DNA of 54,094 nt, from positions 1 through 54,094 of the IMG/VR virus record IMGVR_UViG_3300018059_000002, one strand, 5' to 3'. The translations under genes and the position numbers were made by a program. This stretch comes from a virus. Position 1 is the stretch's first letter; every line of letters begins with the position of its first letter. Below are positions 1 through 54,094 of the stretch, one piece after another. The notes under the pieces are model-generated. The model was not told the origin of the DNA and searched no databases. It saw only the letters and a program-made list of their open reading frames with translations.

Positions 1-120
1 CCCTAGCATTCACCATAACGGCGCGCTACACTCGCGCCCCATGCTTGCCTTTGATCGCTCAGTATTAGATCGTGATGTGATTGCGCTGGATCGTGCAAGC
101 GCGCGTACGTTTGACGCTGA
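1..120. repeat. Direct terminal repeat, left copy (identical to 53975..54094)
   Basis: Read directly: bases 1-120 (ccctagcattcacc...gtttgacgctga) recur base-for-base at 53975-54094, the last 120 bases of the window. This implies a circularly closed or terminally redundant 53,974-bp unit. Confidence 0.95.
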
Positions 121-1249
121 TGGCCGTATGCATGTCGCGCAATGTCGTATCTCGAAGGCTAATGTATGCCCCTATTACGGCCGCGAAATACCTAACGCGC
201 AGGCGCTCGGCCTTGATGCCAACAAGATTTACATGCTCTACCGCCATCCGGCGGAACTTGAGAAAGCCGCGCCGACGTTTCGCAACTTGCAATTGATGAT
301 GGTTCACAAAGGGGTCAACGCAAAAGACCCCAAAATTGAATCAACTGTTGGCACTGTGGGCAACGTTGCCTTCGATGGTACATATCTCGTAGCCGATCAA
401 TTGACGGTGTGGACGCAAGACGGGATCAAGCTGATCGAAACCGAACAAGCGGCCGAGTTGTCGGCGAGTTATCGGTACAAAGCCGCCATGACACCAGGGG
501 TCACGCCCGAGGGTGTTGCATTTGATGGCGTAATGCGCGACATTATGGGAAACCACGTCGCATTGGTTAGAGAGGGCCGCGCCGGTCCTGACGTTTATGT
601 TAACGACGAACACCCTTTGGAGCTTCCCAAAATGTTTAAGCGCCCCCGATTGCTTGCGCAGATGATCGCCTCCGGTTTGATCGCTGTGCCGACCGACGAT
701 GCCGCGCGTGTGGCGCTCGATTCAAAACTTGCCGAGATGACCGCCAAAGACGGCGAAGCGGCTGAAATGGAAGACGACCCCGAGAATCCAGGGGCAAAGC
801 GCAAAAAGATCAATCCGGGCAGAGGTGAGCCCACCAAGGTCGGGGGTGCGCTGGCCAGTGACGAGCAAATTGACGCGGCGATCGTCGCCAAAGGTTACGT
901 AACTCTCGCTGATGCGAGGACTCTTGCAGAAGACGCCGCGATGCGTGCCAAAACCGACGCAATCGCGGGCGTTAATGCGTTGCACGCGGCGCGCGAAGCT
1001 GTCAAGCCTCTCGTTGGCCTTGTGGCGATGGATTCGGCCGAAGCCGTTTATCGTTTTGCCTTGGAACACGAAAAAGTCGCAGTCGATGGTGTGCACCCGA
1101 CTGCTTTTCCGGCCTTGGTGGCGCAGGTGGTCGCACGTAAGTCCGCAATCGCTGCGGCTCCTGCTGCGCCTGCGCTGGCGGCGGACGCGGCTACCGCCGT
1201 AGCTGCCGCTTTGCCTGCACTGGGACGCGTCGCGCGTCAAACCGTCTAA
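41..1249 (+). CDS. Prohead scaffold/protease-like protein (DUF2213-like)
   Basis: 402-aa ORF. The N-terminal half (CPYYGREIP, LQLMMVHKG, GNHVALVREGRAG) resembles DUF2213-type phage head assembly proteins. The C-terminus is Ala-rich. It lies two genes upstream of the capsid gene. Confidence 0.6.
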   Translation: MLAFDRSVLDRDVIALDRASARTFDADGRMHVAQCRISKANVCPYYGREIPNAQALGLDANKIYMLYRHPAELEKAAPTFRNLQLMMVHKGVNAKDPKIESTVGTVGNVAFDGTYLVADQLTVWTQDGIKLIETEQAAELSASYRYKAAMTPGVTPEGVAFDGVMRDIMGNHVALVREGRAGPDVYVNDEHPLELPKMFKRPRLLAQMIASGLIAVPTDDAARVALDSKLAEMTAKDGEAAEMEDDPENPGAKRKKINPGRGEPTKVGGALASDEQIDAAIVAKGYVTLADARTLAEDAAMRAKTDAIAGVNALHAAREAVKPLVGLVAMDSAEAVYRFALEHEKVAVDGVHPTAFPALVAQVVARKSAIAAAPAAPALAADAATAVAAALPALGRVARQTV

Positions 1250-1299
1250 CCTTTCGCTTACAGCATCTCTACACAGAACGCAACCCGAGGCTTACGAAT

Positions 1300-2031
1300 A
1301 TGAGCGGCTTTCAACGTGTGATTAATCGCGAACCCTCGCCGGCTGTTGCGGGTGATTTTGCAAGCAACAACCCGCGTACTTCGCTCGTACCGCCGGTTGA
1401 ATCTGGTTTCGTAGCAGGCGACGCCAATGTACGCATCGGGTATTTCGCTTGGGGCGCGAATGACGGCAAAGTGTACAGCTCGCTCGCCGCTGCTACATCT
1501 GCGGGTGGTCCGCATATTGGCTTCGTTGCTCGCCAGCCTAACGAGCCTTCGGCTTTGATTACGACCTTTCTTGCTGAGTCGGTCATGACGTTACAGATCG
1601 GTTTGCCGGTTACGTTGCAGTCTTCAGGTGATTACTACATCGATCTGCCTGCCGTAGACCCCGCAGATGCGGTTTTTGCATTGGCCACCACGGGCGCACC
1701 GTCTCTCGTGGATGACGCGTCTACAGAGCCGACAGGCTTTACCGGTGCGTCTCAATCCAAGGTGAATGCGGTCACTGCGGCCACAACCACAATTGCGGTT
1801 AACACCGGTGTGATGACGATCGCAACGGTAGCGTCAGGCGTGGTCGAAGCGGGTCAGCGCGTCACAGGCACCGGCGTGCCGGCACAAACCTACATTGAGT
1901 ACCAAATCAGCGGTACGCCCGGCGGTGCTGGCGATTACCAAACGAATAGTCGGAATCGTGCGGTAGTGGCGGCGTTCACGGCGACGATGGTGCAAGGCAC
2001 CTTGGCGAAAATCTCGAAACAAGGCGCTTAA
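1300..2031 (+). CDS. Virion structural protein, possible capsid accessory/decoration protein
   Basis: 243-aa ORF between the scaffold and capsid genes. It shares the pattern V/I-x-I-G-x-F-x-W-x3-DG-x-V with ORF 3219..3716. The function assignment rests on position only. Confidence 0.45.
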   Translation: MSGFQRVINREPSPAVAGDFASNNPRTSLVPPVESGFVAGDANVRIGYFAWGANDGKVYSSLAAATSAGGPHIGFVARQPNEPSALITTFLAESVMTLQIGLPVTLQSSGDYYIDLPAVDPADAVFALATTGAPSLVDDASTEPTGFTGASQSKVNAVTAATTTIAVNTGVMTIATVASGVVEAGQRVTGTGVPAQTYIEYQISGTPGGAGDYQTNSRNRAVVAAFTATMVQGTLAKISKQGA

Positions 2032-2075
2032 TCGCGCCTCCGGCAATTCCACTTTCTATAGGTTGAGGTAACACA

Positions 2076-3203
2076 ATGCGTATTCAGAACGCCGGCCGCC
2101 GAGGCACCGACCATGTACAGTTCGCGGCAGCGATTCGAGCAGGTCACGCGTCGGTAATGATCGACGAGTTGAACAAAAAGTTTGGCCTAGCGTTGGCTAG
2201 CGATGCGCAGTTTAAAGGTGTTTTGCCGCGTGTCGTTGTGGATACCTATGATGGTGAAGGTAAAGTAAACGGCAAGGCGTTTGGCGATGCTGATAAGGTC
2301 GCCTTCGACGCTCAACCCGAAATGGTGACCGTGGCTAACGCGGGCATTCCGGCTTTCTTGTCTAACTACCTGGACCCGTCACTTATTGAGGTGCTGGTGT
2401 CGCCGATGAAGGCGGCCGAAATTGCCGGTGAAACGAAAAAGGGCGACTGGGTCACCACGGTCACCACATTTATGATGGTGGAGTCTGACGGTCAAGTTAG
2501 CGCCTACGGCGATTACAGCAACGCCGGCAATGCTGACGCGAACGTCAACTATCCGCAGCGTCAATCGTTCCATTATCAAGTTTTTACGCAATGGGGCGAA
2601 AAGGAACTTGCATACAGCGGTCTTGCCGGCATTGACCTTGCGTCGCGTAAGAATGTTGCCTCTGCGCTGGTGTTGAACAAGTTTCAAAACAAGTCGTATT
2701 TCTTCGGCATCGCAGGTTTGCAGAATTACGGTTTGCTGAATGATCCTAACTTGTTGCCGTCGATCATCCCGTCGACCGCATGGGCGACCGCTACAGCTGA
2801 TCAGGCATATCAAAACATTACGGACTTGTTCACGCAGTTGGTGAGTCAGGCTAACGGCCTTGTCGATCAAGCCACGCGTATGACTCTGGCTTGTTCGCCG
2901 ATGCGCGCCGCTGCGTTCAGCCGCACTAACGCGTTCGGTCTGAACGTCTACGCGCTGATTCGCGAGAACTATCCGAATCTGACTATCAAGACGGCACCGG
3001 AGTACAGCACATCATCGGGCGAACTGATGCAACTGATTGTCGACGAAGCGGAAGGCCAAGAAACTTGCACGGCGGCGTTTACTGAAAAAATGCGCGCCCA
3101 TGCGATTGTTGTCGGGTCTTCCAACTTCTCACAAAAGAAGTCACAAGGAAGTTGGGGCACCATCGTTTTTCGCCCGGTGTTGATGTCTTCGGCGCTCGGT
3201 TAA
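2076..3203 (+). CDS. Major capsid protein (DUF2184-like)
   Basis: 375-aa ORF with GAGGT 7 nt upstream of the ATG. Motifs PAFLSNYLDP, YPQRQSFHYQVF and FFGIAGLQNYGLLNDP recall DUF2184/encapsulin-like phage capsid proteins. Its position after the scaffold gene fits. Confidence 0.7.
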   Translation: MRIQNAGRRGTDHVQFAAAIRAGHASVMIDELNKKFGLALASDAQFKGVLPRVVVDTYDGEGKVNGKAFGDADKVAFDAQPEMVTVANAGIPAFLSNYLDPSLIEVLVSPMKAAEIAGETKKGDWVTTVTTFMMVESDGQVSAYGDYSNAGNADANVNYPQRQSFHYQVFTQWGEKELAYSGLAGIDLASRKNVASALVLNKFQNKSYFFGIAGLQNYGLLNDPNLLPSIIPSTAWATATADQAYQNITDLFTQLVSQANGLVDQATRMTLACSPMRAAAFSRTNAFGLNVYALIRENYPNLTIKTAPEYSTSSGELMQLIVDEAEGQETCTAAFTEKMRAHAIVVGSSNFSQKKSQGSWGTIVFRPVLMSSALG

Positions 3204-3218
3204 AGCAAGCCCGGTACT

Positions 3219-3716
3219 ATGTACGGAAATAACGCCCTCGGTGTGTACCAGCATGCCGAGGGCGTCCCTGTATCTGGGGTCTACTACAATCGCGCTGCCT
3301 CGGTAATCTCAGGTGACGAGATGGGCCTGCGTGCGGGCGCTGGCGGCGTCGCTATAGGGCGCTTCGGTTGGGCTGAGCCTGACGGTACTGTTTCAAACTC
3401 GCGCGCGTCAGCGCAAGGCATACCCGGTTTGGTTGTGATCCAGGACGGCGACTGGCGTCGCGTGTATTGGGACGAGGTCACGAATACGTGGCGCATTCGA
3501 CAAGGGCTCAACCTGACGATGTTGTCGGCCGCCCTCGGCATGTGGGTAAAAATTCCTGGTGGCGCAAGTTGGAGCGCTCGCGTTTACACGGACCCGCTGG
3601 ACGGAATACCGGTCGCGGGGTACGCTGTAGGCTTAGAGGCTACGAATTGGGCCGTTGGTGTCCCTTGCGGCCGTGTCGGCCTTTCGCTAATTACCACGTG
3701 GAACCCCATTACATGA
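3219..3716 (+). CDS. Virion structural protein, paralog-like to 1300..2031
   Basis: 165-aa ORF. GVAIGRFGWAEPDGTVSNS parallels NVRIGYFAWGANDGKVYSS of ORF 1300..2031. It lies directly after the capsid gene. Confidence 0.45.
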   Translation: MYGNNALGVYQHAEGVPVSGVYYNRAASVISGDEMGLRAGAGGVAIGRFGWAEPDGTVSNSRASAQGIPGLVVIQDGDWRRVYWDEVTNTWRIRQGLNLTMLSAALGMWVKIPGGASWSARVYTDPLDGIPVAGYAVGLEATNWAVGVPCGRVGLSLITTWNPIT

Positions 3717-4129
3717 ACACAGATACGGTTATTGTAGGTTGCAAATTGCCAAACGGTTTGCATCTTGAAGTAAAGAACAAAGACGGCGAAAAGATTCGCG
3801 TTACTGTCGCCGGTGCGAACGCTTCGCGCATCATTGGCGGCTACGGCTTGACCCCCAACGTGCCGGCAGAATTTATGTCAGAGTGGTTCAAGCGTAACGC
3901 TAGACATCCTGCCGTTATCGGCCACAACATTTTTATTCATGCTGATGAAGCCAGCGCACGTGACATTGCAAAAGAGCGGGCCAAAGTTGAAACGGGTCTT
4001 GAAGGCATCGACCCGGTTAAACGCGGCATGCTCAACAATGAGAATGGCGAAATCGATCGCAAAGCGCTCAGCAACTACGAAAAGTCGAAGGCTGAAAATC
4101 CGCGTCGGAACGCTCAGATTCAAGAGTAA
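3713..4129 (+). CDS. Hypothetical head-module protein
   Basis: Start trimmed to the ATG at 3713, which overlaps the upstream stop as ATGA (MNTDTVIVG...). The upstream part of track ORF 3467..4129 is Arg/Gly-rich out-of-frame overlap. Confidence 0.6.
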   Translation: MNTDTVIVGCKLPNGLHLEVKNKDGEKIRVTVAGANASRIIGGYGLTPNVPAEFMSEWFKRNARHPAVIGHNIFIHADEASARDIAKERAKVETGLEGIDPVKRGMLNNENGEIDRKALSNYEKSKAENPRRNAQIQE

Positions 4130-4132
4130 CTC

Positions 4133-4630
4133 ATGTCTGTAATACCGTGTGCGTCTGTTGTTGTAACTCAGGGTATAGTTGTCTTTGATGCCGCGGTGTT
4201 CAAGACCCAATACCCTGCTTTTGCGACAGTCAGCAACACGGTGCTGCAAGTTGACTTTGATATTGCAACGTTGTTCCTGAACAATTCATGTTGCAGTGTT
4301 GTCAAGGATGCCAACATACGTGAGCGACTGCTGAACATGGTAACGGCGCACATTGCTGCGCTCTTGCAAGGCGAGAACGGTAAGCCGCCTTCCGGCATTG
4401 TCGGCCGGGTGGATAAAGCCAGTGAGGGCACGGTGTCGGTATCAGCTTCGTATGTTAGCGATATGAGCATGAGTGAAGCGTATTTTTCACAGACGCCTTA
4501 CGGTGCGATGTTTTGGACCGCAACCGCGGGTTATCGTGCTTTTCATTACGTGCCTGCGCCACTCAATGGTTGCGTTGGCCGCGGTCCCGGTTTCTACGGT
4601 CCTGGTTTCGGTGGTGGCGGGTGTTGCTGA
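4133..4630 (+). CDS. Head-tail connector protein (DUF4054-like)
   Basis: 165 aa. FKTQYPAF...RERLLNMVTAHIAALL resembles the DUF4054 head-tail adaptor family. It has an unusual Gly/Cys-rich C-terminus (GPGFYGPGFGGGGCC). Confidence 0.5.
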   Translation: MSVIPCASVVVTQGIVVFDAAVFKTQYPAFATVSNTVLQVDFDIATLFLNNSCCSVVKDANIRERLLNMVTAHIAALLQGENGKPPSGIVGRVDKASEGTVSVSASYVSDMSMSEAYFSQTPYGAMFWTATAGYRAFHYVPAPLNGCVGRGPGFYGPGFGGGGCC

Positions 4631-4639
4631 GGCGGCCCC

Positions 4640-5137
4640 ATGGCATTTAAAGCGATCACAGCGAATATTGAAGGCGGCAGCGCGTTAGAACGGCATCTCA
4701 GAGAAATTGAGAAGCGTTTGGGGCGGGGTGCGCATGTTCGTGTTGGTTTTCTTGAGAGCGCGACGTATCCAGCCGGTGAAGGCGAGAACGCAGGGTTGCA
4801 CGTGGCAACGGTTGCGGCTTGGAATGAATGGGGCACCGTTACTGCACCGGAGCGCCCGTTTTTTCGGGATATGATCGAAAAGCGGTCACCGCGTTGGGGC
4901 GTCACCCTCGGTAACATCTTGCGCAAAAATGACTATGACGCGGAACGTTCTCTAGCATTGATGGGTGAAGTGGTGAAAGGTCAGTTAGTGAAATCGATAA
5001 CCGATTGGTCGACACCACAAAATGCGCCGCGCACTGTTGCAAAGAAAGGATTCAACAAGCCGCTCATTGACAGCACCGTGATGTTACGTTCCGTGGATTA
5101 TCAGGTTATGAGTGGAGACGACGCGAGCGATGATTAA
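4640..5137 (+). CDS. Head-tail joining protein (HK97 gp10-like)
   Basis: 165 aa. The pattern LERHLREIEK...VRVGFLE...VAAWNEWGT...PERPFFR is typical of the HK97 gp10 family. Confidence 0.55.
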   Translation: MAFKAITANIEGGSALERHLREIEKRLGRGAHVRVGFLESATYPAGEGENAGLHVATVAAWNEWGTVTAPERPFFRDMIEKRSPRWGVTLGNILRKNDYDAERSLALMGEVVKGQLVKSITDWSTPQNAPRTVAKKGFNKPLIDSTVMLRSVDYQVMSGDDASDD

Positions 5138-5543
5138 CGTCCACGTTGCTGCCAACAATGCTATTCAGGTCGTCAACCCTGACGGCCTTTACACGTTCTA
5201 CGCGTCCACAGGAAATGCAATTAACGCGGCAGGCAAACAAGTGCCCTCTTATGCCGCTGGTGCTAACGTGTCTATGCAAATACAAGCGATCAGTGCACGC
5301 GATCTTAAGCACATGGAAGGGCTGAACATCGAAGGTGTTGTTCGATCGGTGCACATGTATGGAAACACGCAAGGCGTTGTGCGTGTTACACAAAAAGGCG
5401 GCGATCTTCTCTATTTTCCTGAAGTGCCCGGCGGCACCCTCCGCGTGTGGAAAGTGGTAAAGGTCGTCGAGACGTGGCCGGATTGGTGCCACGTTATCGT
5501 GAATATGCAAACTGACTCAGCCCCGCCCTCACCGCCACCATAA
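5130..5543 (+). CDS. Hypothetical neck-module protein
   Basis: The track ORF begins at GTG 5112. I prefer the ATG at 5130 (MINVHVAANN), which overlaps the upstream stop (ATGATTAA) and has GGAG 12 nt upstream. Confidence 0.5.
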   Translation: MINVHVAANNAIQVVNPDGLYTFYASTGNAINAAGKQVPSYAAGANVSMQIQAISARDLKHMEGLNIEGVVRSVHMYGNTQGVVRVTQKGGDLLYFPEVPGGTLRVWKVVKVVETWPDWCHVIVNMQTDSAPPSPPP

Positions 5544-6076
5544 TGCCGTTAGCCGTATCCATCACTCAGCAAGCCGTGTACACCGCCCTGCGGGCGTTTC
5601 TTGTGTCTGTGCTGCCTGCGGGTGTTCCAGTGGTGCAACTCCCCGTAGATCGCGCCTCTATGCCTCCGGCAGTCCCGGGCTTCGTGGGAATGACCGCGCG
5701 GGTGCAATCCCGAATAATGACTAATTTGGATAAGTGGGATGCGGCGGCGCTTGCACCGACTACAATCGAAATAGAGCAAGCTGTCAAACTTGCGGTGAAA
5801 TTGGATTGTTACGGCGCGGAGTCGGCCGATTGGGCGGTGATCCTTTCGACCGTTTTGCGCGATGAATACGGTGTAACTGCTTTAGCGCCGACCCTAGCCC
5901 CCCTTTATACGGATGACCCGAAATTCGGTTTTTTGGTCGACGGTGAGGAACAGTATGAGCAGCGGTGGATTGTAGAGGCATACTTGCAATACAATCCGGT
6001 GGTAGTCGTGCCGATGCAGTTCGCAAATGCGGCTGAGGTCGCTCTTATTAACGTAGACGAGGCTTATCCGCCATGA
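5543..6076 (+). CDS. Putative tail completion/neck protein
   Basis: 177-aa ORF immediately upstream of the sheath gene, with its end overlapping the sheath ATG (ATGA). Function inferred from position only. Confidence 0.4.
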   Translation: MPLAVSITQQAVYTALRAFLVSVLPAGVPVVQLPVDRASMPPAVPGFVGMTARVQSRIMTNLDKWDAAALAPTTIEIEQAVKLAVKLDCYGAESADWAVILSTVLRDEYGVTALAPTLAPLYTDDPKFGFLVDGEEQYEQRWIVEAYLQYNPVVVVPMQFANAAEVALINVDEAYPP

Positions 6077-7584
6077 ACTCAATCCCCGCAAGTCAATTGG
6101 TAAATATTATTCCGTCTGTGTTGAGCGCCGGTGGTAACCCGCTATCGCTTAATTGCGTGATGTTGACCGACAGCACCCGCGTACCAATTGACACCGTGCA
6201 GGCGTTCTCTTCACTGGAAGGCGTGCAAAACTTTTTCGGCCCGACTTCAATACAAGCCGAGCTCGCCGGCGTTTATTTCAGCGGCTTTGAATTGTCGGAC
6301 GCATTGCCCGGCATGCTGTATTTTGCGCAGTACAACGCTGCGGCAGTTAGTGCGTATCTGCGTTCGGGTTCGTTCGATGGTATGACGCTGGCGCAGCTTC
6401 AAGCATTGTCGGGCAGCCTAACCACTGTCGTCAATGGCGTGTCGTCTGTATCTCTTGCGATTGACCTTTCAACCGCAACGAGCTTTTCAAACGCTGCCGC
6501 CTTGATTCAGACCGGTATTCAAGGCGGCACGCCTGCAAGTACCGCAACGGTAACTTACGACGCACAGCTTAAAATGTTCCTAGTTCATTCGAGCACGACC
6601 GGTGCCGCGTCTACGATTGCGTTTGCAACCGGTACGTTGTCGACCGGCCTCAAGCTCATCTTGGCAACTGGTGCAGTGCTGTCTCAAGGTGCCGACGCGG
6701 CAACGCCTGCGGGCGCAATGGCTCAGGTGGTGAATGTAACGCAGAATTGGGCCACGTTCATGACTACGTTTGAACCTGCTGTCGATGTCATGATTGAATT
6801 TGCGGATTGGGTGCAGACCACAAACGACCGTTACGCATATGTTGGTTGGGATTCCGACGCATCGGTACTTGCAGGCCCGTCACCAACATCGTTTGGCGCG
6901 CTGGTAACTGCCGCAGTAATGAGCGGCGTAGTTCCGGTATATGAACCTGCAACCGACGCCGGTAACGGGCGCAAGGCGGCGTTTATTTGCGCTATTGCAG
7001 CTTCTACCGATTTTACGCAAACCGAAGGGCGCGTTAGCTATGCCTATCGGGGTCAAACGGGCTTAATCGCGGACATCACAGACGCAACTCAAGCGCTAAA
7101 TCTTATAGCCAACGGTTATAATTTTTATGGCGCTTACGCTACGGCTGCGGATAGGTTCGTTAATTTACAAGAGGGGTCTCAGCCCGGCCCTTGGAAATGG
7201 ATTGATTCGTACGTCAACCAAATTTGGTTGAATAGTAATTTTCAACTTGCATTTATGGTGATGATGACGTCCATCAAATCATTTCCGTACAATACCGAGG
7301 GGTACAACCTGTTGCGTTCGACAGCTCTTGACCCTATTCAAGCAGGATTAAATGCGGGAGTAATCCGCACTGGGGTCACTTTATCAAATTTACAACGTGC
7401 GCAAATTAATTCAGCGACGGGTGTGGATGCCGCAAGCACTTTGCAAACCTCAGGTTGGTTTTTGGAAATTCAAGATGCTAGCCCAATTACCCGAGCGGCA
7501 CGCGGTTCGCCTCCTATGCGTTTTTGGTACATGGACGGCCAAAGTATTCAAAAGATAACGCTTGCATCTATCAACGTTCAGTAA
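6073..7584 (+). CDS. Tail sheath protein (DUF3383-like)
   Basis: 503 aa. The N-terminus IPASQLVNIIPSVLSAGGNPLSLN resembles DUF3383 sheath-like proteins. Its size and its position before the tube, chaperone and tape-measure genes fit a contractile tail. Confidence 0.7.
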   Translation: MNSIPASQLVNIIPSVLSAGGNPLSLNCVMLTDSTRVPIDTVQAFSSLEGVQNFFGPTSIQAELAGVYFSGFELSDALPGMLYFAQYNAAAVSAYLRSGSFDGMTLAQLQALSGSLTTVVNGVSSVSLAIDLSTATSFSNAAALIQTGIQGGTPASTATVTYDAQLKMFLVHSSTTGAASTIAFATGTLSTGLKLILATGAVLSQGADAATPAGAMAQVVNVTQNWATFMTTFEPAVDVMIEFADWVQTTNDRYAYVGWDSDASVLAGPSPTSFGALVTAAVMSGVVPVYEPATDAGNGRKAAFICAIAASTDFTQTEGRVSYAYRGQTGLIADITDATQALNLIANGYNFYGAYATAADRFVNLQEGSQPGPWKWIDSYVNQIWLNSNFQLAFMVMMTSIKSFPYNTEGYNLLRSTALDPIQAGLNAGVIRTGVTLSNLQRAQINSATGVDAASTLQTSGWFLEIQDASPITRAARGSPPMRFWYMDGQSIQKITLASINVQ

Positions 7585-7611
7585 CGTACATTTAACCGGG
7601 AGGCTTAAGCC

Positions 7612-8064
7612 GTGGGCGTATCAATCACAAGTGCGAATGCAAAACTAACGTTAACCGTTCGCAATAGTTCCGGCATTGTTGTAGGCCCTTTCACTGTCGA
7701 AGGGTACTCACAAGATGCGTCTTTCGGTGTGGAGGCCGTGGACGCCGCTGAAGCAATCATGGGTGTAGATGGCAAGCTATCCGGAGGCTTCCTACCGCAG
7801 CCTACAAAGTTTGCTATTTCACTGATGCCGAATAGCCCAAGCATTGCGTTGTTTGAGGCTTGGAATGCTGCGCAAAAGGCACTCGGCGATGTGTTGGTTG
7901 CGGATGGTTTCGTGTCAGCCCCCTCGTTGGGTAAAGCCTTCGCTTTGGTAAAAGGGTTCATGACTCGCCTTACACCGATGCCTACGGCACGCAAAACGTT
8001 TTCGGAGCCTCAAGTGTTTGAATTAACGTTTGAGTCATCCACGCCTGCACCTATTACGGTGTAA
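7612..8064 (+). CDS. Tail tube protein
   Basis: 150-aa ORF with a GTG start preceded by GGGAGG 8 nt upstream. It lies directly after the sheath gene and before the chaperone gene. Confidence 0.6.
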   Translation: MGVSITSANAKLTLTVRNSSGIVVGPFTVEGYSQDASFGVEAVDAAEAIMGVDGKLSGGFLPQPTKFAISLMPNSPSIALFEAWNAAQKALGDVLVADGFVSAPSLGKAFALVKGFMTRLTPMPTARKTFSEPQVFELTFESSTPAPITV

Positions 8065-8067
8065 GTC

Positions 8068-8553
8068 ATGTCGCGTAAGTCACTGCGAGTCACGATTGAT
8101 GCTGAAGGGCGCGACAAGGGCAAAGCGTTTGTTCTGCACGAGATGCCTTCGGATCAGGCAGAACGCTGGTTCATTCGTCTGGTGCTAGCTCTTGCTAACG
8201 CCGGCGCGAAAGTTCCGGAAGAAATTTTATTTGGCGGTGCCGCGGGGTTTGCGGAGATGCTGCCGACATTACGTAACTCGCTTGTCGTTGCGATCCGTGC
8301 GATACAGGGGCTTGACCATCGCGATGTACGCGAGCTAATGGAGGAAATGACGCCTTTTATCAAATGGCAACCGCCCGGTATGCCTGCGCCTCCGGAGCAA
8401 GATATTTTTCCCGGCGACAACGCCCAAATTGATGAAGTTGCAACGTGGATTAAGTTGCGGTTCGAGTTGATTCAGTTACACGTGGGTTTTTCGTTGGCCG
8501 CCGCCGCGTCAACTTCGGAGTCGCGCGATACTCCGGAACAAGTGACGGCCTAG
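8068..8553 (+). CDS. Tail assembly chaperone (0-frame product)
   Basis: 161-aa acidic ORF directly upstream of the tape measure gene. It contains a GGGTTTT slippery heptamer (8484-8490), and the -1 frame is open to 8726. Confidence 0.55.
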   Translation: MSRKSLRVTIDAEGRDKGKAFVLHEMPSDQAERWFIRLVLALANAGAKVPEEILFGGAAGFAEMLPTLRNSLVVAIRAIQGLDHRDVRELMEEMTPFIKWQPPGMPAPPEQDIFPGDNAQIDEVATWIKLRFELIQLHVGFSLAAAASTSESRDTPEQVTA

Positions 8554-8726
8554 TTAATTACGCGAATGTGCCGCCGGTGATCGGCACGCTTGTTTCTGCT
8601 CGCATGGCCACGCTCAACGAATTGCAAACGGTGTACGGCGTTGAAGATGCGTATAGCATGCTTGAAATTCTGAAAGTCGACATGCATAACGAGCGATTGA
8701 CCCGTGGCAAACACAACAGTAATTGA
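8068..8726 (+). CDS. Tail assembly chaperone, -1 frameshift-extended isoform (G-T-like)
   Basis: The -1 frame is open from 8454 to the TGA at 8724-8726; I read every codon and found no stop. Slipping at G_GGT_TTT would append about 78 aa (...ATLNELQTVYGVEDAYSMLEILKVDMHNE...). Confidence 0.45.
8484..8490 (+). other. Candidate -1 programmed ribosomal frameshift heptamer GGGTTTT
   Basis: The 0-frame codons are GGT (8485-8487) and TTT (8488-8490), preceded by G. This fits the X_XXY_YYZ rule. Confidence 0.45.
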
Positions 8727-10212
8727 TACCCTCATAGTTAAACTTGGGCTTGATCCTAAGGAATTTACCGACGGACAAAAGAAAGCGGCGGCCGAAGGCG
8801 TCAAGTTTAAAAACGAGACGAAAAAAAACACTGACGAGATGGGCCGAAATTGGACTGGCTTTATCGGTAAGGTTGCTGGCATTGCAGGTGCCGCCGTTCT
8901 CGTAAAAAAGTTCCTCAGCTACACGTCGGACCTTTCTGCCGGTATCCGTCAGTTAGGTATTGATTCTGATAATTTCAAAATAGCGGCGGCCGAGCTTAAG
9001 AATTTCGGCAACGTTGCGGAGATGAATGGCGGTAAAGCCGAAGACGCGACCAAAACAGTCAGCGGGCTGGCGAAAGCCGTTTATGATCTTGCGTATAACG
9101 GGTCTATGTCTGATTCGCTAATCATGCTTGGCCGCCTCGGTGTACAGTTTCAAGACACCACAGGCAACATGCGCGATTTTAAAAGCATCGTATTGGACAC
9201 GCAAGCGTCAATTCAAGGCGCAATGCGCAACGGCACATCGCGTGCGAACGCGTATCAAATGCTGTTGCAGGCTGGTTTTGATCCCGGTTTAGCTAACGCC
9301 ATGCTGCAAGGAAATGTAGGTGCGCAGCTTGCCAGCCAACAACAGCGACGGCAAGTCAGCGGTGCGGATGTGTCGCTTGCAACCAAATGGGAACAAAGCG
9401 CGGCGAATCGATCGCAGGCGCTGGACGCTGCGGCGCTCAAACAGTTGGCAATTGAAGCGGTGCCGGGAACCATTGCAAACAATGCGATTGCGGCGACCGC
9501 TGATGCTGCCGGCAATGCTACTATGGGCAGCGTAACGGACAGCTTGACGACCTCGTTTAAAGAGGCTACCAACGCGGTGTCGGATTTTGCCCACCGGTTA
9601 ATGAGCACAGCCGAGGGTGCGCGTTTAAAGAGCCTGCCACGTGGTCGTAAGGCGTATGAATCGGACATACAAGGCGCGGCTAGAAAGTACGGCCTTGACC
9701 CTGAGACGTTGGCCGGTATTTTGAAAACGGAAAGTAACTTTGACCCGACCGCTACAAGCTCAACAGGGCGTCGCGGCATTGCACAGCTAACGCCTGCGTA
9801 TTTTCCGGGCGCGGGTAACAATCCTCACGCGGACATCTACACAGCCGCAAAAGAGCTTGCGCGTTTGAAGCAAAAGCATTTGAAAGCCGGTAACGATGAC
9901 GCGGCAGCGTCCTACCTCATGCTTGAAGATTATAACGCGGGCGCGCGTGGTGCTAGCGAGATGCGTAGCGGCAAGCGTTCGTACACGGACGAAACCCTTG
10001 CATATCCGGGTAAGGTGTTGGGGTACGCCTCGCAAGCAACGCCATCACCCAATGCTCAAGCGCTTGGCGGTGGCGGTTCGCGCACCGACATCACGTTCGA
10101 GAACGTGCAAGTGAACACCACTGGGCGCAACGGGGAAGCCATCGCAAACGACTTTGTGGATGCGACGCGCCGCAAGATGCAGGCCGCGCAGGCTGAAACA
10201 GGCACGCAATAA
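8704..10212 (+). CDS. Tape measure protein with C-terminal lytic transglycosylase (SLT) domain
   Basis: 502 aa with a GTG start and a helical, Ala-rich body. LKTESNFDPTATSSTGRRGIAQLTPAYF...YNAG is an SLT-type catalytic motif (E-S...GIAQ...YNAG). Confidence 0.7.
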   Translation: MANTTVIDTLIVKLGLDPKEFTDGQKKAAAEGVKFKNETKKNTDEMGRNWTGFIGKVAGIAGAAVLVKKFLSYTSDLSAGIRQLGIDSDNFKIAAAELKNFGNVAEMNGGKAEDATKTVSGLAKAVYDLAYNGSMSDSLIMLGRLGVQFQDTTGNMRDFKSIVLDTQASIQGAMRNGTSRANAYQMLLQAGFDPGLANAMLQGNVGAQLASQQQRRQVSGADVSLATKWEQSAANRSQALDAAALKQLAIEAVPGTIANNAIAATADAAGNATMGSVTDSLTTSFKEATNAVSDFAHRLMSTAEGARLKSLPRGRKAYESDIQGAARKYGLDPETLAGILKTESNFDPTATSSTGRRGIAQLTPAYFPGAGNNPHADIYTAAKELARLKQKHLKAGNDDAAASYLMLEDYNAGARGASEMRSGKRSYTDETLAYPGKVLGYASQATPSPNAQALGGGGSRTDITFENVQVNTTGRNGEAIANDFVDATRRKMQAAQAETGTQ

Positions 10213-10961
10213 TGGCGATTATTCCAAAGCCTCCATTTCCAAATGTACCCAAGTTGCCGGGGGTGCCGCAGCTTTCGCGTTCGCCGCTATCGCCTGCCTC
10301 TGCATTGCCTGTGGTGGGCCTTGGTCTTGCGCTTGGCGCATTGTGGAAATCTGTCTTTGCAAAAAGTGGATGGGCAATATACAAGAGCAACACAACACAG
10401 GCGCAAGATGCGGGCGCAAATGGAGCCGATTTAAATACGGTGACCGTCACCGCTAAGCGTGTCCCTGTTGTTGAGCCTGACTCATTCGGCGAATTTACCT
10501 ATCGCAATGAATGGACCGTGTCAGATTTTCCTGTGCAGAACGGGGAATTCGCGAGCTACAACAAAGTAGCAAACCCATTTGAAACGATGGTGCGCATGTA
10601 TAAAGGGGGATCAAAAGAAGCGCGCAAAAGATTTTTAGATAGCATCGACGCCATACAAGGCACGCTTGATCTTTACGATATTGTGACGCCTGAAAAAACG
10701 TACTTAGGCGTGAATGTGATTCGCTACGAAGTATCACGCCGAGGCGCGCGCGGTGCCTACTTTTTGTCAGAAGTTGATTTATACTTTCGAGAGATTCGAC
10801 AGGTCACTTCAACATACACGACGACTGCGGTCGTTACGCAGAACGCCCAAAATTCATCCGCTGCGCCGGTTAGCAACACGGGCATCGTGCAAGCGATCAT
10901 CACTGTAAAAAATGATGTAGTCACAGCGGTATCGGGTGTTGTGGGGAAAGTGTCGCCGTGA
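10212..10961 (+). CDS. Baseplate/tail-tip module protein (Mu gp43 position)
   Basis: 249-aa ORF whose start overlaps the tape-measure stop (TAATG). The N-terminus has a hydrophobic segment (VVGLGLALGALW). Function inferred from position. Confidence 0.4.
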   Translation: MAIIPKPPFPNVPKLPGVPQLSRSPLSPASALPVVGLGLALGALWKSVFAKSGWAIYKSNTTQAQDAGANGADLNTVTVTAKRVPVVEPDSFGEFTYRNEWTVSDFPVQNGEFASYNKVANPFETMVRMYKGGSKEARKRFLDSIDAIQGTLDLYDIVTPEKTYLGVNVIRYEVSRRGARGAYFLSEVDLYFREIRQVTSTYTTTAVVTQNAQNSSAAPVSNTGIVQAIITVKNDVVTAVSGVVGKVSP

Positions 10962-11266
10962 TGCAAATTCCCTTGCAAGCAGTACCTAACCAAACACTCG
11001 CGATCACGTTGGATCGTCAGCCCGTGCAAATTGCCTTGCGCCAAAATGGCGTTAATATGTATCTCGATTTGTTGTTAGACAATCAGTACGTTGTACGCAC
11101 GCGCATCTGCCGAGATCGTCAGCGGCTACTGCTTGATGCGGGTTACCAAGGATTTGCAGGCGACTTTGTGTTCGTTGATACCCAAGGGGCGGACAACCCT
11201 ACGTACAAGGGTTTGGGCGGCGCAGGTTCGCGCTTTCAGCTGATTTATTTGGCAGCGGGCGAATGA
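10958..11266 (+). CDS. Small baseplate-module protein
   Basis: 102-aa ORF that overlaps both neighbouring genes by 4 nt at each end. Function inferred from position only. Confidence 0.45.
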   Translation: MMQIPLQAVPNQTLAITLDRQPVQIALRQNGVNMYLDLLLDNQYVVRTRICRDRQRLLLDAGYQGFAGDFVFVDTQGADNPTYKGLGGAGSRFQLIYLAAGE

Positions 11267-12144
11267 TTAGTTTTACTGCAAAACAGTTGCGCGTCACCGC
11301 TATTTTAGCCGGTGCTAACGCAGTATTTCCCGGTACCAACAGTAACACGTTAGTAGTAGAGGGTATGCGCATCACTGCCAAGGTACAGGCGGTTGCGCGT
11401 CTTGCAACACAGGCAGACGTGCGCATCTACGGTATGAGACAGGCCGACATGAACGCGCTTACCGTCGCATGGGCGAACCCTCCGGTTGTGCTTGATCATC
11501 TTGTGATTGTCGAAGCGAACAACACCGGCAAAACCGACGGATGGGTGCAGGTGTTCAAAGGTACCGTTATCGAAGCACAACCAGATTACCGCGCCATGCC
11601 CGACGTGTCGTTCAATTTCTTGGCGGTGACTGGTTATTTTCAAAAGATTAACCCGGCGCTGCCGGTGTCATATCCGCAAGAGGTCGACATATCTACTATC
11701 GTTAGCGACATAGTTGCTTTAATGGGTGAACCGTGGGTGTTGGTATTAGGTGAGGGTGTCGAAGCTGTGTTAACGAATCCGTACTTTTACGGCACTTTGT
11801 GGGATCAACTTGCGCAGGCGTGCGCTGCTGCCAACTGTGATTTTTACGTACAAGGTGACCAAGTATTAGTTACTGCGGCCGGTCGTGCGCGTGGCTCCGA
11901 ACCTGCTGTTGTGTTGACGCCAGATTCCGGGCTTATCGGTTACCCAATGTACGAACGATCAGGGCTAGCCGTCAATGCGTTATTTGACCCTGCGTTTTTG
12001 TGCGGCGTTGCCCTAGACGTTAAAAGTAACGTACCGAACGCAACGGGTCGATGGTACCCCTATTCGCTTTTTCACAATCTTGAAAGTAACGTACCTAACG
12101 GCGCATGGATGTCAACCCTACAGTGTTTGCGGGTGTTGGCATAG
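11263..12144 (+). CDS. Putative baseplate hub protein
   Basis: 293-aa ORF directly upstream of the spike gene, at the position of Mu gp44 or P2 gpD. Function inferred from position. Confidence 0.4.
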   Translation: MISFTAKQLRVTAILAGANAVFPGTNSNTLVVEGMRITAKVQAVARLATQADVRIYGMRQADMNALTVAWANPPVVLDHLVIVEANNTGKTDGWVQVFKGTVIEAQPDYRAMPDVSFNFLAVTGYFQKINPALPVSYPQEVDISTIVSDIVALMGEPWVLVLGEGVEAVLTNPYFYGTLWDQLAQACAAANCDFYVQGDQVLVTAAGRARGSEPAVVLTPDSGLIGYPMYERSGLAVNALFDPAFLCGVALDVKSNVPNATGRWYPYSLFHNLESNVPNGAWMSTLQCLRVLA

Positions 12145-12783
12145 ATGCCTGTTGCGAATCAAACACCGGCGGATGTCGCAAGCGATTACAAGCTCACAAC
12201 TTTCATCGTTCAACAACTCATGTCCGGGATGGCCACTGCCACTATCGTTAAGGTAATCAAATGTACCAATACCGGCGACGTGTCGGCGTCGGGTTTCGTA
12301 GATGTTCAGCCGCTTGTTAATATGATGACGGGTGACCGGACGGCCATTCCTCACGGCGTGCTGTATTCGTTGCCCTATAGCCGCCTACAGGGGGGCGCAA
12401 ATGCGATTATCCTGGACCCGCAGCCGGGCGACCTTGGTATCGCGGTTTTTGCCTCTCGGGATATCAGCGCTGTGAAAAAAACCAAGGCGCCGGCGAACCC
12501 CGGCAGCTCGCGCCAATTCAATTTAGCCGACGGCATGTACATTGGCGGGTTGCTGAACGGGTCGCCTACTCAATACGTGCAGTTTAACGCTGAGGGGATC
12601 ACTGTGGTGTCGCCCACGGCGATCATGCTGCAAGCCCCTACGATCACCTTAGATGGCGATGTCGTGGGCACAGCGGGCGGTGTGTTCGCAGCCGACGTGA
12701 TCGCGGACGGGATAAGCGTAGCGACGCACACCCATGGCGGGGTAACATCCGGTGGAAGCAACACGGCACCGCCCAACCCATGA
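12145..12783 (+). CDS. Baseplate central spike (gpV / Mu gp45-like)
   Basis: 212 aa. The C-terminal ISVATHTHGGVTSGGSNTAPP matches the H-x-H...GG...T..P signature of gpV/gp45 spikes. The N-terminus has an OB-like segment GDLGIAVFASRDIS. Confidence 0.6.
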   Translation: MPVANQTPADVASDYKLTTFIVQQLMSGMATATIVKVIKCTNTGDVSASGFVDVQPLVNMMTGDRTAIPHGVLYSLPYSRLQGGANAIILDPQPGDLGIAVFASRDISAVKKTKAPANPGSSRQFNLADGMYIGGLLNGSPTQYVQFNAEGITVVSPTAIMLQAPTITLDGDVVGTAGGVFAADVIADGISVATHTHGGVTSGGSNTAPPNP

Positions 12784-13133
12784 AAACTCTTTTGCTCGAT
12801 CTTACAAATTGGGATCTGTTAGTAGATGCCGCCGGCAACATCGCGTTTGCCGAGGCTCCCTACCAACAAGCGCAGGACGTAGCCAGTGCGTTGCGCACCT
12901 TTCTGGGTGAAGTGTGGTACAACACGGCGCTTGGCATCCCCTATTTCCAACAGATTCTAGGCGAGACGCCGCCGGTTACGGTGTTTCAGGAATATATGGA
13001 ATCTGAGGCTAAGACGGTGCCCGATGTGGTGTCGGCGGAATGTACAATCACTGCCTTTGAAGATCGCCGCGTTAATGGGCAAGTCACTTTTACGACTGAC
13101 AACGGGCAAACCCAAACGGTATCGCTGCAATGA
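12780..13133 (+). CDS. Baseplate wedge protein (gp25/W-like)
   Basis: 117 aa. QQAQDVASALRTFLGEVWYNTALGIPYFQQILG resembles the gp25/GPW family. It lies between the spike and J-like genes. Confidence 0.55.
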   Translation: MKTLLLDLTNWDLLVDAAGNIAFAEAPYQQAQDVASALRTFLGEVWYNTALGIPYFQQILGETPPVTVFQEYMESEAKTVPDVVSAECTITAFEDRRVNGQVTFTTDNGQTQTVSLQ

Positions 13134-14344
13134 CCACAAATGTGCCTGCTGTTGTGTTCACGCCGGAGGGGCTTAGCGTTCCTCAAGAAGCCGCTATTTT
13201 GGCCGGTGTCCAACAGGATTATAACGAAGCGTTTGGCGGCAACCTCAACCCCGCATTAAACACACCGCAGGGGCAACTTGCATCTAGCACCGCCGCCATC
13301 GTTGCAGATGCAAATGCGGTGTTTTCTGAGTTCGTCAACCAAGTGAATCCGGACACTGCTGATGGATTCATGCAGGATGCAATTGCGCGCATGTATTTCC
13401 TAGATCGTTCTGCCGGCGTGCCCACCGTGGTCACGTGTCAGTGTATAGGCGCATTCGGTACCAATATACCGATTGGCGCGCAAGCTCAAGACACGAGCGG
13501 CAATCGGTATGTGTGTATTGATGGCGGTTCAATTCCTATTTCGGGAACTATCACACTTAGTTTTGCGAATGTGCTGGACGGCCCGACACCTTGCCCAGCT
13601 AACACGCTCACTACAATCTACAAAGCTATCCCCGGATGGGATTCGATTAATAACGCAGCGCCGGGTATTCTCGGTCGCTTTGTTGAAACGCGCGCAGAGT
13701 TTGAATTTCGACGCTTTAATAGTGTCGCTTTGAATGCACATGGCTCTAAAGAATCTATCTACGGCGCAGTGTTTAATGTCGACAATGTGCTAGATGTATT
13801 TGTTACCGAGAATGTCACCGACTCTATTGTTAATTACGGCTCGACGAATTACCCGCTAGCTGCTCATTCGGTTTACGTGGCTGTTGTAGGCGGTGACTCA
13901 CAGGATATTGGTAACGCGATTTATACAAAAAAAGATTTAGGTTGCAACATGAACGGCAACACAACCGTTATTGTGTCCGATACAAGCTACTCGCCTCCTT
14001 ACCCCACGTACAACATCACGTTTAATCGACCAACGCCGTTGCCGATTTTCTTTCGCGTAGAGCTTACCGATAGCGCGTCGTTGCCTTCAAACATCGAAGA
14101 CTTAGTGAAGGCCGCTATTGTTGAAGCATTCAACGGTTTGGACGGTTCAACACGTATTCGCATCGGCGGTCTAATCCTTGCGTCTAAGTTTGTAGCCCCT
14201 GTTTCGCGAATCGGGCCTGAAGTATCGATTTTGTCTATCTTGATTGGCACAAGTGGCCCCGGTGCGCTCAATGCTATTACTGCCGGCATTGATCAAGCGC
14301 CCACTGTTGATCCTGCAAACATTTTAGTGGTGCTTACGCCATGA
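13130..14344 (+). CDS. Baseplate J-like protein
   Basis: 404-aa ORF after the gp25-like gene, overlapping both neighbours by 4 nt. Its size and order fit Baseplate_J/Mu gp47. Confidence 0.55.
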   Translation: MTTNVPAVVFTPEGLSVPQEAAILAGVQQDYNEAFGGNLNPALNTPQGQLASSTAAIVADANAVFSEFVNQVNPDTADGFMQDAIARMYFLDRSAGVPTVVTCQCIGAFGTNIPIGAQAQDTSGNRYVCIDGGSIPISGTITLSFANVLDGPTPCPANTLTTIYKAIPGWDSINNAAPGILGRFVETRAEFEFRRFNSVALNAHGSKESIYGAVFNVDNVLDVFVTENVTDSIVNYGSTNYPLAAHSVYVAVVGGDSQDIGNAIYTKKDLGCNMNGNTTVIVSDTSYSPPYPTYNITFNRPTPLPIFFRVELTDSASLPSNIEDLVKAAIVEAFNGLDGSTRIRIGGLILASKFVAPVSRIGPEVSILSILIGTSGPGALNAITAGIDQAPTVDPANILVVLTP

Positions 14345-14991
14345 TAGATGTTGAGCGCACAATTATTTCGCAGTACGCCAATTCGCCCACGTTGACGCGA
14401 CTTATTCAGAACATGAATGAGTATATCGACCCGCGTGCAAACATGACTGCGTTTTATAACGCGGTATGGAATGTCGACACGGCCGTAGGCTTCGGCTTGG
14501 ATATTTGGGGCCGCATCGTGGGTGTGTCTCGTTTGTTGCAAATTCCTGGTGCTGACTCTATCGTCGGCTTTGATAATGCGAGCAACCCCGACGACTGGGT
14601 GCCCATGTCGCAAGGGCGCTACGCGCGCGAGAATGAAGTTACCACGAGTTACGAGCTACCTGATGATGCATATCGTGTATTGATTCTGGTTAAAGCACTG
14701 GCGAACATCACATCGACAACCGGCCCCGGCATCAATCAGTTACTACGTAACTTATTCCCCAATCGCGGTCGTGCGTTTGTACGCGACCTCGGCAACATGG
14801 CGATGGAGTTCGTTTTTAATTTTGCGCTATCGCCTGTAGAGTTCGCGATTCTCACACAATCGAATGCGTTGCCGCATCCGGCAGGCGTCTTCTACTCTGT
14901 GACTGTTATTGCGAGCACGACGTTTTTTGGTTTCCAAGGTTATGGCGGCGCGCAGCCGTTTAACTTCGGCGTGTTTTATACGAGGCCGTAA
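14341..14991 (+). CDS. Baseplate protein (DUF2612-like)
   Basis: 216 aa. ISQYANSPTLTRLIQNMNEYIDP...WNVDTAVGFGLDIWGRIVGVSR is the DUF2612 signature as I recall it. Confidence 0.6.
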   Translation: MIDVERTIISQYANSPTLTRLIQNMNEYIDPRANMTAFYNAVWNVDTAVGFGLDIWGRIVGVSRLLQIPGADSIVGFDNASNPDDWVPMSQGRYARENEVTTSYELPDDAYRVLILVKALANITSTTGPGINQLLRNLFPNRGRAFVRDLGNMAMEFVFNFALSPVEFAILTQSNALPHPAGVFYSVTVIASTTFFGFQGYGGAQPFNFGVFYTRP

Positions 14992-14994
14992 TAT

Positions 14995-16110
14995 ATGGGC
15001 GCACCCACACCGCAATTTATTCCTGAAGCGTTTGCAATTAGTGCAGCGCCGAGTGACCGTAACACCATTCCGACTGCGCCGGTTACAACACAACGTGCGT
15101 CGTTTGATCTTGGGTTCCCACCGTTGACGATGACACCCGTAGTTGCGGGCGGCAAGCCAATGTTAGGCCCGGATATGAACGGTATTTTGTACATGATGTC
15201 GACACATACAGTGTACGCGCAGAGTGGTCAGCCTTATCAGTACAATTCTGCGGTTGCAACAGCTATCGGTGGGTATGCGGTTGGTACGCTGCTAGGCATG
15301 GCTGATGGGTCTGGTGTTTGGTTGAATCAGACGATTAACAACACGGCGGACCCGGACGTAGGCGGTGCAGGATGGATACCGATTAACAGCTATGGGTACG
15401 CGTTAGTTGGTGGCTTGATTGGCGGTATTACTACGTTGACGCCTCTACAATATCGACGCAACATTATCGTGCTTAGCGGAGCTTTAATCGCGAATCAGCA
15501 AGTTGTACTTCCGTCTCTTGCGTTATCGTGGTTGATCGTCAATCAATGCACAGGCGCTTTTACGTTAACGGTAAAAACGGCAGGCGGTAACGGCGTTGTT
15601 GTGCCTGCGGGTGGTTATGCGTCTCCTACGGCAGTTTATAGCGACGGCACAAATATCAACTTAGTGTTTGCGCCTGCGGCGTTGCCGATCGATGTTAACC
15701 CCGTGGCGAGTACGATACCGCTCCGCGACAACACCGGACGTGTGCTGAGCGTGACTCCCAACATAGGAGACAGTACAACCTACACGGCTACGTCCGAGTA
15801 TGTGCAACACAATATGGTAGCGGGCGACGACACATTGTGGCAGGCGTTCATAGTTGGCACAGATCGCATAAACGGTGTTGTTTACACCAATACGACCGGG
15901 CGACCGATTCAAGTGCTTATCTCAGGGGATACCCTTAACGGGGGGACTACGAGTTTCATAGTCGACGGCGTAACTATATTCATAAACGTAAATGGCGGCA
16001 CCATCACTGAACCTGTGAACATAGCAGCTATTATTCCCGCCGGAAGCACTTACCAACTAACAGGCACAACTTTAAGTCCTGGGTTTCACTCGTGGGCGGA
16101 GTTACGATAA
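14995..16110 (+). CDS. Tail fibre protein 1
   Basis: 371 aa. The N-terminal roughly 70 aa (RNTIPTAP...ASFDLGFPPLTMTP...GG.P..G.DMNGILYMMSTH) are shared with the next ORF; the C-terminus is divergent. Confidence 0.65.
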   Translation: MGAPTPQFIPEAFAISAAPSDRNTIPTAPVTTQRASFDLGFPPLTMTPVVAGGKPMLGPDMNGILYMMSTHTVYAQSGQPYQYNSAVATAIGGYAVGTLLGMADGSGVWLNQTINNTADPDVGGAGWIPINSYGYALVGGLIGGITTLTPLQYRRNIIVLSGALIANQQVVLPSLALSWLIVNQCTGAFTLTVKTAGGNGVVVPAGGYASPTAVYSDGTNINLVFAPAALPIDVNPVASTIPLRDNTGRVLSVTPNIGDSTTYTATSEYVQHNMVAGDDTLWQAFIVGTDRINGVVYTNTTGRPIQVLISGDTLNGGTTSFIVDGVTIFINVNGGTITEPVNIAAIIPAGSTYQLTGTTLSPGFHSWAELR

Positions 16111-16835
16111 TGCCAAGTACACCAACACCCCCAAGTTTAGTGCAAGCGTTTGCCATTATTGGTGACCGCAACACGATCCCGATTGTGCCTTCGCCGACAC
16201 CGGGCGCAGCTTCGTTTAATCTTGGTTTCCCGCCTGCCACCATGACGGACCCGACAGCCGGCGGAATACCGCCGGACGGCGAAGATATGAACGGTATTTT
16301 GTATATGCTGTCAGCGCACATTGCTTGGCTTGCGGCCGGCGGTTGCTATCATTTCAACGCTGACGTTGTGACCGTCCAAGGGGGGTATGGTGTCGGGCAG
16401 ATCGTGCAGAGCGCGGTGACGCCTACGACGTTTTATTTAAACACTGTTGCAGGCAATGCTAACGACCCTGACAGCGTCATTACTGGGTGGTTGGCCTACA
16501 ATCCCGCAGGGGGTGCAGTCGGTTTGCAAACAACGGTGTTGCCGGCAGGCACGTCCAGCGATTTAGCCCTTAGTCTTGGTGCGGGGTTTCTCGATTTAAA
16601 CCCCACGACGGGCGCTGCGGATTTGACCGGCATCGATCATACGAATGCGACTGACGGGCAGTTCCTCATCGTATCAAACATCAACGGCTCAAACATGGTG
16701 ACGCTTAAGACGTTAGATGTAAGTTCGGGGGCCTTAAATCGTTTTCGGTTGCCTGCCGATATTACCTTGCCTCAATATAACAACGTGACCTTGCGTTATT
16801 CTTCTGCAATTGCCTTGTGGGTGCCTGCATCATGA
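16110..16835 (+). CDS. Tail fibre protein 2 (N-terminal paralog of fibre 1)
   Basis: Start trimmed to the ATG at 16110, which overlaps the upstream TAA (TAATG). The N-terminus DRNTIPIVP...ASFNLGFPPATMTDP...DMNGILYMLSAH parallels fibre 1. Confidence 0.6.
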   Translation: MPSTPTPPSLVQAFAIIGDRNTIPIVPSPTPGAASFNLGFPPATMTDPTAGGIPPDGEDMNGILYMLSAHIAWLAAGGCYHFNADVVTVQGGYGVGQIVQSAVTPTTFYLNTVAGNANDPDSVITGWLAYNPAGGAVGLQTTVLPAGTSSDLALSLGAGFLDLNPTTGAADLTGIDHTNATDGQFLIVSNINGSNMVTLKTLDVSSGALNRFRLPADITLPQYNNVTLRYSSAIALWVPAS

Positions 16836-19237
16836 AAAAGTTTTACGGTTTTATTGGTTGTTTGTTGTTTAGCGTTGCGGCATTCGGTGCAACGTTTAAT
16901 TTATTTTCACCGGCTAGTGGCGTACTCAAAGGCAATCCTGCGACATACGTAACAACATCTGCAACATCTACTGATGTTAAATCTCTATGGTCCGGCACGT
17001 GCGACAACACCACGTACTTACGCGGTGATGGTAGTTGTCAAACGCCGCCCGGTACCGGAGGGGGTACCGTTAACAGTGTGGCCCTTAGCGCGCCTTCGAT
17101 ATTCAGCGTGTCAGGTTCACCAGTTACGACAACAGGAACGCTCGGTCTAACGTTTGCAGGGGGCCAGACTGCAAACCAATTCCTTGCCACACCTGATGGT
17201 GTTGCGGGCGCAGTCGCGCTTAGGTCGATGGTGGCGGCAGATGTCCCAAGTTTAGATCTTGTTACCAAGACGACTACCACTCTCACAGGGCTATTGAAAG
17301 GCACGGGGAGCGGCGCTCCCAGCGCGTACACCGGTACCAGTTGTACAAATCAATTTCCTCGCAGCATTAATGTGAGCGGCGCAGCAACGTGCGCCAGCGT
17401 AGATGTAGCTCTTGACATCACAGGTATTACGCCGGCAACGAACGGCGGTACAGGAAGCGGGTTTACCGCATTTTCTGGCCCGGCCGCGTCGACCAAAACC
17501 TTTATCTTGCCTAATGCGTCAAGCACTATTCTCACCAGTAATGCGGCGGTCACTGTAGCGCAAGGCGGCACAGGTGTTGCTACGTTGACGGGCATTGCGA
17601 AAGGTAATGGCCCGTCGGCCTTTACGACCGCAGTCTCAGGCGATGTGACGACGTTGTGGGGCGGCACGTGCGACGGCACGACTTACTTGCGTGGTGATGG
17701 TAGTTGTCAAACGCCGCCTACGGGCGGATCGGGAGCTAACCCGAGCGCAACAATCGGGTTAACGGCAGTCAACGGTGCGGCCATCACGTTTATGCGTAGT
17801 GACGGCGCCCCGGCTTTGAGCCAGAGCATTACGCCAACGTGGACGGGCGTGCACGCGTGGACTAGATCCACCACAGGACAGACCCTAACAGGCACAAACT
17901 CAAACGCTGCTGCTAATACTTGGTCTGAGTGGGTAAGCACAAACAGCAGTGGGCACGGCCTACATTTAACACATACGTCGGCAGCGTCAAACGCATCCTT
18001 TATCCCCGGCGCACCGGCTTCAGAGGCGGGTCTGATATACACGGACGCTGCGGTGCCCATGGTGCTTGGTACTAGCAACACCAGCCGTGTGCAAATTGGT
18101 GCGGCAGGCAACGTCACTATCAATGCGCCGAGTAGCGGTGTGGCTTTAGCTATTCCATCTGTAGGTATGACAGTTAACGGCGCGACTATCGCAACGGCTG
18201 ATGGCATTGCTGGAAGGCTGCTGATTGGAGACGGGACCGCAACTAACACGGCGTTGCGAATTAACTCTGGGTCTGCAACTGTTCTCAGCATTGACGCCGT
18301 GTTAAGTAATAGTAGCGCCTCAGAAAAAATACTTGCTTTCCAGGACAATGGTGGGGCAACAACGTTCGGCGGAGTTATTACAGCCAAAGCCATTAATAAC
18401 GCGATACTGATGTCTGGTGCGACTACTAACAACCAATACTTACGTTCCACTACAACCGGTGCTGACAGCATCTTCGGCTCAGACAGCAGCTCAGGCGCGT
18501 CTATATTTAGCGGCTCCCCTGCTTATGCAACGATGCTCGGAACGACTGGGGCTACATCGGTAGTAATCGGCACTAACAGCGCGAAGCGTGTTGAGGTTAC
18601 CAGCGGTGGAGCAGTAACCATCGCAGCCGCCAGTGCAGCGAGATCGTTGCAGGTAAGCGGCGCGGCGAATCAGTACACACAATCGATAACGGCTAGCAGC
18701 ACCGCAAGTCAATCTTTTGGGTTATTAATTGATGCCGGTACGAATGCTTCCGACGTTGCGCTTAATGTGCGCAACCAAGCTGCCACGCTGCAAAACTTCA
18801 CGGTCACAGGTGTTGGCGCAATCGCCGTAAACAATGGTTCATATGGCACAGCCGGGCAAGTTCTGACTTCCGGAGGTTCGACTGCTGCCGCTACGTGGAC
18901 GAGCCCTGCCGCAACCACCATATCTGGTGGGTCTATTGCGTCTAACGGTAGCGGAAGCTGTTCTCTCACCACTAACGCTACCGTGGGGCTCGCCTCATGC
19001 TCGGTCAGCTCTACGGTTATGACTGTGACTTTCTCGAATACTGCCGCTCATTTTTGGGTGTGCTCGGCGTCAAACGAAAGTTCCAGTGCCGCGTATATCG
19101 TTAATACGGGCCGCGTTGGAACGACCACTGCAACTATACGCTCGTGGAATTTAACGTCGACAGGCCCTATCACGTGGAGCACGGTTGACCCTTCAACAAC
19201 AGCCATTACATACCAGATAACTTGTCAGCCTGTTTAA
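16832..19237 (+). CDS. Large tail fibre-like protein with hydrophobic N-terminus
   Basis: Start trimmed to the ATG at 16832 (ATGA overlap), giving 801 aa rich in Gly/Thr/Ala/Ser. GTAGQVLTSGGSTAAATW is a common fibre motif. The N-terminus MKKFYGFIGCLLFSVAAFGA looks like a signal peptide. Confidence 0.6.
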   Translation: MKKFYGFIGCLLFSVAAFGATFNLFSPASGVLKGNPATYVTTSATSTDVKSLWSGTCDNTTYLRGDGSCQTPPGTGGGTVNSVALSAPSIFSVSGSPVTTTGTLGLTFAGGQTANQFLATPDGVAGAVALRSMVAADVPSLDLVTKTTTTLTGLLKGTGSGAPSAYTGTSCTNQFPRSINVSGAATCASVDVALDITGITPATNGGTGSGFTAFSGPAASTKTFILPNASSTILTSNAAVTVAQGGTGVATLTGIAKGNGPSAFTTAVSGDVTTLWGGTCDGTTYLRGDGSCQTPPTGGSGANPSATIGLTAVNGAAITFMRSDGAPALSQSITPTWTGVHAWTRSTTGQTLTGTNSNAAANTWSEWVSTNSSGHGLHLTHTSAASNASFIPGAPASEAGLIYTDAAVPMVLGTSNTSRVQIGAAGNVTINAPSSGVALAIPSVGMTVNGATIATADGIAGRLLIGDGTATNTALRINSGSATVLSIDAVLSNSSASEKILAFQDNGGATTFGGVITAKAINNAILMSGATTNNQYLRSTTTGADSIFGSDSSSGASIFSGSPAYATMLGTTGATSVVIGTNSAKRVEVTSGGAVTIAAASAARSLQVSGAANQYTQSITASSTASQSFGLLIDAGTNASDVALNVRNQAATLQNFTVTGVGAIAVNNGSYGTAGQVLTSGGSTAAATWTSPAATTISGGSIASNGSGSCSLTTNATVGLASCSVSSTVMTVTFSNTAAHFWVCSASNESSSAAYIVNTGRVGTTTATIRSWNLTSTGPITWSTVDPSTTAITYQITCQPV
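17024..17049 (+). repeat. 26-nt direct repeat, copy 1 (ggtgatggtagttgtcaaacgccgcc)
   Basis: Identical 26-mer at 17693-17718, in frame. It encodes GDGSCQTPP within the repeated LW-x-GTCD-x-TTYLRGDGSCQTPP module. Confidence 0.9.
17693..17718 (+). repeat. 26-nt direct repeat, copy 2
   Basis: Identical to 17024-17049, 669 nt downstream, in the same reading frame. Confidence 0.9.
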
Positions 19238-19246
19238 ATTAGTGAC

Positions 19247-19516
19247 TTGACTGACTACAAAATACAACATTCACCGATGGCTGCCGCTATGGAACATGAC
19301 AACATCTCTTTTATGTTAGGTAGACTCACAAGTAGCGTTGATGCGCTATCGACTCGCATCGAAGGGGTAGAGTCGTCTGTAAAAACGCTCAACGAACACA
19401 TGAACCAAACAAAAGGCGGAATGCGCGTGCTGTTGTTATTGTGTTCAGGCTCCGCGGTGATTGGTGGCGGCTTTGTTGCATTCCTACAGTGGCTTGTTGC
19501 TAGGGTGCACATATGA
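19247..19516 (+). CDS. Putative holin-like membrane protein
   Basis: 89-aa ORF. The track start is TTG 19247; ATG 19277 is an alternative. It has a soluble N-terminus and one C-terminal TM segment (VLLLLCSGSAVIGGGFVAFLQWLV). It is the first gene after the fibres and overlaps the next gene by 4 nt (ATGA). Confidence 0.4.
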   Translation: MTDYKIQHSPMAAAMEHDNISFMLGRLTSSVDALSTRIEGVESSVKTLNEHMNQTKGGMRVLLLLCSGSAVIGGGFVAFLQWLVARVHI

Positions 19517-19986
19517 ATCTTGTTTTGATCCGCGATACGTTTACGCAGTTTGAAACGTTGGGCACGCTGACGATTAGCAACCAACGTTTCCACAGTGTTG
19601 AGCGCCCTTGGATCGCCGGTAGCAGCCCAGGCGAAGACGGCGGCGAACCGGGGTTGTCCTGTGTTCCCGCGGGAATCTATCAGCTCGTGTTGCACGACAC
19701 CTTGGCGCACCCGAAGACATTCGCGCTTGTCAATGCTGTGCTTGATGTAGTGCATTTACCTGCACCGGGGTTTCGTTCGTCGGTCTTGATCCATTCTGCG
19801 AATTGGGCTTACCAGTTAAAAGGATGCATCGCATTAGGTTTGGGTAGAATTCCCAACACGCCGGAAGCCGATCGCGCCCGCGCGCTGTGGCGCGTTACCA
19901 GCTCTCTAGCGGCCATGAGCAAATTTTCTCGCCTCATTCCGTGGGAGTTAGGGCATACTCTCGAAATACGTAACATAACCGCGTAG
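19513..19986 (+). CDS. Putative cell-wall hydrolase/endolysin (DUF5675- or YkuD-like motif)
   Basis: 157 aa. LSCVPAGIY...VLIHSANWAYQLKGCIALG recalls the H...G-C catalytic motif of L,D-transpeptidase-fold enzymes. It is flanked by membrane-protein genes. Confidence 0.4.
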   Translation: MNLVLIRDTFTQFETLGTLTISNQRFHSVERPWIAGSSPGEDGGEPGLSCVPAGIYQLVLHDTLAHPKTFALVNAVLDVVHLPAPGFRSSVLIHSANWAYQLKGCIALGLGRIPNTPEADRARALWRVTSSLAAMSKFSRLIPWELGHTLEIRNITA

Positions 19987-19997
19987 GAGCCGCCACC

Positions 19998-20348
19998 ATG
20001 GCCGACGAGACCCCCGCTCAAGCTGTGCAACCTTTGATCCCGCCGGCACCGTGGTACACCTCCCCGGCGCAAGTGGCCGGCGTCATTGCCGGGTTGTCAC
20101 AAATCGCGTCTATCCTTATTCGATGGTTTCATCTCGGGATTACCGACGAGCAATTGCAGGGCTACAGCGCTGACGCGTTACAGCTTGTGACAATCGGCGC
20201 GGGCCTGTGGGCGATGTACAGTCGACAGACCTCAATGATCGCCCCTTTGACGATGACTCGTAAGGGAGCTGACGCATTAACCGCGGCAAACCCACCGCTA
20301 TTGGATGCGGACCCTCGTAAAAAATCTGTCGCCCTCCCGGAGAAATAG
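19998..20348 (+). CDS. Two-TM membrane protein (holin/antiholin candidate)
   Basis: 116 aa with two hydrophobic segments (VAGVIAGLSQIASILIRWF and ALQLVTIGAGLWAMY) and a charged C-terminus. Confidence 0.4.
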   Translation: MADETPAQAVQPLIPPAPWYTSPAQVAGVIAGLSQIASILIRWFHLGITDEQLQGYSADALQLVTIGAGLWAMYSRQTSMIAPLTMTRKGADALTAANPPLLDADPRKKSVALPEK

Positions 20349-20350
20349 CC

Positions 20351-20818
20351 ATGTTCGCGCGTAGTATCTTCACATCTTTACGATTGATAGTTTTGTCGGT
20401 ACTTGCGGCCAGCACGCTTCTAGTTGGGTGTAAGACGACACCCACTTCAAATCAGCAACTAAGCCTTGTGATTTTGGTCGACGCTGCCGTAGGGATCACG
20501 GTGCAGAACGGCAGTAAAGACCCCGCCGCGTGGGCTGAGAGGGCCGCCAAGGTACTCAGCATCGCCCGGCAGCTACAAGCGATCGAACAGGGACAGATCG
20601 CCACGCTACCGGCTTTAACGGCAGCTTTAGCGCCTTTGATCGCCCAGGCGCAGTTGGCGCCGGCGGAACAGCTTGCGGCAAACACACTTATTGCGGCGCT
20701 TGCTCAGGTAATCCAGCAAAACGCCGGCAATGTGAATTTGCCCACACAAGCAACCATTCAATTGATCCTGTCTAACGTGATCCTGGCTGCGAGTGTCTAC
20801 ATTCCGTCATCGCCGTAG
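20351..20818 (+). CDS. Lipoprotein with C-terminal hydrophobic segment (unimolecular spanin candidate)
   Basis: 155 aa. It has a signal peptide with lipobox LLVG-C (Cys27), an Ala/Gln-rich helical body, and the C-terminal hydrophobic stretch IQLILSNVILAASVYI. Confidence 0.4.
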   Translation: MFARSIFTSLRLIVLSVLAASTLLVGCKTTPTSNQQLSLVILVDAAVGITVQNGSKDPAAWAERAAKVLSIARQLQAIEQGQIATLPALTAALAPLIAQAQLAPAEQLAANTLIAALAQVIQQNAGNVNLPTQATIQLILSNVILAASVYIPSSP

Positions 20819-20830
20819 GAGTTTGCAGTA

Positions 20831-22189
20831 ATGACTGATTCACAGCGGGTCTCAATTTTCAGCAACAATGGCGCGCTTACCGCACGTGCACCGGGATTCG
20901 ACCCTATCCCCCTCCCTGTTAATCCTGCCGAGATGGGGGCGTTGGCGATCAATGCTAATAGTAACGGGCGGACTACGTTGGGTATCTGCGGCGACTCCAT
21001 TTCGCAGAATTGTTTTAACGATACGGCGGTCAACAGTATATTTTTCTCGCGCGGTTGGGCAGCTATGGCCCCCGCGATGGCAGGCGTCTATTGCGTGCCT
21101 GTCAAATACGCTACTTCCGGTGCGACGATTCAATCGTGGGCTGCCGAACATCTCGCCAATGTGATCGCTGCGAAGCCTTCTGCTGTGACGCTGATGCTTG
21201 GGGCGAACAATGCAATAAATCCCGGCGGATATCCTTTTGCCGCGTCCATGACTGCGTTAGATGAGATATGCGCGGCCTTAACAACGGCCGGTATCTACGT
21301 TGCCCATCTGCCTACACCGCCGCAAGGATCAATCGCGGCTCCGGTATCCGCGGCGGTTTCTAACTACATCGTTCGGTTAAACAAGCACGTAAGAGATTAT
21401 TGGGTAGGGAAAGCGTTTGGCGAATATGTTGACACGTACTCCACTTTAGTCAGCAGTACTACGGTTAGTGCAGGCACGGTGACCACCAATCCGTGGAAAG
21501 CAAACTACGCCCAGGCGGACGGCCTCAACATTCATCCCTCGCAGTTAGGCGCGTACTACATCTCATACGCGATTTTTCAAAGCGGCGTTTTGCAACGCCT
21601 TTTCCCCGCGTATCAGTTGATTCAATCCAACAGCGATTATATCGGTACTGATTCGACCTCAAATCAGTTACTACCTAACGGATTAATGCTTGGTACTACA
21701 GGCGCACACGATAACGGATTTTCAAGCGGCCCGGTCGCTACCGGCTGGCGACTGTCAGGAGCGGCGAACGTGTCTGTAGTGGCTTCAAAAGCCACTGCTG
21801 ATAGCGGTGTTGGAGAAAAACAAATACTGACGTGCACTGCAACAGGTGCGGGTCAAGTTGCGTTTTACATGACTGGAATCGAAAGTAATTTTACATCCGG
21901 TAACACCATCCGTGCCGCAGCTAGAATAAAGGTTACGGGGGCGACTGCACAAACACGTTGCGTGTGGGAGCTTTTTGCGAGTGGGCCGGGCGACATCCTT
22001 GGGTGGAACGATGGCCCACAAGACGTATCGTTCCCAACCACTCAACAAGAATATCTAGCGGCGATAACGCCTGGAAGAATTCTCACTTATTCATCTGGTT
22101 ACATTCGGCCGTTGTTGTATATCAACTTCAGCGGTGCCGGCGGCGCGGTGATCGAAATATCGCAAGCTGAGATTCGTAAAAATTATTAG
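20831..22189 (+). CDS. SGNH/GDSL-family hydrolase with C-terminal beta-rich domain
   Basis: 452 aa. Block I is LGICGDSISQN, block III is LMLGANNAI, and the block V-like segment is ADGLNIHPSQLG. It is the last gene of the rightward arm. Confidence 0.65.
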   Translation: MTDSQRVSIFSNNGALTARAPGFDPIPLPVNPAEMGALAINANSNGRTTLGICGDSISQNCFNDTAVNSIFFSRGWAAMAPAMAGVYCVPVKYATSGATIQSWAAEHLANVIAAKPSAVTLMLGANNAINPGGYPFAASMTALDEICAALTTAGIYVAHLPTPPQGSIAAPVSAAVSNYIVRLNKHVRDYWVGKAFGEYVDTYSTLVSSTTVSAGTVTTNPWKANYAQADGLNIHPSQLGAYYISYAIFQSGVLQRLFPAYQLIQSNSDYIGTDSTSNQLLPNGLMLGTTGAHDNGFSSGPVATGWRLSGAANVSVVASKATADSGVGEKQILTCTATGAGQVAFYMTGIESNFTSGNTIRAAARIKVTGATAQTRCVWELFASGPGDILGWNDGPQDVSFPTTQQEYLAAITPGRILTYSSGYIRPLLYINFSGAGGAVIEISQAEIRKNY

Positions 22190-22401
22190 GGCGCTGTTCG
22201 ATGCAGGCGCTTTAACCACCTATCGCTGTCGCTTGTCATCGTGGGTTGCAGTTGGCTCTGAGGTACGCTGCGTAGAAAAACGGCGGCGTCTGTCATAGCT
22301 CGTTTTAGTGGATCGCTATCAACGAGCAGCGACCATTGCTCAAGCTCGGTTGCGTGGCGGGTAGCTTCGAGTTTAAAACGGACGAAGTCGTCAGTATTCA
22401 T
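22186..22401 (-). CDS. Hypothetical protein
   Basis: 71-aa ORF whose ATG overlaps the helicase stop (TAATG). It is the last gene of the leftward arm. Confidence 0.5.
   Translation of the reverse strand: MNTDDFVRFKLEATRHATELEQWSLLVDSDPLKRAMTDAAVFLRSVPQSQLQPTMTSDSDRWLKRLHRTAP
22191..22213. terminator. Weak hairpin at the convergence point of the late and early arms
   Basis: gcgctg-ttcgatg-caggcgc (one bulged G) followed by ttt. It lies where the + arm (stop 22187-22189) meets the - arm (stop 22186-22188). Confidence 0.3.
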
Positions 22402-23867
22402 TATGCGGCCTCACGAGCGGTGATGCGCTCGTCCATCAAAAACAATGACGCCTTGGCGCGCGTTGCTGCAACGTAACATAAGTTGCGTTCTTGTTGTCGC
22501 TGCCAGTCTAATCTAACCCACGGGGCCGGACACTGCGACGCATTCAGCCAGAATACGCGGTCGCCCTCCAAGCCTTTTGCTTTGTGGATCGTGGCTAGGG
22601 TGACGGCCGCAGCGGTATCTGAAAATAAGGATTCGATTAAACAACATAGCGCCGGCACGGTTCTGCTGTTTTCATCAAGCGCATCAATCAACGCAAGGAT
22701 GCAATCGCGTTTGTCGACAATTGACTCTGCTTTAGAATCTTGTTTTTTAGCAATTGCTTTTTCGTGTTCGCGCGCACTCCATTGAAACAATTTTTCCGTT
22801 AGCCCGTCGATACCTTTCCCATTTAAACGTTTGATCATGGCGATAAGACCCGCGCCAATTTCACGACCCATAATAACCGCGGGTACGCGCAGTCTGATCA
22901 ACTGGTACACCAAAGTTACAAGCGGTTTAGTTGTGCGACACACGACAAGATCACCATTCGTGAACGTACTCGCATTCCATTTCTGGCCAATGTCTTTCAC
23001 TTCACCGGCAAGTGCGTTAGGCGCAGCTTCAATGTGGGAGACCCATTTACGTACGTAAGTAACCACACTTGTCGGGCAACGGTACGACACCGTCAGCGGT
23101 AACTCTACGCAACCGAACTCGTCAGCGATTAGCTGCATTGAATTTGAATCAGCCCCGCGAAAGCCGTAGATCGCTTGTGCTGGATCACCCACGGCTAACA
23201 ATCGGCTGTGCGGTTTCATAATCTTGCGAATGATCGCACGTTGTATGGCGTTAGTGTCTTGAGCTTCGTCTACAAAAACGTTATCGAATTTCGGTAAACT
23301 GATGCCTTCACGCACTGCTATGTAAAGCATATCGTCGAAATCGACAAGTGGCGATTCGTTCGACCATGTGAGCAGCTCGCTAGCTAACTCGGCTGCACGT
23401 TCGTTGTTGGCGAATTCGCTATCTAGCTCCAAGTCGTGGTGTTCGATTAGATCAAGCCACGCATTAGGTGTGTTCGCTAGTAAACAACCAATGCCGGCGT
23501 TACGGCCGAGGCCCACGAGGCGACAGATAAACGCCCCGTACATTTTTAAATCATTACCTTGCAAATTGTCTTCGCAAAGATTCCGCAGTTTGTTGCTGCA
23601 AACGTCGCGCTGTTCTTTGAATTTCATCACATCGCCAAATGACAATGAGTGAAACGTACGGCCGTTGACGCCGCGCCCCTTCATGGCTGCCGCAATCGAC
23701 TTGTTGAACGCTAAGACTACGTGCGAGCCCTTCGTACGCTTTACAGCTTCCTCTACCGTGGTGGACTTGCCGGAACCTGCAACGGCCTTGATAATGGCGT
23801 TACCGGTGCCGGATTCAACGAAATTGAAGATCGCTTGTTGGTAAGACGACCACGTGCGGGTGTTCAT
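22401..23867 (-). CDS. UvrD/PcrA-like superfamily 1 DNA helicase
   Basis: Walker A is AVAGSGKSTTV and Walker B is VFVDEAQDTN; other motifs are VSYRCP and TIHKAKGLEGDRVF. Start trimmed to ATG 23867 (GGAG 9 nt upstream), because the upstream 11 codons overlap promoter cassette E1. Confidence 0.85.
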   Translation of the reverse strand: MNTRTWSSYQQAIFNFVESGTGNAIIKAVAGSGKSTTVEEAVKRTKGSHVVLAFNKSIAAAMKGRGVNGRTFHSLSFGDVMKFKEQRDVCSNKLRNLCEDNLQGNDLKMYGAFICRLVGLGRNAGIGCLLANTPNAWLDLIEHHDLELDSEFANNERAAELASELLTWSNESPLVDFDDMLYIAVREGISLPKFDNVFVDEAQDTNAIQRAIIRKIMKPHSRLLAVGDPAQAIYGFRGADSNSMQLIADEFGCVELPLTVSYRCPTSVVTYVRKWVSHIEAAPNALAGEVKDIGQKWNASTFTNGDLVVCRTTKPLVTLVYQLIRLRVPAVIMGREIGAGLIAMIKRLNGKGIDGLTEKLFQWSAREHEKAIAKKQDSKAESIVDKRDCILALIDALDENSRTVPALCCLIESLFSDTAAAVTLATIHKAKGLEGDRVFWLNASQCPAPWVRLDWQRQQERNLCYVAATRAKASLFLMDERITAREAA

Positions 23868-23883
23868 GCGTGCGGCTCCGGTT

Positions 23884-23940
23884 CGTTCAGTGTGGAGCAA
23901 TCCTAACTGACGAGGTCGTCAGGCGTCAAGTGATGCGCGT
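23884..23940 (-). promoter_or_regulatory. Early promoter-operator cassette E1
   Basis: Minus strand: TTGACG (23929-23924), an 18-nt spacer holding the dyad CTGACGACCTCGTCAG (23922-23907), then TAGGAT (23905-23900), then the leader box CTCCACACTGAACG (23897-23884). Confidence 0.55.
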
Positions 23941-24136
23941 CTTGTTTCTCGAACATTATGCCTCCACACTCGCACGGTGCGGGCACACGCATAGGTGCAC
24001 CAAATTGGTAGACTTTACCGCAGCTCATACAGCGCCATCGGACGCTTTTCATCCCTTCGTTGGGTTTTAGAATGCGATCAGGCTCCCCAAATTCACGCAA
24101 TACATCGGCTCGCGTTTTAATCTTCCCACTTACCAT
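23903..24136 (-). CDS. Small Zn-ribbon protein
   Basis: Start trimmed to ATG 24136 (MVSGKIK...); the longer track ORF overlaps the polymerase out of frame. CMSCG...CECGG forms a four-Cys ribbon. The C-terminus PDDLVS is encoded by the E1 dyad. Confidence 0.5.
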   Translation of the reverse strand: MVSGKIKTRADVLREFGEPDRILKPNEGMKSVRWRCMSCGKVYQFGAPMRVPAPCECGGIMFEKQDAHHLTPDDLVS

Positions 24137-25979
24137 AGCGTTGCGCCTCCCATGCATCAGGTACCTTAATTGGCCACGGTTGGCCGTCTTCGCACACCGC
24201 CCACGCGGGCAGCGGGCGCACGCATTCCATGTAGCCGGCGATACTGCCGAACCCGTCAGGCACTTCTGCGACACCCTCGTCGTGAGTGTGCATCACGATC
24301 GGATAGCCTGCACGCTCTAAGCGCAACAAAGAATCGGCTTGTATTTGTCGGCACATGAACGATATGACGTTTTGAGTTTGCACCCCACCATATAAGCTCA
24401 TCCTCACCCAGCCTAGCGCGCCCTTCGTTTGGTTCGAGTTGTTACCCTCATAGGACATTTCGAATTCCCACGGGCTCGCGTAGTTGCGCTGCGAAGGCGT
24501 CAGACGCGGCGCGTGATAGCGAATGTATCCACCCGAAGGCGGCCGGCAATACAGTACATCGTCGTAGACTTGATACAGTACGCCAAGCCGCGATTGTGGG
24601 TTAGAGCTGAAGCATTGACCGGGTTCTAAGATAGCGGAGATGGCGGCTCCCTCCAATCCGTACAGTATTTGCTGTTCGTTGTGTCTGAACTTATTAAGGG
24701 TTTGGCCGCCCCAAAAATTTACGATGTTGGGAATAGCGTCGCGTGTCTTCAACACCACGGCTTTAATTGCATCGTCATCGCCTAGCAGATCGTCAGCGCC
24801 AAAACGTTTCCACCCATTAACCCACGCGCCGAAGTCTGCGGACAACACTGACAGTTTACCTAGTTGCCGGTCATCGTGGTGCTTGCCGTGCTGTTTTCTA
24901 AACGCTTGATACTCTTCGACTGACTTACCCGTCAGTAACGCGGCTTGCGCTTCGTAAATCTTCCCGTGGGTTCTAAACACGTCGATGCGCCATTGTTCAT
25001 TAGCCATGCAAGACGTTGCAACCGCTTGTATGGCGGTGAAGTCCGCAGACAGCAAACGGTGTCCCGCCTTGGCGATGATCATCGAACGCAGGCAGCTTGC
25101 AACCACTTCGAGGGCATCTAACGCGCCGTTGTTCTTTGGGTCGAGCGCCCACGCTGAACCCTCGCCGTATTCATATTCGAGCAGTTCAATAGATCGGCAA
25201 CGAATGATTGCGAGCGCGCGTTCAACTTGCTCGGGCTTTGAAAAAACACCCTTGTACAAGTTGGCCGGCTGCACGCCTCTACCATTCCACAGCGAAGTGT
25301 GTGCGCCGTAATAGGTGTATTGATCGTAAAGCCGCCCCGACGATGTCGTCTGCGATCTAAACGCGTAATACTTTTTACAGCTACCAAACGCGAGGATTTG
25401 CCGGATACGCAACACACGCAACACGTTGCGCGGGTAGTCGGTGCGCTTCAATGCGTCGGCAAGCGTGTCTTCGTCAAGTTCGTAAAGATAAACGCCCTGT
25501 GTGCGCATCCATTCGAGCATTTTTGCAACTTCGGTTGACTTCTGTACCGCGTGGTTTGTTATCTCGCGCAGCTCGCTGTTATAGCGCAACTCGGCTTGTT
25601 CAATGATAACGATGCAATCTTCGACCGCTGCCGTATCGACTTGCATGCCGCGCATGTTGATACGCAAGTCAAGCTTCCATACATCGTGCTCGCGGGGCGT
25701 TAGATCAGGCACACGGGCGCTAACGTGTGCCTCGGTTATGATGTCTTGCTTGTTGTATTCATAGAACCGCGCGAAGTCATCGGCGGCAGTAAGCGGCGTC
25801 CATCGCAACGACTGGTTTGCCTTCGTGGGTTTCTTCGGCATCGTCAGCTTGCGAATTAAATCGCTGCCGGCTTTATCCTTTTGCTGCGATACGTTCAACA
25901 CTGCGCCGAGTTCGCCGAGTGCGCCGGGGTACGCAGATGCGCGAGCCTTCGCGGCAGAACAGTGAGCTTGATCAGTCAT
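24117..25979 (-). CDS. Family A DNA polymerase, C-terminal fragment (ExoIII plus polymerase domain)
   Basis: ExoIII is YNKQD, motif A is SADFTAIQA, motif B is RQLGKLSVLSADFG and motif C is VMHTHDEG. ExoI and ExoII are absent here and are found in ORF 27288..27908. Confidence 0.85.
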   Translation of the reverse strand: MTDQAHCSAAKARASAYPGALGELGAVLNVSQQKDKAGSDLIRKLTMPKKPTKANQSLRWTPLTAADDFARFYEYNKQDIITEAHVSARVPDLTPREHDVWKLDLRINMRGMQVDTAAVEDCIVIIEQAELRYNSELREITNHAVQKSTEVAKMLEWMRTQGVYLYELDEDTLADALKRTDYPRNVLRVLRIRQILAFGSCKKYYAFRSQTTSSGRLYDQYTYYGAHTSLWNGRGVQPANLYKGVFSKPEQVERALAIIRCRSIELLEYEYGEGSAWALDPKNNGALDALEVVASCLRSMIIAKAGHRLLSADFTAIQAVATSCMANEQWRIDVFRTHGKIYEAQAALLTGKSVEEYQAFRKQHGKHHDDRQLGKLSVLSADFGAWVNGWKRFGADDLLGDDDAIKAVVLKTRDAIPNIVNFWGGQTLNKFRHNEQQILYGLEGAAISAILEPGQCFSSNPQSRLGVLYQVYDDVLYCRPPSGGYIRYHAPRLTPSQRNYASPWEFEMSYEGNNSNQTKGALGWVRMSLYGGVQTQNVISFMCRQIQADSLLRLERAGYPIVMHTHDEGVAEVPDGFGSIAGYMECVRPLPAWAVCEDGQPWPIKVPDAWEAQRYGKWED

Positions 25980-26170
25980 GTGTTGTCTGTTGCCTCAAGA
26001 GGTAAGCAGTGCACAACCCAGCGCAGCGCGTATTCGACAGTTCGCGGGATTGGTGATTCCCCTGCTATGTACTTACGCATTGTTCGCTCATTGATCCCTA
26101 TTTCCTTTGCCGAGCCGCGCTGTGACAGTCCAGCGCGGTCCAGTAGCTTCGCAAGCTGGACGGCGGTCAC
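25976..26170 (-). CDS. Small XRE-like helix-turn-helix protein
   Basis: 64 aa. GLSQRGSAKEIGINERTMRKYIAG is a typical HTH. Its stop overlaps the polymerase ATG (ATGA). Confidence 0.6.
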   Translation of the reverse strand: MTAVQLAKLLDRAGLSQRGSAKEIGINERTMRKYIAGESPIPRTVEYALRWVVHCLPLEATDNT

Positions 26171-26439
26171 CGCGGCACCGGTAAATCTGAAAATACTTTA
26201 TCTATCTGTGCCGACGCCGCCTCACGTTCAGCGATATTTGCAAATCCGTCCCCTGGTGAAAAGCTAGGCTCATACAAGCGCGCATCCATGACGGCTGCAT
26301 AGATTGCGCCATCGGCTGTAAAAGTAACTCCTTTCGTGAGCGGATAAACTTTGCCGCCGATGTTTTTGTATACCCGCCACACCCATGCGTGGTGGGAATT
26401 TTTCTCGCACTGCTTAATTTCTATGCAAAGACCCATCAC
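26167..26439 (-). CDS. Hypothetical protein
   Basis: 90-aa ORF that overlaps both neighbouring genes by 4 nt. Confidence 0.55.
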   Translation of the reverse strand: MMGLCIEIKQCEKNSHHAWVWRVYKNIGGKVYPLTKGVTFTADGAIYAAVMDARLYEPSFSPGDGFANIAEREAASAQIDKVFSDLPVPR

Positions 26440-26636
26440 AGCACCGCCTTACGCTTTTTGTCATAAATCACAGTATCGTCATCGTTCAGTATCTGCACGT
26501 AGTCTGCATCTGGATATTCGTCCATGTAATCCTTGACTGCTCGTTTTGCGACCTGCAAGCCATCAACATCTTCTGCATCGATGATGATGTTGCCGTCTGC
26601 ATCTAGCGCGATAATTCTGTAGTAACCCATCTTCAT
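26436..26636 (-). CDS. Hypothetical acidic protein
   Basis: 66-aa ORF with GGGAGA upstream of the ATG. It is the first gene downstream of the promoter at 26664-26693. Confidence 0.55.
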   Translation of the reverse strand: MKMGYYRIIALDADGNIIIDAEDVDGLQVAKRAVKDYMDEYPDADYVQILNDDDTVIYDKKRKAVL

Positions 26637-26663
26637 TCTCCCGTTTGCGTTGTCAATGGGTGT

Positions 26664-26693
26664 ATTAGACCATTAAACCCTATAGGGTGTCAA
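26664..26693 (-). promoter_or_regulatory. Sigma-70-like promoter with CCCTATAGGG palindrome in the spacer
   Basis: Minus strand: TTGACA (26693-26688), an 18-nt spacer, then TCTAAT (26669-26664). The spacer contains the perfect 10-bp palindrome CCCTATAGGG (26678-26687). Confidence 0.5.
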
Positions 26694-26709
26694 GCCCTAT
26701 ACAAGAAAT

Positions 26710-27012
26710 TTATTTAGGGGGCTCCGATCCTGTGGTCTGAGGTAAGCACCGGAGACCAATTTTAGTGGTGCCTCTAGTACCGCCAAGCGATAGACTTTTT
26801 GCAGAATAAAATTGATTTAGCTCACAATTGTGTAGCGCGACATATCCGCCGCCCTCTAATATTGCGCAAGGATACGGCACGCCATCATCGTCTTTGCCTT
26901 CCTCTGCGCAGCCGCTCACGCGATCCACCTCGTGTGATTCACCATAGGCAACCCAGAGAACCATGCCGTAGCTCAGCTCATTATTAAGCGTTTGAATTTC
27001 GTCGTCATTCAT
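26710..27012 (-). CDS. Hypothetical protein, EEGKDDDGVPYPCAI family (paralog of 28057..28446)
   Basis: Start trimmed to ATG 27012 (MNDDEIQTL...). It shares EEGKDDDGVPYPCAI...FYSAK and about 44 nt of near-identical DNA with the 28283-28326 region. Confidence 0.55.
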   Translation of the reverse strand: MNDDEIQTLNNELSYGMVLWVAYGESHEVDRVSGCAEEGKDDDGVPYPCAILEGGGYVALHNCELNQFYSAKSLSLGGTRGTTKIGLRCLPQTTGSEPPK

Positions 27013-27259
27013 TGTCACTACCTCTGTTCTGGAGCGGGGTTCCGGTGATGTGAATGCGCTCAACCATTGCTTGATGCGCACGTATCGAACCCTCGCTGGC
27101 CTCGTCTTGTGCAACGAACTTGCCGCGCTTCTTTGTTGCCTCGTCCCATTCCCAGACGTAGGTTTCTGCATAGCGCGCTTGCACCACCATTGCAGATAAA
27201 TCACGGTCAATTGTGCTGACGACAAAGCCACCAATGTAAGTCACTGCGAGCGAACTCAT
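27005..27259 (-). CDS. Hypothetical protein
   Basis: 84-aa ORF with GGAGG 8 nt upstream of the ATG at 27259. Confidence 0.5.
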   Translation of the reverse strand: MSSLAVTYIGGFVVSTIDRDLSAMVVQARYAETYVWEWDEATKKRGKFVAQDEASEGSIRAHQAMVERIHITGTPLQNRGSDNE

Positions 27260-27287
27260 TTCGTGCCACCTCCGGTTTGGTTAGGTT

Positions 27288-27908
27288 TCATAGAGGCGGC
27301 AGCCCTTGTTCATCGCAATGAAACGGAGGCCAGCCTAACACTGGTACACAATGAACATTCCATACGGTCCATTCAAAGTTAACGTTATGCGCTTCAAGCT
27401 TGCCTCCAGCTTCGACGTGTTCGAGTAGCGTTACCGGGTGCAGTAGGTTCGGGCACTCGCACGGGCACCCGAACCTTACAGGGCAATCGCACGCGTGGTT
27501 AACATCGTACCGTGGGTATTGTTTATAAGTTGTTGAGGGTTCCGGCCGCCACCATTGCACCCCGTTGCCGTCTTTAAGATTGTAAGCGAGCGACAATACC
27601 TCAAAGCTATGATGTTCTACGTAGTTACGCGTGCCCACCGCTTTAAGCCCGCGGTTTTGAGCTGACAGACCCGGCGGCGAATCCCATTTTTGTTCTAGCG
27701 GATTCCACACCAAACCCGCTTCGCTGTATGTTTCAAAATCGAAATCAGGTAACACAGTTGCAAGGCCGATGCCTGCAACAAATTGTGTACCGGCGCGTGC
27801 GTGTCGCCAGTCAACCATTATCGGGTGCCTTAGTAGGTAGCCGCTGTTGCCGCAATCGAAGTTCTTCAAATAGGGATTGCGGGCATTGGCAATATTCGAC
27901 AGCCGCAT
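27288..27908 (-). CDS. Family A DNA polymerase, N-terminal 3'-5' exonuclease fragment (ExoI plus ExoII)
   Basis: 206 aa. ExoI is LPDFDFETYSEAG and ExoII is LEAHNVNFEWTVWN. The ORF ends at a stop (27288) just where intact homologues continue toward ExoIII. Confidence 0.7.
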   Translation of the reverse strand: MRLSNIANARNPYLKNFDCGNSGYLLRHPIMVDWRHARAGTQFVAGIGLATVLPDFDFETYSEAGLVWNPLEQKWDSPPGLSAQNRGLKAVGTRNYVEHHSFEVLSLAYNLKDGNGVQWWRPEPSTTYKQYPRYDVNHACDCPVRFGCPCECPNLLHPVTLLEHVEAGGKLEAHNVNFEWTVWNVHCVPVLGWPPFHCDEQGLPPL

Positions 27909-27968
27909 AGGGGACCGGCGTAACCAATGTCTTTAATGGCAACCAGCATATTCCGCAGTGTGCCTCAC

Positions 27969-28172
27969 TCATAGTGCTGATCCTGATGCCTCAAGAGGTA
28001 GTCCATAGCGTTTACTAAGCTCCCTCGCCAATGCAATCCGTTCTCGGGTAACTCGCTCATGGTCCCTCTGCGTAAAGGATGCGGCTTGAGTGAACGGCCA
28101 TTCTTGATCGGAATACTTCAACTCGGCAATCAACATGCCGACCATAGCCTTTCGTATCTGCTGACGATTCAT
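27969..28172 (-). CDS. Hypothetical protein
   Basis: 67-aa ORF of balanced composition. Its C-terminal LPLEA, and 14 nt (tgcctcaagaggta), are shared with the end of ORF 25976..26170. Confidence 0.45.
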   Translation of the reverse strand: MNRQQIRKAMVGMLIAELKYSDQEWPFTQAASFTQRDHERVTRERIALARELSKRYGLPLEASGSAL

Positions 28173-28446
28173 GCCTCACGCATGACTTTTCTCGTGTGTG
28201 TGTGGTCCGAGATAGTCTCTTGGCTGAATAGAACATGCTCAGTTCGGCGGAATACAGCGCGGCATAGCGACCGTTTGCAAATATCGCGCAAGGGTACGGC
28301 ACACCATCATCGTCTTTGCCTTCTTCCGGATGACCACCAATCCCGACAACTTCGCGCGCCTCAATGCCGCTTATCCAAAAAACCACACCGCGCTTAACTG
28401 CCTGTCTCAACAAGTCGATTTGCTCATCATTCATTGCCGTGCTCAT
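28057..28446 (-). CDS. Hypothetical protein, EEGKDDDGVPYPCAI family (3' end uncertain)
   Basis: The N-terminal roughly 85 aa parallel ORF 26710..27012. The C-terminal roughly 40 aa overlap ORF 27969..28172 out of frame and look like read-through. Confidence 0.45.
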   Translation of the reverse strand: MSTAMNDEQIDLLRQAVKRGVVFWISGIEAREVVGIGGHPEEGKDDDGVPYPCAIFANGRYAALYSAELSMFYSAKRLSRTTHTREKSCVRHESSADTKGYGRHVDCRVEVFRSRMAVHSSRILYAEGP

Positions 28447-28496
28447 GTATAGGATTCAAAGACGCCAAGTCGATAAGTGACAGTAGGAGCAAGACT

Positions 28497-28730
28497 TTAC
28501 TCGTGTTGCGTTAGGCACCACAATGCTAGCAATTCGGCTGCATCCAACACAATGCGAATATCACGTTGTGGGATGCCCGTCGCGCTATTGATCAGTACTA
28601 AAATTGCTTGCCGACTCAACCCCGACGACTTCATGGCTTTAGCAGAAGTGGAAACTTTGCGAATCGAATCGGCCACGCGTTTGAAGTCTTCGCGTGTTGG
28701 CTCCGATAGTTTTTTGATTGCGGTTGCCAT
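28497..28730 (-). CDS. Hypothetical protein
   Basis: 77-aa ORF with GAGGTG upstream of the ATG at 28730. Confidence 0.5.
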   Translation of the reverse strand: MATAIKKLSEPTREDFKRVADSIRKVSTSAKAMKSSGLSRQAILVLINSATGIPQRDIRIVLDAAELLALWCLTQHE

Positions 28731-28750
28731 CTCTTCACCTCTTGCCCATT

Positions 28751-28804
28751 CCCCGCTGCTGTCCGGTCCGAATCGAACACGGGTATCACGGCTCAGCAGC
28801 GGGG
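28751..28804 (-). other. Long-range hairpin between the SSB gene and the next gene
   Basis: ccccgctgctg (28751-28761) pairs perfectly with cagcagcgggg (28794-28804), an 11-bp stem enclosing 32 nt. No U-run follows on either strand. Confidence 0.5.
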
Positions 28805-28814
28805 CGGGACTCAG

Positions 28815-29901
28815 TTAAAACGGTATGTCATCGTCAAATCGCGGGTCATATGGATACATCGGTTTAGTCGCCGGCAGCAAATGCGCCGGTAGCTTACCGC
28901 CTACAATCCCCTCAAAGTCGCACCATGTGACCGGCCGAAATCATGGCCGCGTCAATCCACCCTTTTTGCCGGAAGTCTTCGTAGCGCGCCCCCTGTGGGT
29001 TTGCCATGCGGTAACCGGCCGGTGCGCCTAAGGGATCGGGAGCCGGTGCCGCTGCCTGAGGAACTGCCGGAACCGGTGCGGGTGACGCCCCTGCCACAGG
29101 TGGCGCTAAGAAGCCGGCGTGCGGTGTCACGGGCACAGGGGCAGCGCCGGGGGCCATCGTGCCGGCGGTCGGAGTAGGCGACGGCTGCGTATAACCGCCT
29201 CCAGGCACGCTAGGCGACGGCGTAGCGCTAGGGGCCACCGTAGAAGACGGGAACGCGGCAGAGCCTACGGGGGCGGCTGTTACGCCGGCAGGCAGCGCCG
29301 ATCGACCGAACCCCACGGCGCGAGGGTCGGGGCCACTCACGATTTCCTTACCCGGCGCACGGAAAGCAACCATGTTGTGGTTGAGGTAAACGCCCGGTTT
29401 CTGCGTTTGGCCGTTGCCTTGCACAGTGCCGAACACTTCCACCCAAAAACCGGGTTTAACTAGGCCCGGTTGCAGCATCGGGTTGCCCTGTTCATCGAAC
29501 ACCTTAACGGGGAACGATGAACTAAATTTGAGAATCCAGCAACCGAGGTGCCCTTCGCGATCACAATTTTTGCGGCCGTTCTGATTCGGGATTTGACTAT
29601 CGCCGTCCTCGATCTTCCACGCGAAATTAGGGCTTGCGGTTTGACCTTGCGGCCATGCGGCATTTGCAATCGCGAGAATCGTTTGACCCCACGGCTCCAC
29701 CCACCACTGCGCTGCGGTTTTTTGAATCGCTAGCGCGAAGTAATAGCGGACGGTTGGCTTGCCAGCGTTCGGGCCTTCACGGGTGACCAGTGGTTTGCCT
29801 TGGGCGTCTTTATCTTGCGGTTCGTACAAATCGCCCTGAACGATACGGCCGACTGGAAATAGAATCGAATTTTGATTTTGCTGTGTAGCGGGTGCGTTCA
29901 T
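28815..29901 (-). CDS. SSB isoform carrying a DDDIPF tail, if a +1 shift occurs at CTT_TGA (28917-28912)
   Basis: The +1 frame is open from 28940 to the TAA at 28817-28815. It encodes EGIVGGKLPAHLLPATKPMYPYDPRFDDDIPF, and DDDIPF is the canonical bacterial SSB C-terminal tip. Confidence 0.45.
28912..29901 (-). CDS. Single-stranded DNA-binding protein (DUF2815-like), 0-frame product
   Basis: 329 aa. The N-terminal domain (FPVGRIVQGDLYEPQ...YYFALAI...FWVEVFG) resembles DUF2815 phage SSBs. It has a Pro/Ala-rich linker and ends at CTT TGA. Confidence 0.7.
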   Translation of the reverse strand: MNAPATQQNQNSILFPVGRIVQGDLYEPQDKDAQGKPLVTREGPNAGKPTVRYYFALAIQKTAAQWWVEPWGQTILAIANAAWPQGQTASPNFAWKIEDGDSQIPNQNGRKNCDREGHLGCWILKFSSSFPVKVFDEQGNPMLQPGLVKPGFWVEVFGTVQGNGQTQKPGVYLNHNMVAFRAPGKEIVSGPDPRAVGFGRSALPAGVTAAPVGSAAFPSSTVAPSATPSPSVPGGGYTQPSPTPTAGTMAPGAAPVPVTPHAGFLAPPVAGASPAPVPAVPQAAAPAPDPLGAPAGYRMANPQGARYEDFRQKGWIDAAMISAGHMVRL

Positions 29902-31100
29902 TTTGAAAATACCTTGCGTGCAGTGATGGAATTATCGCGCGTCAGCTTCAACGCGGCGGCGGGTCTATGAGCGTAGTGTTTCATCGTTTCCGCGTCAACG
30001 CCGAATTGTATCGCTTGCGTGGGTGTTACAAGTGAATCCTTTTTAGTTTGTGGCTTCCGTAAATCGATGCCGATAAGATCGCCCAAACCGACGACCTCGT
30101 CAACATTAACATCGTCGTAGTATGTTAACCGGGATTGACCGGGGGTCATGTGGAAAAATGAGATGGGTTTACCTTGTCGCATTAGCGCCTCAGCTTGTGC
30201 TGCTAGGCCCGTCTCACGTGCTTCAAGGCGTTTAATGATGTTTTGTACCATCGCTAACTCGGTGCCGATTGCTTCGGGTGGCATCTCTACGATTTCGCCG
30301 GTTGTAGCGAAATCAATAAAAACGCCGGTCGCGTATTGTAACGTTTTACAGACGTGGCGCGCCCTGCAATCAACGCATGAATCATTGGTTGTTGCAACTG
30401 GATCGGAGCCAAGCGCCGCATGCGCAGCATTTGATGCGATGTTCAAATAGTTACGCAGCACATATGCCTGAACGCGCCACCACCTAACAGGGCCGTCGGC
30501 TCGATAGCATCGCGGTTGCACGATACACATCTCTACCCACAAATTAAGGTCTGCGTCATCCAGGTTTAACCGATCCATTACACCTGATGTGTATGAGGTT
30601 GTCTGATAGTTGCCGAACACTTCCACGTAGCGGTGTCCGTATTTGTATTCACCCACACGCAACAGTTTGATTAGGCCGCGCGCAAATAGATCGGGCGATA
30701 TTTCAGGCGGGCAGACTTTATGCGCGAAGCGCGCATCGGGAAAAAATCGCCATGCATCCGGTGTTCCGGCGCAGTGTTCGGGATGTACACGCTTGATAGA
30801 TACGGCGTCCTCAAGGCGCAATGACGAATGGAAACCGCCTATTGCTTCGGCGTACATCGTTGCGCCTGCTACCATATCAACATCCACGGTCCACTGGCGG
30901 CCCCGATACTCCATCTTAAATCCGACAGGCAACGTATGGCCGTACCCGCGAGCGTAATTCAACGCGACCATGTGCGCGAATGTTCCCTCGGCTTCTTCTT
31001 CGGTCTCAGGTAACGGCGGCACTTGTTCTTGCAATTGCACGGAAGCGGGACACTTCACAGTAAGATCAAGAGATGACGGGGCAATACGCGCGTGGCTCAT
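29898..31100 (-). CDS. PD-(D/E)XK / Cas4-like exonuclease (DUF2800-like)
   Basis: Start trimmed to ATG 31100, just after the upstream TAA. The C-terminal half has a Cys cluster (CVDCRARHVC). It sits at the usual DUF2800 position next to DUF2815 and PolA. Confidence 0.6.
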   Translation of the reverse strand: MSHARIAPSSLDLTVKCPASVQLQEQVPPLPETEEEAEGTFAHMVALNYARGYGHTLPVGFKMEYRGRQWTVDVDMVAGATMYAEAIGGFHSSLRLEDAVSIKRVHPEHCAGTPDAWRFFPDARFAHKVCPPEISPDLFARGLIKLLRVGEYKYGHRYVEVFGNYQTTSYTSGVMDRLNLDDADLNLWVEMCIVQPRCYRADGPVRWWRVQAYVLRNYLNIASNAAHAALGSDPVATTNDSCVDCRARHVCKTLQYATGVFIDFATTGEIVEMPPEAIGTELAMVQNIIKRLEARETGLAAQAEALMRQGKPISFFHMTPGQSRLTYYDDVNVDEVVGLGDLIGIDLRKPQTKKDSLVTPTQAIQFGVDAETMKHYAHRPAAALKLTRDNSITARKVFSK

Positions 31101-31101
31101 T

Positions 31102-31635
31102 TTAAAATTTCCAAAGTTGGGGCTTGGAACCTTTTGGTAAATATAAGGGGTGCTTCGGGACACCGCCTTTTGTTAATCCAAGCGTGTGTAATTTTTCAGG
31201 CGCAACTGTGCTTAAGTGATGTTGCACGCGGTCGGCAAGCTCTTTATGAGCGATGGTGCCCCACGTGCAAATAATTAATGAGGCTTCAAGTGCATGACGA
31301 ATTAAAAACCCCTCGTTGTGGTCAATGATCAATTGTCCCGGTATACGCGTTTGTTTTGGGTCTGTACTCCGATAGGGGTTCACATTTACAAAAACCATTT
31401 TCGTATAACCCCACGCAGATGTGAACCCCCATCCGCGTCGCTCTGTTGCATCATCTATTTTAGCGTCAGTAAGCGACGGGTTGGCACACACCCACAGGAC
31501 AAAATCAGCATTAAGATGCGCAACAGGTTTGTCAAACAACGTTGCGCAACGGACACACGGGCAATCTAATCCTGCCTGACGGGTCAAATCATAACGATAT
31601 GACCCGCACGGGCTTATTGTTGCATCCCGTATCAT
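31102..31635 (-). CDS. DUF1643-like protein
   Basis: 177 aa. SPCGSYRYDLTR...NPSLTDA...DDATERR...ICTWGT...GGVPKHPLYL matches the DUF1643 pattern as I recall it. Confidence 0.65.
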   Translation of the reverse strand: MIRDATISPCGSYRYDLTRQAGLDCPCVRCATLFDKPVAHLNADFVLWVCANPSLTDAKIDDATERRGWGFTSAWGYTKMVFVNVNPYRSTDPKQTRIPGQLIIDHNEGFLIRHALEASLIICTWGTIAHKELADRVQHHLSTVAPEKLHTLGLTKGGVPKHPLYLPKGSKPQLWKF

Positions 31636-32480
31636 CGGGTGGCTAGGATGAGGTCGATAGCCGCTTCAACGTTTGGCACAAGGTGTGGCATATTGCCTAG
31701 TACTTGCAATGATGGTGCGCCACCTTGCGCCACGCACTGATTTACTTCGTCCGGCGATATGCGGTTCGCGGAACGCGCCCCCGTGATCTTACGGACGAGC
31801 GCCCGAAAAGGGTCAAGGGCTGCTGGCGCTTGGGCTGTATTAGCTTCGGGTACAGACGGTACCGAGGGAGACACCGGAGCGGCAGCCCCCGCCGGTAGCG
31901 GCGCGTGACCAAATAAATCTGCGGGATTCGGTACGGGTGGAGCCGTCGGGACGCCGGGCACAGGTACTACAGGAACAACCGGCACAGTCACTTTGCGAAT
32001 GCGCGGTGCTAGTTCTTGCATCACAGCCGTTACAACTGCTTCGTTAATGCCTTTTTGGATTTTCCAAGTACCATCTTTCTTTTTGTTCTTAGATTTTTGG
32101 TGTATGCGCGCATCGAAGGGGATACCGCTATCATCGTATTCGTCAGCGGTCACTGAGGCAACGGGAGCCGAAGGCGTCGGGGTCGAAACAATAGATGTTG
32201 TCATAGGCGCAGGCGGGGCCGGAGGTGCTAAAGGGCCGTTGTTGTTCATATCCTGTTGCGCGCGTTCCAAATCGGCCGGGTGAAAATCACCAGCGGGCGG
32301 CGCGGGGGGAACGTCGGGCATAGGATGAGCGGCGGGAACCGATGCGCACAGGGTCACCTTAGCAGGCGCTTGACCGACACCGGTTTGATATTCTTTCAAT
32401 TCGGCATGGTCCATAAGAAACTGCGCAGCAAGGCGTAACGCGGCGGGCGTATCGGCTAGAATGTCGATCATTAGTTGCAC
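31632..32480 (-). CDS. Pro/Ala-rich hypothetical protein
   Basis: 282 aa with a GTG start at 32480 (GGAG 8 nt upstream; ATG at 32471 is an alternative). It has low-complexity PPAPP tracts and a conserved-looking DSGIPFDARIHQKSKNKKKDGTWKIQKG segment. Confidence 0.55.
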   Translation of the reverse strand: MQLMIDILADTPAALRLAAQFLMDHAELKEYQTGVGQAPAKVTLCASVPAAHPMPDVPPAPPAGDFHPADLERAQQDMNNNGPLAPPAPPAPMTTSIVSTPTPSAPVASVTADEYDDSGIPFDARIHQKSKNKKKDGTWKIQKGINEAVVTAVMQELAPRIRKVTVPVVPVVPVPGVPTAPPVPNPADLFGHAPLPAGAAAPVSPSVPSVPEANTAQAPAALDPFRALVRKITGARSANRISPDEVNQCVAQGGAPSLQVLGNMPHLVPNVEAAIDLILATR

Positions 32481-32514
32481 GGCGAAATCTCCAATTTTTG
32501 TGAGTGTTCAACAG

Positions 32515-32557
32515 TTGACGTGGACTGACAGTATCGTCAGACTGACGACCTTGTCAA
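32515..32557. promoter_or_regulatory. Divergent control region with five YTGACR hexamers / two CTGAC-N6-GTCAR dyads
   Basis: The hexamers are TTGACG (32515), CTGACA (32525), CGTCAG (32535), CTGACG (32542) and TGTCAA (32552). A minus-strand promoter reads TTGACA (32557-32552), 18-nt spacer, TACTGT (32533-32528). Confidence 0.5.
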
Positions 32558-32574
32558 CTAGGAGGCTTAAAAAA

Positions 32575-32727
32575 ATGAGCGGTGAAGAATTATACAACCT
32601 GTATGTAGACGCTATGGCTAAAGAAAATTGCGCAATCGACGAATGGGGATTATTAGACGACATAGACCGCGCCGCATGGTCTTCTGTAGCTAAGCTGGTT
32701 CAGTATTCACAACCTGTGCGTCCCTAA
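32575..32727 (+). CDS. Hypothetical small protein
   Basis: Start trimmed to ATG 32575 (MSGEELYNLY...), preceded by TAGGAGG. The upstream part of track ORF 32461..32727 covers the control region. Confidence 0.5.
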   Translation: MSGEELYNLYVDAMAKENCAIDEWGLLDDIDRAAWSSVAKLVQYSQPVRP

Positions 32728-32733
32728 AACGCG

Positions 32734-34446
32734 ATGCTCTACGATTTTCAGCAAGGCGTACAAAACGCTAGCTTTCAAGCATACCAGGAGGGGGCCACAG
32801 TTGTAATGCCGGTGATGCCCACGGGTGGTGGTAAGACAGTTTTATTTTGCGATACGATGATGCGTTTCGATTGTCCGTCCGTGGTAATTGCACATCGTCA
32901 AGAGTTAGTAAGTCAAGCGGCGTTAGCGCTCAACCGCGAACGGGTACCGCATTCTATCATCGCACCTAAAAAAATCGTACAGCAAATCATTGCTTTAGAA
33001 CATGACATACATGGATATTCAACATACGCATCAAATGCGCCGGCGCGTGTGGCCGGCGTAGATACGTTACGCAATCACGATGCTAATGATAAGTGGTTGT
33101 CGCGCGTCGGCTTCGGGGTAATCGACGAAGGCCATCACGTATTACGCGATAACAAATGGGGTAGAGAGGTTGGTAAATTTCCTAACGCACGTTGGTACCT
33201 CCCTACGGCACACGCAGTACGTGCCGACAACAAAGGGTTAGGACGTGAAGGCGGCGACGGATTTGTCGACAGGTTGATTTTAGGTCCATACGGTCGGCAA
33301 TTGATTGACCGCGGTTTTCTTACCGACTATCGCCTAGTATGTGTGGGTAGCGACATTGCGCTCGCTGATGTGCCTATAGGACCGTCAGGCGAATACAACA
33401 TGCCGAAGTTGCGTGCGGCAACTCACGCTGATAATAAAATTGTTGGCGATGTGGTTAAGACGTATTTAGAGTACGCCGCCGGCAAACTCGGTGTTACGTT
33501 CGCAGTTGACAAAGAGGAAGCGGTAAAGCTGCGTAACGCTTACGTTGCAGCGGGCGTGCCGGCAGAAGTCATCACAGATGAAACGCCTATTAATGTACGC
33601 AGCCAATTGATGCGCAAATTTAAAGCGCGTCAGATTTTGCAACTTGTATCTGTTGATTGTCTCGGCGAAGGCGTAGACGTTCCTGCGATCGAAGTCGTTA
33701 GCCTTGTGCGTCGTACGGCTTCGTGGCAATTGATGTGCCAGCAAGTAGGCCGCGCGCTGCGGGTGATGGTTGACGATCAGTATGCGTTGAACTGGCCTTA
33801 CTATAGCGACCTAGAGCGTCTTGCGATCATTGCCAACTCAAACAAGCCGAAGGCAATCATTATCGACCACGTGGGTAATATCGTGTGGCACGCAAAGCTT
33901 CGCGGCTTGTTTGACTCGCGACAAGAGTACGGTTTGTTAACGGGTGAATGCCGCAGAGGCAAAAGCGATGCGATACCATTACGCGTCTGCCTGGAATGCA
34001 AACAGCCTTACGAAGCCTATTTAATCCGATGCAAGCACTGCGGTAATGAACCAATGCCGGCAGGACGATCTACGCCTGAACTTGTGCAAGGCGACCTTAT
34101 CGAACTCGATCCTGAAGTATTGCGCGCATTACGTGGGGGTTCTGAAAAGATTATGCGCCCTTATGTTACGCCGTACGGAATGCCTACTCATATTGTGAAA
34201 ACTCAATTGCGACACCATCACGACCGATTCAGAGGCCAAACTTCGTTGCGCCACGTACTCATGTTGTGGGGTGGGTGGCAAAAGCATCTAGGTTTAAACG
34301 AACGTGAATCACAAAAGTTGTTTTATATTCGATTCGGTATTGATGTGTTAAGCGCGCAGGCGCTGGCACTGACGGACGCGACAGCGTTAGAAGCTCGCAT
34401 CGTCGCAGAACTTGAACGGGCTAACATCCAAGAGGTAGCCGCATGA
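32734..34446 (+). CDS. Superfamily 2 DEAD/DEAH-box helicase
   Basis: Motif I is MPTGGGKTV, motif II is VIDEGHHV, and motifs V-VI are VDCLGEGVDVP...QQVGRALR. There is a C-terminal Zn ribbon (CLECK...CKHCG). Confidence 0.85.
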   Translation: MLYDFQQGVQNASFQAYQEGATVVMPVMPTGGGKTVLFCDTMMRFDCPSVVIAHRQELVSQAALALNRERVPHSIIAPKKIVQQIIALEHDIHGYSTYASNAPARVAGVDTLRNHDANDKWLSRVGFGVIDEGHHVLRDNKWGREVGKFPNARWYLPTAHAVRADNKGLGREGGDGFVDRLILGPYGRQLIDRGFLTDYRLVCVGSDIALADVPIGPSGEYNMPKLRAATHADNKIVGDVVKTYLEYAAGKLGVTFAVDKEEAVKLRNAYVAAGVPAEVITDETPINVRSQLMRKFKARQILQLVSVDCLGEGVDVPAIEVVSLVRRTASWQLMCQQVGRALRVMVDDQYALNWPYYSDLERLAIIANSNKPKAIIIDHVGNIVWHAKLRGLFDSRQEYGLLTGECRRGKSDAIPLRVCLECKQPYEAYLIRCKHCGNEPMPAGRSTPELVQGDLIELDPEVLRALRGGSEKIMRPYVTPYGMPTHIVKTQLRHHHDRFRGQTSLRHVLMLWGGWQKHLGLNERESQKLFYIRFGIDVLSAQALALTDATALEARIVAELERANIQEVAA

Positions 34447-34802
34447 CAATGACCGCAGGCGGATTAGTAAAGCTAATCGAAGAGTGCGGCGAGCTTACGC
34501 AGATATGTGCAAAAAAACTCGCCTACTACCACACTGACACGCACCCGGACGACAAGGGGCAGATGTCCGGCCGTATCGAAGACGAAATTGCCGACGTGTA
34601 TGCGGCTGCCGCCTTCGTTATGGAGAAATTCAAACTTAACGAAAACCGGGTAATAAAACGCGCCGATGAAAAACTCGCTAAGCTAAAAGAGTGGGACGCA
34701 GACCCTACCAACCAACGAGAGGGATACAGGACACCACAAAACTTTATTGATTGTGAGGCTTGTGGGTTCTCACATCCTGCCGGCATGGCGTGCCCCGTAT
34801 GA
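34443..34802 (+). CDS. mazG: MazG-like nucleotide pyrophosphohydrolase
   Basis: 119 aa. LIEECGELTQICAKK...RIEDEIADVYAAAAFV matches the EExGE...E..ADV pattern of the MazG family. Confidence 0.6.
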   Translation: MTMTAGGLVKLIEECGELTQICAKKLAYYHTDTHPDDKGQMSGRIEDEIADVYAAAAFVMEKFKLNENRVIKRADEKLAKLKEWDADPTNQREGYRTPQNFIDCEACGFSHPAGMACPV

Positions 34803-35308
34803 ACTTGCAAGAATGGGCCGCGCGTTGGAATATACCCGCCGAAGCCTTCCGGGAACTTGTAGCCTGTAGTATTGTTCCGCCGGAGCCTGACGAAGTCGTC
34901 GGAACAAAATCAGAAGCCTACGTACAATCAACTGTACGTCTTGCGGCACCAGGACGTGGTATTTATTTATGGCGTAACCAAGTTGGAGCGGGTATTGTAG
35001 CTAACGCTCGCGACCTATGCCACGAATGCGTACAAAAGGCACGCCGGCCTATTCGTTGGGGCTTAGGAAACGATAGCAAAAAACAAAACGATGTGATGAA
35101 ATCTGCCGACCTAATCGGGATTGAGAAAAAACTAATCACTCCTGACATGGTCGGCAGTTACATCGGAAAGTTCCATTCTGTGGAAACAAAACACGAAGAC
35201 TGGAAGTACTCAGGGACGGCCGAAGAGAATGCGCAGCTAGCTTGGGCGACCTTGATTAACTCACTTGGCGGCGAGGCTAAGATTGTCAAACACGCCTCGT
35301 CACTATAG
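34799..35308 (+). CDS. VRR-NUC domain nuclease
   Basis: Start trimmed to ATG 34799 (ATGA overlap). SEAYVQSTV...WRNQVGAG...SADLIGIE...SVETKHED...AQLAWATLINSLGGEAKIV fits the VRR-NUC PD-(D/E)XK pattern. Confidence 0.65.
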   Translation: MNLQEWAARWNIPAEAFRELVACSIVPPEPDEVVGTKSEAYVQSTVRLAAPGRGIYLWRNQVGAGIVANARDLCHECVQKARRPIRWGLGNDSKKQNDVMKSADLIGIEKKLITPDMVGSYIGKFHSVETKHEDWKYSGTAEENAQLAWATLINSLGGEAKIVKHASSL

Positions 35309-35320
35309 GATCACTAGACT

Positions 35321-35620
35321 ATGACTGTACCTAATAAAACCTCTAAACCCGCCATTCTCAGCGCAGCAATTAAGCTCGCAAGTAAGGTTGGGCTTTTTCA
35401 ATTTTCGCGGGTTGACGTTGCCGCTGAGGCGAATGTAGGCGAATCGACTGTGTCGTATCATTTCGGCACGATGCCCGAGCTACGCACCGCAATCGTGAAG
35501 CATGCAGTCGAGCACGAAATTATGAAAATTCTAGCCGATGCTCGCGCGGGGCGCGAATCCGTGGGCGTGCCTATGAGCGCGACGCTAAGGAAGAAAATCG
35601 CGAAATTCATCGCAGAATAA
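35321..35620 (+). CDS. Stand-alone TetR-N-type HTH DNA-binding protein
   Basis: 99 aa. ILSAAIKLASKVGLFQFSRVDVAAEANVGESTVSYHFGTMPELRTAI matches the TetR_N HTH. At 99 aa it is too short to carry a ligand-binding domain. Confidence 0.6.
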   Translation: MTVPNKTSKPAILSAAIKLASKVGLFQFSRVDVAAEANVGESTVSYHFGTMPELRTAIVKHAVEHEIMKILADARAGRESVGVPMSATLRKKIAKFIAE

Positions 35621-35636
35621 TCCGCCTTCAACAAAA

Positions 35637-35667
35637 GGCCGACGGGGTCGCTAAACCTACGTCGGCC
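35637..35667 (+). terminator. Hairpin between the TetR-like and primase genes (attenuator/terminator candidate)
   Basis: GGCCGACG (35637-35644), a 15-nt loop, then CGTCGGCC (35660-35667). No clear U-run follows. Confidence 0.3.
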
Positions 35668-35687
35668 GAATCGGAGACACTGCGTGC

Positions 35688-38186
35688 ATGGCGGACTCTA
35701 GCGACATTCGCGGAGCGTTGTCAAACGTTCCCGCGTTCATCCTCTACCGACTGGTGCCTACAGTTGATGCCAAGGGCTACCCCAAGCTCGACAAAGTGCC
35801 CACAAGTCCGAACGGCGGCTACGATATTAACCCGCACGATTCGGCTGAATGGATGTTACCGGCGGACGCTCAGTTATGGGCTGACGTATTTAATGCGCAA
35901 CTGTTACCGCAAGGCGTCAGCGGATACGGTACCGGCGTCATCATCTCCGAAGACATCGTCTTGCCGAACGGCCGGCGCTTGTTCGCACTCGATATTGACA
36001 AATGCCGCGACGGCAACCAATGGGCACCGCATGCGCGCGCCTTCGTGGATAAGTTGTCGGGTGGCGGTGTCGAAGTCAGTGTAAGCGGTAATGGGTTACA
36101 CGTGTACGGCACATATGCCGGCGAGCGGCCGGACCACGGCACGCGTAATAAAACCTACGGCCTTGAGTTATACACACGGTTGCGTTTCATCGCTTGCACA
36201 GGCTTAGGCGCTGCCGGTGATCCTCTCAAAGACTTGACGCGCGAACTGCACGCGCTAGTCGAATATTTCCCCGCCCACGATGTCGAAGATTACGACGGCG
36301 AGTTGACGACCAAACCTGTTGTGGAGTGGTCCGGTCCTGACGATGACGACGAGCTACTGCGCAGAGCAATGAGGTCTCACAGCGGTGCAAGCGTCTTTGG
36401 TGGCAAGGCTGCCTTCGCCGATTTATGGAATGCTAACGTCGCTGTACTTGCTCGCGTGTTTCCGCCGCAACAACACGGACAATATGACGCTAGCGCCGCC
36501 GATCAAGCTTTGTGTAATCATTTAGCATTCTGGACCGGCAACCACGGCGAACGCATGTTGCGCCTGTTGTATCGATCGGCACTCGTGCGTAACAAGTGGG
36601 AGCGGCCTGGATATCTCCTCGGAACCGTACAGCGCGCTTGCGGTTCGCAGAAACAATGGTATAAAGATTCCCGGAGCAACGTGTCTCCGGGTCAGATGGC
36701 TTACGTTGCAGCCGCATGTCTGACCCTCGGCACCTCCGATGCGGTGACGCCGGCAACGCCTAGTGCGACCGTCGCACCCTCGGAGGGCGTCGTTCCTCAA
36801 TCCACGCCGTACGATCCTAGTAAGCCGATTCCGCCGGGCACGCGTCCGCCTATCGGCGATTATCTTACCGAAGCGCAACAGGTTGCTTTATTTGATGGCT
36901 GCGTCTATGTGCAAGATATCCATCAAGCCATAATGCCTCAAGGGCACACACTCAGCTCAGAGAAATTCGACGCAGAGTTCAGCGGGTACACATTCGCAGT
37001 GAAACCTGATGGGCAACAGCCTGCTAAACGCGCATGGGAAGCGTTTGTGTTTTCAGAAATCCACGCTTTCCCGAAAGTCAAAGGCATGTACTTCGATCCG
37101 CGCCAACCATCGCGCAAGATCATAGAGCGCGAGGGATCAACGCTAATCAATTCGTACGTCCCATCGGTTATCATTCGTAAATCAGGTGATGTATCGCCGT
37201 TCCTAACACACCTGTACAAACTCTTACCGCTTGGAAATGACGCACAAATTCTGCTGGCTTATTTCGCTGCCTGCGTTCAACACGCCGGCGATAAATTCCA
37301 ATGGTGGCCGTTGATCCAGGGTGTAGAAGGCAATGGCAAAACTACGCTAAGTCACTTATTGCAGTACGCCGTTGGGCGTCGGTACACCCATTGGCCTAAA
37401 GCCGCCGAGCTAGGCTCAAAGTTTAATAGCGCATTCTACGGTAAGCTGCTGATATGTTGTGAAGACGTTTATATTTCCGAATCGCGCGGCTCATTGTGGG
37501 AAGCCTTAAAACCCATGATCACCGGCATAGAGTTGGAAATCGAAGGCAAGGGCGTAGACAAGGTTACCCGAGAGGTTTGCTTTAACGGCGTGATGAACTC
37601 AAATCACAAAAACGCCATTCGCAAAACGGCTAACGATCGACGAGTAGGGCCGTTCTTCTGTGCTCAACAATCAAAAGCCGATCTGATGCGCGACGGGTTG
37701 ACCAAAGATTATTTTATTGCGCTGAAAGCGTGGCGCGAAGGTGAAGGCCGCGAGATTGTCGCCGATTATTTGATGCGCTACGAAATCCCGGACGAACTGA
37801 ACCCAGCACGTCGTTGCATCGTTTGCCCTGACACCACGGCCACACGGGAAGCGATTAGCGCCGGCCTTGGTGCAGCCGAGCAGGAAGTGATTGAGGCTAT
37901 TTCACAGGGTACAGCAGGCTTCCGCGGCGGTTGGGTGTCATCAAGCGCCCTGGACCGTCTGCTCGCCAACATCGGCAAAGGGTCCAGCATACCCCGCAAC
38001 AAGCGCCGGGAGATGTTAGACACCCTCGGCTATACGCCACATCCGGGCTTACCAGACGGCCGCGCTACGGTCAACGACACCGACGGCACCCGACCCTACC
38101 TGTATGTGCTTCAGACAACACCCGGAGCCTCTGAGCGTAACCCACACGCAATTATGAGCCTGTATCAAGCGGCACAGAAAGGTTAG
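35688..38186 (+). CDS. Primase-polymerase / SF3 helicase fusion (P4 alpha / D5-like)
   Basis: 832 aa. The N-terminus LFALDIDKCRDG...VSVSGNGLHVYG is prim-pol-like. The C-terminus has Walker A (GVEGNGKTTL) and Walker B (LLICCEDV). Confidence 0.8.
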   Translation: MADSSDIRGALSNVPAFILYRLVPTVDAKGYPKLDKVPTSPNGGYDINPHDSAEWMLPADAQLWADVFNAQLLPQGVSGYGTGVIISEDIVLPNGRRLFALDIDKCRDGNQWAPHARAFVDKLSGGGVEVSVSGNGLHVYGTYAGERPDHGTRNKTYGLELYTRLRFIACTGLGAAGDPLKDLTRELHALVEYFPAHDVEDYDGELTTKPVVEWSGPDDDDELLRRAMRSHSGASVFGGKAAFADLWNANVAVLARVFPPQQHGQYDASAADQALCNHLAFWTGNHGERMLRLLYRSALVRNKWERPGYLLGTVQRACGSQKQWYKDSRSNVSPGQMAYVAAACLTLGTSDAVTPATPSATVAPSEGVVPQSTPYDPSKPIPPGTRPPIGDYLTEAQQVALFDGCVYVQDIHQAIMPQGHTLSSEKFDAEFSGYTFAVKPDGQQPAKRAWEAFVFSEIHAFPKVKGMYFDPRQPSRKIIEREGSTLINSYVPSVIIRKSGDVSPFLTHLYKLLPLGNDAQILLAYFAACVQHAGDKFQWWPLIQGVEGNGKTTLSHLLQYAVGRRYTHWPKAAELGSKFNSAFYGKLLICCEDVYISESRGSLWEALKPMITGIELEIEGKGVDKVTREVCFNGVMNSNHKNAIRKTANDRRVGPFFCAQQSKADLMRDGLTKDYFIALKAWREGEGREIVADYLMRYEIPDELNPARRCIVCPDTTATREAISAGLGAAEQEVIEAISQGTAGFRGGWVSSSALDRLLANIGKGSSIPRNKRREMLDTLGYTPHPGLPDGRATVNDTDGTRPYLYVLQTTPGASERNPHAIMSLYQAAQKG

Positions 38187-38391
38187 ACTGTCTCGTCAGT
38201 TTCTTTAACACCCGAGGTATTAATAACCTTACTGTTGGCTCGTGGTTCTTTTGCATCGGCACTGTGAACCTAAACAATGTCGAAGGCCCGTGTTCAAATA
38301 CCGCAAGCAAGGTATTGAGTGCTACTACAACAGAGCGATCGGTTTCTATTACCGTGAATCCTGCGCCGGCAGCTGGCGTATTGACTGTTCG

Positions 38392-38724
38392 CTAATCGTC
38401 AGGGCTAGGTGCGTAGTCACACCTAGCCTTTAGTGATGGGTACGTACTGCATCGGCGATGCGGATGTGGATTACCCAAGCAAAAGCATGTAGTCGCCCTG
38501 GACTCGAATTTAGCCGTGCGGTACCAGTCAATCCACCACACGTCGCGCTTGCCCTCTGCCCGCGCCCTGCGGCTTTTACGGCACCCACAGTGCGGCAAGC
38601 AGATATAGTTTTCAGGCTTCATTGAAAACGTGCGCCGACGGAAACAATATCTGCATCGAACCCGATAGCGTTTGTATATCTTACGTCTCTGCGCGCTGTA
38701 GTTGCGCCAAGGCCGCGCGCTCAT
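38392..38724 (-). CDS. Basic Cys-rich hypothetical protein
   Basis: 110 aa, Arg/Cys-rich. Its ATG overlaps the HNH gene stop (ATGA). The true C-terminus is uncertain because of the terminal hairpin. Confidence 0.4.
   Translation of the reverse strand: MSARPWRNYSAQRRKIYKRYRVRCRYCFRRRTFSMKPENYICLPHCGCRKSRRARAEGKRDVWWIDWYRTAKFESRATTCFCLGNPHPHRRCSTYPSLKARCDYAPSPDD
38404..38432 (+). terminator. Hairpin at the convergence of the + island and the leftward genes
   Basis: ggctaggtg (38404-38412), an 8-nt loop, cacctagcc (38421-38429), then ttt. It overlaps the 3' end of track ORF 38392..38724. Confidence 0.35.
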
Positions 38725-39128
38725 GTAAACAGCCTGAACTGTTCATAACGCTGCAACAGTGATTCAGGCTCGTCAAACCATATGTTGCTTTCGGCGTAAT
38801 TTTCCCATTCGGTCAATATTTTAATATTCCAGGGAACGTTGAGCCCGCACACCTTGTGGTGACTGAGAGGCACGATGTGAGCGAGCACATGCTTGACGCC
38901 CGTTTGTCGGGTTCGCAGGTCGCGAGTTTTCACCAATGACCAAAAGTCGCGTTCTTTGATCCATGGGGGCGACGCTAAGACCGCACGTTCAATGTAAAAA
39001 CGCCGGGGGTGCCTTACCAACCAATCGGGCCGCGCGTTCTTTGTGATGGCTTTGCGAAGCGACGCGCGGCTAGCGTATTTGTGAATTCCCATAAAAGTGA
39101 TTTCATTAGTCGCGATAGGTGAAACCAT
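38721..39128 (-). CDS. HNH-type endonuclease-like protein
   Basis: 135 aa. HVLAHIVPLSHHKVCGLNVPWNIKILTEWENYAESN fits an H-N-N/H beta-beta-alpha-metal motif. Confidence 0.5.
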   Translation of the reverse strand: MVSPIATNEITFMGIHKYASRASLRKAITKNARPDWLVRHPRRFYIERAVLASPPWIKERDFWSLVKTRDLRTRQTGVKHVLAHIVPLSHHKVCGLNVPWNIKILTEWENYAESNIWFDEPESLLQRYEQFRLFT

Positions 39129-39228
39129 CGGTTATCCACCACGCCCATGCGACGTAAAGAATAATGATCAGGCAGCATAGGCCAGAAATTGCGACGCACA
39201 GTTTCAGTAGAAAAAAGAGCGTCGACAT
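39106..39228 (-). CDS. Candidate 40-aa membrane micro-protein
   Basis: Not in the ORF track (under 60 aa). GAGG lies 5 nt upstream of ATG 39228. It encodes MSTLFFLLKLCVAISGLCCLIIILYVAWAWWITDGFTYRD. Confidence 0.25.
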   Translation of the reverse strand: MSTLFFLLKLCVAISGLCCLIIILYVAWAWWITDGFTYRD

Positions 39229-39280
39229 ATGGACCTCAGACAGCGGGCATGTGAACCATGTCACATATTTTGCGCGTATC

Positions 39281-39296
39281 CTGACGAGGTCGTCAA
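39281..39296. promoter_or_regulatory. Degenerate dyad copy (CTGACGAGGTCGTCAA)
   Basis: A 15/16 match to the cassette dyad, in the ORF-poor gap 39129-39567. The flanking -35 and -10 hexamers are poor. Confidence 0.25.
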
Positions 39297-39372
39297 CTCT
39301 TCATTTTAGGTTTGGTTGGGTAGCCTGCGACGAGAGATTCGCGCAACGCCTTTCGGCAATAGCTAGGGCCAC

Positions 39373-39495
39373 TCATTCAGGGTCGTCTTCGTCGTAAGGT
39401 TTATCTGAGTAAAGGGGGTCATCTGTGAGCAATGCGAAAGCCAAGACACACATTACGCCAATCCCCAAAACGATAAGACCGATGACACGCAGCAT
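39373..39495 (-). CDS. Candidate 40-aa membrane micro-protein
   Basis: Not in the ORF track. It encodes MLRVIGLIVLGIGVMCVLAFALLTDDPLYSDKPYDEDDPE, one TM segment plus an acidic tail. Confidence 0.25.
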   Translation of the reverse strand: MLRVIGLIVLGIGVMCVLAFALLTDDPLYSDKPYDEDDPE

Positions 39496-39567
39496 AACTT
39501 TGCCTTCGACATGAATTGTGAACCCGACCACAATTTTGTGTCAGGCTGACAACGCCGTCAATACAAA

Positions 39568-39762
39568 TTAACCTCTTAAACGCTGTTTATCGATTATTGT
39601 TGAGTAACCTTTTTCGCGTTCGTTTAGCCAATCAACGGTTGATATATAGTCTGCCGTAGCATAAACGATACGACGCGTAGTGCGATGTAATTTAACATCG
39701 AGGATCATTGGATAGCCGCCATCAGACTGTGGGCCTATGATTAGTTTATAACGCTCAGACAT
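39568..39762 (-). CDS. Hypothetical protein
   Basis: 64-aa ORF of balanced composition, tightly spaced after the upstream gene. Confidence 0.5.
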   Translation of the reverse strand: MSERYKLIIGPQSDGGYPMILDVKLHRTTRRIVYATADYISTVDWLNEREKGYSTIIDKQRLRG

Positions 39763-39764
39763 AA

Positions 39765-40247
39765 TTAAAACCCCATTCTCAAACCAAGTTGATAGTTGCC
39801 GCGCACCGCGTTAGCTGCATCCAAGATTGTGAGGGTTTGCCATGTGCGGCACACCCAACGCGGTGCGCGCTCATCTAACATATTCGTGACGAACGCGTGA
39901 CCATATGCGGTACCCATATACCACACTGCGACTTGACCTGTCGTAGGGTGATTAGGCAGCATCCAGCTTGACTCACTATAGCGCTCCGGCTGGTTAGCGA
40001 TTTGCAACGTTTGGAGACCATCGACCGCATGGGTGACTTGATATGCGACCTCTAGCTGGCGATTTTCGGTTGACCACTGCCGGTCGAACTGCACGCAACC
40101 CTGCATCATCAACAAGACCAACGGCAGAATGATTGCGATCACTACAAACGAACCATATCGCATGTCGATAAATAGAAGCACAAAAAGCAGCATTGCAATA
40201 AATTGACCGGGGTGCGCGGCGAAGTAGATTGAGATGACGTTAAACAT
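39765..40247 (-). CDS. Multi-pass membrane protein
   Basis: Start trimmed to ATG 40247 (TAATG overlap). There are at least three hydrophobic segments (ISIYFAAHPGQFIAMLLFVLLFI and FVVIAIILPLVLLMM). Confidence 0.55.
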   Translation of the reverse strand: MFNVISIYFAAHPGQFIAMLLFVLLFIDMRYGSFVVIAIILPLVLLMMQGCVQFDRQWSTENRQLEVAYQVTHAVDGLQTLQIANQPERYSESSWMLPNHPTTGQVAVWYMGTAYGHAFVTNMLDERAPRWVCRTWQTLTILDAANAVRGNYQLGLRMGF

Positions 40248-40591
40248 TACGGTGATCCTCGGCATGATGTAGGGTAAAGACGACTTACGGCTTCCCAAAA
40301 TGCTAAGGCGGCCCTATCGACATCGCCGTTAATATTTATTTTGCCGTCGGGGTGAATCACTACACGCGGTTTGCCATGTGGGCTATCGCCGTAAATAATG
40401 ATATCGCCGGCAACCGCCGAGACGGATAGAACCGTAGTTAATCTTTCATCTTGCGGGATTGTTAAACGTTTTGCACTCGTAACGACCTCGTCAGCGTGCG
40501 TCTGCTCCCCGAACAGCAACACGCCCACAGCGAAACATAAGAAGCCGAGATTTTCAGCTTTCTGCCGAATTGTTTGTCGGCGGCGCTTCAT
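40247..40591 (-). CDS. Signal-anchored/exported protein
   Basis: 114 aa. The N-terminus MKRRRQTIRQKAENLGFLCFAVGVLLFG is basic followed by a hydrophobic stretch. Confidence 0.55.
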   Translation of the reverse strand: MKRRRQTIRQKAENLGFLCFAVGVLLFGEQTHADEVVTSAKRLTIPQDERLTTVLSVSAVAGDIIIYGDSPHGKPRVVIHPDGKININGDVDRAALAFWEAVSRLYPTSCRGSP

Positions 40592-40731
40592 GTTTTTGTG
40601 ACTTCTTTAACAACGAAACCATCATCTAAGCAGTACTTGATGAACGCGGCGCACTCTTTCCACGTAGTAAACCTATTACGGCTGCCGCTGCCGTAATAAA
40701 CGTGATACACAAATGTTTTACGCTTGCTCAT
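40588..40731 (-). CDS. Candidate 47-aa protein
   Basis: Not in the ORF track. It encodes MSKRKTFVYHVYYGSGSRNRFTTWKECAAFIKYCLDDGFVVKEVTKT and has ATGA overlaps at both ends. Confidence 0.35.
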   Translation of the reverse strand: MSKRKTFVYHVYYGSGSRNRFTTWKECAAFIKYCLDDGFVVKEVTKT

Positions 40732-40814
40732 ACAAATAGCTTCCCTTCGTTACAATAATCGGCAACAACAATAGCAAGAGCGATCAAGGCGGCAAGGGTG
40801 GTGAAGGTCATCAT
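40728..40814 (-). CDS. Candidate 28-aa hydrophobic peptide
   Basis: Not in the ORF track. It encodes MMTFTTLAALIALAIVVADYCNEGKLFV, with GGAG upstream. It is the first ORF after cassette E5. Confidence 0.25.
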   Translation of the reverse strand: MMTFTTLAALIALAIVVADYCNEGKLFV

Positions 40815-40850
40815 GGCGGCGGCTCCTAAGTGGTTACAATGTGGCTCTAC

Positions 40851-40892
40851 TGTATACCTGACGACCTCGTCAGTCTAGCGACTTACGTCACA
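40851..40892 (-). promoter_or_regulatory. Early promoter-operator cassette E5 (weak -35)
   Basis: Minus strand: TGTGACGT box (40892-40885), perfect dyad (40873-40858), then TATACA (40856-40851). The -35 position reads GCTAGA. Confidence 0.4.
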
Positions 40893-41271
40893 ATTTCATC
40901 GTGTTGGGTATCGGACCTTTGAACTCGGGCCACTCTGAGGTATCACCTTTGCTCCAAGCTCGCAAAAACCACACGGCTTCCCCCGGATCGAAGGGGTCCG
41001 ATAATTTTAAAGCGTATTCGATTGCAGCGTTGTACTGCTGGCGCATAGCTTCTACGGCTTCATTGCGCAGGTCTGATTGAATAGGATCACCTTGCATTAC
41101 ATCGCGTACCGCACAACCCGAACGCACAAGCGAGGGAGTAAGAACGGGTTTTTTTGGGGGAAGTTGTTCGGCATACACTTCGGGTATATCTTCCCACGCG
41201 CCAAGCTCGTGATTGAAGTGTTGTAAACGAGCCGAAGCTAGAGTCATTAACATACGAATTTCATATGCCAT
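40888..41271 (-). CDS. Hypothetical protein
   Basis: 127-aa ORF. Its stop TGA lies inside the TGTGACG box of cassette E5. Confidence 0.55.
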   Translation of the reverse strand: MAYEIRMLMTLASARLQHFNHELGAWEDIPEVYAEQLPPKKPVLTPSLVRSGCAVRDVMQGDPIQSDLRNEAVEAMRQQYNAAIEYALKLSDPFDPGEAVWFLRAWSKGDTSEWPEFKGPIPNTMKL

Positions 41272-41446
41272 AAATTTTGTCCCATAGGTAAAAGGTGACC
41301 GCCGAATTTTTCACGGCATGGTGTAATGTGTACCGATATAAACGCCAGTTTTCCAGCTTCCAGCACCCAATCCGCACATATACGGCGGCAAGTTCTACGT
41401 CAGTAGGATTAAACTTTTGAGGGAATCGAATCTCTGCGAGTCTCAT
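41261..41446 (-). CDS. Hypothetical protein
   Basis: 61-aa ORF whose ATG overlaps the upstream gene end by 4 nt. Confidence 0.45.
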   Translation of the reverse strand: MRLAEIRFPQKFNPTDVELAAVYVRIGCWKLENWRLYRYTLHHAVKNSAVTFYLWDKIYGI

Positions 41447-41664
41447 AGCGGCCCCTTGCGTGCGGCAAAAATTTTATCCGACAGTTTGCGAGTCGCCGCG
41501 CCATGATATCGGCACAATTCACCTTGTGTACTCGTAGTCCAGATACTTAGGATTTCGCCGGATTCTAAAGCATAGGCAACACCAGCTTTGTACATTGCGA
41601 CGGCTTGTTTGCTCGTCCAGCGCCCCGGCAGCGGGCCGAGGCGTGACGTTATGGCGTAAATCAT
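41443..41664 (-). CDS. Hypothetical protein
   Basis: 73-aa ORF with GAAGG upstream. It is the first gene after cassette E2. Confidence 0.55.
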   Translation of the reverse strand: MIYAITSRLGPLPGRWTSKQAVAMYKAGVAYALESGEILSIWTTSTQGELCRYHGAATRKLSDKIFAARKGPL

Positions 41665-41680
41665 AATGCAGCCTTCGTTG

Positions 41681-41741
41681 CGTTCAGTGTGGAGTTATCT
41701 TAACTGACGAGGTCGTCAGGATTCAAGTGCACTGCGTCACA
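41681..41741 (-). promoter_or_regulatory. Early promoter-operator cassette E2
   Basis: Minus strand: TGTGACGC (41741-41734), TTGAAT (41726-41721), an 18-nt spacer with the dyad (41719-41704), TAAGAT (41702-41697), then the leader CTCCACACTGAACG (41694-41681). Confidence 0.6.
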
Positions 41742-41900
41742 GTATTTGCAGTCGCAGCCCTTGCGGCATACCACACTGTTAATCTGCAAGCGGTCAGTAT
41801 CCGCAAATACGTCGCGCGGGTAACGCCGAGGCGCATGCGGATCATCAGGCGTCAAACCTTTCATCCCCAATGATTCAAAATCGCACATAGGACCGCTCAC
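41700..41900 (-). CDS. Small Cys-rich protein
   Basis: 66 aa with CRKGCDCKYC. The C-terminal PDDLVS and the TAA stop are encoded by the E2 dyad and -10 hexamer. Confidence 0.5.
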   Translation of the reverse strand: MSGPMCDFESLGMKGLTPDDPHAPRRYPRDVFADTDRLQINSVVCRKGCDCKYCDAVHLNPDDLVS

Positions 41901-42117
41901 ACACTAGCATTATCTCGCGGGTATCAAGAGGCACACATCCGCTGGCTTTCACCGCCTTCGTGATTGTCGCGATAGGCGTGCCGGCGCAAATCGCTTTGGT
42001 AACGTAAGGCGTTGCCTCCCACGTCTCGCGCATCTGCCGGCATTCTTGAGGGACCACCGGTAGTATTAACATCGTGTCGGTACTGCTAACGTGCATCCAA
42101 ATAATTAACGCCCACAT
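41875..42117 (-). CDS. Hypothetical protein
   Basis: 80-aa ORF that overlaps both neighbouring ORFs by 13 to 26 nt, so the start is uncertain. Confidence 0.4.
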   Translation of the reverse strand: MWALIIWMHVSSTDTMLILPVVPQECRQMRETWEATPYVTKAICAGTPIATITKAVKASGCVPLDTREIMLVCERSYVRF

Positions 42118-42329
42118 GCGAGTAAATCCTTATATCGTAGAGGTTGAGTAAGTTTGTTCATAGGTGAGTAGTCGAAACTGTGGGTACGAGGCGAGCCCGC
42201 GACCAACGTTTCAGGTTCGTCAGTGTACGCTTGAATCCTACCGTCGATCACGACGGCCCACAGTTTCATCGTTTGCGAATCGTGGACGCGGCGCGGTTGG
42301 ACTTGGAAAAAGCGTATTGCGGTGTTCAT
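42105..42329 (-). CDS. Hypothetical protein
   Basis: 74-aa ORF. Its ATG lies only 8 nt downstream of the E7 -10 hexamer, which suggests a near-leaderless mRNA. Confidence 0.5.
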   Translation of the reverse strand: MNTAIRFFQVQPRRVHDSQTMKLWAVVIDGRIQAYTDEPETLVAGSPRTHSFDYSPMNKLTQPLRYKDLLACGR

Positions 42330-42337
42330 GGGGCTGT

Positions 42338-42380
42338 ATCGTACTGACGGTGTCGTCAGGTATCCGCGTGATGCGTCACA
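42338..42380 (-). promoter_or_regulatory. Early promoter-operator cassette E7 (variant dyad)
   Basis: Minus strand: TGTGACGC (42380-42373), the dyad CTGACGACACCGTCAG (42359-42344), then TACGAT (42343-42338). Confidence 0.4.
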
Positions 42381-42482
42381 GTTTGAATGTTTAGGGTTGA
42401 TGACGCTTGCGACTGCGCGAATTCTTCGCCGCTAGCCTCACGAGCGCCCCGCAGTGGTTCAAATTCACAAGCATCATCAACC

Positions 42483-42522
42483 ATAAACACACGGGGGCTG
42501 GGGGAACCAAAACCCCCGTGTG
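42483..42522 (-). terminator. Intrinsic terminator after the sigma/partner operon
   Basis: Minus strand: CACACGGGGG (42522-42513), a 15-nt loop, CCCCCGTGTG (42497-42488), then TTTAT. It begins 15 nt after the stop at 42537. Confidence 0.6.
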
Positions 42523-42536
42523 ACACTGTAACGGAA

Positions 42537-43040
42537 TTATAATTTGTCGATTGTTGCACCTCCTTTTTCGTTAATAAAAATTCCGACATTTTCCATATCT
42601 CGTTGGCTTTTCTTTACTCTCTTACGCGCCGCAATCGCCAAGTTAGCTACCCGTTTTAAATGGCCGGAGAGTATTAATGCTTGATCGGGGTCAAGCGCTA
42701 TGTGGCGTACAGGAGCCTGCCAATCAATCAGCACTTGCATTGCTCTACTCACACCGACTTGATATTTGAGTTCGGGCGTTGCTGACAGTTCCGATGGCTT
42801 TGCAGATGTCGTATCATTGACTATTGCTTTTAATCCGCCATCTACGCCGGGTACACCTTCGTGATACAATTTGTCGCGAGCGCGTTGGGCTTGCTCCGGG
42901 GTGATTTCAGATAACCTCAATCCTTGTGCTTTAAGTAATGCGACACGATGCATTGGCTTCTTAGGGCACATTGGACACCACGAATCGGAGAATTCACCGC
43001 AATCGGTGTGTTTGATAGGACACGCATAGATAATCATCAT
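42537..43040 (-). CDS. Cys-rich protein translationally coupled to the sigma factor (anti-sigma candidate)
   Basis: 167 aa. Its ATG overlaps the sigma gene stop (ATGA). The N-terminus is CPIKHTDCGEFSDSWCPMCP. Function inferred only from the gene pairing. Confidence 0.3.
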   Translation of the reverse strand: MMIIYACPIKHTDCGEFSDSWCPMCPKKPMHRVALLKAQGLRLSEITPEQAQRARDKLYHEGVPGVDGGLKAIVNDTTSAKPSELSATPELKYQVGVSRAMQVLIDWQAPVRHIALDPDQALILSGHLKRVANLAIAARKRVKKSQRDMENVGIFINEKGGATIDKL

Positions 43041-43534
43041 TTGGCCTTTTTAAGAGTCTTGTGTACTTCACGTAATCCGAGCGCGATATGATGTTCTACC
43101 GTCTTTTCGCTTAAATGGTACTTCTTAGCGAGCTGTCGATAGGAAGCGCCAAAAAAGACACGTTGCGAAAACACCGCTTTACATCGTGGAGGTAGTAAAT
43201 TAATTGCTTTACGCAGCGCTTCGGTTTGTTCTAAACGGATCAACAATTCATCGGCCGGCTCGTTGGCCGCTAACATTTCCGCAAAGTCATCGCAACGATC
43301 AAACTGTACTAACCTATCGTGTCGACAGGAATCCAAAGCCATGCGTTTCGCAACTGTGAATAGGAAAGCCCGAGGTATTTCTAACTTATCCATATTCACT
43401 AGCGTTTTTATAAATGCCTCTTGTGCAATGTCGCTGGCAGTTTCATCAGAATGCACGAAACGCTTGATGTAACGACACAAGTCATTGTAGCTACTGACGA
43501 ACAAGTTAGTTACTGAGTCTTTGATAGCCATCAC
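43037..43534 (-). CDS. ECF-type (FecI-like) sigma-70 family factor
   Basis: 165 aa. Region 2 reads DIAQEAFIKTL...PRAFLFTVAKRMALDSCRHDR and region 4 reads LPPRCKAVFSQRVFFGASYRQLAKKYHLSEKTVEHHIALGLREV. Confidence 0.75.
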   Translation of the reverse strand: MMAIKDSVTNLFVSSYNDLCRYIKRFVHSDETASDIAQEAFIKTLVNMDKLEIPRAFLFTVAKRMALDSCRHDRLVQFDRCDDFAEMLAANEPADELLIRLEQTEALRKAINLLPPRCKAVFSQRVFFGASYRQLAKKYHLSEKTVEHHIALGLREVHKTLKKAK

Positions 43535-43552
43535 ACCACCTCGTTTTAAAGA

Positions 43553-43786
43553 TCAGGCGATATTCCCAAACCGGTGCTCCGATTTCTTCCGCTTCACTGT
43601 AGGTTGGGGCATACGCATCCACTCAATAACGTTGAGCCACTCCACACTATCGCAACCGACGGTATCGAAGTGCTCGCCGTGTCTATCAGTATGTGTACGT
43701 TTCGCGTGTCCAACTTCTTTACCATCGGACACCAAGACCTCAGCGCCATAAGGAGGCACACCTTTCTTAATATTTGTCCATCTCAT
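43553..43786 (-). CDS. Hypothetical protein (DUF551-like?)
   Basis: 77 aa. W-x-N-x4-PP-x3-VLV at the N-terminus loosely recalls DUF551. Confidence 0.35.
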   Translation of the reverse strand: MRWTNIKKGVPPYGAEVLVSDGKEVGHAKRTHTDRHGEHFDTVGCDSVEWLNVIEWMRMPQPTVKRKKSEHRFGNIA

Positions 43787-44586
43787 AGTAAGCCTGCTTT
43801 CGTTAGTGATTGAACCAAGGGTGACTTAGGGCGTTTGATGTGTCGCAGCGGTTCCCATAGCTGATTGGCGTCACGCGCCTCTTGCTCGATGATACCGGTG
43901 CGGCTACGACGTTCGGGCCGCGCCGGGCGTGTTATACGTCCGTGTGGGCACATGATTGTTTCAAACCCGCGACGAAAACCGCGCGTTGTATAAGGACGGT
44001 CCTCAATCGCTTCAATCACAGCATCAAAACCTTTCTTGCCGCCGATACGCGCAGTGTCACCCACTTTCCAATCACGCGACTCTAAGTCTTCAACGCGATA
44101 CGCCGGCGCTTTGTTGTCGAAAATTTTCGCGGCCCACTCTTGCATTTGTTGCTTGAGCATTAATGAGTGGCGCGCCGTAGCTTCCGATTTGTAAATTTCC
44201 GTTTTCACAGCACGCAATTGATACTCTTCGGAGCATTCGGCAAACGGTACGATCTTCATTTCGCTTGCGGTATAAGTGCGGTTACCGCGCTTTACAACAG
44301 CCTTAACATACTCGCCGTTCCATGCTTCAAGCGGCGTGCACGTGCCGGCTTTCAACTCTTCGACTTTGGCGGTTGCAGCTTGAGCGCGTTCAAAATATCT
44401 TGAAATCACCCCGTCGGTAAGCGCACGTGAGATGTGCAGTGAAGGTTCGCTGGAACCGGGGCAAGTACCGTTAAAATAGCCATGTACCACATCATAGCCG
44501 TGCTTCGCGATCAACCCGGTTTGTGTGTCAATCGCCTGTACACGCAAGCAACATTGACAATGTCCTCTGTGCGTGTGAGTGCTCAT
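43783..44586 (-). CDS. Hypothetical protein
   Basis: 267-aa ORF. It begins MSTHTH, using the same 16 nt as the upstream gene start. Confidence 0.6.
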   Translation of the reverse strand: MSTHTHRGHCQCCLRVQAIDTQTGLIAKHGYDVVHGYFNGTCPGSSEPSLHISRALTDGVISRYFERAQAATAKVEELKAGTCTPLEAWNGEYVKAVVKRGNRTYTASEMKIVPFAECSEEYQLRAVKTEIYKSEATARHSLMLKQQMQEWAAKIFDNKAPAYRVEDLESRDWKVGDTARIGGKKGFDAVIEAIEDRPYTTRGFRRGFETIMCPHGRITRPARPERRSRTGIIEQEARDANQLWEPLRHIKRPKSPLVQSLTKAGLL

Positions 44587-44819
44587 TGTTTACTATTTCC
44601 GTCAGTTTCGATTAAAGGGGTTGCAACACAACGACAATTGAAATGCTGCGGCGGTCTCGGCCGATTTCTTTCGGCAATCGCCTTTAGCAAACGGCGGCGA
44701 TATAGAAAATCAGGTTCCAACCCAAACCAACGACGAGGCAAGCCAAAAGCCTCCCCAATGCGCGTTAGATAAACATCTTTGGCTTTCCGTGTGTACCCTT
44801 CGCGCGTGTGAGTGCTCAT
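44583..44819 (-). CDS. Hypothetical protein
   Basis: 78-aa ORF that begins MSTHTR, with ATGA overlaps at both ends. Confidence 0.55.
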   Translation of the reverse strand: MSTHTREGYTRKAKDVYLTRIGEAFGLPRRWFGLEPDFLYRRRLLKAIAERNRPRPPQHFNCRCVATPLIETDGNSKQ

Positions 44820-44974
44820 GCTTGAATCACTCCATAAAGGCTATTATGGCCTTTGTGCCAAATCTCAACATTGTTACGCAACTCGTAGCAGCAACCGTTC
44901 CTGTTGAGATGAGCAAGAAAGGATTCTACAGATTCAATAACTTGCACAAGCATCCCGGTAGTAATAACTTGCAT
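44816..44974 (-). CDS. Candidate 52-aa protein
   Basis: Not in the ORF track. It encodes MQVITTGMLVQVIESVESFLAHLNRNGCCYELRNNVEIWHKGHNSLYGVIQA. It is the first ORF after cassette E3, and its stop overlaps the next ATG. Confidence 0.4.
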   Translation of the reverse strand: MQVITTGMLVQVIESVESFLAHLNRNGCCYELRNNVEIWHKGHNSLYGVIQA

Positions 44975-44990
44975 GGTGCAGCCCTCGTTG

Positions 44991-45052
44991 CGTTTCAGTG
45001 TGGAGCTATCTTAGCCTGACGAGGTCGTCAGTGTAAAGTGACTTGCGTCACA
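44991..45052 (-). promoter_or_regulatory. Early promoter-operator cassette E3
   Basis: Minus strand: TGTGACGCAAGTCACT (45052-45037), TTTACA (45037-45032), an 18-nt spacer with the dyad (45031-45016), TAAGAT (45013-45008), then the leader CTCCACACTGAAACG (45005-44991). Confidence 0.6.
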
Positions 45053-45228
45053 ATTTCTACTAACTGGCCATAATCGTTAGTCACCCATTTAGTTTTAGGA
45101 AAACCAACACAGCCGCCGCGCCACTCTTGCAAATAAGAGAACCACGTAAATACCCAAATCTCGCTTGTATGGGCTGCGAGGTATTCAAATAGGTACAAAC
45201 GACGGCCGGTAAAAAAACGCATTTTCAT
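45028..45228 (-). CDS. Hypothetical protein
   Basis: The track ORF starts at 45258, directly abutting the E4 -10 hexamer. I prefer ATG 45228 (MKMRFF...), which has AAAGG upstream. Confidence 0.45.
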   Translation of the reverse strand: MKMRFFTGRRLYLFEYLAAHTSEIWVFTWFSYLQEWRGGCVGFPKTKWVTNDYGQLVEIVTQVTLH

Positions 45229-45242
45229 AATGTCGACCTTTT

Positions 45243-45302
45243 CGTTCAGTGTGTTCATACTATACTGACGACCTCGTCAGGATACAAGAGGACCCCGTCA
45301 CA
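45243..45302 (-). promoter_or_regulatory. Early promoter-operator cassette E4
   Basis: Minus strand: TGTGACGG (45302-45295), TTGTAT (45287-45282), a 17-nt spacer with the dyad (45280-45265), TATAGT (45264-45259), then the leader CACACTGAACG (45253-45243). Confidence 0.6.
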
Positions 45303-45328
45303 AAAAAACGCCCCGGTTATGGGGCGTT
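45302..45328 (-). terminator. Rho-independent terminator
   Basis: Minus strand: AACGCCCC (45328-45321), a 6-nt loop, GGGGCGTT (45314-45307), then TTTTT (45306-45302). It runs directly into the TGTGACGG box of E4. Confidence 0.75.
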
Positions 45329-45351
45329 GAAAAGGGAGCAATGTCAAATAA

Positions 45352-45693
45352 TTATGCGTGCGGCTGACCATCACCAGGGTGATCCGCTTCCGATACAGGC
45401 GGCTTACGTTTGGTTCCTTTGGAAGGTGGCGTTGATTCAGGTGGCGTTGATTCAGGTGGCGTTGATTCACTGCTTAACACAACATCTTCAACGTGTGAAC
45501 TTTCGTCGACAATGATGCTGCTTGTAGGCTCGCACATCAGCGCGGTACGTTCGGCTTCAACAGCAGCATTCTGCACCTCTTGTACGGCAGCCTCTAGGCG
45601 TTCAATCGCCTGCGAGCCTAACATAGCCGGTTTGGTATAACGTTGAATCAAGGCCAGCAACGCCGCACGTGCGGCTTGTATTCGTTCGCTCAT
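45352..45693 (-). CDS. Hypothetical protein with ESTPP x3 tandem repeat
   Basis: 113-aa ORF with AAGGAG upstream. It contains the 15-bp x 3 repeat in frame. Confidence 0.55.
   Translation of the reverse strand: MSERIQAARAALLALIQRYTKPAMLGSQAIERLEAAVQEVQNAAVEAERTALMCEPTSSIIVDESSHVEDVVLSSESTPPESTPPESTPPSKGTKRKPPVSEADHPGDGQPHA
45425..45469. repeat. Perfect tandem repeat, 15 bp x 3 (ggtggcgttgattca)
   Basis: Read directly: the copies are at 45425-45439, 45440-45454 and 45455-45469. They encode ESTPP three times on the minus strand. Confidence 0.95.
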
Positions 45694-45765
45694 AAAAAGG
45701 CTCCTTAAAGTGTAGATGAAAACGTCCGCAGGCTACCACATCTTCAAATCTGACGCCCCTGTCGA

Positions 45766-46095
45766 TCAATAAGAAGGTGCCCATTGATCGCGCGGCCGTT
45801 CGGTTACAGGCGTCCAGCAGTATAAGCTGTCAGGATTCCACGGTAATGACATGTCGCGGATGTAGTAGCGCGTGTGGTGATTAAAATCATGCGAGCTACC
45901 ATCAAGCATTTGTGCACGTATAAATGCTAACGCCGTCTTACGTAGATGAAAGCCCCTTTTCGATAGAGGCACCGCAACGCCTCGGCTGTTAACCCAGTAC
46001 ACACCGTAAGGACGTTTTAAACGCATCCCAGGCGATTGTTCAAGGCCGACAGGCTCTTCGGTCGGCTTAAAGAATCCTATATCCCCGCTGCTCAT
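45766..46095 (-). CDS. Hypothetical protein
   Basis: 109-aa ORF whose ATG overlaps the upstream stop by 4 nt. Confidence 0.55.
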   Translation of the reverse strand: MSSGDIGFFKPTEEPVGLEQSPGMRLKRPYGVYWVNSRGVAVPLSKRGFHLRKTALAFIRAQMLDGSSHDFNHHTRYYIRDMSLPWNPDSLYCWTPVTERPRDQWAPSY

Positions 46096-46400
46096 TGTTG
46101 CCCCCGGTTGTGCTTGTAAAACGCTTCAATGCATTGTTGCAAGTAGGTTTCTAATGCGCCGAATTCGGCTTGTGTACTGTCGGAAGGCACCCACAACTTA
46201 GGGCATATGTATGCTGACAAGTCTTTGCGGAAGGGGTGCCGACGCGGTAGATACCGATTCATGCACGCTACGCAGCCACCGCCCGACACGTAGCGTTGAT
46301 CGACATGCCCTTGTTTGCAAGGCTTACCTGTAAAGAACTTTATGCGGCCCTGCGTGTAAGCCTGTTCGCGGGTGATTAGCTCGTGTGCTTGTGTGGTCAT
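46092..46400 (-). CDS. Small Cys-containing (Zn-finger-like) protein, first gene of the leftward arm
   Basis: 102 aa. FFTGKPCKQGHVDQRYVSGGGCVAC is a motif I recall from many proteobacterial phage ORFs of unknown function. Confidence 0.5.
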   Translation of the reverse strand: MTTQAHELITREQAYTQGRIKFFTGKPCKQGHVDQRYVSGGGCVACMNRYLPRRHPFRKDLSAYICPKLWVPSDSTQAEFGALETYLQQCIEAFYKHNRGQQ

Positions 46401-46430
46401 GGCGCGCTCATTAGTAGGTTCAATATCTAA

Positions 46431-46459
46431 ATTGTCGTTTATTTACACGTGATAGTCAA
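46431..46459 (-). promoter_or_regulatory. Candidate leftward early promoter
   Basis: Minus strand: TTGACT (46459-46454), a 17-nt spacer, then GACAAT (46436-46431). It lies about 30 nt upstream of ATG 46400. Confidence 0.4.
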
Positions 46460-46482
46460 TCCGTATACGTTAGAGCCGGGGC

Positions 46483-46681
46483 CGCCGTCCCGACTATAGG
46501 CGTTTTTCATCCCCTTTTGGCTGTCCTATAAATGAATAGTTAGATATCCTTTTAACTTGCATCTTGTGTCTTCTTCTTCTACTAAATAAATATAAATTCG
46601 CATCAAGAGTAAACATCTAAATAACTATTCATTTATAGGACAGCCAAAAGGGGATGAAAAACGCCTATAGTCGGGACGGCG
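46483..46681. repeat. Perfect 60-bp inverted repeat (46483-46542 / 46622-46681) around a 79-bp AT-rich core
   Basis: I checked all 60 pairs by hand and found no mismatch. The core (46543-46621) is far more AT-rich than the rest of the genome and contains TTGCAT, 17 nt, TACTAA (46557-46585, + strand). Confidence 0.95.
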
Positions 46682-46790
46682 CGCAGGATGTTCTACGCTA
46701 ACGGTAGGATTCGTTTCGTATGCTTGATGTGGGCGCGACGTAGCGCAGCGCTAACGCTAGAAACTAATAAAAACTAAATGGTGCAATATG

Positions 46791-46820
46791 TTGCGCTAGG
46801 CATTGTGGGTGTTGTAGGGT
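46791..46820 (+). promoter_or_regulatory. Candidate late promoter immediately upstream of terS
   Basis: TTGCGC (46791-46796), an 18-nt spacer, TAGGGT (46815-46820), then 7 nt to ATG 46828. The site at 51118-51147 has the same layout. Confidence 0.3.
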
Positions 46821-46827
46821 TAGACCC

Positions 46828-47631
46828 ATGTCAACCCCAAGGCAACAACTTGCAAACGTAAACCCCGACGATGTGGACAACATCGAAGGTCCAACGCTGA
46901 CCGCTAAACAAGATCGGTTCGCACAAGTGTGGGCGCGTACAGATAGCAAATCGGCAGCCTATCGTGAGGTGTACGCACACCCCAATACGTTGCCTAATAC
47001 CATCTGGGTGCAAGCCTCACGCATCGCCGATCTTCCGCAGGTTAAGGCCCGATATCATGTGCTGCACGAGGAAGCCGCAAACGAAACGTTGTTGTCGCTG
47101 CGTGAGGCATTGCAGTGGCAGATCGACATCGCAACCGCGGACCCTAACGAGCTGGTGCGCGTAGTGGCTTACAACTGCCGCCACTGCCACGGTATTAACT
47201 ATGAGTATCAATGGAAAGATGAGGACGAGTACGTTAACGCGTGTGTTGAGACAATAGACAACAAACTCAAAAAGACGCCAAGCGAGGCTGGCGGTTACGG
47301 CTTTGTTGGTAATCTTCCTCCGACACCCACGTGTCCACACTGCTACGGCCAAGGCATTGAGCACACATTGATTGCAGACACTACGAAGCTCACAGGGAAA
47401 GCGCGCAAGTTATATGCGGGTGCGGAGCAAGATCGATGGGGCGTGATTAAAATCAAGATGCACGATCAAGATGCAGCGTGGGATAAAGTGTTACGCATGC
47501 GCGGCGCGTATAACGACAAGCTCGACTTGCGCACCCCTCAACAACGAGCGGCTGAGACTGCGCGGCAGAAGTTGCCTGATGACATTACAATTGAAGATGC
47601 AAGCAAGGCTTACATCGCATTGTTAGGCTGA
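46828..47631 (+). CDS. terS: Terminase small subunit
   Basis: 267 aa. LTAKQDRFAQVWARTDSKSAAYREVY...ASRIADLPQVKARY fits the Terminase_2-type N-terminal HTH. It lies directly upstream of terL. Confidence 0.7.
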   Translation: MSTPRQQLANVNPDDVDNIEGPTLTAKQDRFAQVWARTDSKSAAYREVYAHPNTLPNTIWVQASRIADLPQVKARYHVLHEEAANETLLSLREALQWQIDIATADPNELVRVVAYNCRHCHGINYEYQWKDEDEYVNACVETIDNKLKKTPSEAGGYGFVGNLPPTPTCPHCYGQGIEHTLIADTTKLTGKARKLYAGAEQDRWGVIKIKMHDQDAAWDKVLRMRGAYNDKLDLRTPQQRAAETARQKLPDDITIEDASKAYIALLG

Positions 47632-47632
47632 C

Positions 47633-49387
47633 ATGCTAGTCAGTGTTGCGCCCGGTCGGATAATCCTCCCGTATTCGTTGGCCGCACCTTCGGACGTTGT
47701 TATAGACGCCCCGCGTATTGTGACGCCCTACGCTATCGACTGGAAAAACCCCGATTACCTACCGATATGGAAGATACGCGCCGAGCGTCTAGCGAAGCTG
47801 CGCGCCGACGAACAGTTGTTGCAAAAGGTGCGCTTCTATTATCGCAATGGACACTTTGCGGATTTTATTAACGATTGGGGTGTGACGATTGACCCGCGTA
47901 TCATCGGGCGGCCAACCATCATGCCTATGATGCTGTGGCCCAAGCAGCGCGCTTTTATCGATTTTCTCTACCGCAAGTGGCGCGAGGGTGACGACGGTAC
48001 GTGCGTCAAGTCCCGTGATGTGGGTATCTCATGGCTTGCGATGGGTTTTGCTTCAACGTTGTGTATTTTCTACGACGATGTGTCTGTTGGCTTCGGTAGT
48101 GAAAAGGAAGACAAGGTCGACCGCAGCGGCGATCCTGACTGCTTATTCTACAAAGGCCGAATGTTCTTGCAATACCTGCCTGATATCTTCCGCGCAGGCT
48201 GGAACCTCAAACAGTACAGCGCACACATGCGCCTTACGTTCCCGCAGACGGGCTCGTCTATCACCGGTGAGGCCGGCAACAACATTGGACGCGGTGGTCG
48301 TAAGTCGGTTTATCTAGTAGATGAGTCGGCACACATTCCCAACCCAAAGGCGATAGACGCGTCATTGTCAGCAAACACGAATTCGCGTATTGATATGTCG
48401 AGTGTGTGCGGCATGGCGAACAGCTTCGCCGAACGCGCGCACAACCCAGCTATTGTGAGGTTCGACTTCTCTTGGCAGGACGATCCGCGTAAAGATGCTG
48501 CATGGGAGAAGAAGAAACGCGAAACACTCGACCCTGTTATCTTTGCGCAAGAATACGATAGGAATTTCACCGCGTCGATTGAAGGGCAAGTTATCCCTAC
48601 TGAATGGGTCGCCGCTGCTATCGATGCTCACTTGTTGTTCGGCTTGACACCACAAGGTAACCGACGCGGCACACTTGATGTTGCAGATAGCGGAAAAGAT
48701 GCTAATGCGTTTTGTATTGGGCGCTCGTTCCTCGTTGAGTCCGTGGAGTCGTGGCGCGGTTCAGCCGATCTCGATATCTACCATAGCGTAGAGCAATCGT
48801 TTTTGTTTTGTGATACGCACGGTATTCCTGAGTTTTATTATGACGCCGACGGCTTGGGCGCGGGTGTGCGCGGTGATGCTCGTAAGATTAACGAAGCACG
48901 TGCAGCCAAAGGTGGAAAGGGGATCACCGTACTTCCTTTCCGAGGTTCGGGTGAAGTGCACGAGCCTGACGTGATTGTGCTCGGTACCGAACGCACAGCG
49001 CTTGATTTCTTCGAGAACGCTAAGGCGCAAGCCTGGTGGATGCTGCGGCAGTATTTCCAATACACCTACCGAGCGGTTGAAGCGTTCAAACGTGGCGAGG
49101 TATGGGACATCGATGTAAGCCAATTTATCAGCATCGCCAGCGGCTTCACTTTGCGCGCCCGTTTAACGGTCGAACTGTCGCAACCGGTGTGGGCGTTGTC
49201 CAAAAACGGTAAGGTAATGGTCGATAAGTGTCCTGTAGGCACTAAGACTGAGGTGCGCAATTCGATAGCCTCGCCAAACCTCGCTGACGCCGTTATGATG
49301 CTGCGCGCGCCTCGCTACGGCGTCCTGTCTATCAACCCCGCCTTGTTGGCCGCAACTGCCGCTGTGCAGCTTGGCGCGAGGCGTTAG
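47633..49387 (+). CDS. terL: Terminase large subunit
   Basis: 584 aa. It has a Walker A-like KSRDVGISW and a Walker B VYLVDESAH, and a C-terminal nuclease-like half. The next gene is the portal. Confidence 0.8.
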   Translation: MLVSVAPGRIILPYSLAAPSDVVIDAPRIVTPYAIDWKNPDYLPIWKIRAERLAKLRADEQLLQKVRFYYRNGHFADFINDWGVTIDPRIIGRPTIMPMMLWPKQRAFIDFLYRKWREGDDGTCVKSRDVGISWLAMGFASTLCIFYDDVSVGFGSEKEDKVDRSGDPDCLFYKGRMFLQYLPDIFRAGWNLKQYSAHMRLTFPQTGSSITGEAGNNIGRGGRKSVYLVDESAHIPNPKAIDASLSANTNSRIDMSSVCGMANSFAERAHNPAIVRFDFSWQDDPRKDAAWEKKKRETLDPVIFAQEYDRNFTASIEGQVIPTEWVAAAIDAHLLFGLTPQGNRRGTLDVADSGKDANAFCIGRSFLVESVESWRGSADLDIYHSVEQSFLFCDTHGIPEFYYDADGLGAGVRGDARKINEARAAKGGKGITVLPFRGSGEVHEPDVIVLGTERTALDFFENAKAQAWWMLRQYFQYTYRAVEAFKRGEVWDIDVSQFISIASGFTLRARLTVELSQPVWALSKNGKVMVDKCPVGTKTEVRNSIASPNLADAVMMLRAPRYGVLSINPALLAATAAVQLGARR

Positions 49388-49399
49388 GAGCTTCAACCC

Positions 49400-51121
49400 A
49401 TGTCTACGCCTCTTAATTGGTTACGCGGAAAATTGCGCGCATGGCTGGGCGTCCCCGTGGGAGCGCAGGACACGTCAAAGAAAGATGAACCGCAGCACAT
49501 CAAGATTCACCCATCATTGATGGCGCAAACGTTGGTGAAAGCAGGCGAACAATACATCACCTATCGCAAGGTAGCCCCGCCGGTTCTGCCGGATAACGTG
49601 CGTGGCGCGTTTGTCTACGATGCGACAAAAGACCCTGGACGACTCGGGCCGCCGGTGCTGGCTATGGATGACGCACAAACCGCGCCGGCATGGGCTTACC
49701 TAAATCAAGCCAATTGCGGCATGGGTTTCCCTGGTTACGGGTATCTAAGCGAACTGTCGCAACGTAGTGAGTACCGCGCGCCAGTTGAAACGATTGCAAG
49801 CGAGATGACGCGCGAATTTATTGATGTCACTGTCAAGGGCAAGGCTAGCAAAAAGAAACGCGAGAAACGTGGCGAACAGGTTGCGGAAGATGAAGCGCTA
49901 GACGAGGGCTTAGAGGACAAGCTAGAACAAATGGAAACAGCAATAGACGAGTTCAAAATACGTGATCACTTTCGTCAGATTGCTGAGCACGATGGTTTTT
50001 TCGGTCGCGGTCAGTTGTTTATTGATGTTGATACCGGCAGCGCGAATCCTGACGACATCCGCCAACTACCGCTAATCGTGAGCCCTGAAACGATTAAGCG
50101 AGGTTCACTCAAGGGCTTTAAGGTGGTGGAGCCAATATGGACTACGCCGTACGCATACAACTCTACTGATCCCACGCGCGGGGATTTTTACAAGCCGTCG
50201 GCGTGGTTTATGATCGGCAAGCGCGTGCATGCTTCGCGCTTGCTCACGTTCGTGTCACGTGAGGTGCCGGACATTCTCAAACCGGCCTACAATTTCAGCG
50301 GTTTGTCGATGTCTCAGTTGATGGAGCCTTACGTGTTCCAATGGTTGCGCACCCGTAACAGTGTGTCGGACCTTGTGCACAACTTCTCTGTCATGGTCCT
50401 AAAAACGGACATGAACGCAGTATTGCAAGGTGGTGCCGGCGGTGCCGAGGCTGGCACAGGTTTACTAGATCGCGGCAAGTTATTTGTAAACACACGCGAT
50501 AATCAAGGTTTGACGATGATCGACAAGAATCGGGAAGAACTTGTCGAAGTGCATGCGAGTCTTGCAGGACTCGACAAGCTACAAGCGCAATCACAGGAAC
50601 ATATGGCGGCCCCCTCGCATATGCCTTTGGTGAAGCTGACGGGTATTACGCCCGCCGGTTTGAATGCGGATAGCGAAGGTGAGATTCAAGTGTGGTACGA
50701 CTGGATTCGCGCCGATCAGATTTTTTTCTACGGGCCGCATCTTAAGCACGTGTTAGATATTTTACAGTTGCATTTATTTGGCGAGATTGAACCGGCAATA
50801 TCATTTACGTTTGTGCCGTTGAAAACGCCAACTGTCAAAGAACTGGCCGAGATTCGCAAGAGCAACGCGGAGACTGATGGTATATACATCGACAAGGGCG
50901 TTGTTAGCCCTGATGAAGTGCGGGAACGTGTGGCGGCCGATCCTGATAGCGGATACAACAATTTGTCGGGCGATGCTCCCGGACCTCCTGAGGCCGAGCT
51001 GATGCAACAGGAACACGCCCTTGGTCAAGAGGGAGCCGAGGCGGATCACGCACGCGGTAAGGAGATGGCGACGGTGCAGGCTAAATTAAAGCCCGCGCTG
51101 GCTAAAACTGGTAAGGGTTGA
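49400..51121 (+). CDS. Portal protein (DUF1073-like)
   Basis: 573-aa ORF directly after terL. The central region (HDGFFGRGQLFIDVDTG...) resembles DUF1073 portals, and the C-terminus is acidic. Confidence 0.7.
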   Translation: MSTPLNWLRGKLRAWLGVPVGAQDTSKKDEPQHIKIHPSLMAQTLVKAGEQYITYRKVAPPVLPDNVRGAFVYDATKDPGRLGPPVLAMDDAQTAPAWAYLNQANCGMGFPGYGYLSELSQRSEYRAPVETIASEMTREFIDVTVKGKASKKKREKRGEQVAEDEALDEGLEDKLEQMETAIDEFKIRDHFRQIAEHDGFFGRGQLFIDVDTGSANPDDIRQLPLIVSPETIKRGSLKGFKVVEPIWTTPYAYNSTDPTRGDFYKPSAWFMIGKRVHASRLLTFVSREVPDILKPAYNFSGLSMSQLMEPYVFQWLRTRNSVSDLVHNFSVMVLKTDMNAVLQGGAGGAEAGTGLLDRGKLFVNTRDNQGLTMIDKNREELVEVHASLAGLDKLQAQSQEHMAAPSHMPLVKLTGITPAGLNADSEGEIQVWYDWIRADQIFFYGPHLKHVLDILQLHLFGEIEPAISFTFVPLKTPTVKELAEIRKSNAETDGIYIDKGVVSPDEVRERVAADPDSGYNNLSGDAPGPPEAELMQQEHALGQEGAEADHARGKEMATVQAKLKPALAKTGKG

Positions 51122-51147
51122 CGAGGTCGTCAGGGGTGCGTTAGGGT
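51118..51147 (+). promoter_or_regulatory. Dyad-containing promoter-like element E8 in the late arm
   Basis: TTGACG (51118-51123), an 18-nt spacer, TAGGGT (51142-51147), then 6 nt to ATG 51154. TTGACGAGGTCGTCAG is a 15/16 match to the early dyad and overlaps the portal stop. Confidence 0.4.
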
Positions 51148-51153
51148 GCGGAT

Positions 51154-51375
51154 ATGAGAAGTGTTGTACATGTACCACCCGGTTTCCAAGACCAGCACAA
51201 ACCCCATATAACAAAGGTTGACGGCCTTTGGTGGGCTATCTGGCCGAATCATACTACGATGCCTAGCGATGACGATTTAGAACGCATATATCGCCCTTAC
51301 ACGAACAAGTTGAACGGCATCACCATGCCGCAACCCAAGTCACTGCTGTATGACCCGCACCCGGTGATTCAATGA
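51154..51375 (+). CDS. Hypothetical protein
   Basis: 73-aa ORF whose end overlaps the GIY-YIG ATG (ATGA). Confidence 0.5.
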   Translation: MRSVVHVPPGFQDQHKPHITKVDGLWWAIWPNHTTMPSDDDLERIYRPYTNKLNGITMPQPKSLLYDPHPVIQ

Positions 51376-51941
51376 AAGCAGGCGTTTACATCATCACTTG
51401 CTTAGTTAATCGAAACGTTTATGTAGGATCAAGTAAGAACTACAAAACGCGACTTTCTAACCATTTTAGTAGGCTGCGTGCGGGTGTCCACGCTAACCCG
51501 AAGCTGCAAGCATCGTTTGATAAATATGGGGCGGAGCGTTTTAACAGTTGTGTGCTGCTGATTTGTAAACCTGAAAATTTGTTATGGTTTGAGCAGCGCG
51601 CTATAAATGTGCTGCGGCCCTCTTTTAATATCGCTAAACACGCGGACGCCCCAAATCGAGGGCGGGTGTTTTCTGCGGAAGTAAGGGCTAAGGTGTCTGC
51701 ACGTTTAAAAGGCAATACCTATACGCTCGGATATAAAGCAAGCGCCGAAACTAAAGCTAAGCTGTCAGCTTTGCGTCGCGGTAAAAAACTGCCGGCACGA
51801 GGTGCACTTAGCATCGAACACCGTGCGATAATTTCCCAAACTCATAAAGGCCGGAAACATTCGACGATTCACCGTGCGCGAGTTAGTGAGGCTAAACGCA
51901 AATGGTGGGCAGATAAAAAGGCGGCGGCATGCGCAAGTTAA
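51372..51941 (+). CDS. GIY-YIG homing endonuclease with NUMOD-like repeats
   Basis: GVYIITCLVNRNVYVGSS...R...H is the GIY-x10-YVG motif. The C-terminal repeats are S-x-E-x-R/K-A-K-x-S...G (FSAEVRAKVSARLKG and ASAETKAKLSALRRG). Confidence 0.85.
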   Translation: MKAGVYIITCLVNRNVYVGSSKNYKTRLSNHFSRLRAGVHANPKLQASFDKYGAERFNSCVLLICKPENLLWFEQRAINVLRPSFNIAKHADAPNRGRVFSAEVRAKVSARLKGNTYTLGYKASAETKAKLSALRRGKKLPARGALSIEHRAIISQTHKGRKHSTIHRARVSEAKRKWWADKKAAACAS

Positions 51942-53329
51942 GGGCTTCAACTAGAAAACCTATTGTTTGCGAGCCTGTATGGCCGAATCAGGGGGTTAAA
52001 AACTGGTACGACACAAAGCTCGTTGAAATGATCAACGAAGCCGAGCGCGGCTTGCGTAGCGCCCTCGCCTATCTGTGGCGCGATATCCCGCCGCTATTCA
52101 CGCACGACGAAGCGCTCGACGTTGAAGCCGACGCGGCCGGCGTCATGTACGTTTGCGGCAATCGTATCTTGCTAATGCGCCGCACTGACGGGTTAGGCTG
52201 GGCATTTCCCGGCGGCAGCGTTGAAGAGAACGAGACCGCAGAAGCCGGCGCACGTCGTGAGGCATTCGAGGAAACATTGCACCCCTGTAATGGTTTGCTT
52301 GAGTTCGTCAGTATGTGGCGGCGCGACAAGTTCCACTTCGCTACATTCACAACAGAAGTTCCCGAAGAATTCACGCCAACGCTGAATAGCGAGCACGATG
52401 CTTTTGTGTGGGTAACTCCCTACGACGCAATGGACATGGAGTTGCACGCCGGATTACCCTTTACACTTGGCGAGTATGCGCGACGCCTTGCGCATGATGC
52501 CCCCAGCTCTACAAAGGCGCTGCAAGCGTTGCTCGCGAAGTGGAGCAAGCAAGTAATTAAACGGTTTGACCTTGCGTCGTTTGACCTTGCGAGTAACTTC
52601 GCATCTCGTAGCGTGATCGCTACACAAACAGCCATGATGTCGCAGCTAAAAAACGCAGGCTTTACCGTGGCGTTTAAACCTACGATGAAAAGCATGGAAG
52701 CATACAAGGCCGTGACCGCTGAAAACGTTGCGTTGATCAAATCGATTCCGCGCAAGTGGCATGAGCAGGTAGAACAGAAAGTTTGGAGCGCTGTACGCAA
52801 CGGCTCCGACTTGAGCAAGCTATCGGTTGAGCTTCGCAAGGCGTACGGTTCTACAACTAAGCGCGCGGCGTTGATCGCTCGTGATCAAAACGCTAAGGCG
52901 AAAGCTACGATTGAACGGGTGCGCCAACAAGAATTAGGCATCACGCGCGGTATTTGGATGCACTCACATGCCGGCAAAGAACCGCGGCCTACCCACGTGG
53001 TGATGAATGGCGAGCAGTACAACTTGAATCAAGGCATGTACGATAGTGACGAGCAAGCTTATGTGCACCCCGGTGAGTTGATTTATTGTCGATGTTCCAT
53101 GCGTCCTGTGATCGAAGGCGCGCAAGAATACGCGGATACCGACGACGAGCCGACAAACGTTATGCTGGGCGCTGCTCTGCGCAATGCGGAGCAAAACGTA
53201 GGAAAGCCGCGCGCTGCTGAGATGCGCGTCATACTGCAAGAGTTGTATGATGTGCGCAAACGTTGGTCTGGCGCTGACGAAATGCAGCTACGCACCGAGG
53301 TCATGGGTTTTTTGAACAGTGGGGTTTAA
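51929..53329 (+). CDS. MuF/SPP1 gp7-like head morphogenesis protein with an embedded Nudix hydrolase domain
   Basis: The Nudix box GGSVEENETAEAGARREAFEETL lies at nt 52211-52279. The MuF-like core is IARDQNAKAKA...THVVMNGEQYNL...GELIYCRCSMRPVI (aa 315-395). Confidence 0.7.
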   Translation: MRKLRASTRKPIVCEPVWPNQGVKNWYDTKLVEMINEAERGLRSALAYLWRDIPPLFTHDEALDVEADAAGVMYVCGNRILLMRRTDGLGWAFPGGSVEENETAEAGARREAFEETLHPCNGLLEFVSMWRRDKFHFATFTTEVPEEFTPTLNSEHDAFVWVTPYDAMDMELHAGLPFTLGEYARRLAHDAPSSTKALQALLAKWSKQVIKRFDLASFDLASNFASRSVIATQTAMMSQLKNAGFTVAFKPTMKSMEAYKAVTAENVALIKSIPRKWHEQVEQKVWSAVRNGSDLSKLSVELRKAYGSTTKRAALIARDQNAKAKATIERVRQQELGITRGIWMHSHAGKEPRPTHVVMNGEQYNLNQGMYDSDEQAYVHPGELIYCRCSMRPVIEGAQEYADTDDEPTNVMLGAALRNAEQNVGKPRAAEMRVILQELYDVRKRWSGADEMQLRTEVMGFLNSGV

Positions 53330-53331
53330 TC

Positions 53332-53541
53332 ATGTCGCGATTGACGCCGGAGCAAGCCGCCGAGCAATTGCTAGATACTGCCCAAACATTAGACGAGGTC
53401 GTCGGTGAAGGCATTGACACATTGCCGCGTGAATGGTGTCACGATTTAGACACGCGCGTTATGTGCTGTGAGTCTTGCGGCTGGTGGGTTGAATCGGATG
53501 AAATCGACGACGACGGCAACTGCGAGGATTGTGCAACATGA
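53332..53541 (+). CDS. Small acidic Zn-ribbon protein
   Basis: 69 aa, with CCESCG...CEDC. Confidence 0.5.
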   Translation: MSRLTPEQAAEQLLDTAQTLDEVVGEGIDTLPREWCHDLDTRVMCCESCGWWVESDEIDDDGNCEDCAT

Positions 53542-53786
53542 GATTAGCGAAAGTAACCTGCGTCAGCCCTAACGGCGCAACCGTTTGCATTGAAGCGACT
53601 GGCGAGCAAGGCTTGCGCATGGCGTTCGAGGAAGCCGCCCAAAGCGGCATCATTGGCGTGCTTGATTTAGACTTGCCGCCGATGGTTGACAACCCCACAT
53701 CACCGCACCCTCGTGTAATGGCTATCGTGCCGGCAACGTGGGGCGTTGTTTACGATTGGGAACATACGGAGCTGTTGAAGTCATGA
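53529..53786 (+). CDS. Hypothetical protein
   Basis: 85-aa ORF that overlaps the upstream gene by 13 nt. Confidence 0.45.
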   Translation: MCNMRLAKVTCVSPNGATVCIEATGEQGLRMAFEEAAQSGIIGVLDLDLPPMVDNPTSPHPRVMAIVPATWGVVYDWEHTELLKS

Positions 53787-53980
53787 ACCTGCACGACCGC
53801 GCCGAGTTCGAGAAGCAACTCACGCGATACCTAAGCGCACACAACACGCTGCGCGAGCATAACGCGCGGGTCGACCTTGTTAACTGGGTGGCCAAATACG
53901 CCGATGAACAAGTTGCGGCGACTGTGCGCCTTGCGTGGGGCGTGCCTACATCAATCGAAGACAGTTTAGGCGGCCCCTAG
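53783..53980 (+). CDS. Hypothetical protein
   Basis: Start trimmed to ATG 53783 (ATGA overlap; MNLHDRAEFEKQL...). The stop TAG lies inside the terminal repeat. Confidence 0.45.
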   Translation: MNLHDRAEFEKQLTRYLSAHNTLREHNARVDLVNWVAKYADEQVAATVRLAWGVPTSIEDSLGGP

Positions 53981-54094
53981 CATTCACCATAACGGCGCGC
54001 TACACTCGCGCCCCATGCTTGCCTTTGATCGCTCAGTATTAGATCGTGATGTGATTGCGCTGGATCGTGCAAGCGCGCGTACGTTTGACGCTGA
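53975..54094. repeat. Direct terminal repeat, right copy (identical to 1..120)
   Basis: Same 120 nt as 1-120. It contains the stop of ORF 53783..53980 and the ATG (54015, equivalent to 41) of the scaffold-like gene. Confidence 0.95.

Follow-up and report, generated by a model that had tools for sequence, protein, structure and literature searches.

A hairpin-prone, AT-cored inverted repeat upstream of terS in an uncultured myovirus, tentatively read as an origin of replication

Among the described systems that the locus reported here resembles, phage NrS-1 uses the same type of replicase, in which a PrimPol is combined with an HBD and an SF3 helicase. The 8-nt recognition sequence of the NrS-1 primase occurs exactly twice in that phage, once on each strand, and has been put forward as its origin, with the stated problem that helicase entry requires single-stranded DNA (PMC7102993, PMC8718748). 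The two phages would therefore have in common an origin defined by a sequence present once per strand, that is, by an inverted pair, and a PrimPol-helicase in need of single-stranded entry, and in both of them the origin is a proposal only. They differ in that the NrS-1 element is the 8-nt motif TTTGGTTA, with no long repeat or AT-rich core described, whereas here 60-bp arms flank a 79-bp AT-rich core and the 8-nt motif is not enriched (TTTGGYTR, 12 copies against 9 expected), which led us to reject it as the signal in the arms. The origins of lambda and of plasmids also place repeated motifs on the flanks of an AT-rich unwinding region, and activation by transcription or supercoiling, as at those origins, is plausible for our locus; however, they are built from arrays of short direct iterons rather than from two long mirror arms. 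As at the cruciform or hairpin origins of rolling-circle plasmids, intrastrand pairing here would expose single-stranded DNA. Neither an iteron-binding initiator of the O, Rep or DnaA type nor an HUH nickase was identified in this phage.

Other comparable systems are known for segments that invert. In plastomes, hairpin loops flip without a recombinase (PMC6824564), and the likeness to our element is close, since in both a short segment within an inverted repeat reorients repeatedly, with no dedicated recombinase and with equal folding energy both ways; but plastome stems measure about 9-30 bp and enclose loops of a few to some tens of nucleotides, and most of them are situated 3' of genes and stabilise the mRNA (PMC6824564), in contrast to a 60-bp stem and a 79-nt loop between divergent phage promoters. 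The fimS switch, the Bacteroides CPS promoters, the G segment of phage Mu and the C segment of P1 share with our element the inverted repeats, the two orientations and a position upstream of operons, although here no invertase gene was found and no convincing promoter lies in the segment. The flip/flop terminal hairpins of poxviruses and parvoviruses likewise exist as two isomers that are mutual reverse complements (PMC8956199), but our element is internal, in a genome circle with two different flanks.

The window, by which we mean the whole 54,094-nt stretch of DNA that was analysed, is a circular 53,974-bp myovirus contig of an uncultured phage, and it closes into a circle through the element itself, with left and right flanks that are different. 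A first, sequence-only reading had reported a perfect inverted repeat around an AT-rich core where two gene arms diverge, and on each of these points it proved exact: the coordinates hold (Table 1), all 60 pairs (100%) are complementary, and the element sits in the gap between a leftward ORF and the rightward terS. None of the shuffled sequences matched a 60/60 inverted repeat, and the pair is by far the longest inverted repeat of the window (next come a pair of 39 nt with 72% matching and one of 24 nt with 92%), its arms occurring there as one pair only; extension of the repeat past 60 bp was not significant, being equalled in 153 of 1000 shuffles. The genome has a GC content of 52.6%, the core one of 27.8%; no more than 0.12% of 79-nt windows reach the AT content of the core, and the lowest-GC 79-nt window of the whole genome (25.3%) overlaps it. 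When the entire element was folded as single-stranded DNA, it reached -77 kcal/mol (z = -16).

The surrounding gap (427 nt, 46401-46827) is the largest non-coding gap of the genome, and the element lies within it, 146 nt upstream of terS; on the other side, the gap is bordered by the leftward early genes. Between the right arm and terS there are five copies of CGCTAR where 0.68 would be expected, and related ACGCTAG/TTGCA arrays were seen in relatives. Judged by its sequence, this cluster may possibly hold binding sites for a regulator or for TerS, or it may be the promoter region of the terS operon. The ORF of the PrimPol-helicase matches the NrS-1 polymerase structures 6K9A, 6A9W and 6K9C, a 620-aa ORF is a DNA polymerase, the head module is of the Portal_3, Mu F-like type, and the DUF2800-family protein is a putative nuclease. 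A second divergent junction, at 32.5 kb, was considered as an alternative origin and rejected, being compact, full of operators and not high in AT content.

Table 1. Coordinates, in the window, of the parts of the element and of the neighbouring or functionally linked features
Feature	Coordinates	Strand or location	Remarks
gp2.5-like ssDNA-binding/annealing protein	28912-29901	-	from Pfam/PHROG scans
DUF2800 family protein	29898-31163	-	from Pfam/PHROG scans
NrS-1-type primase-polymerase with HBD and SF3 helicase	35688-38186	+	832 aa; Pfam NrS1-1_pol-like_HBD, DUF5906
First gene of the leftward arm	46092-46400	-	102 aa, Cys-rich, zinc-ribbon-like, PHROG 1081; adjoins the element in relatives too
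Sigma-70-like leftward promoter TTGACT-17-GACAAT	46431-46459	-	11.6 bits; conserved; 24 nt outside the left arm
Left arm	46483-46542		60 nt; 60/60 complementarity; homologous arms in relatives, pair changes on both sides
G-tract/A-tract motif, mirror copy GGCGTTTTTCATCCCC	46500-46515	in left arm	motif conserved
AT-rich core, candidate DNA-unwinding segment	46543-46621		79 nt; GC 0.28; orientation opposite to L098, L099 and the L001 variant
Right arm	46622-46681		60 nt; contains AAGGGGATGAAAAACGCC
CGCTAR motif cluster	46696-46799		between right arm and terS; includes palindrome TAGCGCAGCGCTA
terS (Terminase_2)	46828-47631	+	opens the rightward packaging and structural arm

Its relatives show the element to be a true quasi-palindrome at the level of DNA, persisting across a clade of uncultured ~54-kb myoviruses. 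Their repeats occupy the same site and have diverged in sequence: arms of 62 nt match at 58/62 positions around a 65-nt spacer in L098 (TerS identity to the window 82%), arms of 55 nt at 50/55 around 71 nt in L099/L100 (76%), and arms of 52 nt at 48/52 around 52 nt in L102/L103 (68%). Near-perfect arms of 15-20 nt, with spacers of 27-142 nt, are present in L006, L004 and L107 (TerS identity 85% over a partial sequence, 66% and 62%, respectively), L107 carrying four copies of a 14-nt motif in place of long arms, and L109 has no arms at all and a gap of 135 nt. Since L004, L006 and L107 have such short arms and L109 none, long arms are, on this comparison, not essential to the role of the locus. 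Logan contigs of further lineages end where the repeat is expected, about 30 nt into the arm where this could be checked. A search of IMG/VR for additional relatives by means of the conserved core block gave chance matches only, and no host or prophage relatives were found in reference genomes.

The arms of these genomes are complementary to each other at 0.91-1.0 within a genome, whereas arm identity between genomes is 0.50-0.66, and 38 of 67 pairs were altered on both sides yet still paired, with G-U pairs nearly absent. By this measure the two arms of one genome evolve together, a pattern that gene conversion alone could maintain, by keeping the arms alike with pairing unselected. Because one Watson-Crick pair gives way to another in the arms, with hardly any G-U pair in between, the element would act at the level of DNA rather than RNA. 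Each arm also carries a short conserved GGGG-N3-4-AAAAGAC-like motif, with comparable spacing to the outward promoter downstream of it; L004, without a long left arm, has a single copy on its terS side, and in L006 the motif is found in both short arms. The AAGGGGATGAAAAACGCC of the right arm is a copy of the terS-side motif of most relatives, even of those without the long left arm.

Transcription from within the element had been suggested by sigma-70-like hexamers in the core and by mini-ORFs opening in the two mirror-image leaders, and both suggestions held only as far as the letters themselves. The hexamers exist (TTGCAT at 46557, 17 nt, TACTAA), but they match the consensus at only 3/6 + 3/6 positions, score below 5.4 bits by matrix, fail the promoter scan and are not conserved; other promoter candidates in the core are weak as well, at most 6.7 bits, and poorly conserved. 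Across 46000-47200 the sole promoter-like site found is the leftward TTGACT-17-GACAAT, which has equivalents in L098 and L099 (TTGACC-18-TACTAT) and in L102 (TTAACT-16-TACATT) and is likely, from its sequence, to be the early promoter of the leftward operon. Since this strongest conserved promoter sits outside the left arm, the operon would need no leader derived from the arm. Both mini-ORFs can be read as well (MKNAYSRDGAQDVLR on the plus strand and MKNAYSRDGGPGSNVYGLTITCK on the minus strand, each closed by a stop), but they are not conserved: the mini-ORF is common to the window and L098 only and is absent in L099 and L102, and a coding role was rejected for want of conservation beyond L098. 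The reading of the arms as structured leader RNA did not survive either. Single arms of the window and of five relatives folded as RNA no better than shuffles (z -1.3 to +1.5), which together with the Watson-Crick pair changes described above speaks against it, and a nut/put-like leader was rejected for the same lack of a significant single-arm fold. An Rfam scan of the element returned sub-threshold matches to generic miRNA-precursor hairpins only and no family, so that a known RNA family was rejected too.

Comparisons of the core itself point to a change of its orientation during evolution. Against the core of L098, the window core scored 30 as reverse complement and 14 forward, with a shuffle maximum of 22, which is a clear inversion; against that of L099 the values were 22 and 12, with a maximum of 21, and the inversion is marginal; and against the variant core of L001 (L001v2) the reverse-complement match reached 140. 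The ENA sample ERZ27267795, an assembly possibly built from the same reads as the window, contains both orientations beside the same right flank, with core(+) in the MEGAHIT contig L007, which is identical to the window from the left flank across both arms and the core to a point 33 nt into the right flank, and core(-) in L001. L001 shows 0 differences from the window over 6,950 nt of flank, its variation being concentrated in the element, and it shares exactly one 141-mer node with L007. The two are nevertheless not simple isomers, as the core(-) of L001 further differs by a 3-nt indel and four substitutions. The end of L001 reads right flank (reverse complement)-arm-core-arm-right flank, with the repeat extended 33 nt into the right flank, and has the shape of a replicated hairpin end, like the concatemer junctions of poxviruses and parvoviruses (PMC8956199). 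This variant, which is one MEGAHIT contig end folding back, could thus be a head-to-head junction or a chimera instead of a clean inversion. A Logan contig (L002) stops 30 nt inside the right arm, as k = 31 predicts at a real inverted repeat. Among 45 mid-size and large ORFs scanned with Pfam and/or PHROG, no recombinase (Phage_integrase, Resolvase) and no invertase was found, and protelomerase and resolvase families were likewise absent from the Pfam and PHROG results. A protelomerase target (telRL) or hairpin telomere was rejected in view of the 79-nt spacer, the lack of a protelomerase and the circular contig.

As the best explanation, to which we assign a probability of about 0.38, we propose a DNA-level element: a hairpin-prone quasi-palindrome with an unwinding core, which would most plausibly serve as an origin for the PrimPol-helicase and whose core would be flipped by recombination or template switching. 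The assignment to an origin is drawn entirely from architecture and analogy. The possible roles listed by the sequence-only reading had included a replication origin as well as a recombination site, and it is these two that the evidence now favours; that reading could not have seen the flipping of the core or the joint evolution of the arms. Between a promoter switch and a site acting at the DNA level, for example an origin, the latter is more likely. The core would be a DNA-unwinding element that melts under the negative supercoiling accumulated between the two divergent promoters. Once the strands had opened, the arms of each strand would pair and hold the 79-nt core as single-stranded loops, and these loops would offer, on both strands, a single-stranded entry and priming site to the NrS-1-type PrimPol-helicase, which we infer to be the initiator that uses the element. 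Replication would then start bidirectionally from the element, each strand having its own mirror-image arm for recognition or loading. Occasionally the core would flip, either through homologous recombination, with the gp2.5-like annealing protein and the DUF2800-family protein as the presumed recombination functions acting on the 60-bp arms, or through template switching during replication, and the same events would also copy one arm onto the other. Such arm-to-arm recombination or template switching is proposed as the reason for the perfect identity of the arms, their fast joint divergence and the two orientations of the core, and would do without a dedicated invertase.

Several observations are consistent with an origin. 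The anatomy is origin-like, in that the AT-richest stretch coincides with the largest non-coding gap and has outward promoters on its flanks. The isolated phages JD001, Scuro and SppYZU01, which have the same replication module, possess a homologous gap of ~400 nt beside their terminase genes, and the centre of this gap is extremely AT-rich, representing the genome minimum in Scuro and SppYZU01. The conserved GGGG...AAAAGAC-like motif of the mirror-image arms might be a recognition site for an initiator, but the G-tract motif shared with these phages is only weakly enriched in the window and in JD001 (P ~0.02) and not significantly so in Scuro and SppYZU01, and it was therefore kept as an architectural resemblance only. 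A literature search for the origins or termini of JD001-like phages found nothing. Against an origin counts the distance of ~8 kb between the element and the PrimPol gene, whereas in many phages the origin is found inside a replication gene or next to one. Extruding a cruciform from duplex DNA would also be costly when the loops are 79 nt long.

The two core orientations invite explanations in which inversion itself, or the repeat itself, is the point. Putative viral invertons have been proposed only recently (PMC13501310), and a programmed inverton would here flip promoter elements of the core between the 60-bp repeats, so that early leftward and terS/structural transcription become phase-variable. 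Both orientations do occur, in different lineages and, it appears, in a single sample as well; flanking inverted repeats, the hallmark of invertons, are present as 60/60 arms, and a conserved core block (TTTACTCTTG-N-TATAGA/TTTATT) with a -35/-10-like appearance points toward terS in L098, L099 and L001 and leftward in the window. We nonetheless consider this reading quite unlikely: the ORF scans yielded neither a tyrosine nor a serine recombinase, the promoter candidates of the core (at most 6.7 bits) are weak and poorly conserved and the strong, conserved promoter is external to the repeat, the two orientations are separated by the indel and substitutions noted above, and long arms are missing in some relatives. 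In known invertase systems, the repeats are much shorter and the invertible segment much longer than here. It is more improbable still that the arms are kept so that the core inverts at an appreciable frequency in a lytic phage, giving a recombinase-independent flip-flop device whose two isomers form a bet-hedging switch; if this were so, the isomers would differ in which arm, early or terS/structural, receives the promoter or priming signal of the core, and the switch would work by general recombination across a long inverted repeat, with no further component. At the opposite extreme, the palindrome might perpetuate itself without any function, as a by-product of fold-back or template switching that gene conversion homogenises and that is tolerated in a non-coding region. 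The arm length, which varies from 0 to 62 nt among relatives, the fast evolution of the arm sequence, the 33-nt extension at the L001 end, which resembles a fold-back product, and the confinement of variation to the element would all agree with this. Yet long inverted repeats tend to be unstable and to disappear when selection does not keep them, whereas here they are still found at one and the same position in four or more lineages whose TerS identity has fallen to 68-82%, and the arm motif is conserved even in distant relatives, which makes a functionless palindrome rather improbable.

The neighbourhood of terS and of the divergent promoters suggests two further roles. In a pac region, TerS would bind the mirror arms, and perhaps the CGCTAR array, around an AT-rich cleavage zone, a reading that likens the arms to the bipartite pac sites of P1 and SPP1. 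The position of the element so close upstream of terS, the motif array between the right arm and that gene, the headful packaging suggested by the head module, and the AT-rich homologous gap that adjoins the terminase genes in JD001, Scuro and SppYZU01 as well all speak for it. However, a long upstream repeat was present in 0 of 74 more distant Terminase_2-type terS loci (best score at most 14, against 40-60 here), and a generic property of terS upstream regions was rejected on this count; contig ends about 30 nt inside the arm reflect the behaviour of an assembler at k = 31 and hence are no physical ends; and a symmetric site alone would give packaging no direction. We regard a pac region as unlikely, and have similar doubts about a symmetric regulatory hub, in which the arms would be mirror binding sites of a transcription factor or nucleoid protein for the divergent promoters and the secondary structure of the DNA would be irrelevant. 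The motif in each arm, spaced similarly from the outward promoters, its single terS-side copy in L004, its presence in both short arms of L006 and the four 14-nt copies without long arms in L107 are what such a hub would lead one to see, but binding sites of 10-20 bp do not require 50-60 bp of near-perfect symmetry, strict pairwise covariation along the full arm exceeds the needs of a protein site, and both the flipping and the extreme AT-richness of the core would be left unexplained.

An extraneous source of the element, be it a MITE, another foreign insertion or a fold-back artefact of assembly, is extremely improbable. With its terminal inverted repeats and short AT-rich core, the element does superficially resemble a MITE, and inverted repeats do disturb assemblers, as the fold-back of L001 illustrates. 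Whether the arm recurs elsewhere, as the sequence-only reading had asked, has a divided answer, in that relatives carry a homologous, diverged repeat but the database searches found no other copy: exact partial-arm patterns were absent from IMG/VR and from 185,579 GTDB reference genomes, and blastn did not recover the element region from 72,556 plasmids and INPHARED phages. The element is single-copy in its genome, and relatives show diverged homologous repeats at the same site and no empty sites. The flanks (...GCCGGGGC before the left arm and CGCAGGAT... after the right arm, with ...GGGGC and CGCAG... at the arm edges) have not even a 2-nt direct repeat in common and thus show no target-site duplication. 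The miniature foreign insertion envisaged earlier is contradicted by these results, and both the independent assemblies and the relatives exclude a fold-back or chimeric artefact, another assembler having recovered an identical sequence over the full element.

The element has consequences for how such genomes are assembled and surveyed. Short-read assemblies are broken or folded back by it (L001, L002, L097, L101, L104-L106), and pipelines that call invertons would label it a 'viral inverton', which is a caveat for such surveys. It also offers a natural case of a long inverted repeat that evolves in concert and whose loop flips with no invertase found, a combination well known in plastomes and hardly documented in phages. 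If the origin reading is true, an AT core melted by supercoiling and kept open by pairing of the arms would answer the problem raised for NrS-1, and the element would provide a testable candidate for how PrimPol-helicase-dependent phages, which include the Klebsiella Jedunavirus group isolated for phage-therapy work, open duplex DNA.

The sequence-only reading had placed a perfect 60-bp inverted repeat around an AT-rich core, exactly where the early and late arms of the genome diverge, and all of these particulars proved accurate. The two 60-nt arms are 100% complementary (60/60 pairs) and enclose a 79-nt spacer with a GC content of 27.8%, against 52.6% for the genome, whose lowest-GC 79-nt window overlaps this core. 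The element is housed in the largest non-coding gap genome-wide (427 nt), between the leftward small genes and terS, which is followed by terL and the portal gene and opens the structural arm. When three mismatches were allowed, only these two copies of the arm were found in the window, and none in shuffled sequences; a whole-window inverted-repeat search returned no close rival of similar size. As single-stranded DNA, the element was predicted to fold with −77 kcal/mol (z = −16). CGCTAR motifs cluster between the right arm and terS (5 copies vs 0.68 expected) and include the palindrome TAGCGCAGCGCTA; these are candidate sites for TerS or a regulator, or the candidate terS promoter region, and ACGCTAG/TTGCA arrays occupy the same place in relatives.

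Coordinates of features in the window and in related contigs and phages
Feature	Position	Strand	Remark
Terminal direct repeat	1–120 and 53975–54094		exact, 120 nt
Tail-fibre-like ORF	16817–19237		806 aa
Internal direct repeat	16973–17049 and 17642–17718		77 nt, 81% identical, within tail-fibre-like ORF
16-bp palindrome family	23907, 39276, 40473, 40858, 41704, 42343, 45016, 45265, 51119; also 32515–32560		CTGACGAGGTCGTCAG and variants
TetR-like protein	35321–35620		small
Leftward small genes	46400 down to 38392	−	left of element
ECF-type sigma factor	43037–43534	−	domain match (Sigma70_r2 + r4_2)
ORF with tandem repeat	45352–45693	−	
15-nt tandem repeat	45424–45469		
Promoter TTGACT-17-GACAAT	46459 to 46431		sigma-70-like
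Non-coding gap	46401–46827		
Left arm	46483–46542		
Right arm	46622–46681		
CGCTAR cluster	46696–46799		
terS	46828–47631	+	Terminase_2
GIY-YIG/NUMOD3 gene	51372–51941	+	homing-endonuclease-like
NUDIX-Mu F fusion gene	51929–53329		
AT-rich gap centre, JD001	23040–23170		
AT-rich gap centre, Scuro	12990–13110		
AT-rich gap centre, SppYZU01	1230–1330		
TTGGACGTTTGRAA copies, relative L107	1135–1435		Logan SRR15377977
Fold-back end, contig L001	1–262		

An assembly artefact was ruled out because another assembler produced the same sequence. Although the reads are possibly the same, different assemblers recovered the locus: L007, an ENA/MEGAHIT contig, equals the window exactly from the left flank through both arms and the core to 33 nt into the right flank, and L002, a Logan contig, is identical to the window right of the element. 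The first base of L002 lies 30 nt inside the right arm, since an assembler with k = 31 must break there at an inverted repeat; Logan contigs of three relatives (L101, L104 and L105) break ~30 nt inside the right arm, and contigs of two further lineages (L097 and L106) begin with the arm motif, consistent with a repeat there. The terminal repeat is an assembly overlap, in keeping with a complete genome, and the window accordingly closes into a circle of 53,974 bp.

TerS homologues led to contigs of 50–55 kb with the gene order of the window, and the repeats tabulated below occupy the position of the window's element in them. There was no DNA match in INPHARED and no TerS relative among 185,579 reference genomes. 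No comparable repeat was found upstream of terS at 74 more distant Terminase_2 loci (0/74), so the long repeat characterises the window's clade. Within a genome, arm complementarity is 91–100%, whereas arm identity between genomes is only 50–66%. In an alignment of five elements, changes on both sides preserve 38 of 67 predicted pairs, and one-sided or G-U states are almost nil, for which reason RNA structure was rejected as the cause of arm pairing. Judged from the alignment, this covariation is the mark of complementarity at the DNA level, via selection or gene conversion. In L107, four copies of the 14-nt TTGGACGTTTGRAA, in two inverted pairs, replace the long arms in what looks like an iteron arrangement.

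Inverted repeats at loci of relatives found through TerS
Locus	TerS identity	Arms	Spacer
L098	82%	62 nt, 58/62	65 nt
L099/L100	76%	55 nt, 50/55	71 nt
L102/L103	68%	52 nt, 48/52	52 nt
L006	85% over partial TerS	20 nt	106 nt
L004/L010	66%	17 nt	27 nt
L107	62%	15 nt, perfect	142 nt
L109	58%	none	gap only 135 nt

The core of the window scored 30 against that of L098 as reverse complement and 14 directly (shuffles 13.4 ± 2.1, maximum 22); against L099 the values were 22 and 12, with a shuffle maximum of 21, and hence marginal. Because the cores match only as reverse complements, the window represents the minority orientation. The majority orientation stands beside the right flank in L001 (ENA sample ERZ27267795, k141_1312021), a second contig whose right flank has 0 differences from the window over 6,950 nt and whose encoded TerS is identical. 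L001 and L007 share a terminal 141-mer (the assembler's k) and differ from the next base on, so the assembly graph truly branches here. The variant has lost 3 nt from a GAA run and bears four substitutions in the inner portion of its right arm. Its end folds back: 33 nt of reverse-complemented right flank lead into one arm, after which come the inverted core, the variant arm and the right flank, giving an apparent repeat of 93 nt at 96%. This end has three possible explanations: a second haplotype may be present here as one inversion isomer, its crossover lying within the outermost 37 nt of the arms; the arms of a variant may have lengthened to 93 nt; or two right flanks may be joined head to head, through fold-back replication or as a library chimera. 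Whichever applies, the variation clusters in the element. The two assemblies show one other difference, one unit of a perfect 15-nt tandem repeat whose 3.1 copies encode STPPE repeats. One of the units is absent from L007, which otherwise matches the window throughout 3.6 kb; the copy number is polymorphic.

The structural genes are of E217/Pam3/XM1-type myovirus likeness, with a cement protein, baseplate hub gp41, neck terminator, DUF2612, Mu F-like and Portal_3 proteins recognised. The homing-endonuclease-like gene forms an insertion that separates the portal gene from the NUDIX-Mu F fusion. The replication module encodes a UvrD-like helicase, a family-A-like DNA polymerase, a gp2.5-like SSB/annealing protein, a DUF2800 protein, a DEAD-box helicase, the small TetR-like protein and an 832-aa PrimPol-HBD-SF3-helicase, which matches NrS-1 polymerase structures (6K9A, 6A9W and 6K9C). 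The TetR-like gene adjoins the PrimPol gene, as it does in the isolated phages JD001, Scuro and SppYZU01, and its product is a possible regulator of the 16-bp palindromes, which look like a repeated promoter-operator module of minus-strand genes. The copy at 45016 has a TTTACA-like −35 on one side and a TAAGAT −10 on the other, with a conserved CACTGAA after it; on partial check, the other copies have a similar-looking setting.

By analogy, the element is built as a classical origin would be: AT content peaks here genome-wide, within the largest non-coding region, and the segment is bracketed by mirror-image arms and flanked by two outward transcription units. A short motif is conserved in the arms (GGGGATGAAAAAC in the window, GGGGTTTCAAAAGAC in L099 and GGGTTTCTAAAGAC in L004), although enrichment of the shared G-tract arm motif is statistically weak. 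In NrS-1, an 8-nt recognition sequence occurring twice, once per strand, marks the proposed origin, and the source of single-stranded DNA was left as a question (PMC7102993, PMC8718748). The window's phage shares with NrS-1 a replicase of the PrimPol-helicase type but shows no enrichment of the NrS-1 recognition motif. JD001, Scuro and SppYZU01 have the same replication module (~40% PrimPol identity) and a homologous divergent gap of ~400 nt adjoining the terminase genes, for which none of the three records inspected holds an annotation. The centre of this gap has 14–22% GC, the lowest value genome-wide in two of these phages, with inverted GGGGTA-type G-tract motifs on both sides and no long arms. 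We tentatively regard the element as a replication-origin region, with a probability of about 0.38. The locus would be an ancient unwinding or origin region whose flanking sites expanded into long mirror-image arms in the window's clade; upon melting of the core, intrastrand pairing of the arms would keep it open and allow PrimPol-helicase loading on both strands. Counting against an origin are the 8 kb between the element and the PrimPol gene and the relatives that manage with short arms.

Other explanations are possible, among them a packaging site beside terS. The element may also be a symmetric regulatory hub. The sequence-only reading had pointed to sigma-70-like hexamers in the core and to the same 60-nt leader on transcripts leaving it in either direction. 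That candidate promoter (TTGCAT-17-TACTAA) matches the consensus at 3/6 and 3/6 positions and failed the promoter scan (< 5.4 bits). The only good, conserved sigma-70-like promoter, with equivalents in L098, L099 and L102, begins 24 nt outside the left arm, so that the leftward operon neither starts in the core nor carries the arm as leader. The AAGGGG-ATG mini-ORF is missing from L099 and L102; RNA folds of single arms were not significant, and Rfam gave only sub-threshold generic hairpin matches. The ECF-type sigma factor may drive the terS/structural operon.

The element might also be a true inverton. No integrase, resolvase or invertase emerged when 45 mid-size and large ORFs were scanned against Pfam and/or PHROG, and, as no recombinase was found, flipping probably results from general recombination between the arms or from template switching during replication. 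Such recombination could draw on the gp2.5-like annealing protein and the DUF2800 protein, and plastid hairpin loops flip likewise (PMC6824564). A tolerated selfish palindrome is possible too. A mobile element was ruled out, given that partial-arm patterns had no match in IMG/VR or GTDB genomes and that the flanks lack a target-site duplication; the element region had no match in plasmids.

Taken one by one, AT-rich origins, long inverted repeats and the flip-flop of loops are already known. What is new is their combination, a clade-conserved, concertedly evolving 50–60-bp repeat with a flipped AT-rich core and no invertase found, located where the early and structural arms of PrimPol-encoding myoviruses diverge. 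Its interest would be greater if core flipping proves frequent and functional.

Follow-up and report, generated by a model that had tools for sequence, protein, structure and literature searches.

A Nudix hydrolase module inserted into the MuF-type minor head protein of an uncultured phage, a candidate for packaged cargo

Introduction

What is a nucleotide-hydrolysing domain doing inside a minor head protein of a phage? The question is raised by an open reading frame within a stretch of 54,094 nucleotides of viral DNA (IMG/VR record IMGVR_UViG_3300018059_000002, hereafter the window), whose source is an uncultured, contractile-tailed phage. The original prediction, made from the letters of the window, described a MuF/SPP1-gp7-like protein with an embedded Nudix domain, which could be delivered with the virion and act at the onset of infection.

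That MuF-family proteins reside in the capsid interior and sometimes carry effector domains, as assumed there, agrees with the literature. In SPP1, the portal protein gp6 brings gp7 into the capsid interior in few copies; gp7 is dispensable for assembly and helps the initiation of infection (PMC6316719). Both gp20 and gp21 of phage Pa193 were detected in mature virions by LC-MS (PMC11456595). The MuF polymorphic toxins consist of an N-terminal MuF domain and a C-terminal toxin, usually with a small immunity gene downstream, and occur in temperate phages (Jamet et al. 2017, PMC5576092). T4 Alt, other packaged ADP-ribosyltransferases (ARTs) and polyvalent proteins are head-packaged enzymes that are injected with the DNA and act before phage transcription (Iyer et al. 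2017, PMC5512222). In main-text passages of Iyer, Burroughs, Anantharaman and Aravind (2022, Viruses 14:1977, PMC9503650), Nudix domains fused to MuF, portal and capsid protease are described, their injection is predicted computationally, and they are placed in a 'T4 NudE-like' clade with an ADPr-directed role argued from context.

Results

Domain composition and predicted fold

The gene starts with ATG and encodes 466 amino acids followed by a stop codon. Both predicted domains scored above the Pfam gathering scores, with NUDIX (PF00293) reaching 64.6 bits over residues 68-169 (E=1.2e-17; gathering score 21.1) and Phage_Mu_F (PF04233) reaching 43.0 bits over residues 280-391 (E=8.7e-11; gathering score 29.6); both E-values are far beyond chance. 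By these profile thresholds, the protein is assigned to the Nudix superfamily as well as to the MuF/SPP1 gp7 family. Among the PHROGs, phrog_324 ('head morphogenesis') matched residues 195-441 (E=1e-58), while phrog_1198 ('MutT/NUDIX hydrolase') was the best PHROG of the Nudix domain and matched residues 72-176 (E=5.4e-16). TIGR01641 (phageSPP1_gp7) reached 36.0 bits, slightly under its cut-off of 39.65 bits. The two MuF motifs quoted originally were located at residues 356-361 and 387-390.

An AlphaFold2 model of the 466-aa protein was obtained with a mean pLDDT of 85.2. It contains a compact alpha/beta module at about residues 65-187 with a pLDDT of mostly 87-94, flanked by low-pLDDT linkers at 54-63 and 188-193, which matches the Nudix span of approx. 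65-185 given in the original prediction. Foldseek aligned the module with many Nudix crystal structures at a probability of 1.00 and a target-normalised TM of 0.66-0.79, and an alpha/beta/alpha Nudix fold is predicted for it. HMM searches and structure prediction, which had been recommended as a check, thus confirmed both domains and their boundaries (Pfam, PHROGs, AlphaFold2).

The N-terminal MuF segment reads MRKLRA...PVWPNQGV..WY...PPLF. In the model, the MuF core consists of three long helices (194-335) joined by a small beta core at 340-395 that contains H356 and C387-x-C389, and its best matches in BFVD were minor capsid components without Nudix. The C-terminal tail (residues 398-466) had no domain match in Pfam or NCBIfam. 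It is confined to the closest subclade, where Nudix-bearing and Nudix-less members have it alike. The coordinates are compiled in Table 1.

Table 1. Features of the Nudix-bearing head protein gene and of two further head genes, numbered along the window.
Feature	Position	Strand	Basis
Complete Nudix-in-MuF minor head protein gene	51929..53329	+	ORF list; Pfam NUDIX and Phage_Mu_F
N-terminal MuF segment, residues 1-57, with long helix 21-52	51929..52099	+	Alignment of relatives; helix from AlphaFold2
Inserted Nudix module with two flexible linkers, residues 58-189	52100..52495	+	Alignment of relatives, Pfam, AlphaFold2, Foldseek
Nudix box in canonical register, residues 96-118	52214..52282	+	Alignment of 113 Nudix-bearing relatives
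Clade-specific motif F148-x-P150-x-L152-N153-x-E155-H156-x4-W161, downstream of the box	52370..52411	+	Clade alignments
MuF/SPP1-gp7-like core, residues 190-397	52496..53119	+	Pfam, phrog_324, AlphaFold2
C-terminal three-helix tail, residues 398-466, and stop codon	53120..53329	+	AlphaFold2 helices 410-464
Portal protein	49400..51121	+	Pfam Phage_portal_3, E=5.3e-77
Head maturation protease/scaffold (DUF2213 / Pa193_gp24 family)	41..1249	+	phrog_2229, E=1.4e-106

Insertion and loss of the Nudix module

The Nudix insert is carried by 113 of the 120 nearest relatives and is missing from the other seven. Relatives without it have the N-terminal 57 residues in common with the window protein, and the alignment then picks up at D190. 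The length of the junction is all-or-nothing, namely 125-212 aa (median 135) in the 113 relatives and 2-14 aa in the seven. Residues ~58-189 are a clean internal insertion, and the domain is truly embedded, as the original prediction had it. The N-terminal segment is common to the Nudix-less P0051, P0056, P0082, P0092 and P0101, with N20, G22, V23, Y27 and L31 invariant, and its motif also aligns to the MuF homologue of Pa193, which matches the window protein with E=3e-20. No direct repeats bracket the insert; the only repeats seen were short chance ones and a 13-nt tandem within a MuF helix.

All Nudix-less lineages nest among Nudix-bearing ones. P0091 and P0092 are each other's closest match, and the Nudix-less P0101 is 94% identical to the Nudix-bearing P0025 in the MuF core and retains a remnant of the pre-Nudix linker. 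Judged from these relationships, the module appears to have been lost independently several times. The mean pairwise identity was 0.47 for the Nudix module and 0.64 for the MuF core, corresponding to a roughly 1.5-fold faster divergence of the module. Given an invariant box in 113 relatives, repeated independent loss and this faster divergence, the module looks like an optional yet selected enzyme.

Nudix box and second conserved motif

The box string quoted in the original prediction, GGSVEENETAEAGARREAFEETL, corresponds to residues 95-117 (nt 52211-52279). In canonical register, the box reads G96-x5-E102-x7-R110-E111-A112-x-E114-E115-x-L117-H118, with A112 filling the U position. The description as 'almost canonical' proved apt: no catalytic or metal-binding residue is missing, and the sole deviations are at the last two positions (L117 and H118 for the canonical G-U, U being hydrophobic). 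G, E7, R15, E16, E19 and E20 of the box are each found in 113/113 Nudix-bearing relatives and stay invariant down to ~41% identity. The window protein has L at position 22, like 47 of the 113, whereas 37 have G there.

A second motif, F148-W161, lies downstream of the box. In an alignment of 31 diverse clade members of different architectures, E155, H156 and W161 never vary, and at least 90% of the sequences have F148, P150, L152 and N153; the motif is almost invariant in the 109-sequence clade set (see below) as well. The motif aligns to the 'EHQALVW' segment of NudG and is a probable substrate- or metal-binding loop. Judging by these residues, the module is apparently catalytically competent, i.e. 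an active pyrophosphatase.

Gene neighbourhood and genome context

The gene order in the window is TerS-TerL-portal-73-aa ORF-(homing endonuclease)-MuF, likewise in relatives and in Pa193, and the order of the head module is identical with and without the Nudix insert. The protein shares a homologous MuF core and the position right downstream of the portal gene with SPP1 gp7 and phage Mu gpF. By analogy, the portal would be the docking partner that recruits the MuF protein into the procapsid, and the DUF2213 protease is a possible processing enzyme. In contrast to the window protein, SPP1 gp7, whose portal binding and low copy number are known, has no enzymatic domain. By gene order, the MuF homologue of Pa193 must be gp20 or gp21 of PMC11456595 and was thus probably among the virion proteins detected there.

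Small ORFs follow the MuF gene in the window (69, 85 and 80 aa), in the Nudix-bearing relatives L004/L003 (72, 83 and 67 aa) and L006 (81 and 86 aa) and also in the Nudix-less relative L001 (76, 85 and 81 aa), as compared by presence and size. Since the gene order is the same and small downstream ORFs are present with and without Nudix, a cognate immunity gene appears to be absent. The MuF polymorphic toxins likewise have a MuF domain carrying a variable enzymatic domain, for which virion delivery was proposed (PMC5576092). Membership in that class was nevertheless rejected on the internal position of the cargo upstream of the PF04233 core, the apparent lack of a cargo-specific immunity gene and the putatively virulent lifestyle; Nudix is not mentioned by Jamet et al. 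(PMC5576092). The replication module is of the virulent type, with DNA polymerase, helicases, primase, exonuclease and SSB all encoded by the phage, and an integrase did not turn up in the 20 mid-to-large window ORFs scanned. The structural ORFs scanned were all virion proteins. The sole PADLOC match, to the candidate PDC-S07 (E=3.4e-8), is a weak one of generic Nudix type and says little.

When GenBank phages were searched with the head region by megablast, no close cultured relative came up. In tblastn against the same phages, the full protein matched 986 records with the MuF half only, whereas residues 1-195 matched nothing at E<=1e-3, and no cultured phage with a Nudix-MuF fusion was found among them.

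Carriers of the Nudix clade

An exhaustive HMMER search with the Nudix module was used to survey its clade, which is described here by the 109 nearest cluster representatives. The DUF2213 head protease/scaffold was the carrier in 29 of these, MuF in six and portal in one, so DUF2213 is the commonest alternative carrier in other phages. P0182 starts with Nudix and continues with sequence 55% identical to the DUF2213 protein of the window, and the portal P0136, 45% identical to that of the window, bears the clade Nudix at its C-terminus. A further six representatives are fused to ARTs, one of them a 1605-aa polyvalent protein; examples are P0194 (Nudix and ADPrib_exo_Tox), P0155 (ART, NT5C and Nudix) and P0168 (ART-PolyVal, Nudix and DUF7178). 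The nearest stand-alone Nudix homologue sits between portal and major capsid genes.

The occurrence of one Nudix clade on different head-interior carriers, on ARTs or alone within head modules points to packaging into the capsid. The fusions to Alt/VIP2-type and ART-PolyVal domains link the clade to T4 Alt and the polyvalent proteins. These differ in activity, as a transferase is opposed to a pyrophosphohydrolase, and the window protein has one cargo domain instead of a multi-effector chain.

The window protein is placed in the class of head-protein-fused Nudix domains described in PMC9503650, with the same architecture, the same inference and the same three carriers, recovered here independently. 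The class has been in print since 2022, and what the window protein adds to this known concept is a well-characterised example with details that can be tested. The main-text passages of PMC9503650 considered here do not mention that the module is an internal insertion, that it was lost repeatedly or that it evolves faster.

Relation to characterised Nudix enzymes and candidate substrates

The best PDB profile match of the module was the CTP pyrophosphohydrolase NudG (Orf135) from E. coli with E=2.9e-14 and an alignment that spans 105 of the 123 profile positions and takes in the EH...W motif, and MutT proteins came next. Dcp2, Ndx1 (Ap6A hydrolase), DIPPs, Ap4A hydrolases and RppH were matched as well. 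The top PDB matches in Foldseek were the Ap4A hydrolases from Aquifex and C. elegans, Dcp2 Nudix domains, the diadenosine polyphosphatase Rv2985 and BdRppH. NudG, MutT, the Dcp2 Nudix domain and the Ap4A hydrolases resemble the module in being small and monomeric with ~130-150 aa; they share only 17-26% identity with it and are cellular house-cleaning or RNA-decay enzymes with no fusion to a virion protein. Scores were near-flat across the Nudix subfamilies, with E-values of ~3e-7 to 4e-6 in Foldseek and 3e-14 to 3e-10 in profiles, and the substrate can therefore not be picked from structure or profile. Profile and fold matches nevertheless appear to favour enzymes of the MutT/NudG, Dcp2/RppH and Ap4A types over ADP-ribose pyrophosphatases, and NAD/ADP-ribose, listed first among the targets in the original prediction, was not favoured by sequence or fold. 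The candidate substrates are, in order of preference, RNA 5' ends or caps (5'-triphosphate, NAD or Np4N) together with dinucleoside polyphosphates, followed by (d)NTPs (canonical, modified or defence-made) and by NAD/ADP-ribose-derived molecules.

As an enzyme like RppH, Dcp2 or the Ap4A hydrolases, the module would, once delivered, leave monophosphate ends on host RNAs that had carried a 5'-triphosphate or a cap and so cause their decay and early host shut-off, or it would remove alarmones of the Ap4A type. The Foldseek ranking and the agreeing profiles fit such a role, and Nudix decapping enzymes serve host shut-off in eukaryotic DNA viruses, as summarised in a passage of PMC9503650. On the other hand, these classes scored no better than MutT/NudG, the module showed neither an RNA-binding extension nor an element of the Dcp2 'Box B' type, and few enzyme copies seem inefficient against a whole transcriptome. 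This activity is possible, yet doubtful.

Degradation of NAD/ADP-ribose-derived molecules (ADPR, the cyclic ADPR signals of Thoeris or NAD caps) by the packaged enzyme would blunt NAD-based immunity at infection, and it is a similarly speculative explanation. Such a role was argued from context in the passages of PMC9503650 and would fit the clade fusions described above, as ARTs consume NAD, although this co-fusion may merely reflect that both are packaged effectors. Neither an ART nor a macrodomain or NAD-salvage gene was found among 20 mid-to-large window ORFs scanned. A proline 15-16 residues past the Nudix box is a marker of ADP-ribose pyrophosphatases, whereas the window protein has D and K at positions +15 and +16. 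The 60 top-ranking profile matches to solved structures included no enzyme named ADP-ribose pyrophosphatase, and the ADPR-binding NrtR came 43rd by fold in Foldseek. Assignment to the ADP-ribose pyrophosphatase subfamily was rejected on these profile and fold rankings, with the proline marker as a lead.

T4 NudE hydrolyses ADPR, FAD, Ap3A and NADH and decaps NAD-RNA in vitro, which also speaks for NAD-related substrates. NudE and NudE.1 (phrog_1185) are likewise phage Nudix proteins, encoded beside internal-head-protein and late genes, and the box half of NudE can be aligned to the module (hhalign probability 97.6%). However, the alignment comprises just 55 N-terminal columns, the C-terminal, specificity-determining half fails to align, and BLASTP gave 29% identity over 65 aa. 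NudE scored 4.7e-74 on phrog_1185 as opposed to 3e-7 for the module over residues 13-59 (the box half), and the two fall into different PHROGs. NudE is moreover a stand-alone protein of 151 aa that is not known to be packaged. Membership in the NudE clade was not supported and the substrates of NudE cannot be transferred to the window Nudix; in this the analysis differs from the passages of PMC9503650, since the kinship found here is at superfamily level only and the nearest characterised enzymes are of the MutT/NudG, Dcp2 and Ap4A types.

The module might also be a (d)NTP pyrophosphohydrolase of the MutT/NudG type that clears damaged, non-canonical or defence-made chain-terminating or toxic nucleotides and so protects the first phage transcription or replication. 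NudG and MutT led the profile matches, 66 of the 109 clade members matched PF14815 (NUDIX_4, a MutT/MutY-type model) and the weak NCBIfam matches were to NTP pyrophosphatases. The latter were, however, all far under the equivalog cut-offs, the E-value gaps to other subfamilies are small and there is no obvious need to pre-package a house-cleaning enzyme, which makes this function unlikely.

Discussion

The architecture is best explained by packaged cargo, a reading that is considered probable as a whole. The MuF part would be the vehicle, a MuF/SPP1-gp7-type minor head protein associated with the portal, and the Nudix cargo would have been acquired within the flexible linker between the N-terminal helix and the helical core. 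It would be carried in the capsid, exit together with the genome when the next host is infected and there hydrolyse a nucleoside-diphosphate-X substrate ahead of any phage gene expression. As only few copies could be delivered, a catalytic enzyme would make more sense than a stoichiometric binder. The module would be dispensable for head building and kept by selection, and a host-dependent role in takeover or counter-defence would fit. The domains, the insertion topology, the conservation of the catalytic residues, the repeated loss and the recurrent fusions to head-interior proteins are observations, whereas packaging, ejection, timing and substrate are inferred. For most phages, it has been proposed and not demonstrated that MuF-type proteins are ejected into the cell, and no experiments on virion presence, ejection or activity of a Nudix-MuF fusion or a virion-associated phage Nudix were found in the literature searched. 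The originally proposed enzyme that is delivered by the virion and acts at the onset of infection gains weight from the comparative data, because the same Nudix clade occurs on three head-interior carriers and with ARTs of the packaged type. It is tentatively suggested that the delivered Nudix destroys an immune messenger, a toxic or chain-terminating nucleotide made by a defence system or an RNA cap within seconds of genome entry.

The Nudix could instead work in the producing cell, where, tethered at the prohead, it would remove a nucleotide or signal that hinders assembly or packaging or triggers head-sensing defences; the head protease may even clip it off, so that it is never delivered. 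Prohead protease is degraded before DNA packaging in many phages, and a fusion to it could function during assembly in the producing cell. The protease/scaffold is the commonest carrier of the clade and is encoded by the window phage, the two flanking linkers, modelled as disordered, could be cleavage sites, and bacterial immunity that senses capsid or portal proteins exists (e.g. PMC12578639). Against this, a soluble enzyme would suffice and tethering would be needless, delivery is favoured by the fusions to classical injected effectors (Alt-like ARTs and polyvalent proteins), and gp24 (DUF2213) of Pa193 persists inside mature capsids (PMC11456595). A function restricted to assembly is thus judged quite improbable. 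An assembly or frameshift error joining two genes, or an inactive Nudix remnant with a structural role, is effectively refuted, even though the last two box positions are non-canonical and loss of the module leaves the gene intact, because one continuous frame and the same architecture recur in 113 independent protein clusters from different assemblies, the six catalytic box residues are fully conserved while the module falls to the low mean identity given above, a second invariant motif is present and the fold is predicted with confidence.

Most known phage counter-defence proteins are made only after infection, which gives fast host immunity a head start. If the packaged-cargo explanation is true, a pre-made, capsid-borne enzyme would act ahead of any phage gene expression. 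Should it also destroy one of the host molecules suggested above, it would be the first demonstrated enzyme-type counter-defence that uses the MuF/portal/scaffold packaging route, and the defences of local hosts would be mirrored in the recurrent gains and losses of the module. The MuF internal linker suggests itself as an engineering site that could serve to package foreign enzymes into phage heads. Close kin that have or lack the module, catalytic residues that never vary and a module hopping among three capsid-interior carriers form a natural experiment and therefore a tractable entry to the target of a virion-delivered Nudix.

Domain structure of the Nudix-MuF protein

The original prediction of one ORF that joins a Nudix domain to a MuF-like minor head protein was confirmed in every detail. 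Both domains scored above the Pfam gathering thresholds and the PHROGs assignments agreed with them. The Nudix box, described as almost canonical, was found at exactly the predicted position; in canonical register it reads G96-x5-E102-x7-R110-E111-A-x-E114-E115-x-L117-H118. Every catalytic position is present and only the last two positions depart from the consensus. The check proposed for the domains and their boundaries, profile searches together with structure prediction, showed both domains in Pfam, PHROGs and an AlphaFold2 model (mean pLDDT 85.2, pTM 0.56).

Features of the phage genome (nt) and of the Nudix-MuF protein (residues, aa)
Feature	Position	Strand	Evidence or description
Terminal direct overlap	nt 1-120 and 53975-54094		exact, 120 nt
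Tape-measure-like protein (N-terminal half)	nt 8704-10212	+	C-terminal transglycosylase/endolysin-like region ~316-494 (phrog_342, phrog_669, phrog_13449)
806-aa ORF downstream of tail-fibre gene	nt 16817-19237	+	no PHROG or Pfam match
452-aa ORF just after tail-fibre region	nt 20831-22189	+	phrog_6102 'lipase' (moron/auxiliary category), E=9e-25
DUF1643 protein	nt 31102-31635	-	E=5.2e-23
ECF-type sigma factor	nt 43037-43534	-	Sigma70_r2 1.4e-9, Sigma70_r4_2 8.9e-11
GIY-YIG/NUMOD3 homing endonuclease, 189 aa	nt 51372-51941	+	Pfam 2.8e-10 and 1.1e-8; phrog_314 1.3e-23
Nudix-MuF gene, 466 aa	nt 51929-53329	+	ATG start
Nudix box	nt 52211-52279 (aa 95-117)		GGSVEENETAEAGARREAFEETL
Perfect 13-nt tandem repeat	nt 52564-52591	+	GTTTGACCTTGCG, twice, 15 nt apart
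69-aa ORF directly 3' of Nudix-MuF	nt 53332-53541	+	two CxxC pairs (CCESCGW...CEDCAT)
NUDIX	aa 68-169		Pfam, E=1.2e-17, 64.6 bits (gathering score 21.1)
'MutT/NUDIX hydrolase'	aa 72-176		phrog_1198, E=5.4e-16
Phage_Mu_F	aa 280-391		Pfam, E=8.7e-11, 43.0 bits (gathering score 29.6)
'head morphogenesis'	aa 195-441		phrog_324, E=1e-58
Long helix	aa 21-52		AlphaFold2 model
Disordered linker	aa 54-63		AlphaFold2 model
Compact alpha/beta module	aa ~65-187		AlphaFold2 model
Second linker	aa 188-193		AlphaFold2 model
Three long helices	aa 194-335		AlphaFold2 model
Small beta core	aa 340-395		AlphaFold2 model
Three-helix tail	aa 410-464		AlphaFold2 model

The Nudix domain had been called embedded, and this was borne out when Nudix-MuF was aligned with relatives, 20 that carry Nudix and 5 that lack it. 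The latter (cluster representatives P0051, P0056, P0082, P0092 and P0101) have the N-terminal ~57 residues (MKKLRA...PVWPNAGV..WY...TPPLF) in common with Nudix-MuF and then run straight into the 'DAPSSTKALQ' segment at D190-A191. Junction length among the best 120 relatives was all-or-nothing, with 125-212 aa (median 135) in 113 and 2-14 aa in 7. Thus, the module is inserted internally rather than fused at the N- or C-terminus. The best matches in a viral structure library were Nudix-less 'minor capsid components' of ~280 aa aligned over ~400 query columns, as would be expected of an insertion.

The tandem repeat in the gene translates to FDLAS-FDLAS in the first of the long MuF helices. A near-identical form occurs in the four closest relatives, with no change in length compared to the others, so the repeat is probably incidental.

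Genome and head module

The terminal overlap marks the sequence as a complete genome of ~53,974 bp, circular or circularly permuted. It encodes a myovirus gene set (tail sheath, baseplate hub and baseplate wedge) and a replication module of the virulent type with DNA polymerase, two helicases, primase, exonuclease and a gp2.5-like SSB. A search of the window for tRNA genes was negative, and neither an integrase nor an NAD/ADPr-related gene was among the 20 mid-to-large ORFs scanned. The nearest cultured relatives, Aeromonas phage vB_AsaM-56 and Klebsiella phages, have only ~50% identity in the major capsid protein, and Pseudomonas phages are the most numerous among the matches (299/575 records). 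The Nudix half (residues 1-195) had no match in GenBank phages by tblastn at E<=1e-3.

The head module, which wraps across the window ends, runs TerS, TerL, portal, 73-aa ORF, homing endonuclease, Nudix-MuF, three small ORFs, DUF2213/Pa193_gp24-type head protease/scaffold, minor capsid protein and major capsid protein. It is syntenic in the Nudix-bearing contigs L003, L004 and L006 and in the Nudix-less L001. Small downstream ORFs occur in both kinds, which makes it unlikely that they are immunity genes specific to the cargo. The first of them, without a match in Pfam or PADLOC, has cysteine pairs consistent with a putative zinc ribbon; it is an unlikely cargo-specific partner because L001 carries a small ORF (76 aa) in the same place.

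The homing endonuclease gene is absent from an 82%-identical relative (L006 5990-6015) and its insertion site is precisely the former start codon of MuF. L006 reads TCAATGAAAAAGCTACGC, an upstream stop overlapping the MuF ATG, and the window reads TCAATGAAAGCAGGCGT, in which the same ATGAAA is now the endonuclease start. MuF begins at a new ATG, with MRKLRA for the MKKLRA of the relative, and the endonuclease stop overlaps this ATG by 13 nt. Thus, the close gene spacing was preserved on either side.

Several other genes were annotated. The ECF-type sigma factor in the leftward early/middle region suggests that the phage may redirect host RNA polymerase, and the DUF1643 gene adjoins the exonuclease in the replication/recombination cluster. 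The C-terminal region of the tape-measure-like protein looks like a tail-delivered cell-wall-degrading domain. The 806-aa ORF probably encodes a new type of receptor-binding or distal fibre protein, and the product of the 452-aa ORF could be an esterase or depolymerase associated with the tail, or else a moron.

Conservation and loss of the Nudix module

More than 100 clusters combining PF00293 and PF04233 were found in a large protein collection, down to ~41% identity, many of them on contigs of 51-55 kb. The box residues G, E7, R15, E16, E19 and E20 are kept in 113/113 Nudix-bearing relatives. A second motif, F148-x-P-x-L-N153-x-E155-H156-x4-W161, is invariant or nearly so, also in clade members of other architecture. 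Mean pairwise identity was 0.47 for the Nudix module compared to 0.64 for the MuF core. Thus, the module diverges ~1.5 times faster with its catalytic residues fixed.

The Nudix-less lineages are all nested among Nudix-bearing ones (P0091 and P0092 are each other's closest match). Their MuF cores can be close to identical to those of Nudix-bearing relatives, with 94% between P0101 and P0025 and 83% between P0051 and P0006, and P0101 retains the pre-Nudix linker remnant 'SAHITTGYG'. These observations indicate that the module was probably deleted independently several times. Judged from these comparisons, it appears dispensable for head assembly, yet maintained as a predicted active enzyme where present, which is what marks an accessory function that is useful under certain conditions. 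The alignments show an intact Nudix module within a linker of a head protein of the MuF/gp7 type, with the predicted catalytic residues under purifying selection, and a module apparently gained and lost as a unit.

Other carriers of the Nudix clade

The module was the query of an exhaustive HMMER search of 1.84 billion cluster representatives, which yielded 2565 matches at E<=1e-3 (305 at E<=1e-10). Pfam architectures were read for the best 109 of these. The DUF2213 head protease/scaffold was the partner in 29, followed by Phage_Mu_F and ADP-ribosyltransferases with 6 each (the latter ADPrib_exo_Tox 5, ART-PolyVal 1), DUF7178 with 2 and the portal with 1. P0136 consists of a portal (30-471, 45% identical to that of the window) and Nudix (491-602), and P0182 of Nudix and a protease with 55% identity to that of the window. 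P0194 is Nudix with ADPrib_exo_Tox, P0155 combines ART, NT5C and Nudix, and P0168 (1605 aa) is a typical polyvalent protein with ART-PolyVal, Nudix and DUF7178. Of the homologues that stand alone, P0123 (128 aa, ~40% identity) is the nearest; its gene lies on a 62-kb contig, between those for the portal and the major capsid protein.

Thus, one enzyme module recurs on three different carriers of the capsid interior, and also together with effectors of the classical injected type. No other comparison argues as strongly for packaged cargo.

Outside the window, some head-protein fusions (P0125, P0209, P0263 and P0267) carry the Nudix module twice in tandem, each copy with an intact E-x7-RE-x2-EE box. 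The tandem pair of P0125 and of P0209 precedes the DUF2213 protease.

Possible substrates

Against solved structures, the clade profile ranked the CTP pyrophosphohydrolase NudG/Orf135 first (2.9e-14), followed by MutT proteins, Dcp2, Ndx1, RenU, DIPPs, Ap4A hydrolases and RppH. The top Foldseek ranks were Ap4A hydrolases, Dcp2, Rv2985, YmfB, NudG and BdRppH. Profile and fold scores are nearly flat across these subfamilies and do not single out a substrate. Within the delivery model, three classes of substrate are about equally probable: RNA-cap/Ap(n)A molecules, (d)NTP-type molecules and NAD/ADPr-type molecules. The ART fusions of the clade lend contextual support to the last, but may reflect nothing more than shared packaging.

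An ADPRase-type identity was not supported, as no ADP-ribose pyrophosphatase by name was among the best 60 solved-structure profile matches and NrtR reached only Foldseek rank 43. A NudE-type identity was not supported either: T4 NudE belongs to phrog_1185 (E=4.7e-74), which the module matches at E=3e-7 in the box half only, its best PHROG being phrog_1198, and similarity to NudE itself is limited to 29% identity over 65 aa (BLASTP) and 55 N-terminal columns (hhalign).

Proposed function

The finding is real, and the cautious interpretation in the original prediction, a virion-delivered Nudix enzyme that could act at the moment of infection, is the best-supported one; overall, we consider this model somewhat probable. 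The MuF part would be recruited by the portal into the procapsid, and the Nudix module would ride in the capsid in few copies, leave it with the DNA and hydrolyse an NDP-X substrate ahead of phage gene expression. Low copy number favours catalytic over stoichiometric action. Two disordered linkers flank the module and the phage encodes a head protease, so release of the module by cleavage is a possibility.

SPP1 gp7 is dispensable for assembly, with only ~25% of gp7-less virions infectious (PMC6316719). Mature capsids of Pseudomonas phage Pa193 keep gp24 (DUF2213 family) in their interior, and LC-MS of virions identified the products of gp20, gp21, gp24, gp27 and gp31 (PMC11456595). The window MuF has a homologue in the 278-aa 'head morphogenesis' protein of Pa193 (E=3e-20), with the N-terminal motif aligned too; by gene order, this Pa193 protein must be gp20 or gp21.

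The MuF toxins of Jamet et al. 2017 combine an N-terminal MuF with a C-terminal toxin in temperate phages, and that study makes no mention of Nudix (PMC5576092). Our literature search turned up no experimental study of a phage Nudix associated with the virion. In 2022, Iyer et al. predicted packaging and injection of Nudix domains fused to MuF, portal or capsid protease, against ADPr-derived signals (PMC9503650), so the class is already described there, by computation only. Nudix-MuF, from an uncultured myovirus lineage, belongs to this predicted kind. To that prediction, our analysis adds that the module is an internal insertion, that carriers otherwise almost identical differ in having or lacking it, and that it evolves faster around an active site that does not vary. 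It also adds the evidence against a NudE-type or ADPRase-type Nudix.
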